Below are positions 1-64,000 of a DNA stretch of 64,000 bases, piece after piece (the stretch's first letter is position 1; the number at the start of each line of letters is the position of its first letter). The stretch is taken from positions 6,541-70,540 of the forward strand of contig CABUHS010000010.1 of NCBI GenBank assembly GCA_902491535.1. The letters run 5' to 3'. Origin of the DNA: an uncultured Eubacteriales bacterium. Lineage in GTDB: Bacteria > Bacillota > Clostridia > Oscillospirales > CAG-272. A program made the translations under genes and the position numbers. The notes beneath the pieces are model-generated. The model was not told the origin of the DNA, searched no databases, and worked only from the letters and a program-made list of their open reading frames with translations.

Positions 1-2
1 CG

Positions 3-431
3 AATTTTGAAGCACGTCTGTCACGCAATTCTCCCGATGAAGTACTCGGAACATCTACCTCTGAAAGTCTTGCCGCAAGAGTAAACGCCGCAAATTCATG
101 GCCCGCAGATATTTTCATAAGTCTGCATGCAAATGCGTCCGATATAACCTCGGCAAGCGGAATTGAAGGGTATGTATACAGAACTCCGTCAACGGCATAC
201 ACACTGTCGGAGGATATTCTGCGCCAGCTCTCGCTCATAACCGGATTGCGCAACAGAGGAACTTCAGCACGTCCGGGACTATACGTTCTGAGAAAGACAA
301 CTATGCCTGCGGCGCTCATTGAACTCGGATACATAACAAATCCTGCAGATGCAGCACTTATGAATGATGATCCTTATATATTCGCACGCGGAGTTTATAA
401 CGGTATCAAAGAATTTTACGGTATGATATAA
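3..431 (+). CDS. N-acetylmuramoyl-L-alanine amidase (Amidase_3 family), C-terminal part; 5' end lies outside the window
   Basis: Frame 3 is open from the window edge. The translation ...ADIFISLHANAS...GIEGYVY...RKTTMPAALIELGYITNPADA carries typical Amidase_3 core motifs. Confidence 0.8.
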   Translation, partial: NFEARLSRNSPDEVLGTSTSESLAARVNAANSWPADIFISLHANASDITSASGIEGYVYRTPSTAYTLSEDILRQLSLITGLRNRGTSARPGLYVLRKTTMPAALIELGYITNPADAALMNDDPYIFARGVYNGIKEFYGMI

Positions 432-456
432 GACCCATGCAAGCACAATAATATGT

Positions 457-495
457 AAATACGGTACATATCTGTATCAGATATGTACCGTATTT
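457..495. terminator. Bidirectional intrinsic terminator between the convergent amidase and rqcH genes
   Basis: Perfect 18-bp inverted repeat aaatacggtacatatctg / cagatatgtaccgtattt with a 3-nt loop, flanked by A/T runs. Confidence 0.7.
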
Positions 496-578
496 ATTGT
501 GAAAAAACAAAGTTTCGGGGCACCCTCCGGACTCTTACTATAGTACAAGCTGAGCCTGTTTGTAAAAACAAAACGAGT

Positions 579-2327
579 CTACTTAACTCTCAGCGCAGAT
601 ATTCTGTCGGGATCCGGGGTAACATAAGCAGTCCAGTTTTTTGTATACGTCACAAATCCCGGCTTTGAACCTGCGGGCTTCTTGATATATCTTATCTGAG
701 TATAATCAACAGCGGTATTCTCGCCGCTTTCCGCCTTCGAATTAAATGCTGCTATCTCGGCAGCTTCGGTAAAATCGGAAACGTCCGGTTCGTTTTCTCC
801 GTCAGTAAACAATACAACATGAGAACCCGGCACATTCTTAGCATGAAACCACCAATCCGAGCGCTCCGCAGTCTTTGTTGTAAGTATATCATTCTGTATA
901 TTATTCCGTCCGCACAGTACACGGTAACCTCCCGACGTTCTGTATTCTATAGCACGGACACGGCGAACCTGTTTTTTCTGATTCTTTTTGTTTTTAATAT
1001 CCTTTGCCAAGCCCGTTTCGGCGAGTTCAGCGCGTATTTCATCTATATCCGATTCAGATTCGCATCTTGACAGCGCGTCAAGCACGGTGTCTATATATAC
1101 AAGTTCTGATTCGGCAAGCTTTATCTGTTCGGCAAGAACCTGCTCTGCGGTTTTCAGCTTTGAATATTTTCTGTAGTATTTCTGTGCATTCTGAGAGGGA
1201 GACATACGCGGATCGAGAGGAACAGTGACCTGCTCAAGTCCCTCGGAATAATAGTCGGTAAGCTCCGCCGACGTCATACCCTTGCTCACTGCCCATATAT
1301 TTGAAGTAATAAGATCACCGAAACGTTTAAGCTTCTCGCCGTCTGCACATCCTGCAAGCTCCTCGCGCTGAAGCACAAGCTTCCTGCGCAATCTTGCGTC
1401 GGCGTTTCCGAGCATATGCAGTATATCCGACTCGCGCTGCCTGATACGCTCCGCGCGGTCCCGTTCACCGAAAAATAGTTCAAGCAAAGCGGATATACCG
1501 GCAGGATGCTCAACAGACGCGGTGTCTCCGTAAACACCTACATCCGTAAAACAGTATTCGATCGGCTTTTTATCCGCATCGCGGACAAGTGTCGGCTGAT
1601 ATATACCGAGTTCAAGATCCTTCAGTATACCGGACATAACATCGAAAAGGCGCTCGCAGCTATCTGAAGCACGGTGTGCGATCTCCTTTGCGAGAAGCGA
1701 GGATATTCCAAGATAGTGCGCAGTTATAAATTTATCCGCACGCAAAGTTCCGCCGTCAAAAAGTCCTTCGGCACGGCATAGGGAAAGAAAATGCTTTCTG
1801 CTCTCTGTCCTCGGATCAAGCTTATCCTGAGGAGGCGGAAGCTCGTATTTCATTCCGGGCAGAACCTGTCTTTTCTGACTTGTCGTAAAATCCACAGTAC
1901 GGCATGCTCCGAGTATGCGGTGATCTCCGTCACAGAAAATAATATTGCTGTACTTTCCCATTATTTCGATGATAAGAGAACGTCTCGCGGAAAAACCCAT
2001 TTCGTCCGTTCCGTCAAAAACAAGCTCAAGCACCCGTTCAAATCCCGGCTGGATAATTTCAGTCAGCTTAGCGCCGGAAAGATGTTTTCGCAGAAGCATG
2101 CAGAACATCGGAGCGGTAAGCGGATTCTCCTTGACCGAGGAGGTAACATGTATTCTCGGCGAGCTTGGCGACGCCGATATAAGCAGTCTTTCACTGCTTC
2201 TGTCCCTGTGAAGGATCAGTATAAGTTCATCTTTTTCCGGTTGCTGCACCTTCTCAACGCGCGCTCCGGTAAAGCAGCGCCGCAATTCATCTGCGACCGC
2301 CGCGACCATTCCTGCATCAAATGCCAT
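579..2327 (-). CDS. rqcH: Ribosome quality-control protein RqcH (NFACT / fibronectin-binding protein A family, DUF814)
   Basis: 582-aa ORF. It has an NFACT-N-like N-terminus (MAFDAGMV...EKVQQPEKDELIL), a central coiled coil, and a C-terminal NFACT-R/DUF814 region (WWFHAKNVPGSHVVL). Confidence 0.9.
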   Translation of the reverse strand: MAFDAGMVAAVADELRRCFTGARVEKVQQPEKDELILILHRDRSSERLLISASPSSPRIHVTSSVKENPLTAPMFCMLLRKHLSGAKLTEIIQPGFERVLELVFDGTDEMGFSARRSLIIEIMGKYSNIIFCDGDHRILGACRTVDFTTSQKRQVLPGMKYELPPPQDKLDPRTESRKHFLSLCRAEGLFDGGTLRADKFITAHYLGISSLLAKEIAHRASDSCERLFDVMSGILKDLELGIYQPTLVRDADKKPIEYCFTDVGVYGDTASVEHPAGISALLELFFGERDRAERIRQRESDILHMLGNADARLRRKLVLQREELAGCADGEKLKRFGDLITSNIWAVSKGMTSAELTDYYSEGLEQVTVPLDPRMSPSQNAQKYYRKYSKLKTAEQVLAEQIKLAESELVYIDTVLDALSRCESESDIDEIRAELAETGLAKDIKNKKNQKKQVRRVRAIEYRTSGGYRVLCGRNNIQNDILTTKTAERSDWWFHAKNVPGSHVVLFTDGENEPDVSDFTEAAEIAAFNSKAESGENTAVDYTQIRYIKKPAGSKPGFVTYTKNWTAYVTPDPDRISALRVK

Positions 2328-2339
2328 TTTTATTCTTCC

Positions 2340-2760
2340 TTATTATATCATAAATCGTTGCGTGAAACGCAGCTGCGCCTCAAGGCGCGGGACTGCACAT
2401 CCGTCGATTTAGTCATTCAATGTTTTCTCAGACATCCGAAATCTCGCATAGCAAGGTTTCGGTTTACGTCGTGAGGTTATTATATCATAAATCGCTGCGT
2501 GAAACGCAGCAGCGCCGTATGGCGCGGGACGGCGAAGCTGTGATTTAGTCATTCAATGTTCTCTCAGACGTCCGAAATCTTGCATAGCGAGGTTTCGGTT
2601 TACGTCGTGAGGTTATTATATCATAAATCGCTGCGTGAAACGCAGCAGCGCCGTATGGCGCGGGACGGCGAAGCTGTGATTTAGTCATTCAATGTTCTCT
2701 CAGACGTCCGAAATCTTGCATAGCGAGGTTTCGGTTTACGTCGTGAGGTTATTATATCAT
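2340..2760. repeat. Three tandem copies (137, 136, 136 nt) of a hairpin-rich element plus a terminal 12-nt partial unit
   Basis: The unit start ttattatatcat recurs at 2340, 2477, 2613 and 2749. Units 2 and 3 look identical by eye, and unit 1 is diverged. Each unit holds several short GC-rich stem-loops. Confidence 0.9.
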
Positions 2761-2845
2761 ATTTACTTGAATTTCGCAATCCCGAAAAAATACCGGATAG
2801 TGTTATTTGGATGTAGTTGTATCGCGTTTCCGGTTTATGCAAGTG

Positions 2846-2874
2846 TTGACATTTTTTTTTAATTATGCTACAAT
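2846..2874 (+). promoter_or_regulatory. Sigma-A type promoter for valS
   Basis: TTGACA (2846-2851), an exact 17-nt spacer, then TACAAT (2869-2874), about 85 nt upstream of the valS ATG. Confidence 0.65.
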
Positions 2875-2959
2875 ATATCTATTATTATAAAATAAGATTT
2901 GTACCGGATCACAGCTGTTTACAAAAAACATATATCTGTCTGAAAGGAATGAAAATATA

Positions 2960-5605
2960 ATGAAAAAAGAGTTGGCAAAAACTTATGCCCCGTCTGAATT
3001 TGAGGATAAGTGGTATAAGTTTTGGGAGGAAAACGGTTATTTCAAACCGGATGACGACCGGAGCAAAGAGCCGTTTAATATAGTTATTCCGCCTCCGAAT
3101 GTTACCGGACAGCTTCACATGGGACATGCTCTCAACAATACACTTCAGGATATTCTTATCCGCACAAAGCGCATGCAGGGATACAATACCATGTGGATTC
3201 CCGGAACCGATCACGCGGGTATTGCAACGCAGATCAAGGTTGAGCAGATGCTCCGCGAAGAAAAAGGACTTTCCCGTCATGATATCGGACGCGAGGAATT
3301 TCTGAAGCTTGTATGGCAGTGGAAGGAAAAGTACGGTGACCGTATTATAAATCAGCTCAAGAAGATCGGATCGTCATGTGACTGGAGCCGCGAGTGCTTC
3401 ACTATGGACGATAATCTTTCTGCCGCTGTAAGAAAGACCTTTGTAAATCTTTATAACAAAGGACTTATATACCGCGGTTTCCGTATTATAAACTGGTGTC
3501 CGAGCTGTGCTACCGCGATCAGTGATGCGGAAGTAGAGCATAAGGAGCTTGAGGGAGCATTTTGGCATATCCGTTATAAACTGTCCGACTGCGACGAGTA
3601 TCTTACAGTTGCTACGACACGTCCGGAGACGATGCTCGGAGATACTGCTGTTGCAGTAAACCCCGAGGACGAGAGATATAAGAAATATATCGGAAAAATG
3701 CTTGTTCTGCCGCTTACAGGCAGACAGATTCCTGTCGTTGCCGACGAGCATGCGAAACCCGAATTCGGAACGGGATGCGTTAAGATCACTCCGTGTCATG
3801 ATCCGAACGACTTTGAAGTCGCACAGCGTCATGGCCTTCCGATGATACAGGTGCTTACGCCTGACGCAAAGATGAACGACGAATGCGGTGTTTACGCAGG
3901 ACTTGACCGCTACGAGGCGCGCAAACGCATAGTTGCGGATCTTGAAGCTTGCGGAGCGCTTGTTAAAATTGAAAAATGCACGCATGAGGTCGGTCATTGC
4001 TACCGCTGCGGAACGGTTCTTGAGCCGACTGCATCGCGCCAGTGGTTTGTTCGCATGAAGCCGCTTGCCGATCCGGCTATCAAGGTCGTTCGCGACGGTA
4101 CGGTAGACTATATTCCCGAAAGATTCTCCAAGCTTTACCTTAACTGGATGGAGAATATTCACGACTGGTGTATTTCGCGTCAGCTTTGGTGGGGACACCG
4201 TATCCCTGCTTATTACTGCGATGACTGTGGCGAAATGATCGTTTCAGAAGAAAATGTTGCAGTCTGCCCGAAGTGCGGTTCCGCACATGTTCATCAGGAC
4301 GAAGATGTTCTTGATACATGGTTTTCATCTGCGCTTTGGCCGTTCTCCACGCTCGGATGGCCGAACAATACAAAAGATCTCGAATATTTCTATCCTACTT
4401 CGGTTCTTGTTACCGCTTACGATATCATAACCTTCTGGGTATCTAAGATGATATTTATGGGACTTGAAAATATGAGCAGCGTATTTCCGGATGATGTGAA
4501 AAAACAGATTCCGTTCCCGCATGTCTTTATTCACGGACTTGTCCGTGACGCGCAGGGAAGAAAGATGTCAAAATCGCTCGGAAACGGTATCGATCCGCTC
4601 GAAGTTGTTGAAAAATACGGCGCTGACGCGCTTCGCTTTGCGCTTACGACAGGAAATTCTCCCGGAAATGACATGCGTTTTTCGGATGAGAAGATCGAGG
4701 CGGCGCGTAACTTTGCAAATAAGCTTTGGAATGCAGCTCGCTTTGTTCTTATGAATCTTACAACTGACGAGACAGGACTTCCATGTTCTGATGAACTTGC
4801 GCTCGAGGACAGATGGATACTGACGCGTTTTGAGCGTCTTACAGCTGAAGTTACAGAAAATATCGACCGCTATGAGCTTGGAGTTGCTCTCTCGAAGCTT
4901 TATGATTTCGTATGGGATGTATTCTGCGATTGGTATATCGAGCTTGTAAAGCCGAGACTTTCGTCAGGAGATACCAACGCTCAGCGCGTGATCGTGTTTG
5001 TTCTTTCGGAGACACTGAAACTTCTGCATCCGTTTATGCCTTTCATTACAGAGGAGATATGGCAGAGTCTGCCGCATGACGGCGAGAGCATTATGATCTC
5101 GGCATATCCGAAATATAATGAAGAGCTTGTATTCGGATCTGATGAGCAGAAGATGGGCCGCATTATTGCCTGTATACGTGCAATAAGAAATCGCCGTGCA
5201 GAGATGAACGTTCCTCCGTCAAAGAAGGCTGCGCTTTACATTGTTACCGCCGACAGGGAGACGTTTGAAGCGGGAAGCGGCTTTTTCGGAAAGCTTGCTT
5301 CGGCTTCTGAGGTGCATGTGGTTGACGGCTATCATGCCGACGATGCCGTTCAGATCGTTTCCGACGCAGCTACGATATATATTCCGCTTGCGGAGATGAT
5401 CGACTTTGAAAAAGAGCTTGCGAGACTTTCCGCCGACAGGGAAAAGACTCTCAGTGAGATCGCGCGTATTGAAAAGAAGCTTGCTAATGAAGGCTTCGTG
5501 TCAAAAGCTCCGGCGGCTGTCGTTGAAGGTGAACGCAAGAAGCTCGACGGATATCGCGATACGCTTGACAATATAGAAAAGGCTATCGCAAAGATCGCAA
5601 AATAA
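2960..5605 (+). CDS. valS: Valine--tRNA ligase
   Basis: 881-aa ORF with a class I HIGH-type motif ([12 protein letters not shown]), KMSKS ([10 protein letters not shown]) and the C-terminal coiled-coil typical of ValRS. Confidence 0.97.
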
Positions 5606-5651
5606 AAGCAGTAAATCAAATTCGCTGTATTAATAACAATTTATATTTATA

Positions 5652-5693
5652 ATAAAAAAATAAGGGAGGCTTTTCCTATGAAAAGCCTCCCTT
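5652..5693 (-). terminator. Intrinsic terminator-like hairpin (U-run on the minus strand)
   Basis: 13-bp stem aagggaggctttt / aaaagcctccctt, preceded on the plus strand by an A-run, in the convergent valS/HAD intergenic region. Confidence 0.5.
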
Positions 5694-5716
5694 TAAAAAT
5701 AATAAAGAATTTACAT

Positions 5717-5765
5717 AAAAATATCAGCATGGACATTTACTTATCTATCCTTGCTGATATTTTTT
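5717..5765. terminator. Bidirectional terminator-like hairpin
   Basis: 9-bp stem atatcagca / tgctgatat flanked by AAAA and TTTTT. It lies between convergent genes. Confidence 0.5.
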
Positions 5766-5881
5766 AGTCCTAAATATAAAAGATTTCTTTTTAACTTCGG
5801 TGTTGCCAATGCCTATTTTAGAAATCTTTTATTGAAGCGCTCGATAAACTGTAAAACACTCATGACGGTCGGCGACTGAAA

Positions 5882-6628
5882 CTATAAAAGATTTGCTTCG
5901 ATAAAGTGTGCCACACCGTCTTCGTCATTGCTGCCGGTAATATAATCCGCTGCATTCGTCACGGCTTCGATTGCATTGGAAACTGCAACTCCAATACCGC
6001 ACATCTGGATTGGTTCAATATCATCGTTATCATCGCCAAAATAGACAGTATTGGTTTGTAAAATATTCAGAGCTTCAAGTGCTACTTTAATTCCGTTCCA
6101 TTTTGTTGCATTTTTACTCATGATTTGCACAAGAGTGTTTTTTGCAATGGTATAATATACGTCCTTAGTTAATATGTGTTCAATTTTGGCGTATAAAGTA
6201 TCATTTGCGCTGCTTGCCAAAATCTTATACAAAGTTTCCTGAGCCGGCAAATTTGGGAAATCATCATAACAGGTGGAGTCCCATTCCGGAATTGCGACAT
6301 TGGAGTATATACCGTTACTTGTTTCAATAGAGATAAGTGTATCAGATATTGAAATCAGTGAGGACAAAACACATTCTCCGCTTAAACGTGGAATACTATT
6401 TTCAATTACCTCATTGGGCAAAATAATTTTGGCTCCATTCATGGTTATAGCTGCATCAAAGCCGACTTGCTCATGGTATATCAGTATGCTTCTTTCGGGT
6501 CTTGCCGTTGCTGCTATAATAGCAATACCTTCATTGTGACATTTTTTCAAGACATTAAGCGTGTATGCCGAAAGTGTCTTGTCAGTACGCAGCAGCGTTC
6601 TATCCAAGTCAACAATAATAGCTTTCAC
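5882..6628 (-). CDS. Cof-type HAD-IIB family hydrolase (sugar phosphatase-like)
   Basis: 248 aa. HAD motif I is DLDRTLL at the N-terminus and the C-terminal motif is GDDNDD. The length and cap region are typical of Cof/YidA-like phosphatases. Confidence 0.8.
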   Translation of the reverse strand: MKAIIVDLDRTLLRTDKTLSAYTLNVLKKCHNEGIAIIAATARPERSILIYHEQVGFDAAITMNGAKIILPNEVIENSIPRLSGECVLSSLISISDTLISIETSNGIYSNVAIPEWDSTCYDDFPNLPAQETLYKILASSANDTLYAKIEHILTKDVYYTIAKNTLVQIMSKNATKWNGIKVALEALNILQTNTVYFGDDNDDIEPIQMCGIGVAVSNAIEAVTNAADYITGSNDEDGVAHFIEANLL

Positions 6629-6843
6629 TTAAAGCTCCTCCACAAATTTTAGTTTATTGCCTTGCATTTTACCACAGGTGTTTGCAAAATTCAATTCACT
6701 TTCTTGAAATCACCGGAGTTTTAATCAGTAATACTTATTAAAAGAAGGAAATATAAAAGTTTCGGTCAAGCCTTTTTAAGGGGTTGCGGGTGTCCGAGGG
6801 CAGAGCCCTCGGAGTCCTTTTTCCCTAGGAATCTTTTCTCTGT

Positions 6844-7866
6844 TTATCGCTGAACTCTTCCCGAACCGTCGCCGCCTGCGAGTTTTTCAACCTCGGCAAC
6901 TGTTGCGTGATTGTAGTCTCCCTCTACTGCGTGCTTGAGTGCAGAAGCGGCTACAGCGAATTCAACAGCAGCTTGCGAATCTTTTCCAGATAGAAGTGCA
7001 TAGATAAGACCTGCACCGAAGCTGTCTCCGCCGCCTATACGGTCAACGATATGGAGATGATAAAGCTTTGAGAAACAGTATTCATTTCCGTCGTAAAGCA
7101 TTGCGCTCCAGTCGTTGTCGAATGCGGACTTACTCTCACGGAGAGTTATAGCGACCTTTTCAAATCCGAATTTCTCGGCAAGCTGTCTTGCGACAGACTT
7201 GTAACCTTCTTTGTTAAGCTCACCTGCGGTAATATCTGTTGCTTCTGCTTCTATACCGAATACGTCCTTTGCATCCTCTTCGTTGGAGATGCATACGTCA
7301 ACGTACTGACAAAGCTCGGTCATAGCCTCTCTTGCCTGTTCTCTTGTCCACAGCTTACCGCGGTAGTTCAGGTCGCATGATATCTTTATGTTTCTTGATT
7401 TTGCTGCGATACAAGCCTCGCGGCATATTTCAACGAGATTCGGTCCGAGTGCGGGCGTGATTCCCGTAAAGTGGAACCAATCGACACCGTCAAAGATCTT
7501 GTCCCAGTCAAAGTCGGAGGGCGCCGCTTCCTGAATAGCCGAATGAGCGCGGTCATAAATGCAAACGCTCGGACGCTGAGACGCACCTTTTTCATTGTAG
7601 TAGATACCGACACGGTCGCCTCCGCGAACGATAAGCGATGTGTCAACTCCGTAACGGCGGAGACTGTTTACAGCGCTCTGACCGATCGCGTGTGCGGGAA
7701 GTTTTGTAACATATGCGGCGTCAATGCCGTAGTTTGCGAGCGATACAGCGACATTTGCCTCGCCGCCGCCGAATGAAAATTGCAGGTGATCTGCCTGTAC
7801 AAACCGTTCGTAATTATAGGGCTGAAGGCGGACCATAAGCTCGCCGAATGTAATAACTTTAGCCAT
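6844..7866 (-). CDS. kdgK: 2-dehydro-3-deoxygluconokinase (PfkB family)
   Basis: 340 aa with PfkB signatures (GGGEANVA near the N-terminus, DRIGGGDSFGAG near the C-terminus). It overlaps eda by 8 nt within a hexuronate operon. Confidence 0.85.
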   Translation of the reverse strand: MAKVITFGELMVRLQPYNYERFVQADHLQFSFGGGEANVAVSLANYGIDAAYVTKLPAHAIGQSAVNSLRRYGVDTSLIVRGGDRVGIYYNEKGASQRPSVCIYDRAHSAIQEAAPSDFDWDKIFDGVDWFHFTGITPALGPNLVEICREACIAAKSRNIKISCDLNYRGKLWTREQAREAMTELCQYVDVCISNEEDAKDVFGIEAEATDITAGELNKEGYKSVARQLAEKFGFEKVAITLRESKSAFDNDWSAMLYDGNEYCFSKLYHLHIVDRIGGGDSFGAGLIYALLSGKDSQAAVEFAVAASALKHAVEGDYNHATVAEVEKLAGGDGSGRVQR

Positions 7867-8506
7867 TGTTTCTTGTCTCCTTTACAATTTCTACAGACTT
7901 TTTGCAGAGCTCTGTGATCTCATCCCATTTTCCGCCGTCGATAAGATCTGCGGTGACCATGTAGCTTCCTCCGCAAGCACAGATAACGGGGCAGGAGAGA
8001 TATTCTTTAAGGTTTTTAAGCGAGATTCCGCCTGTCGGCATTATCTTGAACATCGGGAAGGGCGCGGACATTGCTTTGATCTTGGAAAGACCGCCGGACT
8101 GCTCCGCAGGGAAGAATTTCAGAACTTCAAGTCCGAATTTAAGTGCCGCGTGGTAGTCGGTCGGGGTAGTGCATCCGGGATATATCGGAATGTTTTTTTC
8201 GACGCAGTATGCGACAAGCTCCGGATCGAATCCGGGAGTAACGATAAACTGAGCGCCGGCTTCTACTGCTTTGTCAAGCTGTTCCTTTGTAAGGATCGTG
8301 CCTGCACCTACAAGCATATCGGGATGTGTCTCCCGCATTATTTTTATAGCCTTGTCTGCTCCTGCGGCGCGGAAGGTAACCTCTGCGACGGGAACTCCTC
8401 CGGCGCACAGCGCAGCTGCAAGCGGTTCTGCATCTTTTTCGGGATTGTTAAGCTTGATGACCGGAACAACGCCGATCTGTGAAATTTTTTCATTAAAGGA
8501 ATTCAT
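7859..8506 (-). CDS. eda: 2-dehydro-3-deoxy-phosphogluconate (KDPG) aldolase
   Basis: 215 aa. Eda/KdgA-like sequence (VPVIKL...GGVPVAEVTFR...VGAGTILT...FKIMPTGGI) in an operon context with kdgK. Confidence 0.85.
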   Translation of the reverse strand: MNSFNEKISQIGVVPVIKLNNPEKDAEPLAAALCAGGVPVAEVTFRAAGADKAIKIMRETHPDMLVGAGTILTKEQLDKAVEAGAQFIVTPGFDPELVAYCVEKNIPIYPGCTTPTDYHAALKFGLEVLKFFPAEQSGGLSKIKAMSAPFPMFKIMPTGGISLKNLKEYLSCPVICACGGSYMVTADLIDGGKWDEITELCKKSVEIVKETRNNG

Positions 8507-8729
8507 TTTTTAACCTCATCTTTCTCCCGAAATCGTAATGTCGGGAAAAATTGATTTTAATTGGATCTGCTCCGTAGCAGATTTGTACGGGGATAATCAT
8601 TAGTTATGTATACACTTTGCTTAAAACAGCAGAACGCTGCTCTGCCTGAAGTGAATTGGCGAACATTCGGTATACGGCATGATTTTTATGCCGATATTGT
8701 TTATATAAAAATCCGTGAAAACAGTTGTC

Positions 8730-10313
8730 TCAGCGCTCGGAAACGTATTTGTGAAGTGTTTTACGTACTGCTCCGACACCGACAAACAGCTCTTCAGCCA
8801 TTTTTACGGTTCGCTCTCCGAGTCCTGCTTTATAAAGGTCGACGCCGAAAATGTCGGAGCGGCTGTAAAGTTTTTCAAGACAGCTCATATCCTGCTTGGA
8901 TTCAGTTATCTTCAGAGGAGCGACAATTGCCTGAAGCTCTTCGAGAAGCGGATCGGGAGATGGGGTAAATGTGTTTCCGCTGTCGTCAATACCCGTAAGA
9001 TAACGGGCATAGCCTGCCAGTACAAGCGGTATAAGCACAAGCTCATCGGTGTTAAGACCGCGCTCGAGATATGCTTTGATAGTTTCACCGAAGCGTATGG
9101 AAAGCTTTTGGGAAGTGTCGGTGGCGATTCTCTGCGGAGCATCGGGCATGAACGGATTCGGCAGGCGCTTTGTCAAAACCGCTCCGATAAAGTCAGCCGG
9201 TTTCAGTACGCCCGGATCTACAACGACAGGCATTGCTTCGGTATAACCTATCTTGGTTATCAGACTGCATATATCCTCATCCTTCATCTCGTCGGATATA
9301 AGGGTGTATCCGAGCATGCAGCCGAAGATCGACATTGCGGTGTGAAGGGGATTGAGGCATGTACATACCTTCATTTTTTCGACCTTGTCGACAGTTTCTC
9401 GGTCGGTGAAAAGAACGCCGCCGGCTTCGAGCGGAGGACGTCCGCAGGTGTAATTGTCCTCGATTACAAGGTATTCTGTTTCTTCTGCGTTGACGAATGC
9501 GGAAGTGTAGGTGTTTTTCGCAGTTACGATAACCTCGCTGTCCTCAAATCCGTCGCTGTCGAGAAGCGCCTTTATCTTTGCGTCAGGTCTCGGAGTTATC
9601 TTGTCGATCATGCTCCACGGGAAGGTGACCTTTGTTTCGTCGCGGAGATAATCGGCAAAGTTATTCGGGACGAGTCCGGCTGCTGTCCATGCGTCGGCAT
9701 ATGTGAGAACGGCGGATCTCACCTTGTCACCGTTATGCGAGCAGTTGTCCATGCTCTGAAGAGTGATCGGAAGCTGTCCTGCATTGAAGCGTGCGAGCAG
9801 GAGAAGTGTTATCTTACCCATAATCAGTGAGGGATCAAATCCTTTTGCCGTATCGTTTTCCGATACCGAGTAGCCCTTTTCAGTAATTGTAAAGCTTACC
9901 ATCTGAAGGGACGGCGCACGGAATATTTCGAGCAGGCGGTTCCAATCTTCGGTGAAGCTTTTGTCAGCTTTGAGACTTTCGGTGACCGATGCTATAACCT
10001 TTTTATCTGCCGTACCGTCCGATTTAAGAACGGCGAGAAGACTCAGATTGTCGAACGGACGGTATGCGCGGTCGATAATTTCGTAATCGAAGCCTTCGGC
10101 GACGATAACACCTTTATCGTAGATTCCTTCGTCAAGCGCTTTTTGCAGGACTGCCGCCGGAAAAGCGCGGAATATGTTTCCTGCGCCGAAATGGATCCAG
10201 GAAGGCTCTTTTTTTGTATTTTCCGTGACCTTTTTAATATCGAATTTCGGGAGAGCAATGTTTGCTTTATCCCATACGTCGCGGTCGCGGATTCCGTTTA
10301 AATTCAGTTTCAT
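8730..10313 (-). CDS. uxuB: Mannitol dehydrogenase-family oxidoreductase, probably fructuronate (D-mannonate) reductase
   Basis: 527 aa with an N-terminal Rossmann motif (IHFGAGNIFRAF) typical of long-chain mannitol dehydrogenases. It sits directly downstream of uxuA. The substrate assignment comes from context only. Confidence 0.6.
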   Translation of the reverse strand: MKLNLNGIRDRDVWDKANIALPKFDIKKVTENTKKEPSWIHFGAGNIFRAFPAAVLQKALDEGIYDKGVIVAEGFDYEIIDRAYRPFDNLSLLAVLKSDGTADKKVIASVTESLKADKSFTEDWNRLLEIFRAPSLQMVSFTITEKGYSVSENDTAKGFDPSLIMGKITLLLLARFNAGQLPITLQSMDNCSHNGDKVRSAVLTYADAWTAAGLVPNNFADYLRDETKVTFPWSMIDKITPRPDAKIKALLDSDGFEDSEVIVTAKNTYTSAFVNAEETEYLVIEDNYTCGRPPLEAGGVLFTDRETVDKVEKMKVCTCLNPLHTAMSIFGCMLGYTLISDEMKDEDICSLITKIGYTEAMPVVVDPGVLKPADFIGAVLTKRLPNPFMPDAPQRIATDTSQKLSIRFGETIKAYLERGLNTDELVLIPLVLAGYARYLTGIDDSGNTFTPSPDPLLEELQAIVAPLKITESKQDMSCLEKLYSRSDIFGVDLYKAGLGERTVKMAEELFVGVGAVRKTLHKYVSER

Positions 10314-10387
10314 AGTATTTTCCTGTATATGATTTCCGGGGACTGCTGTCTCTCGACAGAGACAGACATGTCTCCTGTTTTTTTATT

Positions 10388-11458
10388 TTATTTTGACTGT
10401 TTTTCAATTGCTTCCCAAAGTCCGCAGAGATAAGCGGCACCGAGCGCGCGGTCATACAGACCGTAACCGGGCATAGCCTTTTCTCCCCAGATCATGCGTC
10501 CGTGGTCAGGACGCATAGGACCGCAGAATCCTGTGTCGTAAAGCGCTTTCATGATCGCGTACATGTCGAATGTACCGTCCGCACTCAGATGTGCGCTTTC
10601 TTCAAAATCGCGGGAACCGTCATTGAAACGGAGATTCCTCACGTGAGCGAAATGTATACGGCCTTTGAGCATATGAATGGTGTCGACAATATTGTTTTCA
10701 AGATTTGTTCCGTATGAACCCGTGCAGAGTGCGATACCGTTGTGACGGTTCGGAACCATATCTATCATACGCTTCATTTTTGCCTGACTTGAGATGATTC
10801 TCGGAAGACCGAATATGCTCCAAGCGGGATCGTCGGGATGAACAGCCATATTGATGTCGTATTTATCACAAACAGGCATTATGGCTTCGAGGAAATATTT
10901 GAGATTAGCAAAAAGCTGTTCTTCTCCGATATCGCTGTACATTTCGAACAGTTCTTTTATCTTTGCCATACGTTCCGGCTCCCATCCGGGAAGTACCGCG
11001 CCGTTCATGTTGTCCTTGATAGAACCGAACATTTTTTCGGGATCCATGCCGTCGATCATATCCTGATTGTATGCCATAACGGTCGTTCCGTCTGCTCTGG
11101 GACGGTCAAGTTCTGTACGTGTCCAGTCGAATACAGGCATGAAGTTATAGCATACCATGTGTATATCGGCTTTTCCGAGATTTTCGAGAGTTTTTATATA
11201 TGCTTCGATGTCCTTGTCGCGGTCTGCCGATCCGGTTTTGATTGCATCGCTGACGTTGACGCTTTCGATACCGGAGATATGAAGTCCGGCGTCCTCAACT
11301 TCCTTTTTGATAGCGCCTATCTCGTCCTCTGTCCAGAGTTCGCCCGGCATCTTGTTCATGAGCGATGTGATTATTCCTTTTGTATAGCAGATCTGCCTGA
11401 TCTGTTCGAGGGTAACGGTATCGTAGCTTTTACCGTACCAACGCATTGTCATTTCCAT
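10388..11458 (-). CDS. uxuA: Mannonate dehydratase
   Basis: 356 aa. The N-terminus MEMTMRWYG and the overall sequence are typical of UxuA. Confidence 0.9.
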   Translation of the reverse strand: MEMTMRWYGKSYDTVTLEQIRQICYTKGIITSLMNKMPGELWTEDEIGAIKKEVEDAGLHISGIESVNVSDAIKTGSADRDKDIEAYIKTLENLGKADIHMVCYNFMPVFDWTRTELDRPRADGTTVMAYNQDMIDGMDPEKMFGSIKDNMNGAVLPGWEPERMAKIKELFEMYSDIGEEQLFANLKYFLEAIMPVCDKYDINMAVHPDDPAWSIFGLPRIISSQAKMKRMIDMVPNRHNGIALCTGSYGTNLENNIVDTIHMLKGRIHFAHVRNLRFNDGSRDFEESAHLSADGTFDMYAIMKALYDTGFCGPMRPDHGRMIWGEKAMPGYGLYDRALGAAYLCGLWEAIEKQSK

Positions 11459-11568
11459 GTTCTTGTCTCCTGAGTATATATGTAGTGATTTTACTTGTTT
11501 TTGACCGCTTTTTTCGGATGAATGGGCGGATTGTTATTATCTTCTATATTTTCGGTGTATTGGAATGT

Positions 11569-12423
11569 TCAGATTGATTCTATAAATTTCTTTATGAATC
11601 TGCCGTAAGGCCCGCGGACGCGTTCTGCCGTTTCGAGAACTTCGACGTGAGAGAGCGGCTGCTCAAGAACTCCTGCCGCCATATTGGTCATGCAGGAAAA
11701 TCCGGCAACACGCAGTCCCGCATGCTTTGCCACAATGACCTCCGGTACGGTCGACATTCCGACTGCGTCGGCACCGAGCGTGCGAAACATGCGGATCTCC
11801 GCAGGCGTTTCAAAGCTCGGCCCTGTAGACTGCAGATATACACCTGCATGAGCTGTTACATCACATTCCTTGGCGATATTCAGCGCAAGTTCTGAAAGAT
11901 TTTTATCGTATGCCGCGCTCATATCGGGAAAACGCGTTCCGAGACGGTCGTCATTTTCTCCGGTCAGAGGATTCTTCGCGGTAAAGTTGATGTGATCGGT
12001 TATTATCATCATGTCGCCTGCGGAATACGCGGTGTTTATTGCTCCGGCTGCATTTGTTACAACGACGGTTTCAATTCCGAGCATTTTCATGATATAGACT
12101 GGCATTACCACATCGCGCATGGAATGTCCCTCATACGGGTGAAGTCTTCCGCTCATCAGCAGAACGTCCTTTTTACCGATGCTTCCGCAGATCCATTCTC
12201 CCGCATGGCCGGGAACTGTAGATACAGCCATTCCGGGAACTTCGCGGTAGGGTATCCTTACGGGATTTTCTACCTGTCCGGCGATATCTCCCCAGCCTGA
12301 GCCAAGTATAAGAGCAGCGGACGGATTTCGGTCTCCGATCCTGCCGCGGATATACTCCGCAGCAGAGCATATCGTATCGTAGTAGTTGTTTTTGCTGTTC
12401 ATATCAGCGCCCGCCTTACTCAA
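11569..12423 (-). CDS. Purine nucleoside phosphorylase (trimeric PNP/MTAP class, inosine/guanosine type)
   Basis: 284 aa with the motifs GSGWG, SGRLHPYEGH, VTNAAGA, GPSFETPAE, GADAVGMSTVPE and TNMAAG. An alternative start at 12402 is possible. Confidence 0.85.
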   Translation of the reverse strand: MSKAGADMNSKNNYYDTICSAAEYIRGRIGDRNPSAALILGSGWGDIAGQVENPVRIPYREVPGMAVSTVPGHAGEWICGSIGKKDVLLMSGRLHPYEGHSMRDVVMPVYIMKMLGIETVVVTNAAGAINTAYSAGDMMIITDHINFTAKNPLTGENDDRLGTRFPDMSAAYDKNLSELALNIAKECDVTAHAGVYLQSTGPSFETPAEIRMFRTLGADAVGMSTVPEVIVAKHAGLRVAGFSCMTNMAAGVLEQPLSHVEVLETAERVRGPYGRFIKKFIESI

Positions 12424-13525
12424 AAAGTCCCGGATACGGATCGACGGTTACGAAATCTTCGTTATGCGCAGGAATACCGCGTTTTTTGTCGATGAAGTCC
12501 ATAAGCGCACGGAATTCGGGCAACTTGTGCCTGTGCCCTCCGGTGCGGTACCATGATTCCGCACGGTCGCTGACTCCGAGGAGATCGAACACCTTCTTTG
12601 CTGCGAGGAAAGAATAGTAGCTTCCGCGCGGATTCGACCATGTGTCGTCGTATCCGCTTGTTTCAAGCAGATAACGCGGCGCAACGAGCGCTTTGACAAA
12701 ATGCATATCGTAGGGAAGAGTATCCTCCTTGCCGGCGTACTTCTTCATTTCCGGTCCGAGCCAGTAGGGAACGATTCCGAGCAGATAGCAGAGCGGCTCG
12801 CTGCGTTTGTCGCCTTCTTCAAGCATGTCGTGTTCAATATAGCGGTAGCAGCCGCAGCCGTGAGTTCCGCTGCAGTTGGGGTTCGTATATTTAACGCGCT
12901 CGTCGAGCGCGCCTGCAAGAAGCACAGTTTTTCCGCCGCGGGAGTGGCCCGAGATCGCGATCTCGTCTGTGTCTATCATCGGGATCTGCATAAGCGCGTC
13001 GATACAGCGCATGTACGCCCACGCCCATGCGGATATTGCGCTGAAATGCATATCGGGATAAACAGTATATATACCGCTGTTGCGGCGCTCATGATACCCG
13101 TCGTGAGCGATCTCGGTGCGGTCGAACATTGCGATCGCATAACCGCGGCGCGAAGCCTCTTTAAGAACTTCGATATCGCAGTCCATCCAGCAGCCGTCTC
13201 CGGTTACGATCACAGGAAACTTCTCAATGTTCTTATTTTCCGGAGTTTCAGCAGGGATAAGCACGCGCATTGCAAAGCTGTACGGATTCGCCTTTGTACC
13301 CGTAGTGATACGGTATGTATCGAATTCACGGCGGTATCCGAGATTCATGTGGTCAATCTTCAGAAATTCAGGTTCTGGCGGCATTCCTCCGTACTCGGTT
13401 TCAATAACGAGGTCAAGTATTTCTTGACGTCTGCGTGCCCAGTCATCGGCTGTCTGAACTATACTTCCGTCGTTAAGCTTTAAAACGTCCGGAAGCTCGC
13501 TTGTGATTATATCATTGTTATACAT
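12416..13525 (-). CDS. Alpha/beta hydrolase resembling CE15 glucuronoyl esterases
   Basis: 369 aa. The motif GHSRGGK fits the CE15 G-x-S-R-x-G nucleophile signature, and a distal GGH is present. It lies next to hexuronate catabolism genes. Family assignment is by motif recall only. Confidence 0.5.
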   Translation of the reverse strand: MYNNDIITSELPDVLKLNDGSIVQTADDWARRRQEILDLVIETEYGGMPPEPEFLKIDHMNLGYRREFDTYRITTGTKANPYSFAMRVLIPAETPENKNIEKFPVIVTGDGCWMDCDIEVLKEASRRGYAIAMFDRTEIAHDGYHERRNSGIYTVYPDMHFSAISAWAWAYMRCIDALMQIPMIDTDEIAISGHSRGGKTVLLAGALDERVKYTNPNCSGTHGCGCYRYIEHDMLEEGDKRSEPLCYLLGIVPYWLGPEMKKYAGKEDTLPYDMHFVKALVAPRYLLETSGYDDTWSNPRGSYYSFLAAKKVFDLLGVSDRAESWYRTGGHRHKLPEFRALMDFIDKKRGIPAHNEDFVTVDPYPGLFE

Positions 13526-13598
13526 GTCGTCTTACCTTTCGGTTTTTATTTTTATATATAATTAAAAATGATAGAAACTGATTGATATGCTGAGTATT

Positions 13599-14753
13599 TC
13601 AGCCGCCAATGAGCGAAAGAAGCTTTTCTCCGTCATTTGACGCGGCGTCGAGTTCGCAGTATTTTTCAGCTGCTGCTCGGATACCGTTTTCCTTCGCAAA
13701 TGCTTTGACTTCAGCGGAGGAAGTGTCTCCGTCGGGAGCAAAATCGAATGCTGCGCGGATGCCGTCTACGATAAATTTCGGCTCGATTCCGTGTTTGATG
13801 CAGAGCAGAGCGGTTCCTGTCAGACGGTCGTTAGAAGCAAGCTTTCGGACAGTATCTCTTCCGACGCGGTCTACTGTGTCTCCGAGAAGCTTGTTGTCAA
13901 ATCGTGAAAGCAGCTCGTATGAGAAAGAGACAAGCTCTGTCATCGGTACTCCGTATTCCGCCGAAAGCGCGAGCGAAGCCTCGATAAGCGCGCCGAGAGC
14001 GGCATATCTGAGCTGATAATCGGCCGCTGCTTCCCATATGTATGTGTAGCCTTTTTTCTTTGCAAGATATGCGAGAACGGCGTGGCTCATGTTGTGCATA
14101 AACAGCTTGCGGCGTATATAGAAATCGAACGGAGCAAACGGCTTTATCGCATAAAGTTCGGGAATTTCTCCTACGAATGCGGAACTGTCGACCGGAAGCT
14201 CGCAGTACGGCTCTACGCAGACTGCGAGAGGATCGAGTGCCTTTATACGTTCGGGAGCGGCGGGAACCATGCGTCCGATCGTAGCTTCGGCAATACCTAC
14301 GCTGCTTTTAAGAAAATCCTTTGCACAGTCGGATATTTTTTCATCTATCAGAGAGCGCAGGTATTTGTCCGCGTCCATGAGATTTTCGCATACGATTATA
14401 TTGAGCGGACGGGCGGATGTCTCCATACGTTTTTCAATACCTGCCGCTATCGGAGCTGCGATAAATTTAAGAATATTTGCGCCTACCGCTGTCGCCATAA
14501 CATCGGCTTCGGCGATCTCTTTTGCAACTGCTTCGACGTCGTTTCCGTTTACAGCACGGACGTTTTTAACTGTGAAACGCTCGTAATCGTCCTTTCCGGT
14601 TATAAATATAGGATACTCTCCGCGCGAGTTCATATCGTCAACCAGCGACTGATTAACGTCTATAAATACCGTTTCATATCCGGTCAGACAGAAGAGCTGA
14701 GCAATAAATCCTCTGCCGATATTGCCGCCTCCGTACATTACCGCTTTTTTCAT
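13599..14753 (-). CDS. Mannitol-1-phosphate 5-dehydrogenase-like oxidoreductase
   Basis: 384 aa. The N-terminal motif GGGNIGRGFIAQLF is nearly the MtlD dinucleotide-binding signature, and the length is typical of MtlD. Confidence 0.7.
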   Translation of the reverse strand: MKKAVMYGGGNIGRGFIAQLFCLTGYETVFIDVNQSLVDDMNSRGEYPIFITGKDDYERFTVKNVRAVNGNDVEAVAKEIAEADVMATAVGANILKFIAAPIAAGIEKRMETSARPLNIIVCENLMDADKYLRSLIDEKISDCAKDFLKSSVGIAEATIGRMVPAAPERIKALDPLAVCVEPYCELPVDSSAFVGEIPELYAIKPFAPFDFYIRRKLFMHNMSHAVLAYLAKKKGYTYIWEAAADYQLRYAALGALIEASLALSAEYGVPMTELVSFSYELLSRFDNKLLGDTVDRVGRDTVRKLASNDRLTGTALLCIKHGIEPKFIVDGIRAAFDFAPDGDTSSAEVKAFAKENGIRAAAEKYCELDAASNDGEKLLSLIGG

Positions 14754-14789
14754 TTGTTATGTACCATTCCTTTCATTTGAAAAACGCAC

Positions 14790-15095
14790 TCAGTCTTTTT
14801 CTTCGTTTTCATTATCTTCATCGTCCTGAGCAAAGTCCTCGCTTATGCCGGACGGGAGTCCGGAATATTCGGCGAGCTTCAGAGCTGCTGCACCGACTGT
14901 TTTCATTCCGAGCAGTTCTTCATCGGTGATGTTTATCCCGAGGCGATCCTCTGCTTCGGAGAGCATTATGACAAGATCGAGTGAATTTGCTCCGATGTCC
15001 TCGATCAGGCGCGAGCTTTCGCATACCTGCGACTGATCTGTTCCGAGTCTCTCGGACAGTATTCCGAGAATGAGTGCGTATACCGTATTTTCCAT
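14790..15095 (-). CDS. Acyl/peptidyl carrier protein-like protein with an acidic C-terminal tail
   Basis: 101 aa. It has a phosphopantetheine-site-like motif IGANSLDLVIMLSEAEDRLG and a tail DDEDNENEEKD. Confidence 0.55.
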   Translation of the reverse strand: MENTVYALILGILSERLGTDQSQVCESSRLIEDIGANSLDLVIMLSEAEDRLGINITDEELLGMKTVGAAALKLAEYSGLPSGISEDFAQDDEDNENEEKD

Positions 15096-15454
15096 AATTA
15101 AAGCATACCCTTCCGTGTGATATCATAGGTAAAAATACACTTTTTTATCATCTATAAATATTATCACTTTTTTTGACGTTTGTCTATATCTTTTTGAAAA
15201 TTGCTTCCGAAAATTGCATTCAGAAGCATTTCCGGAAAATAAACGCGTTATGGGGATCACGTAAACAAGTATATATGCGTAAGAAAAACCTTTTTAATGA
15301 AAAATGAACGCAGAAAAATACGGAAAAACTGTGAAAAAGCGTTTTTTGTGTAAAACAGAGATACATAAAATGTGAGATTTGAAAAAATATATCAAAAAAA
15401 TTCCAAAGCAGACAGAAGAATATCTAAAATACACAAAAAAAATTCAAAATGATG

Positions 15455-15483
15455 TTGACAATGTGATTTAAATATGTTACAAT
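15455..15483 (+). promoter_or_regulatory. Sigma-A type promoter for the dockerin protein gene
   Basis: TTGACA (15455-15460), a 17-nt spacer, then TACAAT (15478-15483). Confidence 0.6.
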
Positions 15484-15600
15484 CAAAGTGTACCGAAGTA
15501 CATATTTTGTTCATTTTAATCATGTAATTAACTGACGCAGACAAGGAAAAGGGGCTTTGCCGCGGAAGTTAAAAATAAAAATCAATACAAGGAGAATGTT

Positions 15601-18600
15601 ATGAGAAAAACAACTAAAAAGCTGTTGTCCTCAGCGCTTGCTGGTCTGTTTGTACTCTCAAGCCTTCCTCTGATGGGTGCTGCGGAGGCAGAGGGCAATA
15701 CAGCTCTCGCTTACACACCTACTCTTGACGGAGTAAAGGATGAGGCGTATGACGCAAGCTACAGCCGAAAGATTGATACAGCATTCGGCAGTGTGGATTT
15801 CAGCTTCCTGTATGACAATGATTATATCTATGTTTACGCTGATTCTGTAGGATCGAGCGGATGGGACTGCTTTACGCTTGGCATGATGTTAACTGATTCA
15901 CCCAAAGATAATTGGGATGCAGTTAATGCAGCAGGTGTTTTCGGAAGCAATCCTCATCTTGATGGATTTGACCTTCGTCACTGGATCGACGTTATGGGAA
16001 CCGGTCATAAAAATCTTGGATGGAATATCGGATGGCAGGATGGAACAAAACCTGCCGATGATACAATGGAACTTGTAGATACAACTCCTGCAACCGAATA
16101 TAAGCTCGTTCGCGGCGAAGAAAAAGGTGCGGTTCTCGAATTTAGAATTGCATACAAGGGTATCACAAAGGAACAGAAGCATGGAGCGCACTCTGGGGCG
16201 GAACTGACTATGCAACTTTCGTACTCGGAGATGAGTATAAGGCAACAGTTCCTGATGATACATCAGCTCCTGTAACAGACGTTCCTACAGAACCCGCAAC
16301 AGAGACTCCTACAGAGCCTGAAACAGATGCTCCTGTAGATCCCCCTGTTGAAGATGCTGATTCTGCTCTCAAGTTTACCCCTGTTCTTGACGGCGTAAAG
16401 GATGAAGCGTATAATGACAGCTTTACCTATCATATCGACGCGACTGCAAATAATTGGGGAAGCGTTGATGCATCATTCCTTTATGATGCAGACTACATTT
16501 ATGTACTTGCTGACATAAAAGACACTGCAAAAGGTACGTTTGACAACTTTGACCTTGCAATCGCAGCAGGCGATGCTCATTGCCAGGTTGTATGTAATCA
16601 GGCATTTAAGGGTCAAGATGGTAGTACACTTTTCTGCCGCCTTTGGGAAGCTGCTGTCGGCGAGATCGGTACTAACCTTAATGTAGGTGCTGAGTCCGCG
16701 GCAACAGAGTTTGCTATAGTAGAAAACGAGGGCGGATACGTTCTTGAGTTCCGTGTTAAGTATGCAGGCAATACCGGAGATGAGATTACAATTAACGGTA
16801 CTGACTCACTTAACGGTTGGAATAACATTGCAGCAGACGGAAAGAAATTTGTTCTCGGCGAAGAGTACGCAGTTGCCCCTGCCGGCAACGAAGCTATCAA
16901 GTACACTCCTGTTCTTGACGGCGTAAAAGACGCAGCATATGATAAAAGCTATAATTTCCATATGGATGCTGCATATGGTGGAGTAGACGGAAGCTTCCTC
17001 TACGATGCTGATTATATTTATATGTATTTAGATGTAACTTCAGCAGAGAAGAGTTTATGGGATATTTTCGGTATCTCAATGATAGCTTCAGCTACACCTA
17101 ATAATGACATGGATGCAGCATGCAAAGCAGCAGTGCATCTGGTAAGCAATCCTTTTTATGAAGGAAACGAGATCAGAAACTGGCAGCAGGTAATGACAGG
17201 ATATCAGAATCTTGGATTTAATCTTGGCTGGCAGGAAGCTGTTCCTGAAGATGATACTTTAGAGCTTGTAAAGACAACTCCTGCGACGGAGTTCGCTGCT
17301 AATGCAACAGAAACCGGAACAGGACTTGAAATCAGAATTGCATATAAGAATCTTGTTAAAGGTGATGCAATTTCATTTGCAACAGATGCAGGAACGAATA
17401 GCTGGGGTAATGTTTGGAGTTCTGAGAACTACGAAACATTTATTCTCGGTGATGACTTCGGTCATACTCACGTATTTGATGAAGAGTACACAGTAGATGT
17501 AGCTCCTACATGTGTTTCTAAAGGTTCTGAGTCACGTCACTGCAAAGATTTTGCAGAATGCGGCGGAAAGACCGATGTAAGAGAGATCGCTATGATCGAT
17601 CACAACGTTGTCGACGGCACATGCACAATGTGCGGCAGACAGAACGTAAAGAAAGCTACACCTACACTTGACGGTGTACTTGATGACGCATACCTCTCTT
17701 CTGCTGTTTACAAGACTGTAGACAATGCAACAGCAGGTAAGGCTGAATTCGGATGGTCGGCGCCCGGCGCATCAAAGAGAATGGCACTTATAAGAGCCGG
17801 CATTATGGATACAGACGGCAAGTTTCTTACCGGTGGAGATTACAGCGTAAGCGCCTTTGCAAAATCAGAAACCTACTTCCTGTGGGATGATGATGCTATC
17901 TATGTATTCGCGAAAGTATACGATGACGCAATATTCCCGACTGCTGAGGAAGATGTAAACGCATGGATTGATGCCGGACAGAGAGATGTTCCGTGGATCA
18001 ATGACCTCGTTCAGCACAGCATATCTTTCCTCGGAGATGCTGCTAACAATATAACCGTTATGGCAAACGCAGGCGGAAACGCTGTATTTGCGCGCAATGC
18101 AAACGGTGTAACAACGATTGAACAGTATTTGACTTATGAAAACAATGCAAATGTTGCAGGTACGGTAGAAGACGGCTATTATACAGTCGAAGTTCGCCTC
18201 CCTGTAAACAATGACCTTAAGGAATACTTCCTTACCGAAGGATCAGATTTCGATTACGGTTACGGAATCTTTGATGTAAGTGCCGAAAAATCAGAAGACG
18301 GCGGCAATGGAATGAACCACGGTGAGTGGGTATGGATAAAGAACCAGGACAATGCAACAGGTTCGTTTATTCTTGTCGCAGATGATACTCCTGTTGATCC
18401 CGGCGATGATACGACGGCTCCTGATGTAAGCGATACAGCAGAGCCTCCTACAGAGTCTGAGACAGAAGCTCCGGTAGATCCTCAGCCTTCAAGTAATGTT
18501 ATCAAGAAGGGTACACCTGAGCTTGACGGCGTACTCGACGGCAAATATCTCGGTTCCGCAGTTTACAGAACAATTGACAGCGCAAAAGCAGGCAAGTCTG

Positions 18601-19676
18601 AGTTTGGATGGTCGAACCCCAGCGTAGCAAAGAGAATGGCACTTATCAGAGCAGGCGTTATGAAGATAAATGGTGATGCTTATGATCTTCTTCCTGACGG
18701 TGATTTCAGCGTAAGCGCTTTTGCAAAATCAGAGACCTACTTCCTGTGGGATGACGATGCACTCTACATCTTCTCAACGATATATGACAGCGATCCTCTC
18801 GCTATCGTAGGCGAAGATGCAGCAGCTAAGAATGACTGGGCATATAATGATATTCCGTGGCTTTCCGACAATATCGTACACAACATTTACACAGCAGCAG
18901 GCAATCTTGCTATTGAAGCAAATGCAGGCGGTGAACTTGTATACGACCGTTTGCTTAATGGTACACCTCTCGGTACTCCCACAGTATCCTCAATTGCCGG
19001 ACGCTGCACATGGGATAACAGCGATAACGTAAGAGGTGTTGTTGAATCAGACCGTTACACAATAGAGGTCCGCATTCCGATTCTTGATTCCGTAAAGGCT
19101 GATGTTCTTAAGGACGGAGCAACCTTCGATTACGGTTACTGGATTTTCGACGGTGACGGTGTTCCGAACGATACAAAGTGGACTTGGGTAAAGAATAAAG
19201 ATACCGAGCTTACTACATTCACTCTTTCCGCTGACGCAGCAATTGCTCCGGATACAACATCGCCTGATGTAAGCGATACAAGTGAACCGCCTACAGATAC
19301 ACCTGAAGTAAGCGACACAAATGAGCCGCCTACAGATACACCTGAAGTAAGCGACACAAATGAACCGCCTACAGATACACCTGAAGTAAGCGACACAAAT
19401 GAGCCGCCTACAGATACACCTGAAGTAAGCGACACAAATGAGCCGCCTACAGACACACCTGAAGTAAGCGATACCGACGAGCCTACTCCCGATAACCTCG
19501 GTGATGTAAACGGCGACGGTATTGTAAATGCTAAGGACCTTGTTCGTCTTATGAAGCGTGTAGCCGGCGATGAAACAATTGAAATTATCGGAACTGCTGA
19601 TATCAACGGCGACGGTGTTATCAACTCTAAAGACCTTGTTCGTCTTATGAAGATTATTGCTGAACAGACAGCATAA
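15601..19676 (+). CDS. Secreted multi-module dockerin (cellulosomal) protein with repeated CBM9-like/DOMON-like modules; reading frame broken once near 16167-16170
   Basis: It starts with a signal peptide (MRKTTKKLLSSALAGLFVLSSLPLMGAAEA). A P(T/V)LDGV(K/L)D..Y module start recurs at about 15720, 16380, 16905, 17650 and 18520. Pro/Thr/Glu linkers are present. The C-terminal type I dockerin duplicate is GDVNGDGIVNAKDLVRLMK / ADINGDGVINSKDLVRLMK. Frame 1 (15601-16275) continues without stops in frame 3 from 16146 to 19676. Confidence 0.8.
19263..19496 (+). repeat. Six in-frame tandem 39-nt repeats encoding the linker PEVSDTNEPPTDT
   Basis: Units start at 19263, 19302, 19341, 19380, 19419 and 19458. 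The inner four are near identical and the outer two are degenerate. Confidence 0.9.
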
Positions 19677-19760
19677 TTTAATCCAAGTTTAATACCTGTT
19701 TTCGTTCGTTATCCCCTGTCCGGAGTGATCCGGTACGAGCGAGAATAAGCAATTAAATAG

Positions 19761-19804
19761 TTGCCCTCCCGCAAAATTAATTTTGCGGGAGGGCAATGTT
19801 TTTG
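19761..19804 (+). terminator. Intrinsic terminator of the dockerin protein gene
   Basis: 16-bp stem ttgccctcccgcaaaa / ttttgcgggagggcaa followed by tgttttt. Confidence 0.85.
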
Positions 19805-20165
19805 TGAAATAACAAGGTTTATGGATATTCGCCTGTGATCTATGATTGCGTCGGTGGGATGGTTCTTATTGTTTAATGTGTATTATGCAGTCATGTATGT
19901 AAAAATATCAAAACGCTGTTAAAGCTGCTAATAGCGTGTACTCATTTATATATCTTTTATTAAGCTTTACGGCAACAGATCTTATTAAGGTTACATAAAT
20001 AAATGTATATACGCTTTAATATCGTTTATATTAAGGCTCAAAAGAAGGGGTTATATTAAGCACAGTATAAAATTTTTGTCTTACATAAGAAAATCCTATA
20101 ACGGTTTTATCCGGTCTTTAAAGTCAGAATTGCCGGTATACGTGAACTTGTTTTTCATAGTACTG

Positions 20166-20202
20166 AAAAAATCTCTCCGGGATAATTTCCGGAGAGATTT
20201 TT
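20166..20202 (-). terminator. Intrinsic terminator downstream of pyrP
   Basis: 12-bp stem aaatctctccgg / ccggagagattt with A/T runs on both sides, 30 nt past the pyrP stop. Confidence 0.8.
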
Positions 20203-20232
20203 GGCATTAAGTATTTATTTCTTAGTTATAGA

Positions 20233-21579
20233 TTACTCGCTTTTCTTTTTGCCGGAGGATACGATAAGATTTACTATAATACCTACGATAAGAGCGGTTG
20301 CGATATTTGTTACGGTTATCGGACCGAACTGAAGCTGAAGTCCGCCGATTCCGGTTACGAGAATAGCGCTTACAACGAAAAGATTTTTCGAATCTCCGAG
20401 GTCAACGTCCTGTATCATCTTGAGACCGCTGACTGCAATAAAACCGTACAGCGCAATGCAGATACCGCCGACAACGCATACCGGAATTGTATTTACGAAT
20501 TCAACAAACGGAGTAAAGAAGGAAAGAAGCATTGCAAATACTGCGGTGAGAGCAATGGTGTATACCGAGGCGTTTCCTGTAATGGCGATGCATCCGACGC
20601 TTTCGCCGTATGTTGTGTTTGGACATCCGCCGAAGAAAGAGCCGACGATAGATCCGATACCGTCGCCGAGAACTGTGCGGCAGAGGCCGGGCTCTTTGAT
20701 AAGGTCACGGTCTATTACAGACGAAAGGTTTTTGTGGTCTGCAATATGTTCTGCGAAAACTACAAGCGCTACAGGAGCGAACAGAACAAGTATCTGAGCA
20801 AAATCTGCCATGCCGCCTGCGAGGGATGCGCCGTCTTTAAACATTTCTACGAAGTTAAATTTCGGAACTGAGAAGAAGCTCTGTACTGTTATTGTTTTGA
20901 AATTCTCTGTCAGAGGTGTGAAGTCGACAAGTTTAAGCGATTCGATACCGGACGCATTTCCGATAAGAGTGCAGATGACCGCAGCAATATATCCTGCGAT
21001 TACTCCGATTATGAACGGTATAAGGCGAAGTGTTTTGTTACCCTTTACAGATGCAAGAACGATAGCTATGAAAGAGATCAGACCGCAGAGTATAGCTGCG
21101 AGGTTATAGTCGCCTGCGGAGGTATTGTTTACGTTTGAAATGGCCGATGTACAGAGAGTAAGTCCGATGAGTGCAACTGTCGGTCCGATTATTACTTTCG
21201 GCAGAAGCTTATCTACCCAGCCGATACCGACGAGTTTGATTATTACTGCAATTATAACATATACAAGACCTGCTATTACCGCGCCGAGGAATATTCCGAA
21301 ATATCCGAAAACGCATGCGCTCGCGAGCGGTGAAATGAATGCGAATGAGCTGCCGAGGAATACGGGGCTTTTCATCTTTGTGAAGAGCAGATAAACGACC
21401 GTTCCTGCACCGGCTCCGAAAAGTGCTGCCGCCTGGCTCATCATTTCCGTTTCCGAAATGTTGTTTACCAGTGTTGGTACGAGCAGTGTCGCCGCGATTA
21501 TCGCAAGCAGCTGCTGCAGCGCAAACACTACGTTTTCGCCGAATCTCGGCTTGTCCTCTACGTTGTAAATAAGTTTCAT
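20233..21579 (-). CDS. pyrP: Uracil permease (NCS2 / uracil-xanthine permease family)
   Basis: 448 aa, polytopic membrane protein with NCS2-like sequence, located downstream of pyrR. Confidence 0.85.
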   Translation of the reverse strand: MKLIYNVEDKPRFGENVVFALQQLLAIIAATLLVPTLVNNISETEMMSQAAALFGAGAGTVVYLLFTKMKSPVFLGSSFAFISPLASACVFGYFGIFLGAVIAGLVYVIIAVIIKLVGIGWVDKLLPKVIIGPTVALIGLTLCTSAISNVNNTSAGDYNLAAILCGLISFIAIVLASVKGNKTLRLIPFIIGVIAGYIAAVICTLIGNASGIESLKLVDFTPLTENFKTITVQSFFSVPKFNFVEMFKDGASLAGGMADFAQILVLFAPVALVVFAEHIADHKNLSSVIDRDLIKEPGLCRTVLGDGIGSIVGSFFGGCPNTTYGESVGCIAITGNASVYTIALTAVFAMLLSFFTPFVEFVNTIPVCVVGGICIALYGFIAVSGLKMIQDVDLGDSKNLFVVSAILVTGIGGLQLQFGPITVTNIATALIVGIIVNLIVSSGKKKSE

Positions 21580-21615
21580 GAGGATACCTCCGTGTAAAAT
21601 ATTAAATTTACAAAA

Positions 21616-21631
21616 CGGTGATTATTCACCG
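21616..21631 (-). terminator. Weak hairpin plus U-run between pyrR and pyrP (possible second attenuator)
   Basis: On the minus strand, cggtga-ataa-tcaccg is followed by ttttg. No clear PyrR box was seen next to it. Confidence 0.3.
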
Positions 21632-21661
21632 ATAATGTTCTGGGAAATATGCCTGTACAGA

Positions 21662-22201
21662 TTATTCTCCGTACAGCTCAACACCCGTGCGGTCGTCATA
21701 CGGGGGGAGCATTACTGCCACACGTTCGCTTGCTGCGGTCGGAATACTTTTACCGATATAGTCTGCACGGAACGGCAGCTCCCTGTGACCGCGGTCGATC
21801 AGAATGGCAAGCTTTATGGCTTTCGGTCTGCCGGATGAAAACAGTGCTTCTATTGCCGCGCGTACCGTCCGCCCGGTATACAGCACGTCGTCAACGAGAA
21901 CGATGCATTTATCGGCGACATCAAACGGGAGTTCAGTTCCGTTTACGATCGGATTCTCCTGTATCTTTCTGAGATCATCCCGATAGAATCCGACATCGAT
22001 CGCACCGCATGGAATGTCGGTTCCCTCTGATAGTCGAATGTTTTCGGCTATCATTTCGGCGAGGACCTCGCCGCGCCTTTTTATTCCTACTATACAAAGA
22101 TCCTGAGTCCCTTTGTTTTTTTCAACTATTTCATATGATATCCGCCTTACGGTGCGCCGCATTGTATCGCCGTCCATTATTGACGCTTTGAGTATGGACA
22201 T
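21662..22201 (-). CDS. pyrR: Bifunctional pyrimidine operon regulator / uracil phosphoribosyltransferase PyrR
   Basis: 179 aa with PRTase motif VLVDDVLYTGRT and a PyrR-like N-terminus (ILKASIMDGDTMRRTVRRISYEIVE). Confidence 0.9.
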   Translation of the reverse strand: MSILKASIMDGDTMRRTVRRISYEIVEKNKGTQDLCIVGIKRRGEVLAEMIAENIRLSEGTDIPCGAIDVGFYRDDLRKIQENPIVNGTELPFDVADKCIVLVDDVLYTGRTVRAAIEALFSSGRPKAIKLAILIDRGHRELPFRADYIGKSIPTAASERVAVMLPPYDDRTGVELYGE

Positions 22202-22280
22202 CGGTGTTCTCCTTTCGCTGTGACGGGTGTCAGCGTTTTATCAGTTTGTTTCGTCTGATTTCTAAGTATTTATATTAAAT

Positions 22281-22405
22281 AAAAAATCTTACCTTTTATA
22301 TAAACAGGTAAGATGGGATCGCATTTTTAACTGTAAGTACACCTTCCTGTGTCTTACGGAATAATATATTGTATATCTTCGTAAATCTTGCGGTCTCTCT
22401 GTACC
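22281..22405 (-). promoter_or_regulatory. PyrR-responsive transcription attenuator (leader of pyrR-pyrP)
   Basis: On the minus strand the leader has GGUACAGAGAGACCGCAAG (plus-strand 22391-22405), which resembles the PyrR-binding loop core CAGAGAG. Next comes a terminator hairpin atcttacc...ggtaagat plus a U-run (plus-strand 22281-22314), upstream of the pyrR RBS. Confidence 0.6.
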
Positions 22406-22431
22406 AATATTAAAGATTCAATTACGTCCAA

Positions 22432-22460
22432 AGTATAACATTTCTTTTACAAAATGTCAA
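22432..22460 (-). promoter_or_regulatory. Sigma-A type promoter for pyrR-pyrP
   Basis: On the minus strand, TTGACA (22455-22460), a 17-nt spacer, then TATACT (22432-22437). Confidence 0.6.
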
Positions 22461-22792
22461 CCTTTTCGACAAAAAAAGATAACTTTTTAATATTTATAAT
22501 AAACGGACAATAAAATTGTTGCAAATGGCTGACGAATATGATAAAATAAAACTCAGACAAGAGTTCCTAGTTTGGGAAGAATGTCGCGTTATATTGGCAG
22601 CGGATTATATTATCGCAGGTCTGATATAAATCTGCAGAGGTCTGTTTTTGACGCGTCAGATGATGTGTCAGCTTCTTTACTGAACTCCAATCGGGAATAT
22701 TTTATAGCGGAATTACTGCCATACAGTTTGTTTTTCGTTATGTTATTACGTGTGAATAAAAATTATCAAAATATATAAAAGGAGTACATATT

Positions 22793-23677
22793 ATGATCTA
22801 TACACTCGAAAACGATTTTATTGCTATTGAAGTAAACGACATTGGTGCGGAGCTTTTTTCTCTTAAAACCAAGTCGGACGGTTTTGAATATCTTTGGCAG
22901 GGCGATCCCGAATATTGGTCGGGACGTGCGTACAATCTTTTTCCCATATGCGGACGTTTGACTGAAGGAAAGTACACATATCGTGGTAAGACATACGAAA
23001 TGAATCTGCACGGATTTGCGCGCAAGACTAAATATACGTATGTAGGAAAAACAGATAACACAATGACATTTGAACTTGTTTCTGACGATGTGTCGCGTGC
23101 TGTTTACCCGTTTGATTTCAGGCTCGTTATCAGATATGAGCTTGACGGATCGACGGTTAAGACAGTATTTGAAGTATACAATACCGGTTCAGATGAGCTT
23201 ATATATGCCATAGGCGGTCACCCGGGATTCAATCTTCCTCTGGGCGGCGGAGAATCTTTTGAAGATTATGTACTTGATTTCGGTGAGTCACGCACGGATG
23301 TAAAAAAGAATGTCATGAGTGAGACCTGCTATTTATTGCCTGAATCTGAAGACTTTTCGCTTGAGGACGGACATCTGCTTCCGCTCAGACACAGCATGTT
23401 TGATAATGATGCTATCTTTTTATATAACACTACCGGAGATGTTACACTGCGTTCTGTAAATGGAATCGGCAAATCGGTAAATGTTCATTTTCCGGAAATG
23501 AAATATGTCGGATTCTGGCACAAGCCTCTTACATCTGCACCTTATGTGTGCATAGAGCCGTGGACGAGTGTACCTGCATATGACGGAGTTATAGATGATT
23601 TTGATACGAAACGCGATATGATGCGTCTTGCTCCCGGCGGTTGCTATAAATCGGATTTTACCGTTACTGTTAAATAA
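22793..23677 (+). CDS. Aldose 1-epimerase family protein (LacX-like)
   Basis: 294 aa with galactose-mutarotase-like motifs (NLFPICGRL, GGHPGFNLPL, EPWT). Confidence 0.8.
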   Translation: MIYTLENDFIAIEVNDIGAELFSLKTKSDGFEYLWQGDPEYWSGRAYNLFPICGRLTEGKYTYRGKTYEMNLHGFARKTKYTYVGKTDNTMTFELVSDDVSRAVYPFDFRLVIRYELDGSTVKTVFEVYNTGSDELIYAIGGHPGFNLPLGGGESFEDYVLDFGESRTDVKKNVMSETCYLLPESEDFSLEDGHLLPLRHSMFDNDAIFLYNTTGDVTLRSVNGIGKSVNVHFPEMKYVGFWHKPLTSAPYVCIEPWTSVPAYDGVIDDFDTKRDMMRLAPGGCYKSDFTVTVK

Positions 23678-23769
23678 TAGATTCCTGAAAAAAATTATCT
23701 GCCGCGCACTTATCCGGTGCGCGGTCAGATTACAGTCATGTACGAATCAGTATTTTTAAGGAAGGTAAA

Positions 23770-24771
23770 ATGAATAATCGCAGAATTACTATAGTTCTTA
23801 TCATATTTATTATTGCAGTGATTGCTGTAGCGGCGTTATTCGCAGGGATATTATCAGGTCGCGGATCGGATATTCCGACTGTTGCGGAAACTGACCGCAA
23901 TTTAGGTATGCAGACCGAACGTATTCCCGAAAGACCGATTAAAATAACAGAGCCGGCGGATGATTCAACCGGAATTACTGCGACCGACATTCCTGATATT
24001 ACAACCGCCGAGACTAAAACTCCGTTGCCGCCCGTTACAGAGCCGGATACAACTGCTCAGCATATATCAAAGCCGCCTGTATATACAGCGGTGTATCCTC
24101 CCGCTGAACCTATTGTAATTGTTGACGCCGGACACGGATTCGGCGATCCCGGATGTATACCTGAGCTTCTCGGAGGACTTACCGAAAAGGAGCTTACTCT
24201 TGATATGGCAGGCGTGCTTTGCAGAAAGCTTGAGGCTAAAGGATTTAAGACGCTGATGGTTCATAACGGGAAAGATTTCCCGTCATTCTCGAGGCTTTGC
24301 AGACTTGCTGACAGCCTCGGTATTGAATATGAAGTCGAAAAATTTGAAGATAATAATGTATTCAGTCCGTATGAAAGATCGATTTACGCGAACTGCCTTG
24401 CAGCTCAGCACGGCGGCGCTGCCGTCTATATATCGATTCATGTGAACACAATAGAAAATAATCCCGATTATTCCGGATTTGAGATAGATTACTGTGTTGA
24501 TAATCCTTATTCTGACTTTTCAAAGCAGTATTTTGACGGCATAATTTCCGAAATAAAGAAAAATTATCCCGCTGACAGGATAAAAGCGTTTGAGGACAGC
24601 TGGGAAATGGGATTTGTCGTAACAAAGCATACCCGAATGCCGTCGGTTTTGTTCGAAACAGGATTTGCAACGAATAAGTCTGATGCTGCACGGCTGTTAG
24701 ATGCCGGCGAGCGGGATAAGCTTATGCAGTCGCTTGCCGATGCGATCGGTAAGGTTTGGAAAAGTTTTTAA
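23770..24771 (+). CDS. Membrane-anchored N-acetylmuramoyl-L-alanine amidase (Amidase_3)
   Basis: 333 aa with an N-terminal TM helix, a Pro/Thr-rich linker, then an Amidase_3 core (IVIVDAGHGFGDPG ... ISIHVN ... PSVLFETGFATNKSDA). Confidence 0.85.
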   Translation: MNNRRITIVLIIFIIAVIAVAALFAGILSGRGSDIPTVAETDRNLGMQTERIPERPIKITEPADDSTGITATDIPDITTAETKTPLPPVTEPDTTAQHISKPPVYTAVYPPAEPIVIVDAGHGFGDPGCIPELLGGLTEKELTLDMAGVLCRKLEAKGFKTLMVHNGKDFPSFSRLCRLADSLGIEYEVEKFEDNNVFSPYERSIYANCLAAQHGGAAVYISIHVNTIENNPDYSGFEIDYCVDNPYSDFSKQYFDGIISEIKKNYPADRIKAFEDSWEMGFVVTKHTRMPSVLFETGFATNKSDAARLLDAGERDKLMQSLADAIGKVWKSF

Positions 24772-24987
24772 GGAACACAAGAGAATATAGTTTTAAATTA
24801 TATTTCGGCGGTAAATTGGCTGTTTTAGGGAGTTTTGACGTTTTTGTTCGACAAAATTCATTATTTTCCTTTACAATACGACATATATGTGTTATACTTC
24901 TTTCATCGAAAGTAATAAAAACGTTTTTTTTTGACAGGGAACTGTTTCAGACAATAAAATAAAGCAAACGAATCGGAGGGATTCTGC

Positions 24988-27360
24988 GTGAAAAGATTGT
25001 TGTCTTTGCGTCCCGCGTGCTTCGTTTGCTTATTCTATATTGTATCGTCTTTCGTTACTGCCGCGTTATTTATCCTCTCTGATTTTTATTATGCTAAAAT
25101 ACTTTTGGCGGCTTCTGCCGCCGTTTTTCTTTTAACGGTAATTTTGTATATTGCGAATCGTTTTATATTATGCGATTTTTCAGTTTCAAATGTTATCGTA
25201 TGTGCTGTGGGTGCTGCTGCTTTGGGTGTTATGCTTTCGTCGTGGCAATTCGGTATTCGTGCCGATATGATCGTATCAAATTATTCCGGAGAAAATCAAA
25301 CGGTTGAATTTACAGTCAAAAATGTAAACAGTAGGACTCCGTACAGATCGGTTTATGATATAGAAATAATTTCGATAAGCGGAGACCGTGTATCTTTGGA
25401 CGCTGTTCTTAAAACTTCCGGAGACGGCATGCTATCAGTGGGTGATATTGCAGTTGCAACCGGTAATATTTCAGAAAATATCAGACACGGTGATACTGTC
25501 GCAGCAAAGCTGTCATATGCCGCTGATAAAAAAATTGTTGAATTCAGTATACCGGAGCAGTCGAATTCCGGTACCGGAAATATTATCGTAAAAGGAGAAG
25601 ATACTTCGATTTTATCGTTGCCTGACAGACTGCGCAGTCATTTCTCCGATATTTTAAAAATTCGTATCGGAAAAGCTGCTCTCGGATTGCCTTCGGCGGT
25701 ACTTCTCGGCGACAAAAGCAGTCTTTCTGCGTCGGTCAGACGGGATTTCTCCGCAGTCGGAGCATCTCATCTGCTTGCAGTCAGCGGAACGCATCTTTCG
25801 GTAATAATCGGTTCTCTTGATATTATTATTAAGAAGGTCAAAGTCGATAGGAGAATAAGAAATGTAACGGTGATAGCGGCGGCATTTTTCTTTGCCGCGC
25901 TTACCGGATGTTCCGCATCGGCGCTCCGCGCTGCGGCAATGCTGACGTTTACGAGACTTGCACCCATGTTCGGAAGAAGGAGCGATCCGGCTACTTCGCT
26001 TTGTACAGCGGTCGCTGCTATTTTACTTTTTGACCGTTCAGCTGCTGCTGATATTGGTTTGCTTTTGTCATTTTGTTCAACACTCGGTATAGTTACGGTA
26101 GGAACAAAACTTGGAATTATTCTTGAATTGTTCTGTAAGCGGATTGAAGGTATAAAAGAAAATGTCCCTTTTTCTTTTGTACGCACGGTGTTATCGGGAA
26201 CTGTCTCATATTTTGGCTCTATTACGGTTATGAGTATATCTGCAACAGTATTTTCGTTGCCTATTGTTGCGGTGCTTTTCGGGTTTCCGTTGGCTTCGGC
26301 TCTTGTTGCGAATTTATTGCTTGTACCTCTTATTACTGTTATTATTTCTGTAACGCCGCTTGCCCTTTTGACCGGAATTTTTGCTCCGGTCGGAAATATC
26401 GCAGCATCACTTTCCACATCTGTTTCTGTACTTTCCATATCGGCGGCGCGCTTTATGGCTGATATTGGTAATAGCAGAGTGTATTTGGCGGTATCTCTTT
26501 CTGTTATTTCCGTAATAGCGGTTTTGGTATGTGTTAGTATATTCAGAAATCAGCATATTGACCGCAACTCTCGTAAAAAGATCGCAATCTCGCTTGCAGC
26601 ATACGCCATGGCTGTTTGCATTACGGTTTCGGGAGTAGTTGCTCAGTATGTCGGATATTCTGACGGATGTCACGCTGTATTTGTATCTGACGGAGAAAAT
26701 GACGGGTTCGTTATTTCGGACAGTGGAACCGATATCCTTATTGATATATCGGACGGAAGCAAGTCTGCTGCCGAGAGGACTATGTCGGCTGTTTCAGACG
26801 GAGTTCCGGAGGTGATCGTGCTTACACAGATTAAAAGTAAGCATATTTCGACGATCGGAGATATCTTATCGAAAAAACAGGTACAAACACTTTTTATTCC
26901 GTCAGACTGTCCTTCATCGGATAGAAATACTCTGGCTTTGCTTGTCCGCGCAGCAGAAAATGCAGGAACTGAAGTTGTTTTTTATCAGGGAGGAGAGCAG
27001 GTTGAATTCGGAAGAACCGGACTTATTATGCCGTTGCTGAGGTATGACGGCGAATCAGATTCCGGATATGAGGCGATGCTCGGTATAATGTGCGACGGCG
27101 AAGCGGCGATCGAATATATATCCGGAGCATTGCAGAACGTCAATTTTATTGACGGTATTCCGTTTATGCCACGATACGCTGTTATCGGTTCTTACAGATC
27201 AGCGCACGAAGCTCCGCTTTATTATCATAAGGCGGGAATCGAAACAATTGTATTTGCATCAGGAAATATAAAATATTATAACACGAATGCCGGAGATACC
27301 GAAACAGCGCATGTTGTACTCGGAAAAGCTATTGATCGGTATATGTTTGATCTTGATTAG
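24988..27360 (+). CDS. comEC: ComEC/Rec2 family DNA internalization channel protein
   Basis: 790 aa with a GTG start. It has many TM helices and a Competence-domain motif (GASHLLAVSGTHLSVI). The C-terminal beta-lactamase-like region appears to lack a clear HxHxDH motif. Confidence 0.85.
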   Translation: MKRLLSLRPACFVCLFYIVSSFVTAALFILSDFYYAKILLAASAAVFLLTVILYIANRFILCDFSVSNVIVCAVGAAALGVMLSSWQFGIRADMIVSNYSGENQTVEFTVKNVNSRTPYRSVYDIEIISISGDRVSLDAVLKTSGDGMLSVGDIAVATGNISENIRHGDTVAAKLSYAADKKIVEFSIPEQSNSGTGNIIVKGEDTSILSLPDRLRSHFSDILKIRIGKAALGLPSAVLLGDKSSLSASVRRDFSAVGASHLLAVSGTHLSVIIGSLDIIIKKVKVDRRIRNVTVIAAAFFFAALTGCSASALRAAAMLTFTRLAPMFGRRSDPATSLCTAVAAILLFDRSAAADIGLLLSFCSTLGIVTVGTKLGIILELFCKRIEGIKENVPFSFVRTVLSGTVSYFGSITVMSISATVFSLPIVAVLFGFPLASALVANLLLVPLITVIISVTPLALLTGIFAPVGNIAASLSTSVSVLSISAARFMADIGNSRVYLAVSLSVISVIAVLVCVSIFRNQHIDRNSRKKIAISLAAYAMAVCITVSGVVAQYVGYSDGCHAVFVSDGENDGFVISDSGTDILIDISDGSKSAAERTMSAVSDGVPEVIVLTQIKSKHISTIGDILSKKQVQTLFIPSDCPSSDRNTLALLVRAAENAGTEVVFYQGGEQVEFGRTGLIMPLLRYDGESDSGYEAMLGIMCDGEAAIEYISGALQNVNFIDGIPFMPRYAVIGSYRSAHEAPLYYHKAGIETIVFASGNIKYYNTNAGDTETAHVVLGKAIDRYMFDLD

Positions 27361-27405
27361 ATAACGGTAAACTCTTTGTTTTTCTGATAAATTTCAGAAA
27401 AACAA

Positions 27406-27434
27406 TTGACAAAACACGAAAAAGCACTTATAAT
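27406..27434 (+). promoter_or_regulatory. Consensus sigma-A promoter far upstream of the polyamine operon
   Basis: TTGACA (27406-27411), a 17-nt spacer, then TATAAT (27429-27434), 460 nt before the speA ATG. Confidence 0.7.
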
Positions 27435-27439
27435 AGAAT

Positions 27440-27819
27440 ACGGATTGCATCTCCATATAGAGTCTTTCCAAGCGATTATTACGGACCACTCATTCAGAGT
27501 TGAGGCCATACGGACAGCCGGGTCCACTGCCGATTGGCGGTATCTGCCGCCTTATTGATTGAGTTAAAAGCTCAAATTTTATAAGTTGGTTACTTTATAA
27601 CCGAAATGCGTATTTACGCAGACTTGTGAAACGGTCAATAAAGAGTAGTAAAAGTTTTATTGCTATATAGACTCTATAAACCCGCATATCCGTTATGGCA
27701 TTATACCTTATTATAGGTCAATTATGTCACTGTTTTGAATTTTGTAATAATTACAGTCAAAATCAATGTTATAGGATATTAACGCAAGCTGTGTAAAAGC
27801 AGCCTGCGTTTTTATTTTT
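27440..27819 (+). promoter_or_regulatory. Long structured 5' leader / candidate cis-regulatory RNA ending in an intrinsic terminator
   Basis: A long-range helix pairs 27440-27465 with 27669-27693 (acggat/atccgt, tgc/gca, tatagagtct/agactctata). Internal hairpins lie at 27483-27525, 27536-27551, 27559-27575, 27588-27602 and 27607-27620. The terminator at 27781-27819 has an 11-bp stem and tttttattttt. Confidence 0.5.
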
Positions 27820-27893
27820 GATTCGGATACAGTCAGACTAAGACAAAATTTATTACATTCTGCAGCTGGACGCATGGCAGAACGGAGATTGAT

Positions 27894-29354
27894 ATGGAAA
27901 AGAAAAAATTTGAACTCGACCAAAAAAGAGCGCCGATCTATGAAGCGCTGCAAACATTTCGTCACATGCGTGTTGTTCCGTTTGACGTTCCGGGACACAA
28001 ACACGGAAGGGGCAATCCTGAGCTGACGGCGTTTCTGGGAGAGCAATGTGTCAGCATAGACGTAAACAGCATGAAACCGCTTGATAACCTGTGCCATCCG
28101 ATCTCTGTTATAAAAGAAGCGGAGGTTCTCGCAGCCGATGCTTTCGGAGCAGCTCATGCCTTCTTAATGGTCGGTGGAACAACAAGCTCTGTTCAAAGTA
28201 TGGTACTGTCTACCTGTAAAAGAGGAGATAAGATCATATTGCCGAGAAATGTCCACCGAAGCGTTATAAACGCCCTTGTTCTCTGCGGAGCTATACCGGT
28301 ATATGTCAATCCCGAAGTAGATCTCCGTCTCGGAATTTCTCTGGGAATGCGGCGCGAACAAGTCGCAAAAGCTATTGCCGAAAATCCTGATGCGGTAGCG
28401 GTTCTTGTGAATAATCCTACCTATTACGGTATTTGCAGTGATATTAAAGAGATTGTAAAAATGGCGCACGGTGCAGGAATGTACTGCCTCGCCGACGAGG
28501 CTCACGGTACACATTTCTATTTCGGAGACAGCATGCCTGTTTCCGCTATGGAAGCCGGAGCAGATATGGCGGCAGTGTCGATGCATAAAAGCGGAGGCAG
28601 TCTCACGCAGTCAAGCCTGCTTCTTATAGGCCCGAATGTAAATTCAGGTCATGTAAGACAGATAATAAATCTGACGCAAACCACGTCCGGCAGCTATCTT
28701 TTGATGTCGAGCCTTGATATAAGCAGACGTAATCTTGCGCTGAGAGGAAAAGAAGTATTTTTGTCAGTTATCCGTATGGCGGATTATGCCCGTGAGGAAA
28801 TAAATGCGCTCGGCGGATATTACGCTTTCGGAAAAGAGCTTATAAACGGTAATTCAGTATTCGATTTTGATCCGACAAAGCTAAGTGTTCATACGCGTGA
28901 CATCGGACTTGCAGGTATTGAGGTCTATGATATTCTCAGAGACGAATATGATATCCAGATCGAGTTCGGAGATATCGGAAATATACTTGCGTATCTGTCT
29001 ATAGGCGACCGTCCGCAGGAGCTTGAGAGACTTGTAAGTGCGCTTGCGGAGATCAGACGGAGATATCAGAGAAGCACAAGCGGACTGCTGAGTCAGGAAT
29101 ATATCGATCCGGAAGTCGTTACAAGCCCTCAGGAAGCATTTTATGCCGATAAGAAAAGCATTCCGATAAAAGAGAGCGCAGGCTATGTATGCAGTGAATT
29201 TGTAATGTGCTATCCTCCGGGGATCCCGATTCTTGCTCCCGGTGAAAAGATCACTGCAGATATACTTGATTACATCGAATATGCAAAAATAAAAGGATGT
29301 TCTATGACCGGACCTGAAGATCCCGACATTCTGAATATCAATGTTTTGCAGTAA
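27894..29354 (+). CDS. speA: PLP-dependent Orn/Lys/Arg decarboxylase, probably arginine decarboxylase (Bacillus SpeA type)
   Basis: 486 aa. The fold-type I decarboxylase major domain carries SMHKSGGSLTQSS (PLP lysine). It is first in an operon with agmatinase and spermidine synthase. Confidence 0.7.
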   Translation: MEKKKFELDQKRAPIYEALQTFRHMRVVPFDVPGHKHGRGNPELTAFLGEQCVSIDVNSMKPLDNLCHPISVIKEAEVLAADAFGAAHAFLMVGGTTSSVQSMVLSTCKRGDKIILPRNVHRSVINALVLCGAIPVYVNPEVDLRLGISLGMRREQVAKAIAENPDAVAVLVNNPTYYGICSDIKEIVKMAHGAGMYCLADEAHGTHFYFGDSMPVSAMEAGADMAAVSMHKSGGSLTQSSLLLIGPNVNSGHVRQIINLTQTTSGSYLLMSSLDISRRNLALRGKEVFLSVIRMADYAREEINALGGYYAFGKELINGNSVFDFDPTKLSVHTRDIGLAGIEVYDILRDEYDIQIEFGDIGNILAYLSIGDRPQELERLVSALAEIRRRYQRSTSGLLSQEYIDPEVVTSPQEAFYADKKSIPIKESAGYVCSEFVMCYPPGIPILAPGEKITADILDYIEYAKIKGCSMTGPEDPDILNINVLQ

Positions 29355-29364
29355 GGAGATAGAA

Positions 29365-30216
29365 ATGGAACTTTGGTTCAGTGAATTTCACACAAAGGAC
29401 GTAAAGCACAGCATACGCGTAAACCGGCATCTGTATTCGCACAAAAGCGATTACCAGCAAATAGATATCTTTGACACTCCCGAATTCGGAAGAGTTTTAA
29501 CCCTTGACAATAATGTCATGCTTACCGAACGCGATGAATTTATATATGACGAGATGATCACACATGTTCCTATGGCAGTACATCCCAATATACAGGACGT
29601 ACTGGTAATAGGTGCAGGAGACGGCGGCGTTGTCCATGAGCTTGCACGGTATGAAAAGGTAAGAAGGATCGACCTTGTTGAGATGGATCCTCAGGTTATA
29701 GAAGCCTGCCGTACTTATCTTCCCGAAAATGCCTGCCGTCTTGACGATAAGCGTGTTCATATCTATTTTGACAACGCGCTGCGTTTTATAAGGCGGTGCA
29801 AAGATCAGTACGACCTGATAATTGTTGATTCGACCGATCCTTTCGGTCCTTCCGAAGGATATTTTACCCGCGAATTTTACGGGATATGCTATAATGCTCT
29901 TCGAGAAGACGGTATTATGGTCAATCAGCAGGGAAGTCCTTTTTATAAGCATGACGCGGAAGCTATGCAGAGAAGCCACCAAAGGATCGCAAGTACATTT
30001 CCGATAAGCCGTGTATATCAGGCTCATATCCCGACATACGCCGCAGGATACTGGCTTTTCGGCTTTGCAAGTAAAAAGTATCATCCGATAGATGATCTGA
30101 ATACGGAAAGTTGGCTGGCTTTGAATTTACAAACACAGTATTATACAACAAAATTACATGTCGGAGCATTTTATCTTCCCGCTTTTCTCGAAAAAATGCT
30201 TAAGGAGGTCGAATAA
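29365..30216 (+). CDS. speE: Spermidine synthase (polyamine aminopropyltransferase)
   Basis: Start chosen at MELWFSEFHT, after an AAGGAG RBS. Motifs are VLVIGAGDGGVVHEL and IIVDSTDPFGPSE. Confidence 0.85.
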   Translation: MELWFSEFHTKDVKHSIRVNRHLYSHKSDYQQIDIFDTPEFGRVLTLDNNVMLTERDEFIYDEMITHVPMAVHPNIQDVLVIGAGDGGVVHELARYEKVRRIDLVEMDPQVIEACRTYLPENACRLDDKRVHIYFDNALRFIRRCKDQYDLIIVDSTDPFGPSEGYFTREFYGICYNALREDGIMVNQQGSPFYKHDAEAMQRSHQRIASTFPISRVYQAHIPTYAAGYWLFGFASKKYHPIDDLNTESWLALNLQTQYYTTKLHVGAFYLPAFLEKMLKEVE

Positions 30217-30222
30217 AGAACC

Positions 30223-31080
30223 ATGCTTACACACAATATTGAAACTTTTATCGGATGCGACAGCGAATATGACAAAGCAGGGACCGTGCTTTTCGGCGCT
30301 CCGTTTGATTCGACAACAAGCTTCCGTCCCGGAGCAAGATTTGCCTCATCATATATACGGCATGAAAGCTTCGGAATCGAAACATACAGTCCGTATCAGG
30401 ATAAAGATCTGACCGATCTTAATGTTTTTGACAGCGGAGATCTCGAGCTTTGCTTCGGAAAAGCAGAATTCGCTCTTTCAGATATAGAGGGCCGTACATC
30501 GGAAATACTCATGGACGGTAAATTCCCGCTTATGATCGGAGGAGAACATCTTGTGACGCTCGGAGCTTTGAGAGCCGTGATGAAACGGTTTCCCGATCTT
30601 CATATAATTCAGTTTGATGCGCACGCAGATCTCAGAAACGATTATCTCGGAGCAGAGCTTAGCCACGCCTGCGTAATGCGTCGCGCACACGATCTGCTCG
30701 GAGACGGGCGTATCCATCAGTTCTGTATCAGGAGCGGAGAAAAAGAAGAATTCAGATTTGCAAAAGCTCATACGGATATGCATCTGTTTGGCTTCAATGG
30801 ACTTTCAGAGCTTACGAGCGCGCTTAAAGCATCGGGAACTCCGGTATATTTTACAATAGATCTCGACTGCCTGGATCCGTCCGCTTTTCCTGGAACAGGA
30901 ACTCCCGAGGCAGGAGGAATAAGCTTCACAGATCTGCTCCATGCCATTATAGAAGTATGCAAAACCGATGTTGTCGGCGCAGATATAAATGAGCTTGCTC
31001 CGATGCTTGATACAAGCGGCGTTTCTACCGCAACAGCCTGCAAGGTACTCAGAGAACTGATCCTTGCGTTAAACAAATAA
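30223..31080 (+). CDS. speB: Agmatinase (ureohydrolase family)
   Basis: 285 aa with arginase-family metal-binding motifs (GGEHLVT, QFDAHADL, TIDLDCLDPS). Confidence 0.85.
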   Translation: MLTHNIETFIGCDSEYDKAGTVLFGAPFDSTTSFRPGARFASSYIRHESFGIETYSPYQDKDLTDLNVFDSGDLELCFGKAEFALSDIEGRTSEILMDGKFPLMIGGEHLVTLGALRAVMKRFPDLHIIQFDAHADLRNDYLGAELSHACVMRRAHDLLGDGRIHQFCIRSGEKEEFRFAKAHTDMHLFGFNGLSELTSALKASGTPVYFTIDLDCLDPSAFPGTGTPEAGGISFTDLLHAIIEVCKTDVVGADINELAPMLDTSGVSTATACKVLRELILALNK

Positions 31081-31105
31081 GTTACCGGATAAAGGAGATA
31101 AAATA

Positions 31106-32365
31106 ATGAGCAAAGTTTTAGTTATAGGATGCGGCGGAGTTGCTTCGGTTGCTATAAGAAAATGCTGTCAGGTAAGCGAAGTTTTTTCAGAGCTTTGCAT
31201 CGCAAGCAGAACCAAAGCAAAGTGCGACAGCTTGGCGGACTCTCTTAAGGGAAAAACAGCGACAAAAATAACAACAGCACAGGTAGATGCAGACAGCGTA
31301 CAGCAGCTGACTGATCTGATAAATTCATACAAGCCCGATCTTGTTATGAACATTGCACTTCCTTATCAGGATCTTACAATTATGGACGCATGTCTTGCAT
31401 GCGGAGTAAACTATATGGATACCGCAAACTATGAACCGGAAGATACCGACGATCCTAAGTGGCGCGCGATCTATGAAAAGCGGTGCAAGGAACAGGGATT
31501 TTCGGCTTATTTCGACTACAGCTGGCAGTGGGCATACCGTGAGAAGTTTGAAAAGGCAGGCCTTACCGCCCTTCTCGGCTGCGGATTTGATCCCGGAGTC
31601 ACTCAGGCTTACTGCGCTTATGCTAAAAAGCATGAATTTGATACTATAGATACAATCGACATTCTGGACTGTAACGGAGGCGATCACGGATATCCTTTTG
31701 CCACAAACTTCAATCCGGAAGTAAATCTGCGCGAAGTTTCGGCTCCCGGAAGCTACTGGGAAAACGGACACTGGGTGGAGATTCCCGCAATGAGTATCAA
31801 GCGCGAATATACATTTGATTCGGTCGGAGAAAAAGATATGTATCTTTTGCACCACGAAGAAATAGAGTCCCTGGCTCTTAATATTCCGGAAGTCCGGAGA
31901 ATACGTTTCTTTATGACTTTCGGACAGAGCTATCTTACTCATATGAAATGTCTTGAAAATGTCGGAATGCTTTCCACGACGCCCGTAAACTACGAAGGAA
32001 AAGAAATAGTTCCGATAAAATTTCTGAAAGAGCTGCTTCCCGATCCGGCAAGTCTCGGTCCGCGCACGCACGGCAAGACAAATATCGGATGTATTTTCAC
32101 CGGAAAGAAAAACGGAGAGGATAAAGCTTATTATATTTACAATGTATGCGATCATCAGGAATGTTACCGCGAAGTGGAGAGTCAGGCTATCAGCTATACA
32201 ACAGGCGTACCTGCCATGTGCGGAGCATTGATGCTTCTCACGGGAAAGTGGAACAGGACAGGCGTACACACCGTTGAAGAATTTGATCCCGATCCTTTTC
32301 TTGACGCACTCGATAAATACGGTCTACCGTGGAGAGAAAACCGTACTCCGGCATTGGTAGACTGA
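31106..32365 (+). CDS. Carboxy(nor)spermidine dehydrogenase (saccharopine dehydrogenase family)
   Basis: 419 aa with an N-terminal Rossmann motif (VLVIGCGGVASV), followed directly by a carboxynorspermidine decarboxylase gene. Confidence 0.8.
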   Translation: MSKVLVIGCGGVASVAIRKCCQVSEVFSELCIASRTKAKCDSLADSLKGKTATKITTAQVDADSVQQLTDLINSYKPDLVMNIALPYQDLTIMDACLACGVNYMDTANYEPEDTDDPKWRAIYEKRCKEQGFSAYFDYSWQWAYREKFEKAGLTALLGCGFDPGVTQAYCAYAKKHEFDTIDTIDILDCNGGDHGYPFATNFNPEVNLREVSAPGSYWENGHWVEIPAMSIKREYTFDSVGEKDMYLLHHEEIESLALNIPEVRRIRFFMTFGQSYLTHMKCLENVGMLSTTPVNYEGKEIVPIKFLKELLPDPASLGPRTHGKTNIGCIFTGKKNGEDKAYYIYNVCDHQECYREVESQAISYTTGVPAMCGALMLLTGKWNRTGVHTVEEFDPDPFLDALDKYGLPWRENRTPALVD

Positions 32366-33569
32366 TGGCTGTAACAGATAAAAGGCCGCCGTTTGAAGCA
32401 CTCGGCGGAAAAACGCCGGAGGAGCTGTTTTCGGAGCTTCCTACACCCTGCTATATTATAGATGAAGGTCAGCTTCATAAAAACGGAAGAATTCTTGCGT
32501 CTGTTGCCGAAAATACGGGTTGCAAAATACTGCTTGCACAAAAGGCATTCTCAAACTATGACTTTTATCCCCTTTTATCCGATTATCTTGCGGGAACAGA
32601 GGCAAGCGGTTTTTTTGAAGCGCGGCTCGGTGCGGAAGAAATGCCCGGAAAAGAAGTTCATGTATTCTGTGCGGCATATACGGACAGCGACTTTGATTCG
32701 ATTCTGAATTATGCAGATCATATAGTATTCAATTCTCCGGGACAGCTGAAAAGATTCGGAGCCAAAGCAAAAAAATGCAAAAAAAACATAGGTCTCAGAA
32801 TCAATCCCGAATGTTCAACCCAGGAAGGCCATGAGATATATGATCCGTGTTCAGCGGGAAGCAGACTCGGTACTACACGTGAACAATGGGATATTCAAAT
32901 GACTGATGAAACGGTGTCTATGCTGGACGGTCTGCACTTTCATACGCTTTGCGAGCAGGATGCAGATGCACTGGAGACAACGCTTAAGGCAGTCGAAGAA
33001 AAATTCGGCGATATTCTTCCGAAAATGAAATGGCTCAATATGGGCGGAGGTCATCATATTACGCGCGACGGATACGACATACAGACGCTCGAAAAATCAT
33101 AAGCGCAAAGCAAAAGTGGAATACCGAAATTTACCTTGAGCCGGGAGAGGCATGCGCTCTGAACGCAGGATATCTTGCATGCCGCGTTCTTGACATTGTA
33201 AAAAACGGAAAATTCCGCATTGCCGTACTCAATACAAGCGCTGCATGCCACATGCCCGATGTTATCGAAATGCCGTATATGCCTCCGTTATACGGAGCAA
33301 TGGAGGGAAGTGTGTCTCAGTACGTTTACCGCCTCGGAGGACCTACCTGTCTTGCAGGAGATATCATCGGAGATTACAGCTTTGACTGCGAACTTAAAAC
33401 CGGAGATCTTTTGCTGTTTGGCGATATGGCTATCTACTCAACCTGCAAAACCAATACTTTTAACGGAATGCCTTTGCCGAATATATGGAAAAGAACTGTA
33501 AACGGACGGCTTGAACAGTTGACAGATTTCGGATACGACGATTTTAAAATGAGACTCGGAAGAATTTGA
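32365..33569 (+). CDS. nspC: Carboxy(nor)spermidine decarboxylase, interrupted by a 1-nt frameshift in an A5 run (33092-33096)
   Basis: The two ORFs (32329-33102 in frame 1, 33030-33569 in frame 3) together give a full NspC-like protein. The join is ...NMGGGHHITRDGYDIQTLEK / IISAKQKWNTEIYLEPGEA...HMPDVIEMPY. The ATG at 32365 overlaps the upstream stop (TGATG). Confidence 0.8.
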
Positions 33570-33679
33570 TTAAATAAATTCTTTATATGTCATGACTCTG
33601 ATAAAAAGTATATCTGAATTATTTCTTACAATTATAGTAAGAATCAGGCGGGTGCCCCGGAACCTTGTTGTTTCACAAT

Positions 33680-33716
33680 AAAAATCCTGAACTATATATT
33701 ATAGCTCAGGATTTTT
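33680..33716. terminator. Bidirectional terminator between nspC and the MATE gene
   Basis: The stem aatcctgaac / gctcaggatt has one mismatch and is flanked by AAAA and TTTTT. Confidence 0.6.
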
Positions 33717-33737
33717 GTTTTATATTTTTACCGTTTT

Positions 33738-35147
33738 TTATTTAATATCATTATTTTCGGTAACATTCTTTCTTCCGATCGAGCGCATAAACGATACTGT
33801 AAGCACAATAACAACAATTGCAGCTACAAAATCGGCTATCGGGGCAGCAAAGAGTATACCTTCGATTCCGAAAAATACAGGAAGAATTAAAATAAGCGGA
33901 ATGAAGCAAATAATATCGCGTATAAGAGAAGCAAGTACCGCCTGAACAGGTTTTCCGGACGCCTGGAAGAAGATCGAAGTCATTTTTATTGTGCATGTAA
34001 GTACGACAAGAGAAAGGAAAATGCGAAATGTTTTCTCGGCAAAAATCCAATAATCGTCGGGATTCGGAATGTTAGTCGGATTTCCGAAAATACCTACAAC
34101 CGCTCTCGGCGCGAATTCAAAAAGTGCAGTTGATGCAAGTCCGATAACAAGGGTACATGTCAGAATACTAAAATACAGTTTTCTGACTCTGCCGTAATTT
34201 TGGGCGCCCATATTATATCCGATAATCGGCTGACATCCGAGTACAATTCCGACAACAAGATTTATTACAACGGTAAATACCTTGCTCTCAATTCCGATAA
34301 TTGCAATCGGAATATCAACGCCGTACTGTGATACAGCACCGTATTTCGCAAGCATGATATTGCACACTAAAGATATTATAACAATAGTCATCTGAGTAAT
34401 AAACGACGACGCTCCAAGCTTCAGTGCATTACCGAACGCTTTAAAGTCAGGTATAAAGCTTTTAAGCGTAAGCTTAAACGTCTTTGTACGGAAGAAGTAA
34501 ACAAAGCTGATAACAAACGAAACGCACTGTCCGATGATCGTTGCAAGCGCCGCGCCTGTCATTCCGCGGTGTAAAACAAAAATGAATACCGGATCGAGAA
34601 TAATATTTGTAATAGCACCGGTAAGCATTGAAGCCATCGACCATGCAGGACTTCCGTCCGCACGTATAACTGCATTCATCATATTCATCAACATATAGAT
34701 CGGGAAAAACATAAGAATGATATTGAAATATTCAACAGCCATACCTATGCTGTTTTCAGATGCGCCGAACAATGTTAAAAGCTGAGTTTTGATCGGAAAG
34801 AACACAGCCATAAGTACAATACTTGCCAAAAGAGTGATTGAAATTCCTGTTCCGATAGCCTTATGTGCAGACCCCGTATCCTTTCTTCCCTGACATATGT
34901 TCAGATAAGCGGCACAGCCGTCGCCAAAGCACCATGCAAATGCCTGAGCAATAATAAATATCGGGAATACAACACCGGTCGCCGCATTTCCGAGTGTACT
35001 CAGTTCACTGTTGCCTATAAATATCTGGTCTACAATATTGTAAAGTGCGCTGACTAAAAGAGAGAGTACACAGGGAATCGAAAATTTAAGCATAAGCTTT
35101 GGGATTTTCTCCGTTCCCAATATTCCACCTGCTTCTGATTGATTCAT
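33738..35147 (-). CDS. MATE family efflux transporter
   Basis: It has about 12 TM segments and an N-terminus KIPKLMLKFSIPCVLSLLVSALYNIVDQIFIG typical of MATE/NorM. The start at 35147 follows a GGAGG RBS; the longest ORF would start at 35234. Confidence 0.85.
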   Translation of the reverse strand: MNQSEAGGILGTEKIPKLMLKFSIPCVLSLLVSALYNIVDQIFIGNSELSTLGNAATGVVFPIFIIAQAFAWCFGDGCAAYLNICQGRKDTGSAHKAIGTGISITLLASIVLMAVFFPIKTQLLTLFGASENSIGMAVEYFNIILMFFPIYMLMNMMNAVIRADGSPAWSMASMLTGAITNIILDPVFIFVLHRGMTGAALATIIGQCVSFVISFVYFFRTKTFKLTLKSFIPDFKAFGNALKLGASSFITQMTIVIISLVCNIMLAKYGAVSQYGVDIPIAIIGIESKVFTVVINLVVGIVLGCQPIIGYNMGAQNYGRVRKLYFSILTCTLVIGLASTALFEFAPRAVVGIFGNPTNIPNPDDYWIFAEKTFRIFLSLVVLTCTIKMTSIFFQASGKPVQAVLASLIRDIICFIPLILILPVFFGIEGILFAAPIADFVAAIVVIVLTVSFMRSIGRKNVTENNDIK

Positions 35148-35549
35148 AAAATCCTCCTGAAAAATTAAATAATTCGGAGTCTTTATCAGAGAGAAAGCTG
35201 CCTGAAAACTACGAAGAACAAAAAAGAAAAGCACAGAATCGCCGTGATTCTACGCTTTTAAGCTGTTCGACAAGATTATTATATCAAATTCCGGACAATT
35301 TGTCAAGGCAAACCTGTATATAAAAAATTTAACGGCCGATTTCTAAGAAGACGTGAACTGCACATCCGGCACACGGTCTATTTCATACGCCGTCCTATTC
35401 TTATACAAAAGGGACAGAGGCGTTATTTCCCTCGGCATCGAATTTTGCTGTTAATTGTGAAAACACTTTTCTTGCCACGCGCGCACCCAGTACAAATAGT
35501 ATTCCGTTTTTCGGGTACACTATTCTGTATAAAGAAACGGGGTGTTTGA

Positions 35550-37541
35550 ATGGCAAACAGACTTTCAAATGAAAAATCACCGTATCTCTTGCAGCATAAG
35601 GACAATCCCGTAAACTGGTATCCTTGGTGCAGAGACGCTTTTGAAAAAGCTGATGCGGAAGATAAACCTATCTTTTTGAGTATCGGTTATTCTACTTGTC
35701 ACTGGTGCCATGTGATGGCGCATGAATCCTTTGAGGATAACGAAATTGCTGAATTACTTGATGATTATGTGTGTATCAAAGTCGACCGTGAAGAACGGCC
35801 TGATATTGATTCTGTCTATATGTCGGTTTGCCAGGCGCTGACAGGATCGGGCGGTTGGCCCCTGACGATTTTTATGACACCGAAGCAGAAACCGTTTTTT
35901 GCCGGAACCTATTTCCCTAAAACGAACAGATACGGTCAGCAGGGACTTTCCGATCTGCTTCGGCAGATTTCATATCTTTGGAGAGAAGAACGCGATAAAC
36001 TTTTGGATTCAAGTGAAAAAATCATATCTGTACTAAAGCAGGTTCGCTCGTCGGAGTCGAGCGAACCTGACAAAACTATTCTGCATCGAGGGTATAGTTT
36101 GCTCTCACGATCCTTTGACCCTTACTTTGGCGGATTCGGTATAGCTCCGAAATTTCCGACTCCGCATAATCTGCTCTTTTTGATGCGACTGTATGAAGCA
36201 GAGAAGAAACCGGAAGCTCTGCAAATGGCTGAAATTACATTGCAGTCAATGGCACGCGGCGGGATATTCGATCATATCGGCGGCGGTTTTTCGCGTTATT
36301 CTACTGACCAAAAGTGGCTTGTTCCTCACTTTGAGAAAATGCTGTACGACAATGCATTGCTGATATTAGCATATTTGGAAGCGTATCAGCTTACTAAAAA
36401 TTCATTTTATGCCGATGTTGCCAGGCGGACTTCTGACTATATTTTGGATGAACTGACCGATCAAAGCGGCGGTTTTTATTGCGGACAGGACGCGGACAGC
36501 GACGGTATTGAGGGGAAATATTATGTTTTTACCCCTGATGAGGTTTTAAGAGTACTCGGAGAAAAAGACGGAATGAAATTCTGTGCGGAATATGGTATTA
36601 CACAGCGCGGCAATTTTGAAGGAAAAAATATTCCGAACCGGATAGGAAAATCAGATAAATCATGGGATGAGGGTGATCCCCGTTTGAAGAATCTCTGTGA
36701 ATACAGAAAAGCGAGAACACGCCTTCACCTTGACAACAAAATTTTGCTTTCATGGAATGCATGGGCGATCATCGCACTGACAAGAGCCGGATTGATTCTT
36801 GACGATTTACGATATACGAGTGCCGCGGTAAAAGCTCAAAAATTTATCCGTGAAAAAATGACAGATGAAAACAATCGGCTTTTTCTTCGTTACTGTGACA
36901 GAGAAGCTGCCAATAACGGTCAGCTTGACGATTACGCCGTATATGCGCTTGCCCTGACTGAGTTATACCGCTCTACATTTGAGGTCGGCTATCTGAATGA
37001 GGCGGTACTTCGAACAAGGCAGATGATAGATTTGTTTGAAGATAGAGGGAGCGGAGGATATTATCTGACCGCTCATGACTCTGAAGCGCTGATTACACGT
37101 CCAAAAGAGACCTATGACGGAGCGATCCCCTCCGGAAACTCTGTTGTTGAGATGGTATTAGAAACGCTTGCATCACTCACGGGTGAAACGTTATTTTGTG
37201 AAGCGGCAGACCGTCAGCACAGGTTTATGGCGGGACAGATCAAGGAATATCCGGCGGCGCATTGCTTCTCTTTGATGGCAATGACAAAAGCACTTTACCC
37301 GCACAGAGAGCTGATTTGTGCAGGATCCGAAGTACCGGAAGAGCTTTACGCCTATTTGAGGGAGTACCCGGCGCACGACCTGAGTATATTGTTCAAGTCA
37401 GAGGAAAACGGAACGGCGCTGTCGATAGCCGCGCCGTTTACAGCAGATTATCCTGTATCCGGAAATACTGTATGGTATCTTTGCGAAAACGGAACCTGTC
37501 ATGCTCCGCAGACAGACTTTGATAAACTTAATTTATCCTAA
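35550..37541 (+). CDS. Thioredoxin-domain protein of the YyaL / DUF255 family
   Basis: 663 aa. The N-terminus [24 protein letters not shown]...STCHWCHVM is characteristic, followed by a six-hairpin glycosidase-like C-terminal region. Confidence 0.85.
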
Positions 37542-37581
37542 AGGAGCGAAAATTTATGAAAGAAATTGATTGTGGTATATT

Positions 37582-38928
37582 ATGAGCGGTAAATATGATG
37601 TCATTGTGGTAGGGGCAGGTCTTGCGGGATTGTCATGTGCCTATGAACTTTCTGCAAAAGGGAAAAGAGTATTGGTTCTTGAAGCTCACGGATATGCAGG
37701 CGGCAGAGCATCTTCCTTTAATGATAACGGTATGGGGGTCGAATCGGGACTTCACCGATATATAGGGTACTATTCGGCATTGCCAAGGCTTTTGAAAAAT
37801 TGCGGGGTGAAAATAGAAGATATCGTTACATGGGAGGAGAAAGCCGACATTATTGTTAAGAATAAAAACCAAAAGCTTGTCCTTGGCTTGGCACCCTTTT
37901 TTGCTCCTGTAAAAACACTCAGAGGGATTCTTGGAAATAAAGATATTTTGACAGTTCGCGATAAGCTGTCGTTAGTCCCTTTTTTCGTCAGTGGTTTTCT
38001 GAGTTATATGTTTTGTAATAAACTTGATAATTTTTCGGTCAGTGAATATGCTTGCAGAAAAGGTGTTTCTGAAAAAAGCAAACGCTTGATCCTTGAACCC
38101 CTGAGCAGCGGTATCTTCTTTTTACCGCCTGAAAATTATTCTGCCTATGCATTTTTCGGTTTGTTTGCACCTGCAATTCCAAAGTTTTATAAAATGCGGA
38201 TAGGTGCTTTTCTTGGCGGTATGACCGATGTAATGTGCAGCCCTATCGTAAGAAAAATTGAGGAGCTTGGCGGAAAAATATCCTATCACACTCCTGTTAA
38301 AAGCGTTATAAGCAAGAATGACAGAGTAATAGGAGTAAAATCGGAGAATGGGAATGTATACAGTGCAGATCAGATCGTAATTGCTTCAACACTTTCCTCG
38401 GCAAAGAAAATTTTAACGCCGCTAAAGAACAGAGAATGTCTGAAAAACTTTTTTTCTTTAAAGACGATGTCGGCCTGCACTATCCAATTTGAATTGAAAA
38501 GACCGGCGCTCGAAAAGGATATTACAGCTTTCGGACCGTCAACCGATGCGGTAAGCTTTGCAGAGCAGTCACGTTCGACCTTCAGAGGAAAAAAAGGACG
38601 TCTGTCGGTCATTTTAGGCAATGCCGGGGAGTATTGTAAAAAATCACCGCAGGATATTTTAAAGACGGTTGTTCATCAGTTAGGTGAACTCGGTATTAAT
38701 ATCAGTGACAGTATTGTAAGTTATAGAAAAATTGCAGAGGAAGATGAATTTTATTCGTTGGATAAAGGCAATCAGCATCTGAGACCAAAGCAGAAAACAG
38801 GAATTAAAGGTTTGACACTTGCGGGAGATTACACACTCACTTCTTCTTTTGCAACAATGGAGGGCGCCGTTCTGTCAGGCAAAAAAGCGGCTAAAGAGGT
38901 TCTGATCAATATCGGTAACTTGAGATAA
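37582..38928 (+). CDS. FAD-dependent oxidoreductase (amine oxidase / phytoene desaturase-like)
   Basis: It has the dinucleotide-binding motif DVIVVGAGLAGLSCA and a C-terminal LAGDYT motif. The substrate is unknown. Confidence 0.7.
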   Translation: MSGKYDVIVVGAGLAGLSCAYELSAKGKRVLVLEAHGYAGGRASSFNDNGMGVESGLHRYIGYYSALPRLLKNCGVKIEDIVTWEEKADIIVKNKNQKLVLGLAPFFAPVKTLRGILGNKDILTVRDKLSLVPFFVSGFLSYMFCNKLDNFSVSEYACRKGVSEKSKRLILEPLSSGIFFLPPENYSAYAFFGLFAPAIPKFYKMRIGAFLGGMTDVMCSPIVRKIEELGGKISYHTPVKSVISKNDRVIGVKSENGNVYSADQIVIASTLSSAKKILTPLKNRECLKNFFSLKTMSACTIQFELKRPALEKDITAFGPSTDAVSFAEQSRSTFRGKKGRLSVILGNAGEYCKKSPQDILKTVVHQLGELGINISDSIVSYRKIAEEDEFYSLDKGNQHLRPKQKTGIKGLTLAGDYTLTSSFATMEGAVLSGKKAAKEVLINIGNLR

Positions 38929-39052
38929 TTTAGTTTTTGAAAAATGATTCGGTATAAATTAGATGAATATCTTTTGAATTGAGCAATGAAAGCTTTCTGT
39001 CGGATAGCAGAGATTCGCTTTAAATGTCAGCTACTTATTTTGTAACTGAATT

Positions 39053-39085
39053 AAAAAACTACAAGTTTCAACTTGTAGTTTTTTG
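39053..39085. terminator. Bidirectional intrinsic terminator
   Basis: aaaaactacaagt / acttgtagttttt with A and T runs, between convergent genes. Confidence 0.8.
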
Positions 39086-39199
39086 TCGGTGGGCTACGAA
39101 AATATATTTCACTTTCAATGCGTGCCCTTGAACCATTACATGGTTTTAGTCAAACAACTCTATCGTTTCTGAACATTAATTTTATTTTCGTAAACGATG

Positions 39200-40342
39200 T
39201 TATATCTTTAAATTGCATATATTTTCGTACAGGTCTTGAAAGCGTTTGTATTTACTAAGCGGTTGTATTTCCTCGGCTGATAATTTTTCAATCAGTCTGT
39301 TCTTTATTGTTGACTTAGTGGTACACGCGGTCAATTCGCTTTCCTGTACCAATGGTGATTTCATTAGCGAGTTATGTGTGATTACATTACCTGCGCAACG
39401 TTCAATCAAATTCAGATAATACATGATGGAGTTTTCAACGGCGTTCATGGCTTGGTCAGTATCGCCGATTGCCAAATATGCCTGAGCTAGCAGGATATAA
39501 CAATCACCAGAATCAAAATCGTGATACGGCGGGTGATAACATTCCTTGAAGATCACTTTCAGGATATTCAAGAATGTTTGATATACATCGATCGCGTTGT
39601 TGTATTTCCCGGTTTTATAATATGCCTTTCCCAATCGGACTGTATTGTTCTCAAGTGTTTGTAGAGCATAGTCGATATCACTACACAGACATGTGATTTC
39701 GCGTGCATGATTTCCCATATATTCGTTTACTTTTGCCATATTGGAATATAGGGTGAGATCTGTACGTGCTGGAAAATTTAGAGCCTCGACAGTTGCTTTA
39801 TCATACCTGCCTTCCGATGAATATAAAAATATCAGAGCCTGACGCGCATTCATAATGTCCGATATATTTTTTGAGTATGATATAATAAGATTTGCCTGTC
39901 GGATAGTTTCATCGCAAATTTCTTTTGCGCGTTCGGCGGAGTACAGATAACTGTTTTCGGGCAGAGCCAGTGCAAGACCGAGCCGGATACAGTTATTCAA
40001 CAGAATCATATTATTCGGGTATTTTTTTAACCCCTCAATCATCATATCATATGCGTGCAGATAAGTGTCCTGTTTACCGTATTCTTTTATTGCATCTGCT
40101 TTTTGAACGATTCTCAACGCTTCGTCATTTTCGCTTGCCCCCTCGATTCCGAACAAAATATCTGTGCTTACACCGAAAACGCTCGCTAGCGGTATAATCT
40201 GTGAAATATCCGGTAGGCCGGTTTCATTTTCCCATTTCGATACCGCTTGCGCGGTTACATTAAGTTGTTCGGCTAATTCATCCTGTGTCAGATTTCTTTC
40301 CTTGCGAAGTTTTTTTATTGTTTGTCCTATGGAATTAGTCAT
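39200..40342 (-). CDS. XRE-family HTH regulator with a C-terminal TPR-like domain (RRNPP-like architecture)
   Basis: 380 aa. The N-terminal HTH is IKKLRKERNLTQDELAEQLNVTAQAVSKWENE, followed by a roughly 300-aa helical repeat region. Confidence 0.75.
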   Translation of the reverse strand: MTNSIGQTIKKLRKERNLTQDELAEQLNVTAQAVSKWENETGLPDISQIIPLASVFGVSTDILFGIEGASENDEALRIVQKADAIKEYGKQDTYLHAYDMMIEGLKKYPNNMILLNNCIRLGLALALPENSYLYSAERAKEICDETIRQANLIISYSKNISDIMNARQALIFLYSSEGRYDKATVEALNFPARTDLTLYSNMAKVNEYMGNHAREITCLCSDIDYALQTLENNTVRLGKAYYKTGKYNNAIDVYQTFLNILKVIFKECYHPPYHDFDSGDCYILLAQAYLAIGDTDQAMNAVENSIMYYLNLIERCAGNVITHNSLMKSPLVQESELTACTTKSTIKNRLIEKLSAEEIQPLSKYKRFQDLYENICNLKI

Positions 40343-40382
40343 TGTTTTTCCTCCATCAATTATAATTTCTGTACTGTGTCTA

Positions 40383-40525
40383 TATTATAACATAAATCTA
40401 AGGCGAAGCCTTGTAAGCGGCAAAGCCGATAGGACGTAAGTCCTAATTTATGCTTCAATGTTCTCTCAGATGTCCAAAGGTTTGCTCAGCAAAGCTTCGG
40501 TATACATCGTGAGGTTATTATAACA
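40383..40525. repeat. Single diverged copy of the 136-nt hairpin-rich element seen at 2340-2760
   Basis: It shares the core attcaatgttctctcaga.gtcc.aa and the 3' end cgtgaggttattata. It is bounded by the direct repeat tattataaca (40383-40392 and 40516-40525). Confidence 0.8.
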
Positions 40526-40597
40526 CTCAAACAGCCATATGTGAAGCGACATAAAGGTTAGTTCAATCCAACGGAGCGTTGTGTTTTGGAAAAAGCA

Positions 40598-40720
40598 TCA
40601 CATAACTGTATGTAATGCATAGCTGTCAGAACTGTCGACCGGCATGCCGAACTGATACTGCGTAAGGCTTTTACGTGTTCTAAGTTCATGCAGAAAATTA
40701 CCAAAACTATAGTCTCTCAT
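40598..40720 (-). pseudogene. Truncated XRE-type HTH gene remnant (40 codons)
   Basis: A GGAGG RBS is followed by MRDYSFGNFLHELRTRKSLTQYQFGM..., the start of an HTH_3 domain. A stop follows after 40 aa, before the domain is complete. Confidence 0.4.
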
Positions 40721-41000
40721 AATATCCTCCGTTTGCTTGCTGTCTATATTATACAGTAACTTTAATATCCGTTCAAGATACAAGTTATCTACCGCAAGTA
40801 GAAGATATCCTATCAATGATAAGTTTGTTTTGCTGAGATGCTTGGCGAAGGGGTTCAAGCACATAATCTGTCCGATACACCACAAAGTACATGCCAGATA
40901 CTTGAATAATTTAAACAGATTAATAAAATTTCATTGCTTATTGAAAGTATAGCACCAAAATATGATTTTCAGCTGATTGAATACATCCTTTAAATGCAAG

Positions 41001-41041
41001 AAAAACGACAAGCTTCTTTTTATCGAAACTTGTCGTTTTTT
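41001..41041. terminator. Bidirectional intrinsic terminator
   Basis: aaaacgacaag / cttgtcgtttt with flanking A/T runs, downstream of the 41180-42112 gene. Confidence 0.7.
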
Positions 41042-41179
41042 GAAAAGGCAGTATAAAATAGATGCTTGTCGTGTACAAGTTCAAAACCTTGTGAATTTGT
41101 CCTCAAAAATCTAATTTTGATACTATGCGTATTGAAATTAGGCTTTTTATTTTTCTGAAAAGACTTAAAATCAAGGTTT

Positions 41180-42112
41180 TTATGGTTTATTGCTTTTACT
41201 TAAAATTTCATCTATATTTTGCGTGTAAAATTCTGAGAACGTTACGCCGCTGTTTTCAAACACCTTTAACATATCGACAAAATCATCTATAAAAATAAAA
41301 CTTTCACGTTGACGTTCATATTCAGCAGAGATATCAAATTTGGAAAACAGCATATGGTTTGCCTCCATAAATCGTATCTGAAACGCCCTGACAAAATATT
41401 CGTTTATCACTGCATAATCCACGTTATAACTTTTGGGCATATTCTTGTGAACTTCAAAAAAGCGTGTGTGATTTTTTAGCAGTTCCTTGTTTGCCTCAAC
41501 AATCGGATTTACAAAGCAGTGCGCATATTCGTGCGCGATTCCCTTGGCAAAAAAATCAAACATCCAGTAAGGCTTGCCGTTTTCATCATAATATGGCATA
41601 TAGCGAACTGTATAAGCAATTTTCTTTTCTCCCAACGCAATATTAAATCCATAGTTTCCTGCAATGGGGCATATTATTAAATGAAATTCATTAGCATTAC
41701 TTTTGAAATAGTTTTCAATATATGATATCCAAGTATCTAAATCACAGGAATTTATGTATTCGAGTATGCTTGCGTAATATGTGTTTTGTGTATGGAAGAA
41801 ATCGTCAAAGCAGCTTTCCTCTGCGAATTGCGTCGTTTTTACCGCCCATAAATGCAGTTCGTGCGAATCATCTTTAAGTATATTTTCCAAATTTAGAATT
41901 GCTTTCAGTGGACGGATATGAAAAAAATAATTTTCCGTTATTAATTCCTTCGTGATTTGCACTGCGGCATGATCTTTATATGTCTCAAACCAATCGGATA
42001 TATTTTTTAAATATGTCTTATTATTAAGGCATTGCACGGTCTTTTCCTGTTCACCTGCAAGATATAACAAAATTTGTACAAGCTCTATTTGCTTATTTAT
42101 TTCAGCTTTCAT
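41180..42112 (-). CDS. Hypothetical protein with an HExxH motif (possible zinc metallopeptidase-like, DUF4932-like)
   Basis: 310 aa with a single HEYAH motif (GIAHEYAHCF). No signal peptide or TM segment was seen. The family name is from memory and needs an HMM check. Confidence 0.4.
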   Translation of the reverse strand: MKAEINKQIELVQILLYLAGEQEKTVQCLNNKTYLKNISDWFETYKDHAAVQITKELITENYFFHIRPLKAILNLENILKDDSHELHLWAVKTTQFAEESCFDDFFHTQNTYYASILEYINSCDLDTWISYIENYFKSNANEFHLIICPIAGNYGFNIALGEKKIAYTVRYMPYYDENGKPYWMFDFFAKGIAHEYAHCFVNPIVEANKELLKNHTRFFEVHKNMPKSYNVDYAVINEYFVRAFQIRFMEANHMLFSKFDISAEYERQRESFIFIDDFVDMLKVFENSGVTFSEFYTQNIDEILSKSNKP

Positions 42113-42464
42113 GTTATCACCGTAAATTAGTTTTATGGCACAGAAATTTGCCGGATTTCAATCTGTGTTTTAAACATTATAATATACAAATATGAAAAAA
42201 ATTATCATACCATAATATATCATTCCACAAAGACTGTAAATTGCTATTTTATTAAAAGTATCCTCTTGATCGTATCCATAGTATTATTTCACATTGAGTA
42301 GAGCAAATACATTTAATTAAATGTGTGATAATATTTTAAGTGGTAAATTGTAATGGTTCTAAGTCCTCCGTCGAAAACGTAAAAACATCTTTTCTATTGT
42401 TCTTAGACATGATACAAAATTATATCATAATTTCTCCTGCAATTCAACGCTTTGCGGAGTAAAG

Positions 42465-44042
42465 TTAACTCTTTTCTTCTCTATTTTCTCCGGAAATGAC
42501 AATTTGAGAGAAAAGAGAAAATACAAAAAAAGAGACGACAACTTTCTGTCGAAAATTGCCGTTTACTGGTGCGCTTGAGCATTCTATAATCGAACCGTTT
42601 ACTTCATCCAGTGTAACGGTAGTATTTGCTTCGTTGTAGTTAAAGGTCAAAACTAGCTTATCGTCATATACATACACTGCATTCACAAAGCTGTCAATAA
42701 GTCTTTCCTTGTGTTCTTTCTTTGTTACTTCCATACTGCGAAATCTCTGCAGCCAGAAAATCAATCCCTCTTTGGTAAGAGGAGGGCGTTTCAGTTCTTC
42801 TTTAATAATCTTTAATTCCAATTCTTCCTTAGTGCTCTCAAGCTCGATCATACGCTGCTTTGTAGTAGCCGTGATGATCCCCCGTTCGATAGCATTCATC
42901 AGATTTGCTATCGCTCTTTCAGTTTCGCTCAACTGCTGTTTCAGAAGGATAACAGATGTGTTTTCGGTGCTGGCTACACGGAGTACGATGTTTGCAATAT
43001 CTTCAATTACATCGTCCTGCATCAGTACCTCTTTGGTATAGCGAACAACAATATCTTCAATCCATTCTTTCTTTACGGTCTTCTTATCACAGGTATGCTT
43101 GTACTTCACGTTATTGCATTTATAGTACCGATGCACCGTGCCGTTCCTGCCCGTACCGCTTTCACCTGTCATAAAAACACCACATTTACCACAGAACAAT
43201 TTGGTTGTCAGCAGATATTCGTCCTCGGCCTTGTGCCTTGCGGCGGCTTTTTTGTTTTTCTGTAATTGTTCCTGCACCTTGTTGAATAAATCCGTTGGAA
43301 CGATCTGTGGTATACCGTTTTCGTGAACAATGTCTCTAAACCTATATTCACCGATGTAACGCCTATTTTTCAGCATATCCGTTACAATATTGATGGATAT
43401 TTTTGTACCAAGTGATGTTGTTAATCCTTTGGCATTTAACAGGGTTACGATCTCCTTAATGGTCTTGCCTTTGGCGTACCACTTGAATGCTTCTAATACC
43501 CACGGAGCTTTCAGTGGGTCAATCTCAAATAACTGTTCTTTGTTAATAACATATCCGATAGGAACCGTACCACCGTTGAATTTGCACTTTAAGGCATTTT
43601 CCGTAAGACCTCTTGTGACCTTTTCAGCAAGCTCTGCGGAGTAGTATTCCGCCATTCCTTCAAGCACGGATTCAAGCAGTATGCCCTCTGAACCATCGGA
43701 TATGTGCTCCGTTGCCGAGACCACTCTGACATTGTTCTTTTTAAGCACATTCTTATAACGAGCTGAGTCGTAACGATTTCTTGCGAAACGGTCTAACTTC
43801 CATACGATGATTACATCAAACTTCTGTTTTGAACTGTCTTTAATCATCTTTTGGAATTGCGGTCGGTTATCCGTCTTGGCCGACAAGGCTCTGTCAATGT
43901 ACATATCCAGAATGGTAATGCCTTGCCGTTGGGCAAATGCTGTGCATTCACGCACCTGACCGTCGATGCTTTCCTCGCGTTGGCTGTCCGAGGAATATCT
44001 TGCATAAATCACTGCTGTCATTCGCGGTTCACCTCCTGCCAA
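42465..44042 (-). CDS. Large serine recombinase (resolvase/invertase N-domain, recombinase domain and zinc ribbon)
   Basis: 525 aa. The catalytic N-terminus is AVIYARYSSDSQ. It also has DRFARN, a Cys-rich ribbon (CGKCG...YYKCNN) and a C-terminal coiled coil. Confidence 0.9.
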   Translation of the reverse strand: MAGGEPRMTAVIYARYSSDSQREESIDGQVRECTAFAQRQGITILDMYIDRALSAKTDNRPQFQKMIKDSSKQKFDVIIVWKLDRFARNRYDSARYKNVLKKNNVRVVSATEHISDGSEGILLESVLEGMAEYYSAELAEKVTRGLTENALKCKFNGGTVPIGYVINKEQLFEIDPLKAPWVLEAFKWYAKGKTIKEIVTLLNAKGLTTSLGTKISINIVTDMLKNRRYIGEYRFRDIVHENGIPQIVPTDLFNKVQEQLQKNKKAAARHKAEDEYLLTTKLFCGKCGVFMTGESGTGRNGTVHRYYKCNNVKYKHTCDKKTVKKEWIEDIVVRYTKEVLMQDDVIEDIANIVLRVASTENTSVILLKQQLSETERAIANLMNAIERGIITATTKQRMIELESTKEELELKIIKEELKRPPLTKEGLIFWLQRFRSMEVTKKEHKERLIDSFVNAVYVYDDKLVLTFNYNEANTTVTLDEVNGSIIECSSAPVNGNFRQKVVVSFFVFSLFSQIVISGENREEKS

Positions 44043-44255
44043 TATTCCGTTTTCTTTTGTACCATAGTTTTATCACGCCCTTTCAATTTGATTGAATGCA
44101 ATATTATAAAATTTCCACCTTATCCCAATAAACTCCACCTTTCTGTTTTCAAGAATGCGGAGTTAATATAAAAAGCAAGGTTTTATTTGGCAAGAAAAAA
44201 TGCAAATCAATCTAATGTTCTGCTTATCTAAAAGATATTTTGCTTGTTAGAGATA

Positions 44256-47200
44256 TTATCCAATGCCGAAAAATCTTTCAAAAAATGCTTGCAATTTTTG
44301 GATCACGCTCTGCTTCTTTTCAGCACGGTTTCCACCGCCAAAGCGGGACATCGGCGGCATAAGCTTATCAATTGCCGTACCGCTTGTCTTTACCGAACCT
44401 TCACGGAATGCCACATCAATAAATTTTCGTGTTTCCTCTTCTTTTAGATTTTCTTCTTTAATAATAGTAACAAGCTGCCTTTCTTTTTCCTCGGCTACAT
44501 AGCTGCGCCACTCAATCATTACATCGGAAACCTCGTTAATACCGGCAATGAAGTTCTCGATAAGCGCCTTTTTGCTGCGCAGTTCAGGACTGGCATCGAC
44601 AGCCTTGCGGATTGTGATAAGCACTTCCTTATCATCGCAATGGGAATCGTGATACTTCTTGACAAGCATCAGGATATAGTCAATATTGATTTCAATTTGC
44701 TTTATCAGCTCGATTTCAAAAACAATATCGTCTGTGATGTCCTCTTTTTCTCCTCCGGGCTTGCGATTCTTCCATTCATCACGGAGATCCTGATATCTGC
44801 CGAGATAATCCTGCAAGTCACGCTCGGAAAGAATTTCGTTCCCTGCAAACTCATCGAATGATGTCAGCAGATTACGCATACGAAGGATAGCACCGAACAG
44901 AACGATAAATTCCTTCTGTTTTTGTTCTCCAATAATGCGCTCATCTGAAAGAGGAAACTTTGTTGTCAGTTCTTCTATCATATCTGCATAGCCGGGATGA
45001 TATTTTTCGTCACTATCCTCGTAACCGAAATAATAGTCCCTGTATCCGCGCATCAGCACAATGCCGCCCGCTTTTTTGTCACCGAAAAGCGAGATAGCGT
45101 CATCAGTACGCTTTTGCAGATTGCGAAAACAAACAATATTACCGAATGTTTTAATAGAATTGAGAATGCGGTTGGTACGGGAATACGCCTGAATCAATCC
45201 GTGCATTTTCAGGTTTTTATCTACCCACAGTGTGTTAAGCGTAGTTGCGTCAAAGCCTGTCAGGAACATATTGACCACAATGAGCAAATCAAGCTCCTTG
45301 TTCTTCATTCGCAGTGACACATCTTTATAGTAGTTTTGGAATTTGTCGCCGTCTGTGGAATAGTTGGTATGGAACATCTCGTTGTAATCGGCAATAGCTG
45401 TGTCAAGAAAATCACGGGAGGTTGCGTCAAGTGAGGAAGTATCTTCGGGATTTTCCTCGTCAAGAAGTCCGTCTGTTTCCGCTTCGTTTGCTCCGTAACT
45501 GTAAATAAGGGCTACCTTTAACCGCCGTTGCGGATTTTCAGCCATCTGACGCTTAAATTCCGCATAATACAGCTTAGCGGCGTCCACAGACGAAACCGCA
45601 AAAATGGAGTTGAAACCGCTGACACGCTGTTTTTGCTTGATTTCCTCAATAGTTGCTTTTCCGCTTGCAGACGCAACATCAGCTATATTTTGCAAAACAT
45701 TGAATGTATATGTTTTATCCCTACGGTAAGTTTTTTGATCAAAATGAGTTAGTATGTAATCCGTCACCAAGCGAATGCGTTCGGGAGATTGAAACGCCTT
45801 TTCACGGTTAATATCCCAAACCTCTTTATCATCAATATCAGGCTCTTTATCCATCGTTTTGATATAGTCCACACGGAACGGCAGCACGTTTTTATCATTG
45901 ATAGCATCTACGATAGTATAAGTGTGTAATTGATCGCCGAAAGCCTGCTCTGTTGTGCGAAGTGTGGGATTTTTGCTTACCCCTGCATTAACTGCAAAGA
46001 TAGGTGTTCCCGTAAATCCGAATAAGTGATATTTTTTGAAATATTTCGTAATTGCTAAGTGCATATCACCGAATTGACTGCGGTGACATTCGTCAAAGAT
46101 AATGACCACACGCTTATCAAAAACGCTGTGACCTGCGTTCTTTTTGATAAAGGTAGCAAGCTTTTGAATGGTAGTAATAATAATTTTTGCGTTATCGTCT
46201 TCAAGCTGTTTTTTCAGTATCGCAGTAGAGGAATTGCTGTTCGCCGCGCCTTTTTCAAAGCGGTCATATTCCTTCATCGTCTGATAGTCAAGGTCTTTTC
46301 GGTCTACCACAAACAGAACCTTGTCGATATAGTCCAGCTTAGACGCAAGCCGCGCCGTCTTAAACGAAGTCAGCGTTTTACCGCTGCCTGTTGTATGCCA
46401 AATATAACCGCCGCCTGCAACACTGCCGTACTTCTTATAATTGTTTGCAATCTCAATACGGTTCAAGATACGCTCTGTGGCAACAATTTGATAAGGACGC
46501 ATAACAAGCAGCATATTTTCTGCCGTAAAGACGCAGTAACGGGTTAATATGTTAAGCACGGTATGCTTGCAGAAAAAGGTCTTTGTAAAGTCCACAAGGT
46601 CAGGAATAATGCGGTTGTTCGCATCCGCCCAAAAAGAGGTAAATTCAAAGCTGTTGCTGGTTTTCTCTTTTTTCGCCTTATGAGAATAGGCGTCTTTTAT
46701 ATGATTGAAACGGGTGGTATTGGAATAATATTTTGTGTTCGTGCCGTTAGATACCACAAATATCTGCACAAATTCGTACAAACCGCTTGCCGCAGGGAAG
46801 CTGTCACGCTGATAACGGTCTATCTGATTGAACGCCTCGCGTATCGGCACACCACGACGCTTTAACTCAATATGTATAAGCGGCAGCCCATTTACAAGAA
46901 TTGTCACATCGTAACGGTTATCGTGCGCAGCGCCCTCATCGGCGGAAACGGCATATTGATTGATGACTTGCAGCGTATTGTTATGAATATTCTTTTTATC
47001 AATCAGCGTGATATTTTTACTTTCTCCGTTATCACGCCTCAGTACCTGCACATGGTCTTCCTGAATAAGGCGTGTTTTTTCCGCTATGCCGTCTTTGGAA
47101 TTGGCAAGCACCTCATGAAAAAAGCGATTCCACTCATCATCGGAAAAACGATAATTATTTAGCTTTTCAAGCTGTACACGCAAATTATCAATCAAATCCT

Positions 47201-47369
47201 TTTCTTTATGAAGGGTCAGATATTCATAGCCTAAATCTTTCAGCAGGCGGATAAATTCTTTTTCAAGCTCCGCTTCGCTTTGATAAGCATCCGAACGTTT
47301 TTCCTGCGGCTTGTATTCGGTTACAACAGTGCTTTCGCTGCTTTGGGCAACAATATTGAAATACGGCAT
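44256..47369 (-). CDS. hsdR: Type I restriction enzyme, R subunit
   Basis: 1037 aa with an SF2 helicase core (HTTGSGKT, DECHRSQ) and a type I HsdR N-terminal nuclease region. It is last in the hsd operon. Confidence 0.92.
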   Translation of the reverse strand: MPYFNIVAQSSESTVVTEYKPQEKRSDAYQSEAELEKEFIRLLKDLGYEYLTLHKEKDLIDNLRVQLEKLNNYRFSDDEWNRFFHEVLANSKDGIAEKTRLIQEDHVQVLRRDNGESKNITLIDKKNIHNNTLQVINQYAVSADEGAAHDNRYDVTILVNGLPLIHIELKRRGVPIREAFNQIDRYQRDSFPAASGLYEFVQIFVVSNGTNTKYYSNTTRFNHIKDAYSHKAKKEKTSNSFEFTSFWADANNRIIPDLVDFTKTFFCKHTVLNILTRYCVFTAENMLLVMRPYQIVATERILNRIEIANNYKKYGSVAGGGYIWHTTGSGKTLTSFKTARLASKLDYIDKVLFVVDRKDLDYQTMKEYDRFEKGAANSNSSTAILKKQLEDDNAKIIITTIQKLATFIKKNAGHSVFDKRVVIIFDECHRSQFGDMHLAITKYFKKYHLFGFTGTPIFAVNAGVSKNPTLRTTEQAFGDQLHTYTIVDAINDKNVLPFRVDYIKTMDKEPDIDDKEVWDINREKAFQSPERIRLVTDYILTHFDQKTYRRDKTYTFNVLQNIADVASASGKATIEEIKQKQRVSGFNSIFAVSSVDAAKLYYAEFKRQMAENPQRRLKVALIYSYGANEAETDGLLDEENPEDTSSLDATSRDFLDTAIADYNEMFHTNYSTDGDKFQNYYKDVSLRMKNKELDLLIVVNMFLTGFDATTLNTLWVDKNLKMHGLIQAYSRTNRILNSIKTFGNIVCFRNLQKRTDDAISLFGDKKAGGIVLMRGYRDYYFGYEDSDEKYHPGYADMIEELTTKFPLSDERIIGEQKQKEFIVLFGAILRMRNLLTSFDEFAGNEILSERDLQDYLGRYQDLRDEWKNRKPGGEKEDITDDIVFEIELIKQIEINIDYILMLVKKYHDSHCDDKEVLITIRKAVDASPELRSKKALIENFIAGINEVSDVMIEWRSYVAEEKERQLVTIIKEENLKEEETRKFIDVAFREGSVKTSGTAIDKLMPPMSRFGGGNRAEKKQSVIQKLQAFFERFFGIG

Positions 47370-47372
47370 TGA

Positions 47373-48005
47373 TTAAGCCCCCTTTACAATAGCGATAACG
47401 GCAATAATAATTGAAACAAGAGAAGCAATAGAAGCAAACAGACCGAAAAGATAATTGCGATTATAAAACCTGTCGACCTCTATACTTGCCATTCGGAACA
47501 AACGAGACAAAATAAAAGCAATGAAACCATATAAAATTAAAAATATGTTTTGATACCACGGCAATTGAATCATGTTTATCATTATAAATTGTGTAGGTAC
47601 AACTGCAATAAATAATATAGAAAGAATCAATAAACACCATTTCATTAGCCGAAAGAATAATGAAATGAATGATTTTAACAGTGCTAAAGAAGCTCTATCT
47701 CCCTTTATATCTTTTTTGGGCAAGAACAATATTTTTATGAATACCTTTATCTCATTAAAAAACTTTTTGATTTTGCTCGTATGCTCCTTGTATCCTATTT
47801 TATCACGCCATTCTGCAAGAGTAGCTTTGCGTTGCTCTTCCTCTTTTTGCACTTTTATTTCTTCAGCCTCTACAATAGCGCAAGCAATGATGTGCTGTAT
47901 TTCTTCCGCACTCATATTTTCCGGCAGATTCATATTGACCGATTGCAAAGGTTTTGAAGCAGTATTTTGTTTTGCTTTTTTCTTGTTTTTGCCTTTTCCC
48001 ATCAA
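47373..48005 (-). CDS. Unknown membrane protein embedded between hsdS and hsdR
   Basis: 210 aa with a Lys/Glu-rich N-terminal 75 aa, then 3-4 hydrophobic helices. A 4-nt ATGA overlap joins it to hsdS, and a 3-nt gap separates it from hsdR. Confidence 0.6.
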   Translation of the reverse strand: MMGKGKNKKKAKQNTASKPLQSVNMNLPENMSAEEIQHIIACAIVEAEEIKVQKEEEQRKATLAEWRDKIGYKEHTSKIKKFFNEIKVFIKILFLPKKDIKGDRASLALLKSFISLFFRLMKWCLLILSILFIAVVPTQFIMINMIQLPWYQNIFLILYGFIAFILSRLFRMASIEVDRFYNRNYLFGLFASIASLVSIIIAVIAIVKGA

Positions 48006-49180
48006 CTTGTTTTCTCCTTAAAAGTCAATAGCTTGTTTCTGTAATATTCATATTGTTTTTGCCTTGCTTCGATTTCGGCGGGTATACCAATTTTGAGATC
48101 AGTGCAAATCGCCTCAAAATTATCAAGGACATTAACAAGGCGTTCCTGTACATCTAATGGCGGAATTGATATAAATATCCTACCTATGTCATCTTTGTTG
48201 ATTTTTGTTGGAGTTGCATTCCAAAGTATGCGCTTTGCCAGTTCTGATCTGCCGATACCGCTTTCTAAGTAATGCTTTAAATATTTACTGCTTAAAATAC
48301 TATGGTTAGGGCGTAACAAAGCAAGCGAAACATAATACGCCAAATCATTGTCATTTTCCACAATTGCACATTTACCAATAACACCTGCCGTAATCCTTGT
48401 CATAAATAAATCACCAGTATGTGGTTTTATTTTGAACTTTGCAAACGCCTCTGTGGAAATGAATTTTTTTGTAGCATAAAGATTGTCTATATCTTCAACA
48501 CTTACAAAAGGTACGCCGTTTTCAGTATATTCTGGAGTCTGATGCGTTCCGTCATACACCTCGCATACCGCTCCAAGTGTTACCTTTTCTACAGGCATAT
48601 TTTGTTCAAGCAATGTATCTCTATAATACTCATACTGTTTTTTTCTTGCCGTAAGCTCTGCCGTAAGCTCTGCCGTAAGCTCTGTGAAATTGTCCAATAT
48701 ACGGACAATTTCACGCTGTACAGGCAGCGGTGGAACAGGAATTATAAAATCCTCTGTAATTGATAAAGATATTTGTGGTAACGATCCCATTCCAGAAGCC
48801 GCAGTTCGGAAGTATTCCATATTATTCTTTAATACATAATAAAGATATTTAACCGAGGTTATTTCATCGGAAGTATACGCCCACATCTCATTTTTAAAAG
48901 TAAAGGATTTATCATAAAACACAGCATCAATCACACCACGAGACTGAACTAAAACTGCAGGAACTCTTGTTATATTTGCATTTGAGATATCTTTTTCGAC
49001 AGCATTAATAACTGTCTTTCCTCCTGCAAACACCCGAATTTCTCCATTAGGATTCTCTATTTGCTTCATTTTGGCGGCTGTTATGGGTGTACCCTTGAGC
49101 CTTTTATACACTTCTTTGATTTTTTTATATTCCACGCCGTTCGGACAAAATTCCTGCAACAATTTTTCAAGGTTGCTCAT
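48002..49180 (-). CDS. hsdS: Type I restriction enzyme, S (specificity) subunit, IC-like with a TAEL repeat spacer
   Basis: It has two target-recognition halves separated by the conserved FTELTAELTAELTARKKQYEYY, and the C-terminus repeats ...ARQKQYEYYRNKLL. The start at 49180 (MSNLEKLL) follows a GGAG RBS; the longest ORF would start at 49246. Confidence 0.9.
   Translation of the reverse strand: MSNLEKLLQEFCPNGVEYKKIKEVYKRLKGTPITAAKMKQIENPNGEIRVFAGGKTVINAVEKDISNANITRVPAVLVQSRGVIDAVFYDKSFTFKNEMWAYTSDEITSVKYLYYVLKNNMEYFRTAASGMGSLPQISLSITEDFIIPVPPLPVQREIVRILDNFTELTAELTAELTARKKQYEYYRDTLLEQNMPVEKVTLGAVCEVYDGTHQTPEYTENGVPFVSVEDIDNLYATKKFISTEAFAKFKIKPHTGDLFMTRITAGVIGKCAIVENDNDLAYYVSLALLRPNHSILSSKYLKHYLESGIGRSELAKRILWNATPTKINKDDIGRIFISIPPLDVQERLVNVLDNFEAICTDLKIGIPAEIEARQKQYEYYRNKLLTFKEKTS
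48648..48683 (-). repeat. Three tandem 12-nt repeats inside hsdS encoding (TAEL)n
   Basis: gccgtaagctct occurs three times on the plus strand (48648, 48660, 48672). Confidence 0.9.
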
Positions 49181-50081
49181 GACCTTCTCCTTTTTCAGTA
49201 ACTTCCGGAATAGTGATGTTATATAACGATTCCATATTACTAACACACATCGGATATATAATATAGTCCCACGGCAACAATTTTATCAGATATGGTATGT
49301 TTTCTGTCCGAATGACCTCATACCTCTCTTGATTAATAAAAATCACATACTTTATTTCGTCTCTGAATTGATAAACATATTCCAAAAAATTTTTATCCCT
49401 ACTGAGCCGATACTCTTTAAATTCTTCTTGTTCCCGCATATCACCGTGTGACATACCGTCTATCCAGTCGTGATAAACATTTTCGCACATTGCAAGAGCA
49501 AATTCTGAATATTCGATCATAAATATACCGATTTCTTTTGAACCGGTATATTGTTTGCAACTCTCCAAATGATGTTTCCAGTTGCTTTTTAATGACTTAA
49601 CTAAAAACTCATAAGTATGTACTGGATTTGTATGTGCCCACGATTTTGAACGCACCTCATCAAAGCTCGGAGTTTCATTCCACTCTTGCATAATCTTTTC
49701 TGTTTCTGACTCTACTTTTGATATAAATATACTTTCTTCCTTTTTGTGAACAGAGCCTTTTCTGTTGGTTTGAGACGAGGTTATCTGAAAATGTTCTATA
49801 AATCCATTGTCAAAAACAAAATCAGGAAACTTGCTTAAATTAGAATTAGCTTTAGCTATTCGCAAAATATTTTCAAATTCTTTCCGATCGCGCTCCAAAA
49901 GACCGAAATATGATTTACGGCAATCTGAATTAACAAAATAAGTTCTTTCATTTTTGAACTCGTCATCTGACACATCTAAATAAGTTTTATGTGTAAATGG
50001 ATTCTTCATAGGTTGACCGTTTTTGCAGAATATTGCTTCTTTAAGAATATTCAGACACTTTAATTCTTGATCACCACGCAT
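49167..50081 (-). CDS. Unknown protein embedded between hsdM and hsdS
   Basis: 304 aa with no motif I can assign, no TM segment and no P-loop. A 3-nt gap follows hsdM, and it overlaps the hsdS start by 14 nt. Confidence 0.6.
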   Translation of the reverse strand: MRGDQELKCLNILKEAIFCKNGQPMKNPFTHKTYLDVSDDEFKNERTYFVNSDCRKSYFGLLERDRKEFENILRIAKANSNLSKFPDFVFDNGFIEHFQITSSQTNRKGSVHKKEESIFISKVESETEKIMQEWNETPSFDEVRSKSWAHTNPVHTYEFLVKSLKSNWKHHLESCKQYTGSKEIGIFMIEYSEFALAMCENVYHDWIDGMSHGDMREQEEFKEYRLSRDKNFLEYVYQFRDEIKYVIFINQERYEVIRTENIPYLIKLLPWDYIIYPMCVSNMESLYNITIPEVTEKGEGHEQP

Positions 50082-50084
50082 AAT

Positions 50085-51677
50085 TTACCCCTCAATCTCC
50101 TTAATAATCCTATCAATCTCGTCCCGTAACACTTGTTCCCGTGCTACGATTTCAGCAATTTCCGCATTCAGTTTCACAATATCGATTTTCTCACGGGTAT
50201 CCTCTGCCTCTACATAGGTGGAAACCGAAAGGTTATAGGCGTTCTGCTCGTTGCCTACCTCATCGTTTGGCACAAGACGGCTGAAATACTGCTCGTCCTT
50301 TCTTTCCGCGGCGGCAGTAACGATACGCTGAATGTTCGCTTCGGAAAGTCGGTTATTTTTCGTCACCTTTACAAATTCCCGTGAAGCGTCTATAAACAGA
50401 ATGGAATTATCCGTTTTGTTCTTTTTCAAAAGCATAATATCAACAGATATGGTGACATTGAGGAAAAGATTTGACGGCAGTTGAATGATAGCGTCCACAT
50501 AGTTGTTATCCACAAGGTATTTGCGGATTTTCTGCTCTGCGCCGCCGCGGTACATGATGCCTGGGAAACAGACGATCGCCGCCGCTCCGTTGTTAGCAAG
50601 CCATGAAAGGCTATGCATAATAAACGCCATATCGCCTTTGGACGCAGGCGCAAGCACCCCGGCGGGAGAAAATCGAATATCGTTTATTAACAGCGAATTT
50701 TTATCCCCCTCCCACGGAACAGAGAACGGCGGATTGGAAACGATCAGCTCAAAAGGCTGGTCGTCCCAGTGCTGTGGGCTGAGCAGCGTATCTTCACGCA
50801 CAATGCTGAATTTATCGAAATCAATGTTATGTAAAAACATATTGATACGGCAAAGGTTATAGGTAGTCAGGTCGATCTCCTGCCCGAAAAATCCCTGTTC
50901 AATATTTTCTTTACCCAAAACCTTTTCAACCTTCAACAGAAGCGAACCCGAACCGCAGGCAGGGTCATATACCTTGTTGATTCTTGTCTTTCCGATTGTG
51001 CCGAGTCGGGCAAGCAGTTCGGAGACATCCGCAGGAGTAAAATACTGGCCGCCCTTTTTGCCTGCGTTGGCGGCATACATACCCATCAGATATTCGTATG
51101 CGTCGCCGAACAGATCGGGGTTGATACCGTCCGCCTGAAACAACGGCATTTTTTCTACGCCGTTCAAAAGCTCTGCAAGCACCTTGTTTCTCTTGGCTAC
51201 TGTTTCTCCGATGGATTTGCTGTTTACATCGAAATCGTCAAACAGTCCGGCAAAATCATTTTCCGCTTCACCGCTGGCGGCGCTGCTCTCAATATGGTTA
51301 AAAACGCGTTCTAAGGTTTCGTTTAGGTTTTCGTCCTTATCCGCACGGGCACGTACATTGCAGAAAAGCTCGCTCGGCAAGATGAAAAATCCCTTTTCCT
51401 GCACCAGTCCCTCGCGGGCAGATTCTGCCTCCTCATCGGACATCTTTGCATAATCAAAATCGGGGTTGGGTTCTCCTCTTGCAATAGCAGCGGCTCGCTC
51501 ACCTTTGTTGATATAGGCGGCAAAATTTTCGGAAATATAGCGGTAAAACATTGTACCTAAAACATAGGACTTGAAATCCCACTCGGACACATGCCCCGCG
51601 TGAACAAGGTCGGTAGCAATTTTATATATCGTGCGGAACAGCTCGTCCCGCTCCTGATCTTTCTTTATGTCAGCCAT
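50085..51677 (-). CDS. hsdM: Type I restriction enzyme, M subunit (N6-adenine DNA methyltransferase)
   Basis: 530 aa with SAM motif VYDPACGSGSLL and catalytic motif IVSNPPFS, plus an HsdM N-terminal domain. Confidence 0.93.
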   Translation of the reverse strand: MADIKKDQERDELFRTIYKIATDLVHAGHVSEWDFKSYVLGTMFYRYISENFAAYINKGERAAAIARGEPNPDFDYAKMSDEEAESAREGLVQEKGFFILPSELFCNVRARADKDENLNETLERVFNHIESSAASGEAENDFAGLFDDFDVNSKSIGETVAKRNKVLAELLNGVEKMPLFQADGINPDLFGDAYEYLMGMYAANAGKKGGQYFTPADVSELLARLGTIGKTRINKVYDPACGSGSLLLKVEKVLGKENIEQGFFGQEIDLTTYNLCRINMFLHNIDFDKFSIVREDTLLSPQHWDDQPFELIVSNPPFSVPWEGDKNSLLINDIRFSPAGVLAPASKGDMAFIMHSLSWLANNGAAAIVCFPGIMYRGGAEQKIRKYLVDNNYVDAIIQLPSNLFLNVTISVDIMLLKKNKTDNSILFIDASREFVKVTKNNRLSEANIQRIVTAAAERKDEQYFSRLVPNDEVGNEQNAYNLSVSTYVEAEDTREKIDIVKLNAEIAEIVAREQVLRDEIDRIIKEIEG

Positions 51678-51682
51678 TGATA

Positions 51683-51904
51683 TTACTCCTTATCTTTAAG
51701 CCATTCAGACTCTATTTCTTCAAAAGGGAAACCCCTGCTTTCGCAATAAGCCTTGATTTTCTTCATAGCCGTAATATTCGGCTTGGTTTTTCCGTTTTCC
51801 CAGCGATTTATCGTACCCACAGATACATTCAGCAGTTTAGCAAACTCTTCTTGTGATAGAAGCGCCCTTTTACGCATATTCCGTATCAACTCACCTAATG
51901 ACAT
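51683..51904 (-). CDS. Small XRE-family HTH protein, first gene of the R-M operon (controller-like)
   Basis: 73 aa with HTH LSQEEFAKLLNVSVGTINRWENG. It ends 5 nt before the hsdM start. Confidence 0.8.
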   Translation of the reverse strand: MSLGELIRNMRKRALLSQEEFAKLLNVSVGTINRWENGKTKPNITAMKKIKAYCESRGFPFEEIESEWLKDKE

Positions 51905-51926
51905 TGTTCTGCCGTTCTCCTTTCAA

Positions 51927-51976
51927 AAGGTTGCTACTATTATAACATAAACCTATCATTTTTTCAAGGTTGCTGC
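51927..51976 (-). promoter_or_regulatory. Promoter of the HTH-hsd operon flanked by a direct-repeat operator candidate
   Basis: On the minus strand, TTGAAA (51962-51967), a 17-nt spacer, then TATAAT (51939-51944). The repeat aaggttgct(a/g)c occurs at 51927-51937 and 51966-51976, bracketing the promoter. Confidence 0.55.
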
Positions 51977-52470
51977 TCATTCTTATATTTACTTGCATTT
52001 TATCGGTACGCCTGCAATATTGTAGGCGTACCTTTTGATATATACAAAGGTGGAATCTGTAATAAAGTAAGGAGGAATTTCAATGCTCAGAAAAGCAATA
52101 TCAGAAAGTGATTGAGCAAAACAGCATTCGGCTCACGAGGCTGTGTGTGACCGAAAGAGTGCAGATTTAGATGGAAAAAGAATGTACAAGAAGAATCTGC
52201 AAGCAGCCAACCGTCAGCGATAGACGGACATTTATCGTACCTCCACCGTACAGGAGCTTTGTACGGCAATGTTTCCGGGATTTCCGTTGTAAGAACAAAT
52301 CCCTGCCGAACGCTTACTATACAAGCGGCAGATTTATGATCTGTATCGGCATTGCGCAGTCAGCTTTGTCTGACGCTCTGTTATTCAGAGTTGCGCTGGG
52401 GCAGTCTTCACTAATGGGAAGATGAGTCCATAGTCCTAACCTCTTTTACAAATGAATAGTAGTTCTCTGC

Positions 52471-53060
52471 GATGAAATGAATGACCAGCTTTTCGGAATG
52501 ATACCATCTTTTCGATATGATAATGATTATCTTTCCGATATGATGTATGACCTTCCTTTTGTCGCCGTTTCTATCGGGCGACAGCAAGATAGAAACGGCG
52601 GCGAGGAATCGTCCGAGAGGCCGTGCGGCAAGGCATTCAGGGATTACAAGAAATGAAAACGGGAGAAACGGCAGGTAAAGTCGCTGAAACTGCCAATGGG
52701 TAAACTATGCCTTGCCGCGTTATGATATGCCGTTTCATGTGATAAATGAATCTATACTTCGGAATGATAATTTAATATGACATACTTTTCGGAAGTCACT
52801 CAGGATTTATCATAGATTTGTATTTGCACGCCTGCGGCGCGTTCCGGCTGTTTGATGTTCAATGATAAGCATGCAAAGAGAACCCGTCATTAAACATCAA
52901 ACTGTCGGCTGAAAATATCCCTCTTAAAGATTCGTATCAGATTGCAAACCCTTCATTTCGATATGATTTATGACCGTCCTTTCAGAATGATGCGTTTTCA
53001 AAATACATACCGTTTTGGAAGAATATGATTTCATTTCGGAATGATCGCAAAAATATGACC
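52471..53060 (+). repeat. Iteron-like field: at least 8 same-orientation copies of TTCG(G/A)(A/T)ATGAT, often followed by TATGAC(C)
   Basis: Copies lie at 52492, 52511, 52533, 52758, 52957, 52981 and 53035, with variants at 52788 and 53015. TATGACC-like half sites lie at 52481, 52546, 52775, 52969 and 53053. No credible ORF is present. Confidence 0.75.
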
Positions 53061-53072
53061 TTCAATTTCAAA

Positions 53073-53116
53073 GGCGGCGACAGGAGATTTTTTTCTGTCG
53101 CCGCCGAATTTTTTTG
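53073..53116 (+). terminator. Intrinsic terminator-like hairpin upstream of the tyrosine recombinase gene
   Basis: 11-bp GC-rich stem ggcggcgacag / ctgtcgccgcc followed by gaattttttt. Confidence 0.6.
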
Positions 53117-53212
53117 CTTTGCAAAAATTCGCTCTATTTTTTACTTGCCAAAATAGATACTCCTTTTCATATTCTTTTTGCCTGAATCAAAAAGGCAAAA
53201 AATTATGAAGGA

Positions 53213-54280
53213 GTGATGCCAATGAGAGAAATCTCAAAAAAGATGGACATTGTAACCGACATTTTGGACACCGCCTTCGACAAGCCGTGGGAAAAGTATT
53301 CTGCTGAAGAATACAAAATCCAGCTTGAAGAAACAAAGTCCAAAGTCCGGGAACTAACGCCCGAACAAGAGCTGAAATTGATGAATAAGCGTATGAATCT
53401 GCGAATACAGGTGACCGCCATTTACAAAAAGGACAGACATGGCAGCCAAGCAACCCGCAAGCGATACTATCAAGCCGCCTGCTATGCCTGTGATTATATT
53501 GCCGGCACCTGTAATTTACAGAAATTCGCAAACTTTCATCCAAAGCATTTCCGTGAAGTTGCAGAGTATTGGAAAACAACAAAAGAACTAAATACGGTTT
53601 ATACCGAGCTTACAGGTTTGCGCAAATATTGTGAGTATGCAGGGTGTAAATACAAGATGCCTGAAAACAAGGAACTGAATCTGCCGAAGCGCGAACCGAC
53701 AAAATATAACCGCGCATGGCTACCTCACGAAATTCAGAAAGCAAAAGAACTTGCTGAAACAATGGGTAGATTCGATGTCCGGGATGCTATTGAACTCGGA
53801 GAAAAATTGGGTCTTCGGATTATCGAAGCCTGTCAGTTCAAGGTCGGAGATGTGAAATCCGCACTCGGTTGGGGCGGTTTGGAAATCAAGAGTAAGGGCG
53901 GTCAGATACGGTTTGTCCCGATTGAAACTGAAGAACAGAAGGAGCTTCTGCAACGCCTGTATCGTGAAGCAAAAGAAAAAGGGTTAATGGACGACGATTT
54001 TATTCTGAGCAAGACAATCAAATACGGTCCGCGTATGGAAAAGAAGTCTATCGAAAACTGGATATACAATCATCGCAAAAAGTTTACAGACCCAAATCGA
54101 GAGCAAACGATAAAGCGCGGTAAAAAGCCGCGGGTTAAAAACATTGTCTTCCACGGGCTTCGCCACAGCTACACACAGGAACGGGGCAAACATTTGCAAG
54201 GCGATCCTAGAAGACAGCAGAAGCTCAGCGAGGGCTTGGGTCATCATCGGTTGTCGGTGACGAATATTTACAAAGAATAA
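53213..54280 (+). CDS. Tyrosine recombinase / phage-integrase family protein
   Basis: About 352-355 aa. It has C-terminal catalytic motifs HGLRHSY and LGHHRLSVTNIY (the Tyr nucleophile sits near the end). The likely start is ATG 53222, 8 nt after AAGGAG. Confidence 0.8.
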   Translation: MMPMREISKKMDIVTDILDTAFDKPWEKYSAEEYKIQLEETKSKVRELTPEQELKLMNKRMNLRIQVTAIYKKDRHGSQATRKRYYQAACYACDYIAGTCNLQKFANFHPKHFREVAEYWKTTKELNTVYTELTGLRKYCEYAGCKYKMPENKELNLPKREPTKYNRAWLPHEIQKAKELAETMGRFDVRDAIELGEKLGLRIIEACQFKVGDVKSALGWGGLEIKSKGGQIRFVPIETEEQKELLQRLYREAKEKGLMDDDFILSKTIKYGPRMEKKSIENWIYNHRKKFTDPNREQTIKRGKKPRVKNIVFHGLRHSYTQERGKHLQGDPRRQQKLSEGLGHHRLSVTNIYKE

Positions 54281-54291
54281 GGAGGAGATAA

Positions 54292-54459
54292 GTGGGCAAA
54301 GAGGTTAAAATCGTTCTCAAATCCCATATACCTGAAGATGAAATCGAAGCATTAGCGAAATGCTTCCTGCCGGACATATTAGACTTTTTTGAATCCGAAG
54401 AAGGCAGACAAGAATTTGAACAGTGGAAAAAGAAACAATCTGAAAAAAGCAATAAATAG
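54292..54459 (+). CDS. Small hypothetical protein (55 aa) coupled to the recombinase gene
   Basis: An AAGGAGGA RBS overlaps the recombinase stop and the start is GTG. The translation is VGKEVKIVLKSHIPEDEIEALAKCFLPDILDFFESEEGRQEFEQWKKKQSEKSNK, followed by a terminator. It is not in the ORF track because it is under 60 aa. Confidence 0.55.
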   Translation: MGKEVKIVLKSHIPEDEIEALAKCFLPDILDFFESEEGRQEFEQWKKKQSEKSNK

Positions 54460-54462
54460 ATA

Positions 54463-54505
54463 ACGACGGTACGAAGACTAATCCTCGTACCGTCGTCATT
54501 TTCTT
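54463..54505 (+). terminator. Intrinsic terminator
   Basis: 12-bp stem acgacggtacga / tcgtaccgtcgt followed by cattttcttt. Confidence 0.8.
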
Positions 54506-54524
54506 TAACTACGCAGTTTCATTG

Positions 54525-54575
54525 AAAAAAACAACAAACCCGAACGTTTCACCGATTGGTAAAAGGTTCGGGTTT
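54525..54575 (-). terminator. Terminator downstream (minus strand) of the tRNA-Leu 3' fragment
   Basis: 9-bp stem aacccgaac / gttcgggtt; on the minus strand it is followed by gttgttttttt. Confidence 0.65.
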
Positions 54576-54583
54576 GAATGCTT

Positions 54584-54642
54584 TGGTGCGGGTAAAAGGA
54601 CTTGAACCTTCACGAAGTTGCCCCCACTAGAACCTGAATCTA
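54584..54642 (-). other. 3' fragment (about 59 nt) of a tRNA-Leu(CAG)-like gene; probable att-site remnant, not a functional tRNA
   Basis: The minus strand reads TAGATTCAGGTTCTAGTGGGGGCAACTTCGTGAAGGTTCAAGTCCTTTTACCCGCACCA. This gives an anticodon loop, a long variable arm, a T-arm GGTTCAAGTCC, the acceptor 3' strand and an encoded CCA. No matching 5' acceptor strand or D-arm follows. Confidence 0.7.
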
Positions 54643-55107
54643 AATTGTATATTATTAAAAGGGAAGGAAAGCTCTGAATTATCGCAAATTAATGCAAAAT
54701 ACCCTATAAATTGCTTAATTATATAATAATAAGGACGTTTCGATTTTATTGTGTGTTAGAATTTCCTGTGATTTCGTTAGAAAAATCGTTAGACAGACAA
54801 TCACCGTTTTAGCCCCGTTTTTACTACGCTTAATTTTATCATTGACGTAACAGAAGATCAACTTATTTATACTGTTTTTATAAAAAAGAAATACCAAGTA
54901 TAATAGCTTTGCCAGATATTTTTGGTGTAACAAAACAATTAGCGTATATTTATTCGTTCCTGAAATCTTGCAAGACAGCGATACTACATACATGTCAGAG
55001 ATATTCATGCGGAGACATATATACTCCCTAAATGCAGAAAAAATAAAAACAGTACTGTTTATGTGAATTGTTGAATAAAAAATAATAAATATTTTTTTGT
55101 AAATATA

Positions 55108-55136
55108 TTGACATAGTTTGGCTAATATGTTAAAAT
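55108..55136 (+). promoter_or_regulatory. Strong sigma-A promoter with an extended -10 at the head of the island
   Basis: TTGACA (55108-55113), a 17-nt spacer ending in TGT, then TAAAAT (55131-55136). Confidence 0.55.
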
Positions 55137-55716
55137 ACAAACAAGATAAAGTCAGATTAATAAATCTAACGATATCTTATATATAATACCCAGTTTAATA
55201 TTTCTCAGGAATTACCTTTTAATAAGAACAGGACATCCCCCTAACGTATCACTTGATTTTTTCAGTATAAGGTATGAGGCTTGTTATGAAAAACTGTTTT
55301 TCCAAGGCGTGTATATCCCTTAATGAAATAACGGTATCAGACTGCAAAAATGATGCAATAAATGCTATTGCTATGTCCAAATTTAATATGTGCGTAAACA
55401 GCGCATTGCTTGCTTGATAGAGGCTTGCTTTGCGCTGTTTTGTCATATAATACTCTATCATGTGCTTGATTATATTTTTATAACAAAACATTAATTATAC
55501 TAGAAATAATTGGAGTGTTTTATGATATTGTTGATTATTATGAAGAAAAGGATTAATATGTGGGGTTAGAAATTCAAAAAAATCAATACTGAATATTCAA
55601 TATTCTAATCCAATTTAATATACAATTTTTTTAGTACGATGTCATAGGTATTGAATAGCATAAGCGTATTAAACAGAAACATTAAGAAGTATAAAACTTG
55701 CGGAGGAAATAAAAAA

Positions 55717-57117
55717 ATGTCAAGGAACTTAAAAATGTCTAAGTATAACTTTATCTGTTTAGATAAAGAAGGAGATTTAATTTTATATAATTTTCTAAAT
55801 GGAATATCAAGTTTAACTAAGATAAAAAAATCTGATATTGATAGTTTCACTAATGGATTTTTGACGAATTCTGAGAAACTTTATGCGGCTTGTAATGAAT
55901 ACAAAGAAATGGCTAATACATTGCTTAAGTTAGGTATATTAGTAGATGATGACACAGACGAAAGTGTTTTATATGATGCAAAACAGTATAGCGAAATTTA
56001 TGATACAAAGCTATACCTTACTATTTTCCCAACAGGAAAGTGTAATTTTAGATGCCCATACTGTTTCGAAACCTCACAAGATTTTAGTCGAGATACAATG
56101 ACGAGTGATTCGCAGGATGCAATACTTAAATTTGTTCAAAAGACAATATCTAATCATAGAATGCTTCATGTATCTTGGTTCGGTGGTGAACCGTTAGTAG
56201 CATCCGAAGTAGTTGAAAATTTATCCGATAAATTTATCCAAATTTGCAATGTAAGACATATACCCTATTCTGCTGATATGGTAACAAACGGCTTTTTACT
56301 TGATTCTAATATGTTTGATACACTTTATAAATTACAGGTATATGATTATATGATTACTATTGATGGATTTAAAAAACAGCATGATAAAAGGAGATTTACA
56401 TATGATGGTAAGGGTTCATATGATACAATTATGGATAACTTGTTAAAGATACGAAATAATAAGCAGTATAAATTTGCTAATATAATGATTCGTGTCAACA
56501 TGTCAACTGGATTTTTGGAAATGCTTGACGAATTTGTGAATTTTCTTGGTTCATCATTTGCCGATGATCCGCGATTCAAATTCATGTTTGTGCCTGTAGT
56601 CAAGTTTTCTAGTTCTCATTTTTCAAATGAAATTATCTATTCTAATCATAAAGAATTGTACATGCGTCTTTCTAAAAATGATGTTTATACGAATAAACTA
56701 TATCCTAATATGCTAAAATTAACTTCAATACTTCCGCAGCAAAAGTGCCCGGCATGCTTAAAAAATTCATATGTTATTACTTCCGATTTGAGTGTGTATA
56801 AATGTAATGCTCACTATGATTTTGATATCAATAAAATCGGGCGAGTAAATTTAAATGGTGATCTATTAATTGATGAAACTCTTCATAGAAGGTGGTACTT
56901 AATGAAAAAGTCTATTCAGAGAATACCCGAATCTTGTAATGACTGTTTCTACTCTCCTTGTTGTCTAAATATCGATTCTGGTTGTCCAGTCAGCTATCTT
57001 AAAACGAATCCAGATGTAACATTATGTCCGTTGAAAGATGAAAATAAAAAAAATAATATTGTTGAAACAATTTTATACGCTGCTGATATATATCCCTGTA
57101 CGACACTTGCATTATAA
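55717..57117 (+). CDS. Radical SAM / SPASM-domain peptide maturase
   Basis: The start at 55717 follows a GGAGGA RBS. It has a CxxxCxxC cluster (GKCNFRCPYCFE) and a roughly 100-aa N-terminal extension (possible RiPP recognition element). The C-terminal Cys-rich SPASM region is CPACLKN...YKCNAH...CNDCFYSPCCLNIDSGCP. Confidence 0.88.
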   Translation: MSRNLKMSKYNFICLDKEGDLILYNFLNGISSLTKIKKSDIDSFTNGFLTNSEKLYAACNEYKEMANTLLKLGILVDDDTDESVLYDAKQYSEIYDTKLYLTIFPTGKCNFRCPYCFETSQDFSRDTMTSDSQDAILKFVQKTISNHRMLHVSWFGGEPLVASEVVENLSDKFIQICNVRHIPYSADMVTNGFLLDSNMFDTLYKLQVYDYMITIDGFKKQHDKRRFTYDGKGSYDTIMDNLLKIRNNKQYKFANIMIRVNMSTGFLEMLDEFVNFLGSSFADDPRFKFMFVPVVKFSSSHFSNEIIYSNHKELYMRLSKNDVYTNKLYPNMLKLTSILPQQKCPACLKNSYVITSDLSVYKCNAHYDFDINKIGRVNLNGDLLIDETLHRRWYLMKKSIQRIPESCNDCFYSPCCLNIDSGCPVSYLKTNPDVTLCPLKDENKKNNIVETILYAADIYPCTTLAL

Positions 57118-57284
57118 TTTTATGTATATATAATTATAATCATAAAATCAAACTACTTTTCAATTTAAATATTGTAACTTTAAAATGGTATTATATCGTA
57201 AATTTCAAAATTTTGTTACAAAAGATTTATATAAATATTAGTATAATTGTTTTTAAAATTTGATTTAGAGGAGGTAAATAGTAT

Positions 57285-57542
57285 ATGATATTTACATATC
57301 AAATGCTTGTCAAAATATTAGTTGATAAATTAGGCTTTGTTCTTCTTGATGGTAGACAAGATGATTTTGCTATTAATGAATACGTTACTGATTCTGTAAC
57401 GTTTATCAAATTAATTATTGCTATAGAAGAGACTATTGGAAAAGAATTAACAGATGACTTTCTTGATTACGAAATGTTGAGTTCCGCAAAAGGCTTTGCG
57501 GCAAAAATAGATTGTTTCATTGATTCTTCTAAGGATCAATAA
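57285..57542 (+). CDS. Acyl carrier protein-related small protein
   Basis: 85 aa. TDSVTFIKLIIAIEETIGKELTDDFL matches the ACP helix II region with a DS(L/V) phosphopantetheine-site-like serine. A good RBS (GAGGAGG) precedes it. Confidence 0.7.
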   Translation: MIFTYQMLVKILVDKLGFVLLDGRQDDFAINEYVTDSVTFIKLIIAIEETIGKELTDDFLDYEMLSSAKGFAAKIDCFIDSSKDQ

Positions 57543-57605
57543 ATACTATTAAATACTGGGATTAATTAATTTTGAGCGTTACTATAGTTTTTATAAAAGA
57601 ACTAA

Positions 57606-57620
57606 AAACGCGACGCGTTT
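57606..57620. promoter_or_regulatory. Perfect 15-bp palindrome AAACGCG-A-CGCGTTT just upstream of the precursor RBS (operator candidate)
   Basis: It is a GC-rich dyad in an otherwise AT-rich stretch, and it ends 4 nt before AAGGAGG. Confidence 0.4.
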
Positions 57621-57640
57621 AAGAGAAGGAGGTGAATACT

Positions 57641-57775
57641 TTGAAAAAGATCTTAAAAAAGAAGATAAAATTTTCATCGAATGCTATTCGTTATTTTTCC
57701 GGTGAACTTGTTCAATATTGGAAACCAGAGAATTTTCCAGATGGTACTTCTGGTACTTGTCATTATACGTGTTAA
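57641..57775 (+). CDS. Candidate RiPP precursor peptide (44 aa), not in the ORF track
   Basis: An AAGGAGGTG RBS lies 7 nt before a TTG start. The translation is MKKILKKKIKFSSNAIRYFSGELVQYWKPENFPDGTSGTCHYTC, with a basic leader-like N-terminus and a Gly/Ser/Thr/Cys C-terminus. It lies between the ACP-like and protease genes. Confidence 0.6.
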   Translation: MKKILKKKIKFSSNAIRYFSGELVQYWKPENFPDGTSGTCHYTC

Positions 57776-58111
57776 CTATAATAATACCGTTATAAATTAT
57801 AGTAATATTGATAGTTATTCACTATGTTAAACGAAGTAATGAATGATTAGAAATGTTATAGCAGTTTTTAATCATCGCGTTATTCTCCTAATTTTAGAAG
57901 ATTGATTTTTTTGCTATGTGTATGTAGAAACTATGGTAACGCTAAGTTTTTACATATTTTGATTATTTCTTCACTGAAATAAAATTTATATATAGTATGC
58001 AGCAATAGTATATTGTTTCGTATGGGTTTGTTTTTGATAAGCGTTATTCACCCAAAAGAATAATATAATCTGCATTAACAAGTACTTTGAGAAATGAGGT
58101 GAAATAACATT

Positions 58112-59902
58112 ATGTATTATGATGTAGTAATTATTGATAGTGGAATTAATGTGAGCAATGATTTTAACATGAATGGAATTTGTATAGAAAAAAATAGTGA
58201 AGGTTTTTTGATTGATAATAATTTGAAGGATGAATTCGGACATGGAACTATTATTTACTCTATAATAAGTAAATGTATAGATCCAAGCAAAATTTACATT
58301 ATTAAACTACCTGCCAATCGCGTAGAGCTTGACGATTCTTGTTTAATTGCTGCATTGGAATATATAAAAAAGAATATTAAATGTAAAATTATTAACATTA
58401 GTTTAGGTGTAAAAAGTGGTGAAAATATAGATAAATTATATAATATATGTGCCGAAATATCAGCAATGGGGATCGTAATAGTTTCTGCTTTTGATAATGA
58501 AGGGTGTCATTCATATCCAGCTGCGTTTGATTGTGTAATTGGAGTTGATAATAAATATGATTTTAAAATTTCTACAGAATTTGATTTTGTAGAAAATAGT
58601 CCCGTAAATATCTTAGCAAAAGGAGATATACAACGTCTAACCGTTCAAGATGGCAAAATACTATTAGTCGGCGGAGCGAGTATATCGTGCGCACATATAA
58701 CTTCTATTTTAACTAAAAAAATAATTGGTAATTTAAATCTTCAAGGCGCGTTGTCATATTTAAAGTCAAAATCTAGGCATATTTATTCTTCTCATAAATT
58801 AGAGGGCGTTATAGAAACACCTCTTTTTAAGATTACAAATGCAGCGGTCTTTCCGTTTACAAAAGAGGCGCATGCATTTGTTAGATTTGCTGATATGTTG
58901 AAATTTAATATACAGTGCTATTATGATATTAAGCGTTCTGGAAAAGTAGGAAGAAAGATATCTAGTTATTATGAAGGTGTAAAGACTGAAGAATGTATTA
59001 AAGATATTAATAAAATTGATTTTTCGAATATAGACACTATTATACTTGGACACTTGGATGAATTAAATGCAGTTTCTAAACGAGATTACAAGATGGAATT
59101 AATAAGAAATGCTATTGTGAATGGTGTTAACGTTTATTCATTTGATCCTCTGGATTCGTATAGTGAGATACTAAACAATTCAGGAATAAAATATTATTAT
59201 CCAAGTGTAACAAATAACAATATACCGAAAAATACATTTGGAAAGTTATATAAAATTTCCAAACCAGTTGTTGGTATTTTTGGGACATCGTCACGACAGG
59301 GAAAATTTTCTCTGCAATTAACATTAAAGAGAGAATTGGAATCACATGGTTACGATGTAGGAACAGTTGGCACAGAGCCGCATTCGCCATTGTTCGATTT
59401 TGATGTTGTTTTTCCAATGGGATATAATTCTACTGTACGCTTGTATAATAACGAAATTGTATTATATTTGAATAATGAAATTAACAAATTATGTTTGAAT
59501 GGTAAGGAAATTATATTAGCTTCTACACAAGCACAAATTATACCTTATTATTGTAATAATTTGCTTGAATATCCGTCAATGCAATACCATTTTGCATTAG
59601 GAATAAATCCGGATGCAATAGTAATGTGCATTAACTATCATGATGAAATACAATATATTAAAAACTCTATATATGCGCTGATGGGATTAACGGATGCGAA
59701 TGTAATTGCATTTGTAATATATCCGATAACATACTCTAGTGATTGGAATGGAATATATGGTAACACAAAACATAAAATAACATATGAAGAATACAAACAG
59801 AAAGCAGACTCTTTGCTAAAAGAATTTCAAATTCCGGTTTATATGTTAGGTGATAAAGAACACATAAATGAATTGTATCAAACAATAATTAATTTCTTTT
59901 AA
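58112..59902 (+). CDS. Fusion protein: N-terminal subtilisin-like (S8) serine peptidase domain plus a roughly 370-aa C-terminal domain of unknown function (DUF1611-like by motif)
   Basis: The Asp-His-Ser triad order is VVIIDSGIN, GHGTIIYS, GGASISCAHITS. The C-terminal GIFGTSSRQGKFSLQLTLKRELESHGYDVGTVGTEPHS resembles the Gly-rich GTD..GK..T loop of DUF1611-type proteins (from memory). Confidence 0.7.
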   Translation: MYYDVVIIDSGINVSNDFNMNGICIEKNSEGFLIDNNLKDEFGHGTIIYSIISKCIDPSKIYIIKLPANRVELDDSCLIAALEYIKKNIKCKIINISLGVKSGENIDKLYNICAEISAMGIVIVSAFDNEGCHSYPAAFDCVIGVDNKYDFKISTEFDFVENSPVNILAKGDIQRLTVQDGKILLVGGASISCAHITSILTKKIIGNLNLQGALSYLKSKSRHIYSSHKLEGVIETPLFKITNAAVFPFTKEAHAFVRFADMLKFNIQCYYDIKRSGKVGRKISSYYEGVKTEECIKDINKIDFSNIDTIILGHLDELNAVSKRDYKMELIRNAIVNGVNVYSFDPLDSYSEILNNSGIKYYYPSVTNNNIPKNTFGKLYKISKPVVGIFGTSSRQGKFSLQLTLKRELESHGYDVGTVGTEPHSPLFDFDVVFPMGYNSTVRLYNNEIVLYLNNEINKLCLNGKEIILASTQAQIIPYYCNNLLEYPSMQYHFALGINPDAIVMCINYHDEIQYIKNSIYALMGLTDANVIAFVIYPITYSSDWNGIYGNTKHKITYEEYKQKADSLLKEFQIPVYMLGDKEHINELYQTIINFF

Positions 59903-59947
59903 ATATTTGCTGATAATAAGGAATGGTAAAAAGGAGATTATATTAAT

Positions 59948-60352
59948 ATGGAAGAAAAAATTAAACTTTTGTCAATAGGAAAAAAAAGGGCAAAAAAGAC
60001 GAATTTAGAGGGATGGGCGAAAATTGTAGAAAGATACGCTCCGGATATGTATGATTTGTTGTATGGAGCTGGGGAGAAGGATGCATTAAAAAAAGTTCGC
60101 GAACTCAGACCTGAGATAATATTGATATTGCCAAGTATATTGCAAAATGACTTAAAAGATGGTTTGAGTTTATTAAAAAAAATAAAGGAACTGCATCCTG
60201 AAGCAGCTGTATTTGTATGTATGGGTATGGTGGATGATGAGCAGGATGCGTTTGACGAATATAAAGCTTGTGGTGCATATAAATGCTATTCAGCACCTGT
60301 AAGTATGGATGCATTATTTCATGATATGTATGTAGCATTAAATTTGGAATGA
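59948..60352 (+). CDS. Stand-alone receiver-like (CheY-fold) protein with a degenerate phospho-acceptor site
   Basis: 134 aa. A REC-like pattern (KVRELRPEIILILPS...GLSLLKKIKELHPEAAVFVCMG...GAYKCYSAPVSMDAL) is present. However, the acidic pocket, the acceptor Asp and the conserved Lys appear replaced. Confidence 0.5.
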   Translation: MEEKIKLLSIGKKRAKKTNLEGWAKIVERYAPDMYDLLYGAGEKDALKKVRELRPEIILILPSILQNDLKDGLSLLKKIKELHPEAAVFVCMGMVDDEQDAFDEYKACGAYKCYSAPVSMDALFHDMYVALNLE

Positions 60353-60378
60353 TTAAACATGGGAGGACAATAGAAACC

Positions 60379-62164
60379 ATGAAAAGAGTAAAAAACATAC
60401 AGTTAGACAATTTGTTACTTTCCTTTAAAGAAATATGGAATTATGATAAGAGACTTATATTTCTTTTACTTGCTGATGTTTTTATAAGTGCGATACGACC
60501 GTTTCCCAACATTATTCTTTCTGGACGTATTGTTGATAGTATCGCTTATGGAAAGAATTTTTTGTCGGTTATCTTTTATATGGTTTTGATGTTTGGTATA
60601 AATTACTTTATAACAGCCATAGGTACTTTTTTGTCAAGATATAGAGAATATTTATTTATTAAGTTAAGTAACAAATTGGATAATGATGTAAATGAAAAAT
60701 GTTGATTTTGAACAGTTTAACGATTCTTCCGTTCAAGATCGTATCATGATGGTTAACCAAGCAATACGTGGAAATAATTTTTTTACTAGCCTTACTATCG
60801 TTTTTTCTACAATTTCTCAATTTGTAACCCTTATTGGAATAGTATATGTAATGACAATTTTAAATATATGGTTGTTAGCTATTGCGTTGATAGTTATTGT
60901 TTTACAGACAATATTGCATTATATGAACCTTAGGTATGATAGAAAGTATATGGAAGATTCTGTGAGCGAACGCAGGAAAATTGCTTATGTATCACAATTA
61001 ATTAAGGATATACAAAGTAAAAAAGATATTGTAATGTTTGGGATGGGTGATTACATATTAAAAAAAATCAAATCTTTTCAACAGACAATGCTAATATTCG
61101 ATAAGCGCCGAATACGGTGGGGTGGATTTATTGAGATGACTACTTATTCTTTAAACGTAGCCTTTCAAATTTTTGCTTATATATTGATTGGAATTAACGC
61201 TTTTAATAAAGATATTTCTATTGGTGATTTTACAATTGGTATTGCTTCTTTGATGAATTTTATGTCTGCATCTTCCTTTGTAACTAATAACATACTTACC
61301 TTTAACGATAATTTTTTTTATATTAGGCAGTATAAATCCTTTAATAAGCTCAGAAGCAAGTTTGATAAATCATCTTCTAATATTACGTTAAACAGCATAG
61401 ATAAAAACAAAATTGAAATAGAGTTTCGCAATGTTTCTTTTCGATATCCTAATAGTACTGCATTCGTATTAAAAAATATAAATTTGACAATAAAGAATAA
61501 TGAACGTCTTGGGATTGTGGGATATAATGGCGCAGGCAAGACAACATTCACTCTTTTGTTAACTCGTATGTACGATCCTACAGAAGGATCGATATATTTG
61601 AATGGCATAGATATTAGAAATATTGATTATAAAGAATACCAAAAGATTATTTCATCGGTTAATCAGGACTTTTCTCTTTTGGCTTTTTCTTTGTTGGAAA
61701 ATATCGCTATTACAGATATAGCATCTCAAGATGAAAGAAAAAAAGTATTGGGACTTTTAAATGATAATGGTTTACAAGAAAGAATGAGGAAGCTTTATAG
61801 AGGACTTGATACGCCGATTACAAAGACGTTGTCTGCATCAGGTGTTGATTTATCAGGGGGAGAACGTCAAAAAATCGCGGTAGTACGCGCACTTTATAAG
61901 GATTCTCCAATTCTGATACTAGATGAGCCTACATCGGCACTTGATCCAGTTGCTGAACACGAAATATTTCAGAAATTTTCAGAAATGTCCGAAGGAAAAA
62001 CAACTCTTCTTATCTCTCATAGAATATATAGCACTCGTTTTTGTGATAAAATTGCAGTTTTTGATAAGGGTGAGATAAAAGAATATGGAACGTTCGAAGA
62101 GCTAATGGGATTGAAAGGCTTATATTATGAGTTCTTTCAACAACAAGCGGAATACTTTAAATAA
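60379..62164 (+). CDS. ABC exporter, fused permease/ATPase; reading frame broken by a 1-nt shift in an A5 run (60695-60699)
   Basis: ORF 60349-60705 carries TM helices 1-2. ORF 60692-62164 carries the rest of the TMD and the NBD, with Walker A GYNGAGKTT, signature LSGGERQ and Walker B ILILDEPTS. The two ORFs are contiguous parts of one exporter. An RBS (GGGAGGA) precedes ATG 60379. Confidence 0.8.
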
Positions 62165-62375
62165 TAATAATTAGAATTTAATTTGTTAATGCAATACTGC
62201 AATATATAAACATATGACCGTCATTGCAAGAAATGAATAGTAAAGAGTAAATATTATTATCAGAATTAAGTTTATAATATTATATTTCAATGAATGGTTT
62301 AAATATTGTGTTGGTTGGTAAATACATTATAAAAATTAATTGCTTTTAAGCGGGCGGAAAGGTGTTATAATACTT

Positions 62376-63401
62376 ATGAATAAGATACTTCCTATTGAAA
62401 TATCTCCAATTATCAAAGCATATGTTAATCACGCATATCCGTTTGGAATTATAGAAGCAAATTTCAGTGAGCAGATTTTATTACGCTTGTTATGTGATAA
62501 ATATGTAAATTGTATATATAGCAAAAATGATAGAAATAAATTTTATATATATGAAGCCGATAGTTGGTTTGAACAATCGGGTGCAATAACGCATCAAAAC
62601 CTTATGTGTAAAGAAAAAGATATAGTATGTGTACGTGAAGCTATTGAGGAAGCACGTCGAAGAATTGTTAAAGGAGAATATGTTTATTCTTCTCCTAATG
62701 AAGGAAAAATATCCGCAATTAGTCAGGGACGAATATATGATTTTGATCACGAATGTTTGATATATGGATTTAATGATGATGAAAGATTTTATCAATCTAT
62801 TGGATATATAAGACCACCAGAATATGTAAATTATTATACCCCATATAAAATTACATATGATGAATATGAAGAAGCCTTGTTAAATGTTCAAATCGGTGTA
62901 GTAGAGTTGTTATTTTACAAAGTAAATAAAGATTTTGTATTACCGAGCATTGATTTGGAAAATGTTTTAATGTTGTTTAGACAATACCTTGACTCTGATA
63001 TTCCAAAGTTTTCAACCAACTATGACTTGCGTGGAATTATTGATGCCGGAGAATTGAAATTTGGTATATCTGCATGGAACGAACTCGCTATGTATATTGA
63101 ATACATTGATGTTGATAAAAAAATTGATATGCGGTATGTCAGAAGTTATATGGAACATAAATATTTAATGAAGAAGCGAATTTTATATATTTTAGAGTAT
63201 TTGAGTATTTTCAATTCATCTATAATCGAAAAGGTTTCTAAAATTTATCGTGAATCGCAAGATATAATGTTGCTTTCGTTAAAATATAATTTTACAGGAA
63301 GTAATATATTATTGAAACGTATTTCCGATAAAATCAAAATAAATAATATGAATGAAGTTGAATACTTATCGAAAGTAATCGATTATATAATCGCTTTTTA
63401 A
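62376..63401 (+). CDS. Hypothetical protein (341 aa), last gene of the cluster
   Basis: It is an AT-rich ORF with no recognisable motif, no TM segment and no signal peptide. The start was chosen at MNKILPIE; the longest ORF starts at 62340 (TTG). Confidence 0.5.
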   Translation: MNKILPIEISPIIKAYVNHAYPFGIIEANFSEQILLRLLCDKYVNCIYSKNDRNKFYIYEADSWFEQSGAITHQNLMCKEKDIVCVREAIEEARRRIVKGEYVYSSPNEGKISAISQGRIYDFDHECLIYGFNDDERFYQSIGYIRPPEYVNYYTPYKITYDEYEEALLNVQIGVVELLFYKVNKDFVLPSIDLENVLMLFRQYLDSDIPKFSTNYDLRGIIDAGELKFGISAWNELAMYIEYIDVDKKIDMRYVRSYMEHKYLMKKRILYILEYLSIFNSSIIEKVSKIYRESQDIMLLSLKYNFTGSNILLKRISDKIKINNMNEVEYLSKVIDYIIAF

Positions 63402-63415
63402 ATGTTTGAATATTT

Positions 63416-63844
63416 TTATAACCCTGTGCAGAGAAAATCCTCGATAATATCGTACATATGAATTGTGTTGATATTAAGGAGGTTACACAGAGCGGTAAGA
63501 TTTTGAACTGCTGTAAAGTTTACGCTTATATCTTCAAAAAATATTCCGTCTCCCTTAATGCCATAGCCGATATACTTGATTCCGTCAAGTGTGTAAGTTT
63601 CGTTATGCACCGAATAAATTTCAGGATTAAGCATATATTCAATCTCAGACAAAGTTGTTCCGTATTTTTCCCACAAAATCATAGCAGTACTCAGTTTGAT
63701 ATCGGATTTTCCGGACTCGATATTTCGTATTTGACGATCGCTGTATTCTATTGATTCAGCAACTTCCTCCTGCGTCAGTCGGTTCAGTGTTCTTAATTTC
63801 TGCATAAGTTTTCCGTAGTCAGCTGACTTTTCATGTTTTTTCAT
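63416..63844 (-). CDS. XRE-family HTH transcriptional regulator
   Basis: 142 aa with HTH LTQEEVAESIEYSDRQIRNIESG and a C-terminal domain of unknown function. It converges on the cluster end. Confidence 0.8.
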   Translation of the reverse strand: MKKHEKSADYGKLMQKLRTLNRLTQEEVAESIEYSDRQIRNIESGKSDIKLSTAMILWEKYGTTLSEIEYMLNPEIYSVHNETYTLDGIKYIGYGIKGDGIFFEDISVNFTAVQNLTALCNLLNINTIHMYDIIEDFLCTGL

Positions 63845-64000
63845 ATTCTTGATAGAGTATCTTGTTGGTGTTGTGCCAACAAAAACCTGAAGGAATTAAA
63901 AAATATCTATTTGTACTTGCCTGCTTACTGGGAAAAATTAAAGGAACTTCAATCTAAAACAGACAGACCTATGAAACAGAGCGGGTCTGTTTTTGATTTA

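Follow-up and report, generated by a model that had tools for sequence, protein, structure and literature searches.

Small intergenic repeats commonly end up classed as REPs or MITEs, and little mechanism is attached to them. The BOX elements of Streptococcus pneumoniae (boxA-boxB(n)-boxC) are modular, structured intergenic repeats with variable tandem modules, found in transcribed leaders; we know of no -10-box junctions, promoter targeting or fixed orientation among them. Members of the IS200/IS605 family lack terminal inverted repeats and a fixed duplication, carry subterminal hairpins, and insert strand-specifically beside a short, specific sequence, which recurs at the opposite end of the element.

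Correia elements (CREE/NEMIS) of Neisseria are non-coding, about 100-155 bp long and multi-copy, contain promoter elements, are co-transcribed with their neighbours and form stable RNA hairpins (PMC2229807; PMC3575422). They are bounded by 24-bp terminal inverted repeats and a TA duplication (PMC2229807, Table 1). REP, BIME and REPIN elements are hairpin-based, high-copy intergenic repeats that cluster and change in copy number (PMC3116915). Putative mobile promoters were surveyed by Matus-Garcia, Nijveen and van Passel in 2012 as highly similar upstream regions of unrelated genes, some of them spread across genera to phyla (PMC3575422). That survey catalogued similarity in the -150 to -50 region; it gives no element boundaries, structures or insertion sites, and leaves the mobilisation mechanism unknown (PMC3575422).

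Here we describe a repeat array in front of rqcH, found in a stretch of 64,000 nucleotides (the window). The array probably consists of three copies of a small, non-autonomous and horizontally spread mobile element that is apparently undescribed and occurs in gut Clostridia. New here are the element boundaries, a covariation-backed fold, and several precise empty sites, which point to -10 boxes as the target.

The array in front of rqcH and its history

An earlier note on this DNA had described a tandem array with two identical units and a third differing at roughly a dozen positions. Tandem Repeats Finder (2340-2761, period 136, 94% matches) and sequence comparison bore this out: the stretch at 2340-2760 holds 3.1 copies of a 136-nt unit (Table 1), units 2 and 3 are identical, and about 14 substitutions and a single 1-nt indel separate unit 1 from these two (89.7% identity). 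The three hairpins named at the time (gctgcgt-gaa-acgcagc, gcgcc/ggcgc and ccgaaa...tttcgg) were all found, and a CRISPR array was rightly excluded, the units being contiguous with no unique spacers between repeats. The distance from the array to the rqcH ATG, given as 13 nt, is to be corrected to a spacer of 12 nt (GGAAGAATAAAA, 2328-2339).

Table 1. Features of the rqcH locus, and a second copy of the family, by position in the window.
Feature	Position	Strand	Description
Whole array	2340-2760	-	Three head-to-tail units and a fourth, outermost box; sense towards rqcH is the minus strand
Unit 3, promoter-proximal	2613-2748	-	Box 2613-2624; same sequence as unit 2
Unit 2	2477-2612	-	Box 2477-2488
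Unit 1, gene-proximal	2340-2476	-	137 nt; box 2340-2351 abuts rqcH ribosome-binding site
Box 4, outermost: ATGATATAATAA	2749-2760	-	Read from sequence
Unit 2, long bulged hairpin	2568-2606	-	5-bp outer stem, 3-nt bulge, inner stem; folding and covariation
Unit 2, invariant 16-nt core	2552-2567	-	CTGAGAGAACATTGAA on minus strand, TTCAATGTTCTCTCAG on plus strand
Unit 2, variable domain	2488-2547	-	Helix P1 (2488-2493 with 2542-2547) closes around three short hairpins
rqcH ribosome-binding site (GGAAG) and ATG	2325-2339	-	Continuous with sister species' empty site (…GATATAAAGGAAGAATAAAAATG)
rqcH, gene served by array	579-2327	-	NFACT_N and NFACT-R_1, Pfam E = 3.8e-132
valS promoter, outside element	2846-2874	+	Promoter scan, TTGACA-17-TACAAT; divergent gene valS 2960-5605 (Pfam)
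Array outer promoter	2751-2779	-	-35 TTGCGA (2779-2774), 17-nt spacer with TG, -10 TATAAT (2756-2751)
Second family copy in window, single	40385-40525	-	nhmmer 97.8 bits; different variable domain

As had been noticed for the TATAAT box in each unit, an extended -10 box (TGATATAAT) forms every unit boundary when the rqcH-sense strand is read. The array's terminal sequence at 2749-2760 is ttattatatcat, and the promoter scan called this outer box with 10 of 12 matches and the TG. In unit 2 the bulged hairpin is flanked by an invariant CCTCAC (2607-2612) on one side and by CTGAGAG on the other. Compared with shuffled sequence, the array folds far better on either strand (z = -8.8 and -9.9).

The recent duplication proposed in the earlier note suits units 2 and 3, but not unit 1, whose variable domain is only 84.7% identical to theirs, below the 90-92% of several dispersed copies. 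Unit 1 has a mosaic sequence and is not the copy most closely related to units 2 and 3. The same 3.1-copy array stands between valS and rqcH in another public assembly (L213), which matches over 691 nt at 100% identity; the count of identical units is uncertain, this being a short-read assembly, and two further public contigs end inside the array. Short-read assemblies break at such arrays, which can also lead promoter and sRNA annotation astray.

In the sister species there is no unit at rqcH, and the empty site there is no promoter. Compared with that species, the stretch that reaches from rqcH to the HD gene lies the other way round, and each of the two breakpoints of this inversion falls in a box. 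The -35 and spacer of the outer promoter are host DNA, orthologous to the promoter of the sister species' YfbR-like HD gene (in the alignment the G003 counterpart reads TTGCAA-17-TATCAT). From this alignment the array is shown to lie now behind the former HD-gene promoter and to abut the rqcH ribosome-binding site. As far as the aligned sequences tell, the rqcH array is the outcome of insertions and of an inversion that captured another gene's promoter. Transcription of rqcH would then start at the outer promoter and run through a structured leader of about 420 nt, and may also start at the inner extended -10 boxes.

Anatomy, fold and genomic context of the element family

The earlier note had described the unit at rqcH only. 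A first search gave 45 matches, and iterative nhmmer then found about 40 dispersed units in the window's own 2.5-Mb genome (40 units at about 34 loci), and further units in other genomes. Since the boundaries are extended -10 boxes, the outer -35 stands at 17 nt and the array abuts the ribosome-binding site, the idea that the array may supply reiterated promoters and a long structured leader fits the sequence; however, the unit belongs to a dispersed family and is not specific to rqcH. The second copy in the window lies behind TTCACA-17-TGTTATAAT, 40 nt upstream of an XRE-type regulator gene.

Read in the rqcH sense, a unit consists of a TGnTATAAT(AA) box, CCTCACG, the bulged hairpin, the core CTGAGAGAACATTGAA, and a closing helix with the variable domain, followed by the next box; as each unit runs from box to box, N units carry N+1 boxes. 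The signature pattern of the element was AATGTTCTCTCAG-N20-50-GTGAGGTTAT. The 16-nt core is identical in copies from several families of the order, and also occurs in named isolates (Faecalispora jeddahensis, Anaeromassilibacillus senegalensis, Clostridium minihomine and Clostridia bacterium i40-0019-1A8); cores without a nearby box are chance 16-mer matches or truncated copies. The variable domain comprises 1-3 hairpins whose sequence is free to vary: four unrelated sequences give the same fold, and in other genomes the domain is replaceable by unstructured AT-rich sequence.

The bulged hairpin was supported by covariation among 52 family members, with 98.1% of cells paired, compensatory changes at 10 of 12 pairs and 114 doubly changed cells; none of 500 shuffles was as good, and slid controls reached 35-43%. 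Helix P1 reaches into the box, the variable N of TGN pairing with the base adjoining the core (at this N/N' position 52 of 66 distinct copies have a Watson-Crick pair), and the U-rich tail after the unit's last hairpin is also the 3' strand of P1. Folding energy weakly favours the window's plus strand (-2.2 kcal/mol, 21 copies versus 12, p = 0.014). Mismatches of G·T type and A·C type were counted strand-neutrally, at about 26 versus 30 in total (hairpin 9 versus 7; variable domain 8 versus 3; P1 0 versus 11 and 9 versus 9), and this balance of wobble-type mismatches thus lends no support to RNA of either strand as the selected molecule. A coding role was rejected: the ORFs of 42-53 codons across units vary between variants, and hairpin lengths change out of frame.

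The downstream gene is co-oriented with the element at 26 of 30 loci in the window's genome and at 58 of 67 external loci (about 87%), and copies lie 14-70 nt ahead of genes and tRNAs that run the same way. The genes that follow the element are unrelated to one another: GAPDH, a HIT protein, PurB, AhcY, HolB, DAHP synthase, rubrerythrin, an ABC ATPase, an M18 peptidase, YfbR and tRNA-Val. No element locus lies inside an ORF, whereas 937 of 1489 free TATAATA sites are genic. A -35 hexamer (at least 4 of 6 positions matching, at a spacing of 16-18 nt) accompanies 38 of 96 outer boxes, compared with 2 of 51 inner boxes and 11.7% of random sites; 28 of these 38 have a 17-nt spacer, and about 60% of outer boxes have no recognisable -35. 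Among gene-proximal boxes some 80% retain the full TATAAT with TRTG. In genus g113 inner boxes have degraded to ATTGAATAA or GGAATAATAA, so that inner boxes need not be promoters. At several loci, rqcH and C2:33852 among them, a ribosome-binding site directly follows the box, and the gene can therefore be expressed only via transcripts that cross the element.

Occupied and empty sites, and the search for a partner or precedent

In two pairs of species, orthologous sites either carry the element or lack it precisely. Loci C33, C21 and C8 are filled in G000 and empty in G003, and L179, L183 and L178 show the reverse; a 7-unit array in G208 corresponds to an empty GGGTATAATAA|CAGG site in G143, and between these two genomes the copy number is unlike at all nine comparable array loci. 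The empty sites are -10-like boxes, several of them in canonical TTGACA-17-TATAAT promoters, and in the filled state the box is duplicated on both sides of the element. The duplicated box measures 4-12 bp, its length tracking the target's similarity to the element's own box, with TAATA as the common minimum; such variation is at odds with a target-site duplication of fixed length and with a fixed cleavage position alike. The empty sites could also be precise deletions between the flanking direct repeats rather than pre-insertion sites.

The family is carried by 2 of 61 relatives, with 5 of 6 congeners lacking it, and order-wide by 8 of 401 genomes (about 2%), in 7 of 179 genera and 5 families. 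A distribution as patchy as this suggests that the element is horizontally mobile.

Candidate partners were sought among known classes. No mobilising enzyme or autonomous 'master' copy was found, as no recombinase or transposase gene recurs near the copies, and clustering of ORFs around 84 external loci yielded nothing beyond big families of paralogues (ABC-F, MATE and ECF sigma factors). A MITE derived from a DDE transposase finds no support, the ends ACCTCACG... and ...RTGN(TATAA) not being inverted copies of each other. The element resembles the IS200/IS605 family in having no inverted termini and in its orientation-specific insertion next to a specific short sequence. A REP/REPIN-RAYT or IS200/IS605 Y1 link was nevertheless rejected, because PF01797 is absent from 5 of 9 carriers (G143, G208, G078, G065 and G399); the carriers without Y1 include two 99%-complete genomes with 17-31 copies, and many element-free congeners have Y1. 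The sole IS200 copy in the window's genome has ends unrelated to those of the element. RVT_1 occurs in 6 of 9 carriers versus 1 of 18 non-carriers, but the reverse transcriptases are of differing kinds, none adjoins an element, and G078 and G132, carriers that are 97-100% complete, lack them altogether; the statistical hint of a dedicated reverse transcriptase is not borne out at the loci.

Rfam gave nothing relevant for window positions 2000-3300 at E up to 10, and at the gathering score only tRNAs at 12 related loci. Plasmids and phages yielded no match to the element, and the single IMG/VR contig that carries it is host DNA with a 4-unit array before a gene. In the literature, the core 16-mers and the string of box plus CCTCAC were not found, and keyword matches led only to general papers on MITEs, REPs and mobile promoters.

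Proposed mechanism, alternatives and comparison with known systems

To integrate, an element copy would recombine, inside the box, with a TATAAT-like target, for instance in a promoter of the type TTGACA-17-TGNTATAAT. The host -35, spacer and -10 would then transcribe the element, and the element's 3' end would remake an extended -10 promoter (TRTGnTATAAT) ahead of the unchanged gene leader, so that the insertion would be tolerated. The terminal boxes of a resident copy would be targets too, and head-to-tail arrays, including arrays of unlike units, would result. The melted or AT-rich box may be recognised by the element's own folded single strand. Tentatively, then, the family might be a new kind of mobile element that homes to the sigma-70 -10 hexamer, recombines within the box without inverted termini or a known transposase, rebuilds an extended -10, and makes promoter arrays and inversion breakpoints. 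If so, the enzyme, or an RNA- or DNA-structure-guided mechanism, would be new.

The repeat might also be mobile yet functionally inert: a selfish sequence with a box that imitates or copies its target, and with hairpins and a core that are of use only in its own recombination, in the form of single-stranded or cruciform DNA. Passive read-through would then be all that rqcH gets from it. Copy-number bursts in few lineages within a patchy distribution agree with this, as do the symmetric mismatch spectrum expected under DNA-level selection, the C-G-closed GNA and AAA triloops (known as stable DNA mini-hairpins, and present on one strand in the variable domain but on the opposite strand in the long hairpin), the degraded inner boxes, and the elements that mark an inversion breakpoint. 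However, the full TATAAT and TRTG in most gene-proximal boxes, and genes such as rqcH and C2:33852 whose expression needs transcripts crossing the element, argue against inertness, which we consider unlikely. Stand-alone sRNA genes ('sibling sRNAs') would have their own extended -10 and a weak terminator, act in trans via the 16-nt core, and be multiplied by ordinary recombination. Each unit does open with the consensus box TGnTATAAT, families across the order share an unchanged core, covariation has kept the structure, and the U-rich tail after the last hairpin (AUUUAUGAU or CUUUUAUGAU) is weakly terminator-like by scan; yet this tail doubles as the P1 3' strand, there is no bias of G·U over A·C, the inner boxes degrade in other genera, and the copies are placed close before co-oriented genes and tRNAs and not in random intergenic places. 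Precise presence and absence at -10 boxes would still call for a mechanism of mobility. Stand-alone sRNA genes are an improbable explanation.

If the units were a leader acting in cis, as a riboswitch-like sensor or a self-cleaving ribozyme, many genes would answer to one signal; such a leader would account for the location in 5' leaders, the tandem arrangement (some bacterial ribozymes occur in tandem), and a conserved unpaired core between covarying helices, as in ribozymes and riboswitches. The genes served have no common function, however, and include tRNAs; the variable domain is swapped elsewhere for unstructured AT-rich sequence, wobble pairs show no strand bias, the Rfam search had no match at E up to 10, and a family missing from 59 of 61 relatives and 5 of 6 congeners is not an inherited regulon, all of which makes such a leader very improbable. 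A purely local tandem duplication of the rqcH promoter region would explain the identity of units 2 and 3, but it is refuted by the 40 units at 34 loci and the copies in other families; with no unit at rqcH in the sister species, and with unit 1 less similar to its neighbours than dispersed copies are, it retains practically no probability.

Should the targeting of -10 boxes be right, a landing element rewires transcription by means of the promoters it captures, the extended -10 boxes it stacks and the long structured leaders it adds, and copy number changes between close species and inversions arise in abundant, little-studied gut Oscillospirales. The family would then offer a concrete, testable case for the 'mobile promoter' idea, and a defined substrate (box, 16-nt core and bulged hairpin) for finding a new recombination activity.

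Among described systems, Correia elements are alike in being non-coding and multi-copy, in their promoter elements and in their hairpin folding. In contrast to them, the rqcH-type element has no inverted termini, sits in -10 boxes in one fixed orientation to the gene, and stacks head to tail into arrays with one box in common between neighbours. Compared with REP, BIME and REPIN elements its units are about four times longer and branched, contain a promoter box and show no Y1 association. Insertion of the IS200/IS605 type (PATEs) would also permit tandem insertion as in the rqcH-type arrays; unlike PATEs, the element has no TnpA association, and its two ends carry unlike structures. BOX elements share the modular, structured repeat, the tandem modules and the placement in leaders, but are not known to have -10-box junctions, to target promoters or to keep a fixed orientation. 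With respect to the mobile promoters of the 2012 survey, the rqcH-type element goes further in that its boundaries, fold and empty sites are defined.

The array upstream of rqcH and its family

A single tandem array (Tandem Repeats Finder: period 136, 3.1 copies, 94% matches) lies between rqcH and the divergent valS, and an identical 3.1-copy array occupies the same valS-rqcH spacer of a second public assembly, in agreement with the three copies plus terminal piece described in the earlier note. Units 2 and 3 are identical and unit 1, the gene-proximal one, diverges from them, also as described there; two further public contigs break within the array, so the exact count of identical units should be read cautiously. 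The distance from the array end to the rqcH ATG was 12 nt and not 13 nt as first given. Both strands of the array are far better folded than shuffled sequence (z = -8.8 and -9.9).

Features of the rqcH region and of related copies (window positions unless a contig is given)
Feature	Position	Strand	Remarks
Tandem array	2340-2761		Tandem Repeats Finder
Unit 1	2340-2476		137 nt; 89.7% identity to units 2 and 3
Unit 2	2477-2612		identical to unit 3
Unit 3	2613-2748		identical to unit 2
Terminal ttattatatcat	2749-2760		twelve bases closing the array
rqcH	579-2327	minus	NFACT_N, E = 3.8e-132
valS	2960-5605		divergent from rqcH
Predicted outer promoter of the array	2779-2751	minus	TTGCGA-17-TATAAT with TG; promoter scan
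Separate consensus promoter of valS	2846-2874		promoter scan
Second, single family copy	40385-40525	minus	different variable domain
Segment involved in inversion	contig C10:3346-4865 and window 1-2760		C10 part just before window start
Degenerate element copy	contig C10:4065-4139		just outside window

In the valS part of the spacer (2762-2959), TTGACA-17-TACAAT with TG forms a near-consensus promoter; the untranslated valS leader is ~85 nt long and matched neither a T-box nor another Rfam leader. Elsewhere in the window, a 39-nt-period tandem repeat at 19263-19471 (5.4 copies, 95% identity; CCTGAAGTAAGCGACACAAATGAGCCGCCTACAGATACA) and repeats of 24 nt and 21 nt close by (16274-16334 and 19392-19457) are probably in-frame surface-protein repeats.

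The unit is not specific to rqcH. When it was compared with the whole 2.5-Mb genome, as the earlier note had proposed, a first search gave matches at 45 places, and iterative nhmmer resolved 40 units at 34 dispersed loci, including four tandem pairs besides the rqcH array. The second copy within the window is found behind TTCACA-17-TGTTATAAT, 40 nt ahead of the ribosome-binding site belonging to a regulator gene of the XRE/TPR type.

On the S strand (window minus strand, sense to rqcH) the established anatomy is a box, TGnTATAAT(AA), followed by CCTCACG, a long hairpin whose 3-nt bulge is conserved, the invariant core 16-mer CTGAGAGAACATTGAA, a closing helix P1 that encloses a variable domain, and the next box, with a box at every junction. 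The own-genome copies freely combine two versions of the long hairpin with four unrelated sequence versions of the variable domain, each of which folds as P1 plus three short hairpins. In other genomes the variable domain can be reduced to one hairpin or an AT-rich loop, with core, CCTCACG and box unchanged. The fold is established by covariation: for 52 different hairpin modules taken from many genomes, pairing was kept in 98.1% of cells (35-43% in slid controls), with both-sided changes in 10 of 12 pairs and none of 500 shuffles as good. P1 extends into the box, since the seemingly unpaired N of TGN covaries with the core-adjacent base: the two form a Watson-Crick pair in 52 of 66 distinct copies. 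Mismatches at pairing positions gave no strand call for the folded molecule, and selection at the DNA level is therefore possible; stable C-GNA-G and C-AAA-G triloops occur on opposite strands in the variable domain and the long hairpin.

A second repeat family accompanies the element in the same genome (C4:79400-79770, C34:620-730 and C46:3100-3365; further sites at C4:21215, C17:19695, C26:6118 and C34:615). One part reads TAAGCGCAGAAAGTCTTACTGCGTAAGCC...CTGCGCAA and is followed by a promoter-like module, CAATTGACGG...TTGCGAGCAAACATTTTTGCTTCATGGTA(A/G)AAT, which runs directly into CCTCACG of the element or of a truncated element and contains a palindrome, GCAAACATTTTTGC, that could be an operator.

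Orientation, distribution, and presence or absence at -10 boxes

The gene-ward orientation of the element is firm: with crude ORF calls as context genes, and genomes that are mostly MAGs, the next gene in the S direction was co-oriented at 26 of 30 own-genome and 58 of 67 external loci, starting a median of ~80 nt from the element. The downstream genes are unrelated (GAPDH, HIT protein, adenylosuccinate lyase, AdoHcy hydrolase, DNA polymerase III delta' subunit, DAHP synthase, rubrerythrin, ABC ATPase, M18 aminopeptidase, YfbR-like HD protein), and a tRNA-Val gene is also served. No locus falls within an ORF, whereas most free TATAATA sites of the genome are genic. A hexamer resembling TTGACA in at least 4 of 6 positions was located 16-18 nt from 38 of 96 outer boxes, compared with 2 of 51 between-unit boxes and 11.7% of random positions; the spacer was 17 nt in 28 of those 38. 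About 80% of gene-proximal boxes in the own genome are full TATAAT.

Distribution is patchy. Among 61 sampled relatives the family is absent from 59, the carriers being the window's own genome (G000) and one congener, the sister species G003, whose RqcH is 95% identical. The strict core pattern occurred in 8 of 401 genomes sampled evenly from the order (7 of 179 genera, 5 families), with 2 to 31 matches per carrier. MAGs and named isolates (Faecalispora, Anaeromassilibacillus, Clostridium minihomine, Ruminococcus species) also contain the identical 16-mer with box, which there frequently forms arrays of 2-5 units whose periods range from 90 to 136 nt. Since ~280 occurrences of a random 16-mer are expected in a collection of that size, single matches in unrelated phyla are attributed to chance. 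Plasmid and phage records gave no match. Patchy occurrence combined with sequence identity means that the family spread horizontally and then expanded in bursts.

Of twenty G000 loci anchored in G003, about nine carry the element in both genomes, some with a different unit number, and about ten are empty or rearranged. At C33 the empty G003 site reads TTGCAA-17-TGATATAATAAATTTG, and G000 has CCTCAC ... AAATTG between TGGTATAATAA and TGGTATAATAAATTTA. At C21 the empty TTGACA-17-TGTTATAATAAAAAAT corresponds to ACCTCAC ... TTTTATGATATAATA between TGTTATAATA and AAAAT, and at C8 the empty G003 site is an ATATAT tract. Conversely, three loci are filled in G003 and empty in G000: L179 (empty form TTGCAA-17-TATGATATAATA), L183, with a duplication limited to TAATA, and L178, with a duplicated TGATAT. 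Copy-number flux is established as well: between G208 and G143, an independent, ~90% identical pair from another family of the order, unit number differed at all nine comparable arrays, and a 7-unit array of G208 faces the empty site GGGTATAATAA|CAGGAAG in G143. From these clean filled and empty sites, precise presence and absence at -10 boxes is established; the element therefore enters, or precisely leaves, TATAAT-like boxes in one orientation, flanked by a box at either end. Between 4 and 12 bp are duplicated, and this length tracks the similarity of the target to the element's own box, a pattern resembling recombination in a short shared core more than a fixed staggered cut. Two G208 loci (C10:264300-266300 and 347100-348600) carry 5- to 7-unit arrays of period 126-128 nt, with inner boxes changed to ATTGAATAA, repeating the core end (CATTGAA).

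History of the rqcH locus

A GNAT-like gene precedes rqcH on the same strand in five congeners, G003 among them; the G003 rqcH spacer (...CAGGATATAAAGGAAGAATAAAAATG) is without the element, and in G003 valS faces a YfbR-like HD gene with its own promoter, TTGCAA-17-TATCAT. The rqcH-to-HD-gene segment is inverted in G000 relative to G003, with both breakpoints within boxes. The three units now lie behind the -35 and spacer of the former HD promoter, and ...TATGATATAA|TAAGGAAG connects them to rqcH. At the other junction the GNAT-like gene is followed by ...TATATAA|TACCTCACGG, the degenerate element copy and GGTATAAAATGCC, the old HD leader; this copy is unique in sequence, so the junction is not a repeat-induced misassembly, and the second assembly has the same gene order.

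A recent duplication, as the earlier note proposed from the identity of units 2 and 3, fits those two units and not unit 1, whose variable domain is 84.7% identical to theirs, compared with 90-92% for dispersed copies. Unit 1 is not simply an older duplicate; its divergence is consistent with units that arrived separately, or recombined, before one of them was recently duplicated.

Proposed mechanism and comparison with known systems

The integrated element is predicted to be transcribed from the host -35, spacer and TATAAT. With a start ~7 nt past the box, the long hairpin would stand at the very 5' end of the RNA, a position in which hairpins are known to protect mRNAs. The 3' end of the element would put TRTGnTATAAT directly before unchanged downstream sequence, and the gene would keep a predicted extended -10 promoter plus upstream read-through. 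At some loci, including rqcH, the ribosome-binding site directly follows the box, so that predicted expression must use transcripts crossing the element. Terminal boxes may act as further targets, which would yield head-to-tail arrays of unlike units sharing a single box. In genus g113 the outer boxes are still TATAAT, but decay has turned the inner ones into ATTGAATAA or GGAATAATAA; inner boxes thus appear unnecessary as promoters, and reading of an array probably begins outside it.

Other identities were considered for the element. Rfam, a search suggested in the earlier note, gave no family match; a riboswitch-type leader was ruled out by the unrelated downstream genes, the tRNA-Val gene and the absence from most relatives, and a coding element was also rejected. 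Neither terminal inverted repeats in the element nor a recurrent transposase near its copies were found. A REP/RAYT or IS200-derived system was rejected since Y1 transposase genes are common among congeners lacking the element and are missing from 5 of 9 carriers, two of which are 99%-complete and have 17-31 copies. The sole intact IS200-type tnpA of the own genome (C13:20520-20876, 150 aa, Y1_Tnp E = 2.7e-41) has typical flanking hairpins, and its sequence and ends are unrelated to the element. Reverse transcriptases are present in 6 of 9 carriers versus 1 of 18 non-carriers; they are of differing types, none adjoins an element and two near-complete carriers have none, and they were taken as a correlate of mobile-DNA load and not as the mobilizing mechanism. 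Retron-like reverse transcriptases of ~336-355 aa were seen in G143, G208, G003 and the genomes G065 and G288 (loci L190-L196).

The element is rated among the small dispersed intergenic repeats; its core sequences were not found in a literature text search. That a new mobility mechanism underlies the homing to -10 boxes is a substantial possibility, though somewhat less likely than not. BOX elements are modular with tandem modules, and the element resembles them in both respects. IS200/IS605-derived elements lack inverted termini and insert in one orientation beside a short motif, features that the element shares. REP/REPIN-RAYT systems (PMC3116915) and the 'putative mobile promoters' of Matus-Garcia and colleagues (PMC3575422) are among its closest known counterparts. 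Correia elements carry promoters, as the element is predicted to do, and are co-transcribed, but they differ by their inverted termini and a TA duplication (PMC2229807, PMC3575422).

Follow-up and report, generated by a model that had tools for sequence, protein, structure and literature searches.

Polyamines have long been expected to serve as riboswitch ligands, and the M-box, a Mg2+ sensor, is a precedent for the sensing of cations through global compaction of an RNA. The M-box and the lysine riboswitch are comparable in size (~160-220 nt) to the RNA described here, and they share with it multi-helix junctions and near-invariant junction nucleotides. Like the mode of action proposed below, they exert feedback on synthesis and transport genes and use an intrinsic terminator as their platform. 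Neither matches the RNA described here in sequence or structure.

A riboswitch that responds to spermidine was reported by Salvail et al. in 2023 (PMC10853860). It is a variant of the SAM-I aptamer that works as a transcriptional OFF switch through a terminator and an antiterminator, and it precedes ldcC, speE and speB genes in Firmicutes. The class is the only experimentally validated one for polyamines and is rare, with 13 representatives, and its authors state that further polyamine classes surely exist (PMC10853860). The view that no widespread polyamine riboswitch is established in Firmicutes, stated with the original prediction for the present locus, is outdated by this rare SAM-I variant.

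The ldcC motif described by Weinberg et al. in 2017 is a bulged hairpin with many conserved nucleotides that is widespread in Firmicutes (PMC5737381). Its usual site is the 5' UTR of decarboxylase genes, and occasionally it lies upstream of potA. An invariant possible pseudoknot was remarked, and the motif was called "possibly related to polyamine homeostasis" and left as an orphan riboswitch candidate, with neither ligand nor mechanism given (PMC5737381). A search of the literature since 2017 yielded neither a ligand nor later work on the motif, and no description of an extended structure with closing helices, a second domain, a 3' block and an antiterminator was found in Rfam 15 or the searchable literature.

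Assignment of the leader to the ldcC family

The window is a stretch of 64,000 nucleotides of DNA from an uncultured Eubacteriales bacterium, and all coordinates refer to it. A scan of the whole window with cmscan and Rfam 15 gave a sole match above threshold, to RF02440 (SpF59 sRNA / ldcC RNA), at 27483-27533 on the plus strand. The match scores 65.2 bits, above the gathering score of 37.2 (E = 1.8e-11), and covers model positions 1-54 of 54. Every conserved letter is present in the alignment, including the 3' bulge AAGGCCAUACGGACAGCCGGGUC and the tail AaUGCCGA. The match lies in a 5' UTR, in sense orientation, before a set of polyamine genes (speA-like, speE, speB, CANSDH and nspC) with the following layout.

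27884-33569, plus strand: regulated operon, from the RBS to the split nspC (NCBIfam)
27894-29354, plus strand: speA-like Orn/Lys/Arg decarboxylase, an enzyme of the Orn/Lys/Arg-decarboxylase fold (NCBIfam)
29341-30216, plus strand: speE, spermidine synthase (NCBIfam, 370 bits)
30223-31080, plus strand: speB, agmatinase (NCBIfam, 275 bits)
31106-32365, plus strand: carboxy(nor)spermidine dehydrogenase (405 bits with the carboxynorspermidine synthase model, under its equivalog cut-off of 800 bits)
32329-33102 and 33030-33569, plus strand: carboxynorspermidine decarboxylase (nspC) in two frames, the N- and C-terminal halves (NCBIfam)

A search of the whole assembly, which is 88% complete, found no member of the AdoMet_dc family.

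When the region 27300-27950 was scanned permissively (E<=10), the matches other than RF02440 were at chance level (SpF11, MicC and miRNAs), and neither SAM-I nor any other riboswitch family was matched. The original prediction had recognized no features of T-box, SAM, lysine, ZTP, ydaO, yybP or 6S RNA, which holds for these families. It had also taken the leader for a candidate novel class; with RF02440 assigned at 65.2 bits, the class is not novel. Because the ldcC family was already suspected of a role in polyamine homeostasis (PMC5737381), the functional part of the prediction is a rediscovery of a published hypothesis. Within this known but orphan RNA family the leader is a new and typical member, showing nothing unusual compared with the others. 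It resembles the spermidine riboswitch in its genes and in the logic proposed for it, but the folds are unrelated, and no match to SAM-I, whose aptamer is a four-way junction, was obtained for the leader at E<=10. The ldcC RNA is far commoner than the SAM-I variant, and it is known here from computation only.

The signals that delimit the leader are as follows.

27406-27434, plus strand: sigma-70-type promoter (TTGACA at 27406-11, 17-nt spacer, TATAAT at 27429-34)
27782-27819, plus strand: intrinsic terminator (stem 27782-91 with 27800-09, loop 27792-99, U-tract 27810-19)
27884-87, plus strand: RBS GGAG, with the ATG at 27894

The promoter matches the consensus at 12/12 positions, and TTGACA occupies the same relative place in the alignment of several related leaders. 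A transcription start near 27441 is predicted from its position. As the original prediction stated, the end of the -10 box lies 460 nt before the ATG of the speA-like gene, and the ATG follows the U-tract of the terminator by 75 nt. The terminator it placed at 27781-27819 was recovered one nucleotide shorter, with a hairpin (27782-27809) of -15.4 kcal/mol. The fold of 27440-27900 is more stable than that of shuffled sequences (z = -4.37). The unconstrained minimum free energy (MFE) structure of 27441-27825, calculated with RNAfold, has an energy of -110.0 kcal/mol and contains the long-range helix in its three segments, together with the hairpins it encloses and the terminator, so that the observation behind the prediction is confirmed at its coordinates.

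A conserved element of about 220-240 nt

Leaders in front of speA-like, potA or speD genes were taken from 10 related genomes, all within the same order, and aligned. Strong conservation was observed over ~27456-27678, well past the 54-nt model. To sample the family more widely, one genome per GTDB species was scanned with a 20-nt ldcC core, which gave at least 120 loci. Those listed come from Bacilli (Paenibacillus, Priestia, Neobacillus and Brevibacillus), Clostridia (Oscillospiraceae, Ruminococcaceae, Lachnospiraceae, Christensenellaceae and Acetobacterium), Negativicutes (Acidaminococcus) and one Spirochaete MAG. The exact word CTTGTGAAA occurs downstream of the core in 95/120 of the matches listed. 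In a sample of the phylum, at least 17/301 genomes carry the element, as a rule in a single copy; the filters were strict, so that the count is a minimum.

For the whole element, the covariance model R1 was built with 241 positions and 60 base pairs. It was searched against 100 sequences, comprising the window, 10 loci from related genomes and 89 loci chosen solely by the ldcC core. A match was obtained in 100/100 sources, with scores of 98-249 bits, and it is full length unless a contig end intervenes. The window scores 244 bits over 27446-27683. The conserved RNA is therefore ~220-240 nt long (27456-27678 in the window), about 4 times the catalogued 54-nt motif. The published motif, a "hairpin with a bulge" (RF02440, PMC5737381), is one arm of the full RNA in all 100 sequences; to this arm the full RNA adds closing helices, a second domain with several hairpins, a 3' block that is invariant, and an antiterminator/terminator with covariation. 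Its parts in the window are listed below.

27456-65 with 27669-78, plus strand: Pa, which closes the whole element (5' strand UAUAGAGUCU; 10 bp here)
27471-76 with 27659-64, plus strand: P0 (AGCGAU / AUUGCU)
27483-27533, plus strand: ldcC motif arm (RF02440), with P1, P1a and P1b; the bulge GGCCAUACGGACAGCC and the tail ACUGCCGA are both invariant
27483-87 with 27521-25, plus strand: P1, which covaries (outer pair UA 38, GC 33, CG 15)
27488-91 with 27497-500, plus strand: P1a, which covaries (100 sequences)
27504-06 with 27517-19, plus strand: P1b, a small helix inside the bulge GGCCAUACGGACAGCC (GC 95, AU 3)
27536-40 with 27547-51, plus strand: P2, the hairpin GGCGG-UAUCUG-CCGCC at 27536-27551
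27552-27641, plus strand: central domain, in which P3 encloses P3a, P5, P3b and P3c
27552-60 with 27633-41, plus strand: P3 (UUAUUGAUU/GGUCAAUAA)
27561-64 with 27570-73, plus strand: P3a, hairpin 27561-73, with compensatory changes
27577-86 with 27622-31, plus strand: P5 (UUUUAUAAGU/ACUUGUGAAA)
27587-92 with 27598-603, plus strand: P3b, hairpin 27587-603, with compensatory changes
27607-11 with 27616-20, plus strand: P3c, hairpin 27607-20, with compensatory changes
27642-27678, plus strand: near-invariant 3' block (AGAGUAGUAAAAGU..UUGCUAUAUAGACUCU), which holds the 3' strands of P0 and Pa

In the alignment of the 100 sequences fitted to R1, which leans towards the model, 93.1% of the cells of the eleven helices are paired and 39/60 pairs show double-sided (compensatory) changes. 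The covariation score of 0.240 compares with 0.116 for shuffled alignments, of which 0/500 reach it, and with at most 0.049 when the partners are slid. A plain MAFFT alignment of 67 sequences gives 89.8% paired, against at most 45% with the partners slid. Covariation in related leaders was the check that the original prediction had proposed. Nearly all of the comparative helix model, together with the terminator, is also recovered by the single-sequence MFE structure of the leader in the window.

The two closing helices, P0 and Pa, were tested in an alignment-free manner since both sit in regions of variable length. For this, RNAduplex energies were calculated for cognate strand pairs and set against those of all non-cognate pairs. 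Cognate strands of P0 pair at -9.5 kcal/mol and non-cognate strands at -7.3 kcal/mol (permutation p<1e-4); the helix is 93.5% paired, with double-sided changes in 5/5 pairs. For Pa the values are -9.7 and -8.2 kcal/mol (permutation p<1e-4), and the difference persists when the comparison is restricted to the stretch 3' of the invariant AGACUCU (-4.9 vs -4.2 kcal/mol, p=0.0004). Pairing of Pa is 70-90% across 94 sequences, and AGAGUCU/AGACUCU is kept family-wide, with flanks that covary. The long-range helix originally proposed between 27440-27465 and 27669-27693 has Pa as its inner 10 bp, so this helix is real and conserved. Its outer segments (27440-48 with 27684-93), which the MFE structure reproduces as 27441-48 with 27685-93, are seen in no leaders other than those of this species and its closest relative.

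At least five local hairpins had been seen within the long-range helix; they correspond to P1a, P2, P3a, P3b and P3c, all of which have compensatory changes. P2 is 96.3% paired with compensatory changes in 5/5 pairs (e.g. AU 58, GC 35). A simple scan had flagged P2 as terminator-like, and this was rejected, as P2 is a covarying structural hairpin and the U-rich run behind it is the 5' strand of P3. P3 and P5 are ~98% paired yet almost invariant. Hairpins are occasionally lost: P3a is missing in L023 and L027, and P3b together with P3c in L025. Such loss at the species level is modular variation typical of genuine structured RNAs. In three sister species the whole element and its switch are kept and the otherwise invariant ldcC core is mutated, the variant there being GGACGUUUGUYC. 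Either the ldcC arm is dispensable for switching, or these copies are decaying.

Several stretches do not vary across Bacilli, Clostridia and Negativicutes, namely GGCCAUACGGACAGCCGGGUC, ACUUGUGAAA, AAGAGUAGUAAAAG and AUAGACUCU. Within the 3' block, AAGAGUAGUAAAAG...UUGCUAUAUAGACUCU is almost invariant, and ATAGACTCT is invariant in the 67-sequence alignment A3, whose sequences were picked with the looser pattern TAG[AG]CT[CT]. The AGACUCU of this block can also pair with AGAGU (27642-46) or GGGUC (27520-24); both pairings are formable in all sequences, with strands too invariant for covariation. A local hairpin P4/P4a (27642-27675) and the GGGUC/GACUC pairing given by RNAalifold were not retained as the main model, as P0 and Pa use the same 3' strands and covary. 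P4 and altP1 are possible as alternative states only. An all-against-all scan of alignment columns for extra pseudoknots gave only single-column signals that are phylogenetically confounded.

Terminator and antiterminator

An intrinsic terminator is found in 107/112 family leaders among the matches listed, after a spacer of variable length (median 92 nt, interquartile range 70-115). The 5' arm of the terminator is invariant across five genomes of the genus, and its complement is provided by the 3' strand of P3c and the invariant CUUGUG of P5. The strands concerned are given here.

27616-27628, plus strand: 5' strand of the antiterminator (ACGCAGACUUGUG), made up of the 3' strand of P3c and the start of the 3' strand of P5; pairs with 27783-27794
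27679-27781, plus strand: variable spacer that separates the conserved element from the terminator

In the window the antiterminator has 12 bp with A27622 bulged, and its energy is -15.0 to -17.8 kcal/mol. Because the sequence of P3c varies by species, this pairing can be tested across the family. Over 92 non-redundant loci, cognate duplexes average -14.2 kcal/mol and non-cognate duplexes -11.2 kcal/mol (permutation p<1e-4), and the variable part alone gives -8.3 vs -6.8 kcal/mol (p<1e-4). The 3' arm of the terminator, used as a composition control from the same genome, reaches -7.8 kcal/mol (Wilcoxon p = 3e-14; 92 loci). Compared with shuffled arms, the mean z is -2.9, and at least 9 bp are formed in 87/92 loci.

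As the strands are shared, folding of P5/P3c and formation of the antiterminator are mutually exclusive. The original prediction of termination-antitermination by a structured cis-regulatory leader is supported in that a covarying antiterminator competes with the terminator. Two of the hallmarks of a riboswitch are thereby present at the level of computation: a covarying sensor, and an expression platform that is exclusive with strands of that sensor.

The arrangement differs from that of the lysine riboswitch and M-box type. There the switching strand belongs to the closing P1 helix, whereas in the ldcC RNA it lies in the middle of the sensor, in the 3' strands of P3c and P5, and a variable spacer of ~70-115 nt separates sensor and terminator. 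The two antiterminator strands are ~155 nt apart, with the long variable spacer between them. Such a separation is unusual for riboswitch expression platforms. The spacer is AT-rich in the window, and its sequence is conserved no further than the nearest relative.

Calculations indicate that a structure with the antiterminator enforced is ~16 kcal/mol less favored than the folded sensor with the terminator, even without a ligand. With sensor plus terminator as the computed default fold, the ON state would have to be reached in another way, perhaps kinetically or with the help of a factor.

Regulated genes and proposed mechanism

The first genes behind the element were collected for 111 loci among the matches listed. 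They are speD (30 loci), speA-like genes (27), potA (23) and carboxyspermidine dehydrogenase (22); the remaining 9/111 are spurious short ORFs. All regulated first genes among these matches serve the synthesis or import of spermidine-type polyamines, and none export or breakdown. The link of the leader to polyamine genes, drawn originally from this one operon, is supported both by the content of the operon and by the first genes family-wide. Since all of the genes belong to synthesis or import, one polarity fits every one of them. Their precursors differ (arginine, SAM, aspartate semialdehyde and external polyamine), and the variable they share is the product. Feedback repression by a polyamine is therefore the best reading when taken together with the polarity suggested by the structure.

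We consider it reasonably likely that this ldcC-family leader attenuates transcription in cis and switches the operon OFF when a polyamine, spermidine or a relative of it, binds the RNA directly. Transcription would begin near 27441, and the first ~240 nt would fold into a sensor domain (27456-27678) closed by Pa and P0 and composed of the ldcC arm (P1, P1a and P1b), P2 and the P3/P5 domain with its three hairpins. The intrinsic terminator would follow ~100 nt further downstream (27782-27819), its 5' arm being able to pair alternatively with 27616-27628. With the sensor fully folded, the terminator would be freed and the operon would be OFF; with P5/P3c unfolded, the terminator arm would be captured, and read-through would leave the operon ON. 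Binding of the polyamine end product, probably spermidine or else a close relative, would stabilize the folded sensor, and the outcome would be feedback repression of polyamine synthesis and uptake. The precedent of the spermidine riboswitch would, by analogy, favor this OFF riboswitch reading. For the genome studied here, the consequence for annotation would be one RNA attenuator over the entire speA-speE-speB-CANSDH-nspC operon.

Extended to the family, the reading becomes more tentative, although it is still plausible: the ldcC RNA may be a ~220-nt aptamer that senses spermidine or related polyamines directly, which would make it the first class of polyamine riboswitch to be widespread in Bacillota, with termination control of speD, speA, potABCD and the carboxyspermidine pathway. 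If so, the catalogued 54-nt motif would be one arm only, which could explain its orphan status. The motif is common among Bacillota of gut and soil and, among the matches listed, lies only before genes of polyamine synthesis or import. The ~4x larger unit, the long-range closure and the covarying switch make the hypothesis directly testable, with OFF polarity predicted, and a 54-nt ldcC construct would miss most of the fold. The value of the window lies in one more instance that backs the larger ldcC architecture and a defined expression platform.

The same RNA switch could instead have its sensor bound by a protein, either a polyamine-responsive RNA-binding protein or a moonlighting polyamine enzyme, comparable to TRAP, PyrR or the ribosomal-protein leaders. 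Polyamines bind RNA non-specifically. A protein partner would fit the extreme conservation of the sequence just as well, and the long stretches that do not vary across Bacilli, Clostridia and Negativicutes could be its contacts; the motif has stayed an orphan in the searchable literature since 2017, and the folded state is strongly favored without any ligand. We nevertheless regard a protein partner as unlikely, though worth serious consideration, as the element in the matches listed precedes four unrelated first genes in very diverse Bacillota and one Spirochaete MAG, and conserved junctions within a multi-helix fold of 220 nt are more typically those of a sensor for metabolites or ions. No common neighboring regulator gene was noticed either. 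The computed default of sensor plus terminator also means that activation might be the regulated step. In such an ON switch, a signal of need (arginine, agmatine, a SAM-derived compound or an uncharged/low-polycation state) would unfold the sensor or stabilize the antiterminator. This appears improbable to us, given that only the product is common to regulated genes whose precursors differ, and that the sensor fold, not the antiterminator, holds the invariant nucleotides that a binding pocket would be expected to have.

The direct polyamine switch and both of these alternatives place the function of the leader in cis. The Rfam name SpF59 sRNA, and the classification of RF02440 as "Gene; sRNA", raise the possibility that the ~380-nt terminated transcript is itself the functional product, acting in trans, with its position upstream of the operon incidental or secondary. 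A terminated leader would indeed accumulate as a discrete RNA. However, among the matches listed the element always lies in sense orientation to the polyamine genes that follow it directly, and it comes with a terminator and an antiterminator that covaries. This is a cis signature, and there is usually one copy per genome; a trans-acting role is thus very improbable. Attenuation by a leader peptide would require translation of a short reading frame in the spacer to control formation of the terminator.

27695-27796, plus strand: 33-codon Cys-rich ORF (MALYLIIGQLCHCFEFCNNYSQNQCYRILTQAV), with its stop in the terminator loop

This ORF exists as first noted and overlaps the 5' arm of the terminator. 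Control by its translation is hardly credible, since the ORF has no Shine-Dalgarno sequence, is absent from three other genomes of the genus and lies in a spacer that is unconserved family-wide. It was rejected as a functional part and is regarded as a chance ORF; not being conserved, it plays no part in the proposed switch. In the nearest relative, a 4-nt indel shifts its frame, which then ends after 26 codons, ahead of the terminator.

Variation of the ldcC core and natural deletions

The ldcC core, elsewhere invariant, is altered in three orthologous speA leaders from other genomes of the window's genus.

1501-1738, minus strand: element in leader locus L137
1501-1736, minus strand: element in leader locus L140
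1298-1533, plus strand: element in leader locus L136

The entire element of about 240 nt is retained in all three, together with the antiterminator and the terminator, and they score 195-210 bits with R1, the covariance model of the whole element. Within the core, GGACAGCCGGGUCC is replaced by GGACGUUUGUCC or GGACGUUUGUUC, the tail GCCGA reads GCCAA, and both helix P1b and the putative pseudoknot are gone. A search of these genomes with the ldcC model RF02440, in the stricter-filter run, returned no match. Either this arm is decaying in the three genomes, or the altered core marks a variant of changed specificity.

Other copies have lost whole hairpins. The Agathobaculum copies L023 and L027 are without hairpin P3a, and L025, from a Ruminococcus flavefaciens MAG, is without P3b and P3c, with P5 and the remainder kept. 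These deletion variants are helpful for delimiting the minimal functional core of the element.

Spacer between sensor and terminator

In most family members the conserved sensor is separated from the terminator by an unusually long spacer (median 92 nt; window 27679-27781), the sequence of which is unconserved. It may provide a kinetic delay or hold species-specific hairpins.

Upstream region and genes of the operon

27374-27405: AT-rich 12-bp inverted repeat, TTGTTTTTCTGA-TAAAT-TTCAGAAAAACAA
32329-33569: nspC (carboxynorspermidine decarboxylase), divided between ORF 32329-33102 and ORF 33030-33569, which overlap and differ in frame

The inverted repeat directly adjoins the -35 box and follows the ComEC-like gene located upstream, whose stop codon is at 27360. 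It has no U-tract, and it could be a weak terminator for the ComEC-like gene or an operator.

SpeE, which requires decarboxylated SAM, is encoded in the operon despite the fact that no S-adenosylmethionine decarboxylase (Pfam AdoMet_dc) was found anywhere in the 88% complete assembly containing the window. The same operon encodes the carboxyspermidine route. The split of nspC is a frameshift, either an assembly error or a genuine pseudogene; the first ORF stops just past an A5 run (GAAAAATCATAA, approximately 33091-33102).

Follow-up and report, generated by a model that had tools for sequence, protein, structure and literature searches.

Genes nested within restriction-modification (R-M) operons have repeatedly proved to be second-line defences, as in the cases of PrrC, DarTG2, and TgvAB. 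The window analysed here, a 64,000-nucleotide stretch of DNA from an uncultured Eubacteriales bacterium, carries a type I R-M operon in which two further genes, orf304 and orf210, are embedded among hsdM, hsdS, and hsdR. This raises the question of what the two genes do there and whether they do it together. To our knowledge, few defence systems have been tested in gut Clostridia, the setting of this locus. An earlier note on the window had proposed a single module, in which orf304 acts as sensor and orf210 as membrane effector and which is guarded or triggered by the R-M complex. We put at about an even chance a different reading, in which the two are independent embedded accessories, orf304 being an autonomous defence cargo and orf210 an R-M-dependent membrane protein.

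All six ORFs of the minus-strand operon are present, tightly packed in the order HTH, hsdM, orf304, hsdS, orf210, and hsdR (Table 1). The near-zero spacing described previously was recovered when the junctions were read from the sequence: 5 nt separate the HTH stop from the hsdM ATG, 3 nt the hsdM stop from the orf304 ATG, and 3 nt the orf210 stop from the hsdR ATG, while orf304 overlaps hsdS, which begins with the ATG at 49180, by 14 nt. One junction had been misread. The supposed 4-nt ATGA overlap between hsdS and orf210 reads aagTTGATGgga, which is a 1-nt TGATG overlap. The ATG at 48002 as start of orf210 agrees with all homologues (204 to 216 aa, with MGK, MRK, or MSK starts); an alternative TTG start at 48005 would give a 4-nt TTGA overlap with hsdS. 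A Shine-Dalgarno sequence lies 5 to 10 nt upstream of each gene of the operon and no strong minus-strand terminator was found inside it. The promoter-like site upstream of the HTH gene is sigma-70-like with an extended -10 element and has the top score in the region (11/12). The HTH protein has weak PADLOC matches to control proteins and to the N-termini of mad1 and RmrA, and the same gene stands ahead of hsdM in related loci; it is likely a controller or repressor.

Table 1. Features of the type IC-like R-M operon and the island that carries it (positions in the window).
Feature	Position	Strand	Evidence
Mobile island, ~12 kb, carries the operon	42562..54638	.	Extent of identity to sister island L101
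hsdR, type IC-like restriction/translocase subunit	44256..47369	-	PADLOC REase_I E = 0; TIGR00348 7.9e-170
orf210, 209 aa from ATG, hsdS/hsdR slot	47373..48002	-	Hydropathy, AlphaFold2 helices, 72 loci
hsdS, specificity subunit	48002..49180	-	Methylase_S 1.4e-31; PADLOC Specificity_I 6.9e-90
Segment replaced relative to L101: orf304 and both hsdS target-recognition domains	48083..50084	-	blastn
orf304, soluble 304-aa protein, unannotated family; exchangeable hsdM/hsdS cargo	49167..50081	-	Motif conservation, AlphaFold2
hsdM, type I methyltransferase subunit	50085..51677	-	TIGR00497 2.5e-193; N6_Mtase + HsdM_N
HTH, 73-aa XRE-type, operon gene 1	51683..51904	-	Pfam HTH_3 2.5e-14
Promoter-like site (TTGAAA, 17 nt, TG-n-TATAAT)	51939..51967	-	Upstream of operon; consensus match only

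The operon encodes a type IC-like R-M system of the EcoR124I/EcoprrI kind, which bears out the type I assignment made earlier. In addition to the family matches of HsdM, HsdS, and HsdR, the HsdR protein contains HSDR_N, SWI2_SNF2/ResIII, and T1R_D3-like domains followed by an EcoR124-type C-terminal domain (PF12008 EcoR124_C, 1.1e-71, residues 772-1033). In HsdS, which has two target-recognition domains, the central ELTA/TAEL repeat reads ...FTELTAELTAELTAR..., with three copies in the window and in locus L035 and four in loci L002 and L041. A TAEL-type tandem repeat that sets the spacer length in central HsdS is a hallmark of type IC systems.

Both additional genes are genuine genes under purifying selection. 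Homologues form 281 clusters for orf304 and 190 for orf210. The dN/dS ratio is approximately 0.2 for each gene, and the selection acts across 28% to 95% identity. Embedding of genes in R-M operons is already known, and the orf304 and orf210 families are new. For neither could homology to a characterised protein be detected. No match to either protein was found in Pfam, NCBIfam, PADLOC, or PHROGs. The PADLOC v2.0.0 screen suggested for both had included the PDC and HEC models, and the closest PADLOC model to orf304 was CARF5 (E = 0.066). Pfam scans of every member of an orf304 and an orf210 family alignment (40 members in the latter), and of ten divergent orf304 relatives, recovered no recurrent family, and PDB profile searches with three alignments of the two families returned chance-level matches only, among them TM1526 and Cdc123 (E = 0.8, through a common 'PDFVF' string). 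The locus adds two protein families without detectable relatives of known function or fold. Nothing specific was found in the literature on either family or on a membrane protein between hsdS and hsdR.

If orf304 and orf210 formed one module, guarded or triggered by the R-M complex, they would be expected to travel together. They share a translationally coupled operon in the window and co-occur at loci L001, L015, L021, L032, L038, L051, L080, L082, and L088. However, this co-occurrence is at about the level of independent assortment. Where the hsdS-hsdR junction of an orf304-seeded locus could be read, orf210 was present in just 4 of 13 cases, and roughly one third of the orf210 loci with a readable hsdM-hsdS junction contain a member of the orf304 superfamily. 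Relatives of orf304 occur without orf210 and without any type I system, and orf210 is found with many other hsdM/hsdS-slot genes or with that slot empty. As the two genes assort independently, the sensor-plus-effector proposal is unsupported; their distribution largely refutes it, and we regard it as very improbable.

The independence of the two genes is visible in a single comparison. A sister island, L101, is ~90% identical to the island in the window and is sited in a different chromosomal context. The flanks of the window's island hold a large serine recombinase (42465-44042) and a tyrosine recombinase (53213-54280), and G+C content falls from ~0.4 to ~0.28 past 54.6 kb. By blastn, two stretches are 90% to 92% identical to L101: one runs from the integrase up to the hsdM stop, the other from the 3' end of hsdS through orf210, hsdR, and the recombinase. 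The segment between them has no blastn identity to L101 except a 121-nt central hsdS block (48623-48743), so that hsdS has in common with L101 only this block and its last ~80 nt. L101 lacks orf304, and a 390-aa gene of unrelated length occupies its exact position. In contrast, orf210 is retained in L101 (92% nucleotide and 95% amino-acid identity) as part of the backbone. These observations show that the hsdM/hsdS cargo and the target-recognition domains of hsdS are swapped in the same exchanges, and that orf210 belongs to the conserved backbone of the operon. Searches of the island revealed neither a tRNA gene nor a relevant Rfam family, and its ends showed no clear att direct repeat. A megablast search of the operon against plasmids and a tblastn search of orf304 and orf210 against 50,697 phage records gave no match; typical phage or plasmid genes they are therefore not.

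One or both genes might be selfish or neutral hitch-hikers of such islands, involved in addiction, recombination, or exclusion and not in phage defence. The two recombinases and the movement of the island between genomes are in keeping with this, as are a Jeotgalibaca plasmid that couples a small serine recombinase gene to a relative of orf304 and locus L057, where recombination scars flank the slot cargo. We nevertheless think it improbable, given that purifying selection acts on both genes, that slot neighbours are overwhelmingly defence genes, and that orf210 is tied to hsdR and not to recombinases across many different islands. The genomic context of both embedded genes is strongly defence-related.

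The gene order hsdM-orf304-hsdS occurs in 24 of the 34 orf304 genome loci, so the recurrence of orf304 within hsd operons that the earlier note had asked about holds in part; homologues also occur outside such operons. Among ~60 loci with a readable hsdM-hsdS junction, which were seeded with orf304 and orf210 themselves and include some redundant assemblies of one element, so that slot frequencies are biased, the hsdM/hsdS slot holds members of the superfamily formed by orf304 and a 385-aa family, members of at least nine unrelated families, or nothing. The 385-aa family is distantly homologous to orf304 (hhalign probability 84%, E = 7.6e-6) and carries the same PDF...G-IEHF motif. A link to the 209-226-aa slot protein of 'cluster 2' was rejected (hhalign probability 1.7%). 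orf304 is thus exchangeable cargo of the hsdM/hsdS slot, one of at least ten alternative families.

Away from this slot, orf304 relatives are found beside Gabija GajA/GajB and PDC-S31, beside DRT UG5-nitrilase, beside Stk2 with an 8-nt overlap, and beside C5 and D12 methyltransferases, type II REase models, and an MmeI-like methyltransferase. On viral contigs they follow two C5 methyltransferases. This distribution bears on whether orf304 might partner R-M systems, for example by processing DNA ends or cutting as an auxiliary nuclease, as a modification-dependent partner of type IV-like character, or as a methyltransferase regulator. Its neighbours are R-M genes of type I or type II in ~29 of the 32 informative genome loci, and it often marks the 5' edge of an operon of HTH and methyltransferase genes. 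The placement of the viral-contig relatives points the same way, and TgvAB, a type IV system within a type I operon (PMC11411939), offers a precedent. R-M systems, however, are the commonest defence genes, and adjacency to them is for that reason weak evidence. The partner is also of inconsistent type (type I, C5, D12, and MmeI-like are all seen), some relatives stand beside Gabija and DRT, and no DNA-binding or modified-base-reader domain was detected by Pfam scans of orf304 and its relatives. We consider a partnership of this kind unlikely. The bias towards R-M neighbours could itself reflect service to R-M systems, not solo action.

That orf304 is a soluble protein without a motif that can be placed, as described earlier, is consistent with the database searches above. 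Its AlphaFold2 model is well folded (pLDDT 85.8, pTM 0.79), and the proposed Foldseek search with this model yielded nothing below E = 0.29 in PDB or BFVD. The family comprises 419 representative clusters, every one of them stand-alone. Across 62 diverse members, P86, D87, and E96 of the motif PDF...G-IEHF do not vary, and H97, F98, S163, H171, and F187 are near-invariant; the invariant Asp/Glu(/His) cluster is located on a beta-hairpin. The invariant P-D is followed eight residues later by the invariant Glu on the next beta-strand, which recalls PD-(D/E)xK nucleases, and the order of elements in orf304 (helix, hairpin, helix, strand, helix, strand) could fit their fold. In contrast to these enzymes, orf304 has Phe at the third motif position and lacks the canonical Lys (E-H-F and not E-x-K). 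A link to PD-(D/E)xK or any other nuclease was not recovered by Foldseek, PDB profile, or Pfam searches, and structure comparison did not detect the restriction-endonuclease-like alpha-beta-beta-beta-alpha-beta fold. The resemblance is a lead and not a classification. An acidic DNA-mimic anti-restriction protein was also considered and dropped, because the protein, at pI 5.5, is not markedly acidic and has a conserved, catalytic-looking core.

In the reading favoured here, orf304 is swapped when islands recombine at conserved sequence on either side of it, at the 3' end of hsdM and within hsdS, and the same exchanges shuffle the target-recognition domains. From genomic context we infer that it may act alone as a second-line anti-phage effector, most likely a metal-dependent nuclease working independently of the R-M complex.

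The position of orf210 is fixed. The survey of homologues suggested previously placed it in the hsdS/hsdR junction in 72 of 72 loci and nowhere else. Of the 67 loci whose contig runs on beyond it, 66 have hsdR as the next gene downstream. Since it is found solely just before the hsdR of this lineage, we infer that it needs the R-M complex to function. The earlier description of a charged N-terminus holds, as the N-terminus is polybasic, but hydropathy and AlphaFold2 helices indicate three transmembrane segments where three or four had been proposed. These are predicted at residues ~111-140, 149-172, and 185-207, after the polybasic N-terminus and a helical cytosolic region. The N-terminal helix, a cytosolic loop, and the Ser/Ala/Gly-rich last transmembrane helix are conserved. 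No toxin-like or pore-forming homology was found by Foldseek, Pfam, or PDB profile searches; the best Foldseek match, to the alpha-pore-forming toxin AhlB (E = 0.15, TM 0.24, rmsd 30), was rejected as long-helix noise.

The hsdS/hsdR slot has harboured defence genes before: PrrC (PMC3874165, PMC12707154), DarTG2 (PMC12255303), and TgvAB (PMC11411939). As in DarTG2 (EPEC RRDM), TgvAB (V. cholerae VPI-2), and the PADLOC PDC/HEC families of guilt-by-embedding candidates, uncharacterised genes are nested here co-directionally among hsd genes, the hsdS/hsdR site behaves as a recombination hotspot, and known defence genes (Stk2, AbiH, and an ADP-ribosyltransferase) occupy the slots of related loci. 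Unlike in those systems, a second slot between hsdM and hsdS is used, its cargo is exchanged with the hsdS target-recognition domains, and orf210 has no non-embedded copy, in contrast to free-standing embedded systems.

The closest parallel is with PrrC, which lies in the same position in EcoprrI (hsdM-hsdS-prrC-hsdR), also in a type IC-like operon, a likeness that is positional only. PrrC is almost exclusively embedded (bioRxiv 10.1101/2024.01.29.577857) and orf210 essentially always so. In PrrC, a latent activity is masked by the R-M complex until a phage anti-restriction factor sets it free. This shared slot and exclusive embedding make a guard role the leading analogy for orf210. The proteins themselves differ. 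PrrC is soluble and joins an N-terminal ABC-ATPase-like NTPase domain to a C-terminal anticodon nuclease, whereas orf210 is a small three-transmembrane protein that has neither an ATPase nor a nuclease motif and does not resemble PrrC in sequence; no Pfam, NCBIfam, or PADLOC model for a P-loop, an ATPase, or PrrC matched either orf210 or orf304. As a small multi-transmembrane protein in a defence operon, orf210 also recalls RexB-type, holin-like, and SLATT/2TM effectors, and the Gly, Ala, and Ser residues of its conserved last helix would allow helix packing or oligomerisation. It has no sequence or fold similarity to these families, however, and its conserved cytosolic N-terminal part of ~100 residues is absent from them.

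The main alternative is that orf210 serves the R-M enzyme as a non-lethal type IC accessory and not as an abortive-infection effector, either a membrane anchor near the site of DNA entry or a control of assembly or restriction alleviation. Type IA and IB enzymes have been described as membrane-associated, and the type IC enzyme EcoR124I has not. The exclusive, position-fixed, and translationally coupled linkage of orf210 to hsdR and hsdS and its conservation at backbone level fit such a role, and the polybasic N-terminus and conserved cytosolic segments would suit binding to protein or DNA. The operon also resides on a mobile island, for which restriction control upon entry matters; such control would act while the island becomes established in a new host. 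Against this, hsdS abuts hsdR without orf210 in many operons of the same lineage (L004, L007, L019, and L020), which shows that orf210 is dispensable for R-M function. Clear defence or toxin genes, AbiH with an ADP-ribosyltransferase or a gene for a PUA-like protein, fill the slot where orf210 is lacking, and Stk2 shares it with orf210 in L041. We hold an accessory role to be possible at perhaps one chance in several. Strict linkage to hsdR is expected of any accessory subunit, not just of a guard.

In our reading, orf210 is a predicted inner-membrane protein, translationally coupled to hsdS and hsdR, that would most likely act as a guard in the style of PrrC. Its cytosolic N-terminal helix may contact the R-M complex, and its conserved, small-residue third transmembrane helix may oligomerise and permeabilise the membrane once that complex has been put out of action; the principal alternative would be that it tethers the enzyme to the membrane. 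Should orf210 guard or tether the R-M system, it would provide a second, mechanistically different example of restriction-enzyme monitoring by cells. A bolder joint claim, which we advance tentatively, is that orf210 represents a new class of R-M guardian physically held inactive by the complex, following PrrC in its logic but with a membrane effector replacing the tRNA nuclease, and that the hsdM/hsdS junction is a dedicated cargo slot driven by recombination. Phage anti-restriction proteins that disable or dissociate the complex would then lead orf210 to collapse the membrane, and the slot would shuffle new effector families, including the orf304 'PDF-IEHF' putative enzymes, along with specificity domains. 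The hsdM/hsdS cassette slot could be mined for further unknown effectors.

The six co-directional genes of the type I R-M operon follow one another with almost no intergenic space. The junction sequences bear out four of the spacings given in the earlier note: hsdM starts 5 nt after the HTH gene, orf304 (encoding a soluble 304-aa protein) 3 nt after hsdM, and hsdR 3 nt after orf210 (encoding a membrane protein), and hsdS overlaps orf304 by 14 nt. At the fifth, between hsdS and orf210, the sequence is aagTTGATGgga, which is not the 'ATGA' overlap claimed there. With an ATG start, orf210 overlaps hsdS by 1 nt (TGATG) and encodes 209 aa, the length and N-terminus being those of all homologues; from an upstream TTG the overlap would be 4 nt. 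A Shine-Dalgarno sequence precedes every gene start, a single strong promoter-like site is found ahead of the HTH gene, and no convincing terminator was found in a search within the operon. These predicted signals are consistent with a single operon. The R-M genes can be assigned unambiguously to the type IC kind from the match of HsdM to TIGR00497, the EcoR124_C domain of HsdR and the central ELTA/TAEL repeat of HsdS. Both extra ORFs are real genes, with 281 (orf304) and 190 (orf210) homologue clusters and a dN/dS of ~0.2 against relatives of 50-95% identity.

Features of the type IC operon, the mobile island and the adjoining low-G+C block (window coordinates)
Feature	Position	Strand	Basis or remark
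HTH gene	51683-51904	minus	ORF call
hsdM	50085-51677	minus	ORF call
orf304	49167-50081	minus	ORF call
hsdS	48002-49180	minus	ORF call
orf210	47373-48002	minus	ORF call, ATG start
hsdR	44256-47369	minus	ORF call
Mobile island, ~12 kb	42562-54638		Identity extent, 90-92% nt (vs L101 3136-15439)
Tyrosine recombinase	53213-54280		Bounds island
Large serine recombinase	42465-44042		Bounds island
Radical SAM protein	55651-57117		In low-G+C block
DUF1611-like P-loop protein	58112-59902		In low-G+C block
ABC transporter ATPase	60692-62164		In low-G+C block

The closest relatives of the window's island, L101-L103, share its gene order (tyrosine integrase, HTH, hsdM, slot gene, hsdS, orf210, hsdR, large serine recombinase) and have other chromosomal surroundings, with his genes alongside. 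By blastn, the window is 90.5% identical to the sister island L101 from 54638 to 50085, exactly the hsdM stop codon, and 92.4% identical from 48082 to 42562, a stretch that begins with the terminal ~80 nt of hsdS and continues through orf210 and hsdR into the recombinase. Between these segments (50084-48083) blastn found no similarity except a 121-nt central hsdS block, and L101 carries a 390-aa family at the orf304 position. Thus, the exchange has affected orf304 together with both target-recognition domains and has left orf210 in place as part of the conserved backbone. Recombination took place, as read from the alignment, at the conserved 3' end of hsdM and in conserved hsdS regions, and the same recombination mechanism also produces new specificities. 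The number of ELTA/TAEL units in central HsdS (window 48623-48743) varies among otherwise related operons, with three in the window and L035 and four in L002 and L041. In type IC systems, HsdS repeat number alters the spacer of the recognition sequence.

The earlier note had proposed that orf304 and orf210 form a sensor-effector pair. Their reading as embedded defence candidates holds; the pairing is contradicted by the island swap and by their distribution. The hsdS-hsdR junction is readable in 13 orf304-bearing operons; orf210 is present in only 4 of these, and in another 4 hsdS directly abuts hsdR. Most of the remainder have a 251-aa unknown, a 184-aa unknown, a PUA-like protein, or ADP-ribosyltransferase plus AbiH in the hsdS|hsdR slot. 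Conversely, the hsdM|hsdS slot of orf210-bearing operons holds orf304, a 385-aa family, 255-aa intermediates, at least nine unrelated families, or nothing. The 385-aa family is a distant homologue of orf304 (hhalign probability 84%, E = 7.6e-6), shares its PDF…G-IEHF motif, and is joined to it by BLAST single-linkage via the 255-aa forms. This superfamily is the commonest hsdM|hsdS occupant in a biased sampling. Slot cargos of the same type IC lineage include ADP-ribosyltransferase with AbiH and a PUA-like protein (L033 10229-12213; L030 11968-12591), and several cargo families carry no annotation. In the hsdM|hsdS slot of L075 and L078 we noted, by eye only, a RES-like protein and a nucleoside-deoxyribosyltransferase/TIR-like protein.

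Homologues of orf210 recur inside hsd operons without exception. We assembled 72 loci from three look-ups of divergent homologues, one of a 95%-identical homologue, a metagenome scan (57 loci), one viral contig and four orf304-seeded loci, and orf210 lies inside the hsdS|hsdR junction in all 72, a placement that holds down to 28% identity. Downstream, hsdR follows immediately in 66 loci, Stk2 intervenes in one and the contig ends in five; upstream, hsdS is immediate in 65, extra cargo intervenes in five and the contig ends in two. The intervening Stk2 (L041 7646-9154) is full-length. In L057, two additional cargo genes (225 and 279 aa) lie between hsdS and orf210, and a frame just upstream of orf210 (5851-6624) begins with a peptide from the HsdR N-terminus (MSYFNIIAATTENTVVTEYKP) and continues with one from the HsdS C-terminus (…KKQYEFYRDKLLSFKE). 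This fusion is a recombination scar and shows that the hsdS|hsdR slot is loaded like the hsdM|hsdS slot.

The orf210 protein is basic (pI 9.8). As the earlier note had read it, a charged N-terminus precedes transmembrane (TM) helices: the chain opens with a Lys-rich, disordered segment, continues as a conserved amphipathic helix (…EEMQHIIA-AIVEAEEIK…) and ends in three hydrophobic helices (~111-140, 149-172 and 185-207). The loop preceding the last TM is conserved (RLFRMASIE-DK-EDRNY), and the last TM itself is the best-conserved part (GLFASI-S-VSIIIAVIAIVKG). No match was found in Pfam, NCBIfam, PADLOC v2.0.0 or PHROGs, and fold and sequence searches returned no relative.

Exclusive embedding sets PrrC apart from ordinary embedded systems (PMC3874165). 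Like PrrC, orf210 is strictly embedded at the hsdS|hsdR position, but it is a membrane protein. Because of this exclusive embedding at the PrrC position, we infer that orf210 function is tied to the type IC complex; since sister operons lack orf210, it is dispensable for R-M as such. Of the mechanisms considered we tentatively favour a guard-effector role, in which HsdR or the M2S core would be bound by the N-terminal helix and the loop in the cytosol; if the complex were lost or inhibited, TM3, with its conserved small residues, would be free to oligomerise and depolarise the cell. The chief competing reading, that orf210 is a non-lethal membrane tether or a controller of assembly, would equally tie it to the complex, and we regard it as rather unlikely. 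The remaining probability is shared between an exclusion protein that acts independently and a role outside defence.

The orf304 family is less confined. In a scan of one genome per species, 24 of 34 loci have the orf304 relative inside an hsd operon, directly 3' of hsdM; in intact loci whose contig extends further, hsdS of the same type IC lineage is directly next, and this order is kept down to ~32% identity. None of the remaining loci is a housekeeping context. Their neighbours include Gabija GajA/GajB with PDC-S31 (L025), DRT UG5-nitrilase with an ABC ATPase (L031), Stk2 kinase (8-nt overlap) with a C5 methyltransferase (L026), and C5 or D12 methyltransferases, type II REase models, a TPR-ATPase and an MmeI-like methyltransferase (L014, L027-L029). 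The L026 Stk2 (Pilibacter termitis, 9932-12236), which overlaps the end of the orf304 relative, is full-length, and PADLOC E-values for Stk2 in L026 and L041 are 1e-211 to 1e-226. On IMG/VR contigs, orf304 relatives either are part of hsd operons or follow C5 methyltransferases. One of them (L109 2018-6708) lies a few genes downstream of a likely lysis cassette, judged by eye to be a holin and an endolysin; temperate phages often carry accessory or defence genes downstream of their lysis genes. A distant relative on a Jeotgalibaca plasmid (NZ_CP090984.1; L100 6499-7816) overlaps the end of a small serine recombinase gene, and a fragmentary one on Enterococcus lactis pY3-1 (L099 7001-7626) lies just 3' of a complete type I hsdM-hsdS-hsdR operon. 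An unannotated 209-226-aa protein (MQKRFNEYFAKV…DKPD…IGIEV) is translationally coupled upstream of orf304 relatives in two unrelated contexts, an hsd operon and a Gabija flank (L023 1046-2613; L025 1464-2875). It also fills the hsdM|hsdS slot alone, has further loci in L050, L063 and L094, and showed no relation to orf304 by hhalign.

The orf304 protein is soluble and acidic-neutral (pI 5.5), and had no match in Pfam, NCBIfam, PHROGs or PADLOC v2.0.0, whose library contains the PDC and HEC 'guilt-by-embedding' candidates. AlphaFold2 models it with confidence (pLDDT 85.8, pTM 0.79); Foldseek found no neighbour in PDB or BFVD, and PDB profile searches found nothing. An exhaustive profile search of 1.84 billion representatives gave 419 clusters, all stand-alone proteins of 230-320 aa without domain fusions. 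All 62 diverse members compared have P86, D87 and E96, and F88, I95, H97, F98, S163, H171 and F187 are nearly invariant. The signature FPDF-x4/5-G-(F)-IEHF, on a predicted beta-hairpin, looks like a catalytic centre. It resembles PD-(D/E)xK but has no Lys, and a structural link was searched for and not found, so 'nuclease-like' is used here in a provisional sense. Because orf304 is interchangeable with clear defence or toxin genes, occurs in several unrelated defence islands and has no constant partner, it is probably defence-related cargo acting independently of orf210. The invariant acidic/His cluster is the reason to think of a nuclease, a possibility we hold with some doubt; orf304 would then be an embedded, metal-dependent nuclease-type enzyme that works alone.

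Defence genes are already known to be embedded in type I operons, and the hsdS|hsdR site has been termed a hotspot, with precedents in PrrC, DarTG2 (PMC12255303), TgvAB (PMC11411939) and the candidates of a guilt-by-embedding survey (bioRxiv 10.1101/2024.01.29.577857). On the tests run, neither protein was assignable to PrrC/RloC, PD-(D/E)xK or any membrane-effector family. What is new is two families absent from PADLOC v2 and without fold neighbours, a membrane protein embedded as strictly as PrrC, and a second slot, hsdM|hsdS, whose cargo moves together with the specificity domains. The slot behaviour is clean, the functions of both proteins are read from context, and orf210 offers a concrete, testable lead.

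Some further features of the window were noted. Between the HTH gene and the integrase, ~1.3 kb (51905-53212) has no convincing ORF, yet is ~90% conserved with L101; it contains a hairpin with a 12-bp stem (52005-52032), a little upstream of the operon promoter. The island's left boundary, where G+C drops sharply, coincides with a minus-strand sequence (~54577-54640) that resembles a tRNA 3' part (T-arm and acceptor stem); ARAGORN called no tRNA there, and the fragment may be an att-site remnant. Beyond it, G+C is 0.26-0.32 (54700-64000) vs ~0.43 elsewhere, and the genes of this block could be a peptide-modification/export cluster of separate origin. Unrelated to the operon, an SpF59 sRNA (ldcC RNA) lies on the plus strand at 27483-27533 (Rfam 65 bits vs a gathering threshold of 37).

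What the first reader, a model, noticed from the sequence alone, without database searches (positions are those of the whole stretch)
54525..54660. Displaced tRNA-Leu 3' half with its own terminator marks the island insertion point
The minus strand of 54584-54642 reads as the anticodon loop (CAG), long variable arm, T-arm and acceptor-CCA of a class II tRNA. The 5' acceptor strand and D-arm are missing. Sequence past 54642 switches abruptly to very AT-rich DNA.

On the minus strand, a stem plus U-run (54525-54575) lies downstream of the fragment and looks like the native tRNA terminator.

Established knowledge: integrases that target tRNA genes rebuild an intact tRNA at one junction and leave the displaced 3' fragment at the other.

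Inference: the RiPP island (to the right) integrated into tRNA-Leu. The intact tRNA, and probably the cognate integrase, would lie at the far end, possibly beyond 64000. The tyrosine recombinase at 53213-54280 lies on the other side of the fragment and may belong to a second element at the same hotspot.
Basis: partly seen in the sequence, partly recalled or inferred. Interest (0 to 1): 0.6.

Follow-up and report, generated by a model that had tools for sequence, protein, structure and literature searches.

The report
Split tRNA-Leu with island-borne replacement
The fragment is the real 3' part of the host's tRNA-Leu(CAG) gene, cut at the anticodon loop by an 11.9-kb mobile island that does not rebuild the gene but carries its own complete replacement tRNA, a strategy so far shown experimentally only in mycobacterial phages.

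Summary
Observation confirmed. The minus strand of 54584-54642 is the native tRNA-Leu(CAG) from the anticodon stem to CCA, 100% identical to the intact gene of two same-genus genomes, and it is followed by a strong hairpin terminator. GC falls from about 0.43 to 0.29 at 54643.

Interpretation partly right. An intact tRNA-Leu(CAG) and a 377-aa tyrosine integrase do lie at the far end, just beyond the window. But that tRNA is not rebuilt at the junction.

- The native 5' part (43 nt) also survives, behind its own consensus promoter next to rlmN.
- A 15-bp repeat, TAGATTCAGGTTCTA (the anticodon stem-loop), bounds an 11,938-bp island.
- The complete tRNA lies 122 nt inside the island and has a different anticodon stem and variable arm.
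- Joining the two flanks in silico recreates the relative's tRNA exactly.

This matches "tRNA-dependent lysogeny" (Guerrero-Bustamante and Hatfull 2024), here in a gut Clostridia island carrying a peptide-maturation gene cluster. The same cassette recurs next to related integrases in about nine other lineages, all on Leu or Ser tRNAs.

The left flank (about 42.5-54.6 kb, type I R-M plus two recombinases) is a second mobile element. So the hairpin may not be strictly native.

The parts
54584..54642 (-). Displaced 3' part of the native tRNA-Leu(CAG) gene: canonical positions 28-76 plus CCA. This is attR of island A.
   Evidence: Sequence read. 100% identical to the intact tRNAs of G002 and G003. 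Joined to the 5' part, it gives a tRNA identical to G003's.
54628..54642 (-). Left copy of the 15-bp common core TAGATTCAGGTTCTA, which is the anticodon stem-loop. The right copy lies beyond the window at window-equivalent 66566-66580 (L003 14107-14121).
   Evidence: Exact repeat found. Homology to relatives G003 and G006 ends exactly at these repeats.
54525..54575 (-). Intrinsic terminator hairpin plus U-run directly downstream of the tRNA 3' end.
   Evidence: Folds at -28.4 kcal/mol, z = -5.4. The same hairpin follows intact tRNA-Leu genes in G006, G001 and G023, and in G027 with stem changes on both sides.
54643..64000 (.). In-window part of island A, which is 11,938 bp in total and has GC about 0.29. 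The island runs on to window-equivalent 66565. Beyond the window it holds: phage-like gene fragments; a dUTPase; the tyrosine integrase (65179-66312, +); a terminator; the complete island tRNA-Leu(CAG) (66357-66443, -); and a 122-nt spacer. Then come the right core and the native 5' part (66566-66608, -), behind the host promoter next to rlmN.
   Evidence: Composition. ORFs and Pfam/PHROG hits. ARAGORN. Rfam tRNA model 53.1 bits. Sequence. Promoter and terminator.
54755..54792 (+). Candidate arm-type integrase binding repeats: GTTAGA three times, including one exact GTTAGAAAA at 54776-54784. Two more exact GTTAGAAAA copies lie in the spacer between the island tRNA and the right core (L003 13997-14016).
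   Evidence: Three exact copies in 16 kb, all within about 165 bp of a core. 0.33 expected, and only 1 of 200 shuffles reaches 3.
42565..54583 (.). Second mobile element, B, abutting the tRNA 3' end. It holds a large serine recombinase (42465-44042), a type I R-M operon (44256-51677), a non-coding repeat field, a tyrosine recombinase (53213-54280, +) and a 55-aa ORF (54292-54459, +).
   Evidence: Pfam hits. The G006 copy is 91-97% identical although G006 core genes are about 72% identical. G003 lacks it. Recombinase homologues occur in only 14 of 301 genomes of the order.

Best explanation
An 11.9-kb integrative island (A) inserted by tyrosine-integrase site-specific recombination into the anticodon stem-loop of the host's only detected tRNA-Leu(CAG) gene.

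**Structure (shown)**
- The native 5' part (43 nt) stays behind the host promoter next to rlmN.
- The native 3' part, which is the finding, is displaced 11.9 kb away.
- The island carries a complete tRNA-Leu(CAG) gene of a different allele. It sits 122 nt inside the right junction, with its own terminator and the convergent integrase gene beside it.

**Function (inferred)**
- The island tRNA complements the lost host gene.
- It is probably transcribed by read-through from the captured host tRNA promoter.
- Its altered anticodon stem keeps it from serving as a second target of the integrase.

The fragment itself is inert except as attR. Precise excision at the two cores would restore the native gene.

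Immediately downstream of the fragment lies a separate, earlier-arrived 12-kb element (B), so this locus is a tandem-insertion hotspot.
For: **The native gene is in two pieces**
- The 5' part plus core lies at L003 14107-14149, and the 3' part plus core at window 54584-54642.
- Joining the flanks gives a tRNA-Leu(CAG) identical to G003's.
- G003 is syntenic on the rlmN side at 88% up to the core edge. G006 is contiguous on the other side at 95-97%.

**The intact tRNA is foreign**
- All seven relatives examined carry the CTAGA/TCTAG stem. The island tRNA has CATGA/TCATG and a different variable arm.
- That allele is absent from 400 other genomes of the order.
- It scores 53.1 bits on the Rfam tRNA model, and it is the only tRNA-Leu(CAG) that ARAGORN finds in the assembly.

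**The integrase looks functional**
- The integrase matches Pfam Phage_integrase at 4.6e-23 and PHROG family 1 at 7.6e-66. Columns that fit the tyrosine-recombinase catalytic set (R208/R209, K243, H320, R323, H346, Y356) are invariant among 8 relatives. I assigned them by eye; no tool did.

**Expression**
- The host promoter upstream of the 5' part is a 12/12 consensus match. No promoter-like site lies on that strand in the spacer.

**Compensation rather than codon supply**
- The host uses CTG for 20% of its Leu codons. The island's own genes use it for 4%.

**The cassette recurs**
- Related integrases (35-54% identity) carry the same layout: host 5' half, spacer, complete cognate tRNA, terminator, integrase.
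- In L036 (tRNA-Leu TAG) both fragments are present, and their acceptor strands pair with each other, not with the island tRNA.
- It also appears in virome records and viral contigs (IMG/VR) on tRNA-Ser(CGA) and tRNA-Leu(CAA).

**Precedent**
- The mechanism is demonstrated experimentally in mycobacteriophages (PMC10865867).
Against: - There is no expression data or read-level evidence of excision.
- The predicted junction pattern was not found in metagenome contigs.
- The assembly is 88% complete, so a second tRNA-Leu(CAG) cannot be excluded. tRNA-Leu(UAG) might also read CUG, so essentiality is unproven.
- No excisionase was recognised.
- The island lacks phage structural genes, so "lysogeny" in the strict sense does not apply.
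- The CATGA stem allele is common in unrelated metagenomes. Its difference from the target may therefore reflect ancestry rather than selection against self-targeting.
- Three integrase relatives next to tRNA-Leu(CAG) (L027, L028, L038) show no 5' fragment, so the family is mixed.
Confidence: 0.85

Rival explanations
1. Canonical tRNA-gene island. The integrase rebuilds an intact hybrid tRNA at the far junction from host 5' and island 3' sequence, and only the 3' fragment is displaced.
For: An intact tRNA-Leu(CAG) with an adjacent integrase lies at the far end on the same strand. Its last 30 nt are identical to the fragment. Its first 28 nt equal the native 5' sequence.
Against: - A second copy of the 5' part, with the native stem-loop allele, sits 122 nt upstream of the intact tRNA, behind the host promoter.
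- Synteny with G003 ends at that copy, not at the intact tRNA.
- The flanks join into a perfect native tRNA without using the intact one.
- In the sister locus L036 the acceptor strands of the two fragments pair with each other and not with the complete tRNA.
Confidence: 0.03
2. Two-step accident rather than a designed cassette. An older canonical element left a rebuilt tRNA, or the tRNA gene was locally duplicated. A later insertion then happened to split one copy. The intact tRNA would be a historical by-product, not a compensating cargo gene.
For: The locus is a hotspot with at least two elements. The 5' 28 nt of the two copies are identical in G000.
Against: - The same order and spacing recur in about nine independent lineages on four different tRNAs and in different hosts.
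- The layout is a core, then a spacer (39 nt in L036, 122 nt here, 140-165 nt in the viral contigs), then a complete cognate tRNA 80-220 bp from the integrase gene.
- The complete tRNA differs from the native allele at the anticodon stem and variable arm, so it is not a local duplicate.
Confidence: 0.07
3. Assembly chimera. The contig wrongly joins two tRNA-Leu loci or strains of a metagenome bin.
For: The genome is a 72-contig draft, 88% complete.
Against: - Both junctions and the whole island lie on one contig.
- The junctions fall exactly at a 15-bp direct repeat that matches two independent relatives.
- Independent assemblies show the same architecture.
Confidence: 0.03

Closest known systems
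tRNA-dependent lysogeny of actinobacteriophages such as Fionnbharth (K4), LeBron (L) and Gaia (X); Guerrero-Bustamante and Hatfull, mBio 2024, PMC10865867
   Same: - A tyrosine integrase acts on an attB inside a host tRNA gene.
- The common core is short (8-17 bp there, 15 bp here), so no tRNA is rebuilt at attL or attR.
[quoted passage not shown]
- Gaia also targets a tRNA-Leu and has its tRNA downstream of int.
- Close integrase relatives use either the rebuilding or the replacing strategy.
   Different: - The host is a low-GC gut Clostridia bacterium, not an actinobacterium.
- The element is an 11.9-kb island with a radical-SAM peptide cluster and no virion genes.
- The replacement tRNA sits inside the presumed P' arm, 122 nt from the core. 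It probably uses the captured host promoter, whereas Fionnbharth's tRNA has its own promoter.
- The core is the whole anticodon stem-loop.
- All targets seen in this integrase clade are class II tRNAs (Leu, Ser).
- Nothing has been tested experimentally here.
Canonical tRNA/tmRNA-gene genomic islands (Islander database, PMC4383910; the three sites within a tRNA gene where crossover occurs, per Williams 2002, recalled from my own knowledge)
   Same: A tyrosine integrase lies next to a tRNA gene. The crossover is at the symmetric anticodon stem-loop. A displaced 3' fragment marks the distal island end. Direct repeats bound the island.
   Different: [quoted passage not shown] Here the junction is not restored, a 5' fragment also persists, and a whole extra gene is supplied.
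Lj965 prophage of Lactobacillus johnsonii (Ventura et al. 2003, as cited in PMC10865867; the paper was not held)
   Same: A Firmicutes prophage reported not to rebuild the tRNA at its junction and to carry a cognate tRNA.
   Different: I know it only from the citation and could not compare sequence or architecture. It is a full prophage, not a cargo island.

Membership tests
tRNA-dependent lysogeny / integration | An element-encoded tyrosine integrase next to the attachment site | tested here: met
   A 377-aa ORF lies 45 bp from the island tRNA. Pfam Phage_integrase 4.6e-23 plus SAM-like N-terminal domains; PHROG family 1 at 7.6e-66. Columns that I take to be the catalytic RKHRHY set are invariant among 8 relatives. 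This is my assignment by eye.
tRNA-dependent lysogeny / integration | attB overlaps a host tRNA gene | tested here: met
   The joined flanks give a tRNA-Leu(CAG) identical to G003's gene. G003 and G006 each show one uninterrupted side.
tRNA-dependent lysogeny / integration | Short common core, so that no functional tRNA is rebuilt at attL or attR | tested here: met
   The core is 15 bp. ARAGORN calls no tRNA at either junction. Rfam gives 20.4 bits (cut-off 29) at the 5' junction and no match at the 3' junction.
tRNA-dependent lysogeny / integration | [quoted passage not shown] | tested here: met
   A tRNA-Leu(CAG) lies inside the island: called by ARAGORN, 53.1 bits on the Rfam model, and a foreign allele.
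tRNA-dependent lysogeny / integration | The disrupted host tRNA is single-copy and needed, and the element tRNA is required for viability of integrants | tested here: inconclusive
   Only one tRNA-Leu(CAG) is found among the 37 tRNAs of an 88%-complete draft. CTG makes up 20% of host Leu codons. Requirement can be shown only by genetics.
tRNA-dependent lysogeny / integration | The element is a temperate phage | tested here: not met
   No capsid, tail or terminase family was matched among the ORFs scanned. PHROG matches are an integrase, a dUTPase, a PAPS-reductase-like fragment, one family of unknown function and transcriptional regulators (for the XRE gene). The cargo is a radical-SAM/ABC-transporter peptide cluster. 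So it works like tRNA-dependent lysogeny, but the element is an island or a prophage remnant.
Canonical tRNA-gene island (Islander type) | The target tRNA is regenerated at one junction from island sequence | tested here: not met
   The native 5' part is followed by non-tRNA island DNA. The complete tRNA starts 122 nt further in and has its own 5' half.
Canonical tRNA-gene island (Islander type) | A displaced tRNA fragment in direct repeat marks the distal end | tested here: met
   The 59-nt 3' fragment at 54584-54642 has the 15-bp core repeated at the other end.

The most novel reading that the evidence does not exclude
A clade of tyrosine integrases in gut Clostridia phages and islands routinely integrates into the anticodon loop of class II tRNA genes (Leu-CAG, Leu-TAG, Leu-CAA, Ser-CGA) with a minimal core. 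It always brings a complete replacement tRNA, built into the attP arm, so that on integration it lands behind the host's own tRNA promoter. If so, tRNA-dependent integration would be a common, modular strategy outside Actinobacteria. It would also be used by non-phage cargo islands, such as this peptide-cluster island. Standard tRNA-gene island finders, which expect a regenerated tRNA, would then mis-map these elements.
Probability: 0.55. Interest if true: 0.55.

Novelty: new member of a known kind. Interest (0 to 1): 0.45.

Why it matters
- **Corrected island map.** It changes how this island and its relatives should be delimited. The true ends are two 15-bp cores flanking two tRNA pieces, not a rebuilt tRNA and one fragment. 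The "intact" tRNA-Leu(CAG) that genome annotation reports for this organism is a mobile-element gene.
- **Wider reach of a recent mechanism.** Disrupting a tRNA gene and replacing it was shown experimentally only in actinobacteriophages in 2024. Here it appears in gut Clostridia, in cargo islands without virion genes, and on class II tRNAs.
- **A testable module.** The compact unit of core, arm, tRNA and integrase could be tested as an integration tool.
- **Host dependence.** While the island is integrated, the host depends on it for a tRNA. Precise excision would restore the native gene.

Tried and rejected
1. **Crossover models for a hybrid tRNA.** I first read the intact tRNA as a hybrid and worked through models such as heteroduplex in the overlap region and compensatory mutation. 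I dropped them once BLAST showed the separate native 5' fragment.
2. **A second tRNA-derived repeat further left, as the other end of element B.** Nothing above chance was found. B's ends remain undefined, and it may move by its serine recombinase.
4. **Exact search for the core plus right-arm junction in metagenome contigs.** No hit.
5. **Search for sister islands through the island tRNA allele.** More than 120 metagenome contigs hold the stem-loop. None shares the spacer, and the best full-length tRNA identity is about 90%. The origin of the island tRNA is unresolved.
6. **Testing whether virome record MT836946 (L046) is the excised attP form of the prophage in L052.** The two are 97% identical up to the core and diverge there. 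The L052 record is a 51%-complete fragment without the other arm. Inconclusive.
7. **Ventura 2003 (Lj965).** The paper was not held.
8. **Homologues of recombinase B as a tRNA-Leu-specific family.** Only G006 and a pseudogene in G211 sit next to a tRNA-Leu, so there is no general association.

Full report
**1. The observation**

The window is G000:C10:6541-70540. The minus strand of 54584-54642 reads TAGATTCAGGTTCTAGTGGGGGCAACTTCGTGAAGGTTCAAGTCCTTTTACCCGCACCA. By eye this is:
- an anticodon stem-loop (TAGA / TTCAGGT / TCTA, anticodon CAG);
- a long variable arm;
- a T-arm;
- the 3' acceptor strand, discriminator A and CCA.

ARAGORN finds no tRNA in the window, and the Rfam tRNA model gives no match up to E = 10. 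That is expected for a gene lacking its 5' third. The decisive evidence is identity: the 59-60 nt are 100% identical to the 3' part of intact tRNA-Leu(CAG) genes in two same-genus genomes, G002 and G003.

To the right, GC falls from about 0.43 to 0.26-0.32. To the left, on the tRNA strand, lies a hairpin plus U-run at 54525-54575. It folds at -28.4 kcal/mol, z = -5.4, and none of 200 shuffles folds as well.

**2. What lies at the far end**

Both exist.
- ARAGORN finds a single tRNA-Leu(CAG) in the genome, at C10 c[72897,72983]. That is window-equivalent 66357-66443, on the same strand.
- A 377-aa tyrosine integrase ends 45 bp from its 3' end.
- rlmN and a PP2C phosphatase, which are core genes, follow on the other side.

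The match to the fragment is only 86%. The last 30 nt and the anticodon loop are identical. The anticodon stem (CATGA/TCATG against CTAGA/TCTAG) and the variable arm differ, and the stem changes are compensatory.

**3. The twist: the native gene is in two pieces**

Comparing a relative's locus with contig C10 revealed a third piece. A 47-nt stretch 100% identical to the 5' part of the relative's tRNA sits 122 nt upstream of the intact tRNA.

Read on the tRNA strand, the order is as follows:
1. a perfect TTGACA-17-TATAAT promoter (12/12 matches);
2. the native 5' part, GCGGGTATGGCGGAATTGGCAGACGCGC-TAGATTCAGGTTCTA;
3. 122 nt of unrelated sequence;
4. the complete tRNA;
5. its own terminator;
6. 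the integrase gene, convergent.

The 15-nt sequence TAGATTCAGGTTCTA, the anticodon stem-loop, is present once at each end: L003 14107-14121 and window 54628-54642. The island between the two cores is 11,938 bp, counting one core.

Joining the two flanks in a script yields a tRNA-Leu(CAG) identical over 87 of 87 nt to G003's gene. G003 is syntenic with G000 on the rlmN side at 88%, exactly up to the right core. G006 is contiguous with the left flank at 95-97%, starting exactly at the tRNA.

All seven relatives' tRNA-Leu(CAG) genes carry the CTAGA/TCTAG stem. The stem-loop of the intact G000 tRNA occurs in none of 400 other genomes of the order.

So the intact tRNA is an island gene, not a rebuilt hybrid. 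It scores 53.1 bits on the Rfam tRNA model. The 5' junction reaches only 20.4 bits, below the 29-bit cut-off.

**4. Mechanism**

*Shown:*
- a tyrosine integrase in which the columns I read as the catalytic residues are invariant among relatives;
- a 15-bp common core at the symmetric anticodon stem-loop;
- a host tRNA gene split and not restored;
- a cognate tRNA carried by the island.

*Inferred: the island tRNA replaces the host function.*
- It is the only tRNA-Leu(CAG) detected.
- The host uses CTG for 20% of its Leu codons. The island's own genes use it for only 4%, so the tRNA does not serve the island's codon usage.

*Inferred: it is transcribed from the captured host promoter.* No promoter-like site lies on its strand in the spacer.

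*Inferred: the spacer and the island's left end are the attP arms.* Exact GTTAGAAAA occurs three times in 16 kb, all within about 165 bp of a core and all in one orientation. Only 0.33 copies are expected.

*Inferred: the altered anticodon stem stops the island tRNA from acting as an att site 122 nt from the real one.* This last point is weak, because the CATGA allele is common in unrelated metagenomes.

Precise excision would restore the native gene. Whether the island still excises could not be tested.

**5. It is a recurring cassette**

Integrase relatives were collected from three sources: genome contigs, GenBank virome records and viral contigs from IMG/VR. Many show the same layout of host 5' half ending in the anticodon loop, spacer, complete cognate tRNA, terminator and convergent integrase.

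| Target tRNA | Loci | Detail |
|---|---|---|
| Leu-TAG | L036, an uncultured Clostridia genome | Both fragments and the complete tRNA lie 9.8 kb apart. The fragments' acceptor strands (GCGGATG / CATCCGC) pair with each other, not with the complete tRNA (GCGGACG / CGTCCGC). |
| Ser-CGA | L045, L048, L051, L052, L056, L066, L077, L080 | Spacer of 140-165 nt |
| Leu-CAA | L061, L073, L076, L078, L082, L084, L085 | Spacer of 146 nt |

Allowing for near-duplicates, this amounts to about nine lineages, all on class II tRNAs. Three relatives next to tRNA-Leu(CAG) (L027, L028, L038) show no 5' fragment and look canonical. The family therefore mixes both strategies.

**6. Comparison with what is known**

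This is the logic of "tRNA-dependent lysogeny" (PMC10865867). There, a short core of 8-17 bp means the tRNA is not reconstructed, and a phage-encoded cognate tRNA complements the loss. The mechanism was demonstrated genetically in mycobacteriophages. The authors name Lj965 of Lactobacillus johnsonii as a possible case outside Actinobacteria, and they say that prevalence elsewhere needs investigation.

All sequence-level defining features are met here. The requirement for viability is untestable with these tools. The element is not a phage: no virion gene families were matched among its ORFs, and its cargo is a radical-SAM/ABC-transporter peptide cluster. Earlier notes of this scan describe the same cargo. 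I file it as a new member of that known kind.

It fails the defining feature of canonical tRNA-gene islands, regeneration of the target at the junction (PMC4383910 abstract).

**7. The left flank and the "native" terminator**

G006 carries window 42565-48127, 50084-52767 and 53140-54298 at 91-94% identity. The stretch from the recombinase end to the tRNA is 97% identical. Yet G006's core genes are only about 72% identical to G000's, and its tRNA has a different upstream neighbour. G003, the closer relative at 88% in core genes, lacks all of this and diverges immediately after CCA. Homologues of the 355-aa recombinase occur in only 14 of 301 genomes of the order.

The left flank is therefore a second mobile element of about 12 kb. 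It holds a large serine recombinase, a type I R-M operon, a repeat field, a tyrosine recombinase and a 55-aa ORF, and it abuts the tRNA 3' end.

The hairpin terminator was already downstream of the tRNA when island A arrived, because G006 has that state. But it may have come with element B rather than being ancestral. The same hairpin, at 91-92% identity, also follows tRNA-Leu(GAG) in G001 and G023, and a variant with stem changes on both sides follows tRNA-Leu(CAG) in G027. I leave that unexplained. No tRNA-derived repeat marking B's other end was found.

**8. Verdict**

It is wrong about how the tRNA is kept intact.

The structure is an instance of a recently described mechanism in a new host group and a new element type, with family-level support. 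The interest is moderate: this is not a new kind of system, but it is a useful extension and a correction for island mapping.

Noticed in passing
window 42565-54583: A block of about 12 kb is 91-97% identical in G006, whose core genes are only about 72% identical, and is absent from the closer relative G003. It holds a serine recombinase, a type I R-M operon, a repeat field, a tyrosine recombinase and a 55-aa ORF. It is a second mobile element abutting the tRNA-Leu 3' end. Its ends and its mobilising recombinase are unresolved.
   Followed up: partly
window 54486-54608; L017 10016-10140; L018 10014-10103; L019 9807-9925; L092 1116-1203: The hairpin and about 40 nt beyond it are 91-92% identical downstream of a different isoacceptor, tRNA-Leu(GAG), in G001 and G023. 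They are 82% identical, with stem changes on both sides, after tRNA-Leu(CAG) in G027, which belongs to another family. In G211 a similar hairpin lies between tRNA-Leu(TAG) and a decayed recombinase homologue. This is far more conserved than neighbouring coding DNA. It could be a portable terminator, or a scar left by an element end.
   Followed up: partly
window 40384-40526: A stretch of about 140 nt matches at least eight contigs of G003 at 74-93% identity. It is probably a small dispersed repeat (MITE-like) of the genus.
   Followed up: no
L046 (MT836946.1) 3641-3653 versus L052 4427: A human faecal virome record is 97% identical to a prophage contig (IMG/VR) up to the 12-nt core GACTCGAAATCG. 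Upstream of the core it has non-tRNA DNA, where the prophage has a host tRNA-Ser 5' half. It is possibly the excised attP form of a sister element.
   Followed up: partly
L003 7890-8246 and 8233-9705 (window 60349-60705 and 60692-62164): The island's ABC transporter is read as two overlapping ORFs of 118 aa and 490 aa. The larger matches only the second half of the ABC_membrane profile. Either the gene is split or frameshifted, or there is a programmed overlap.
   Followed up: no
window 27483-27533 (+): The only Rfam match above a gathering score in the window is SpF59 sRNA (ldcC RNA), at 65.2 bits.
   Followed up: no
L003 10957-11385 (window 63416-63844, -): The XRE-type regulator of the island carries a C-terminal DUF6514-like segment. 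It lies between the peptide cluster and the phage-like remnant genes (a PAPS-reductase-like fragment, PHROG family 15503 and a dUTPase). This suggests the island is a reduced prophage or satellite that kept its integration module.
   Followed up: no
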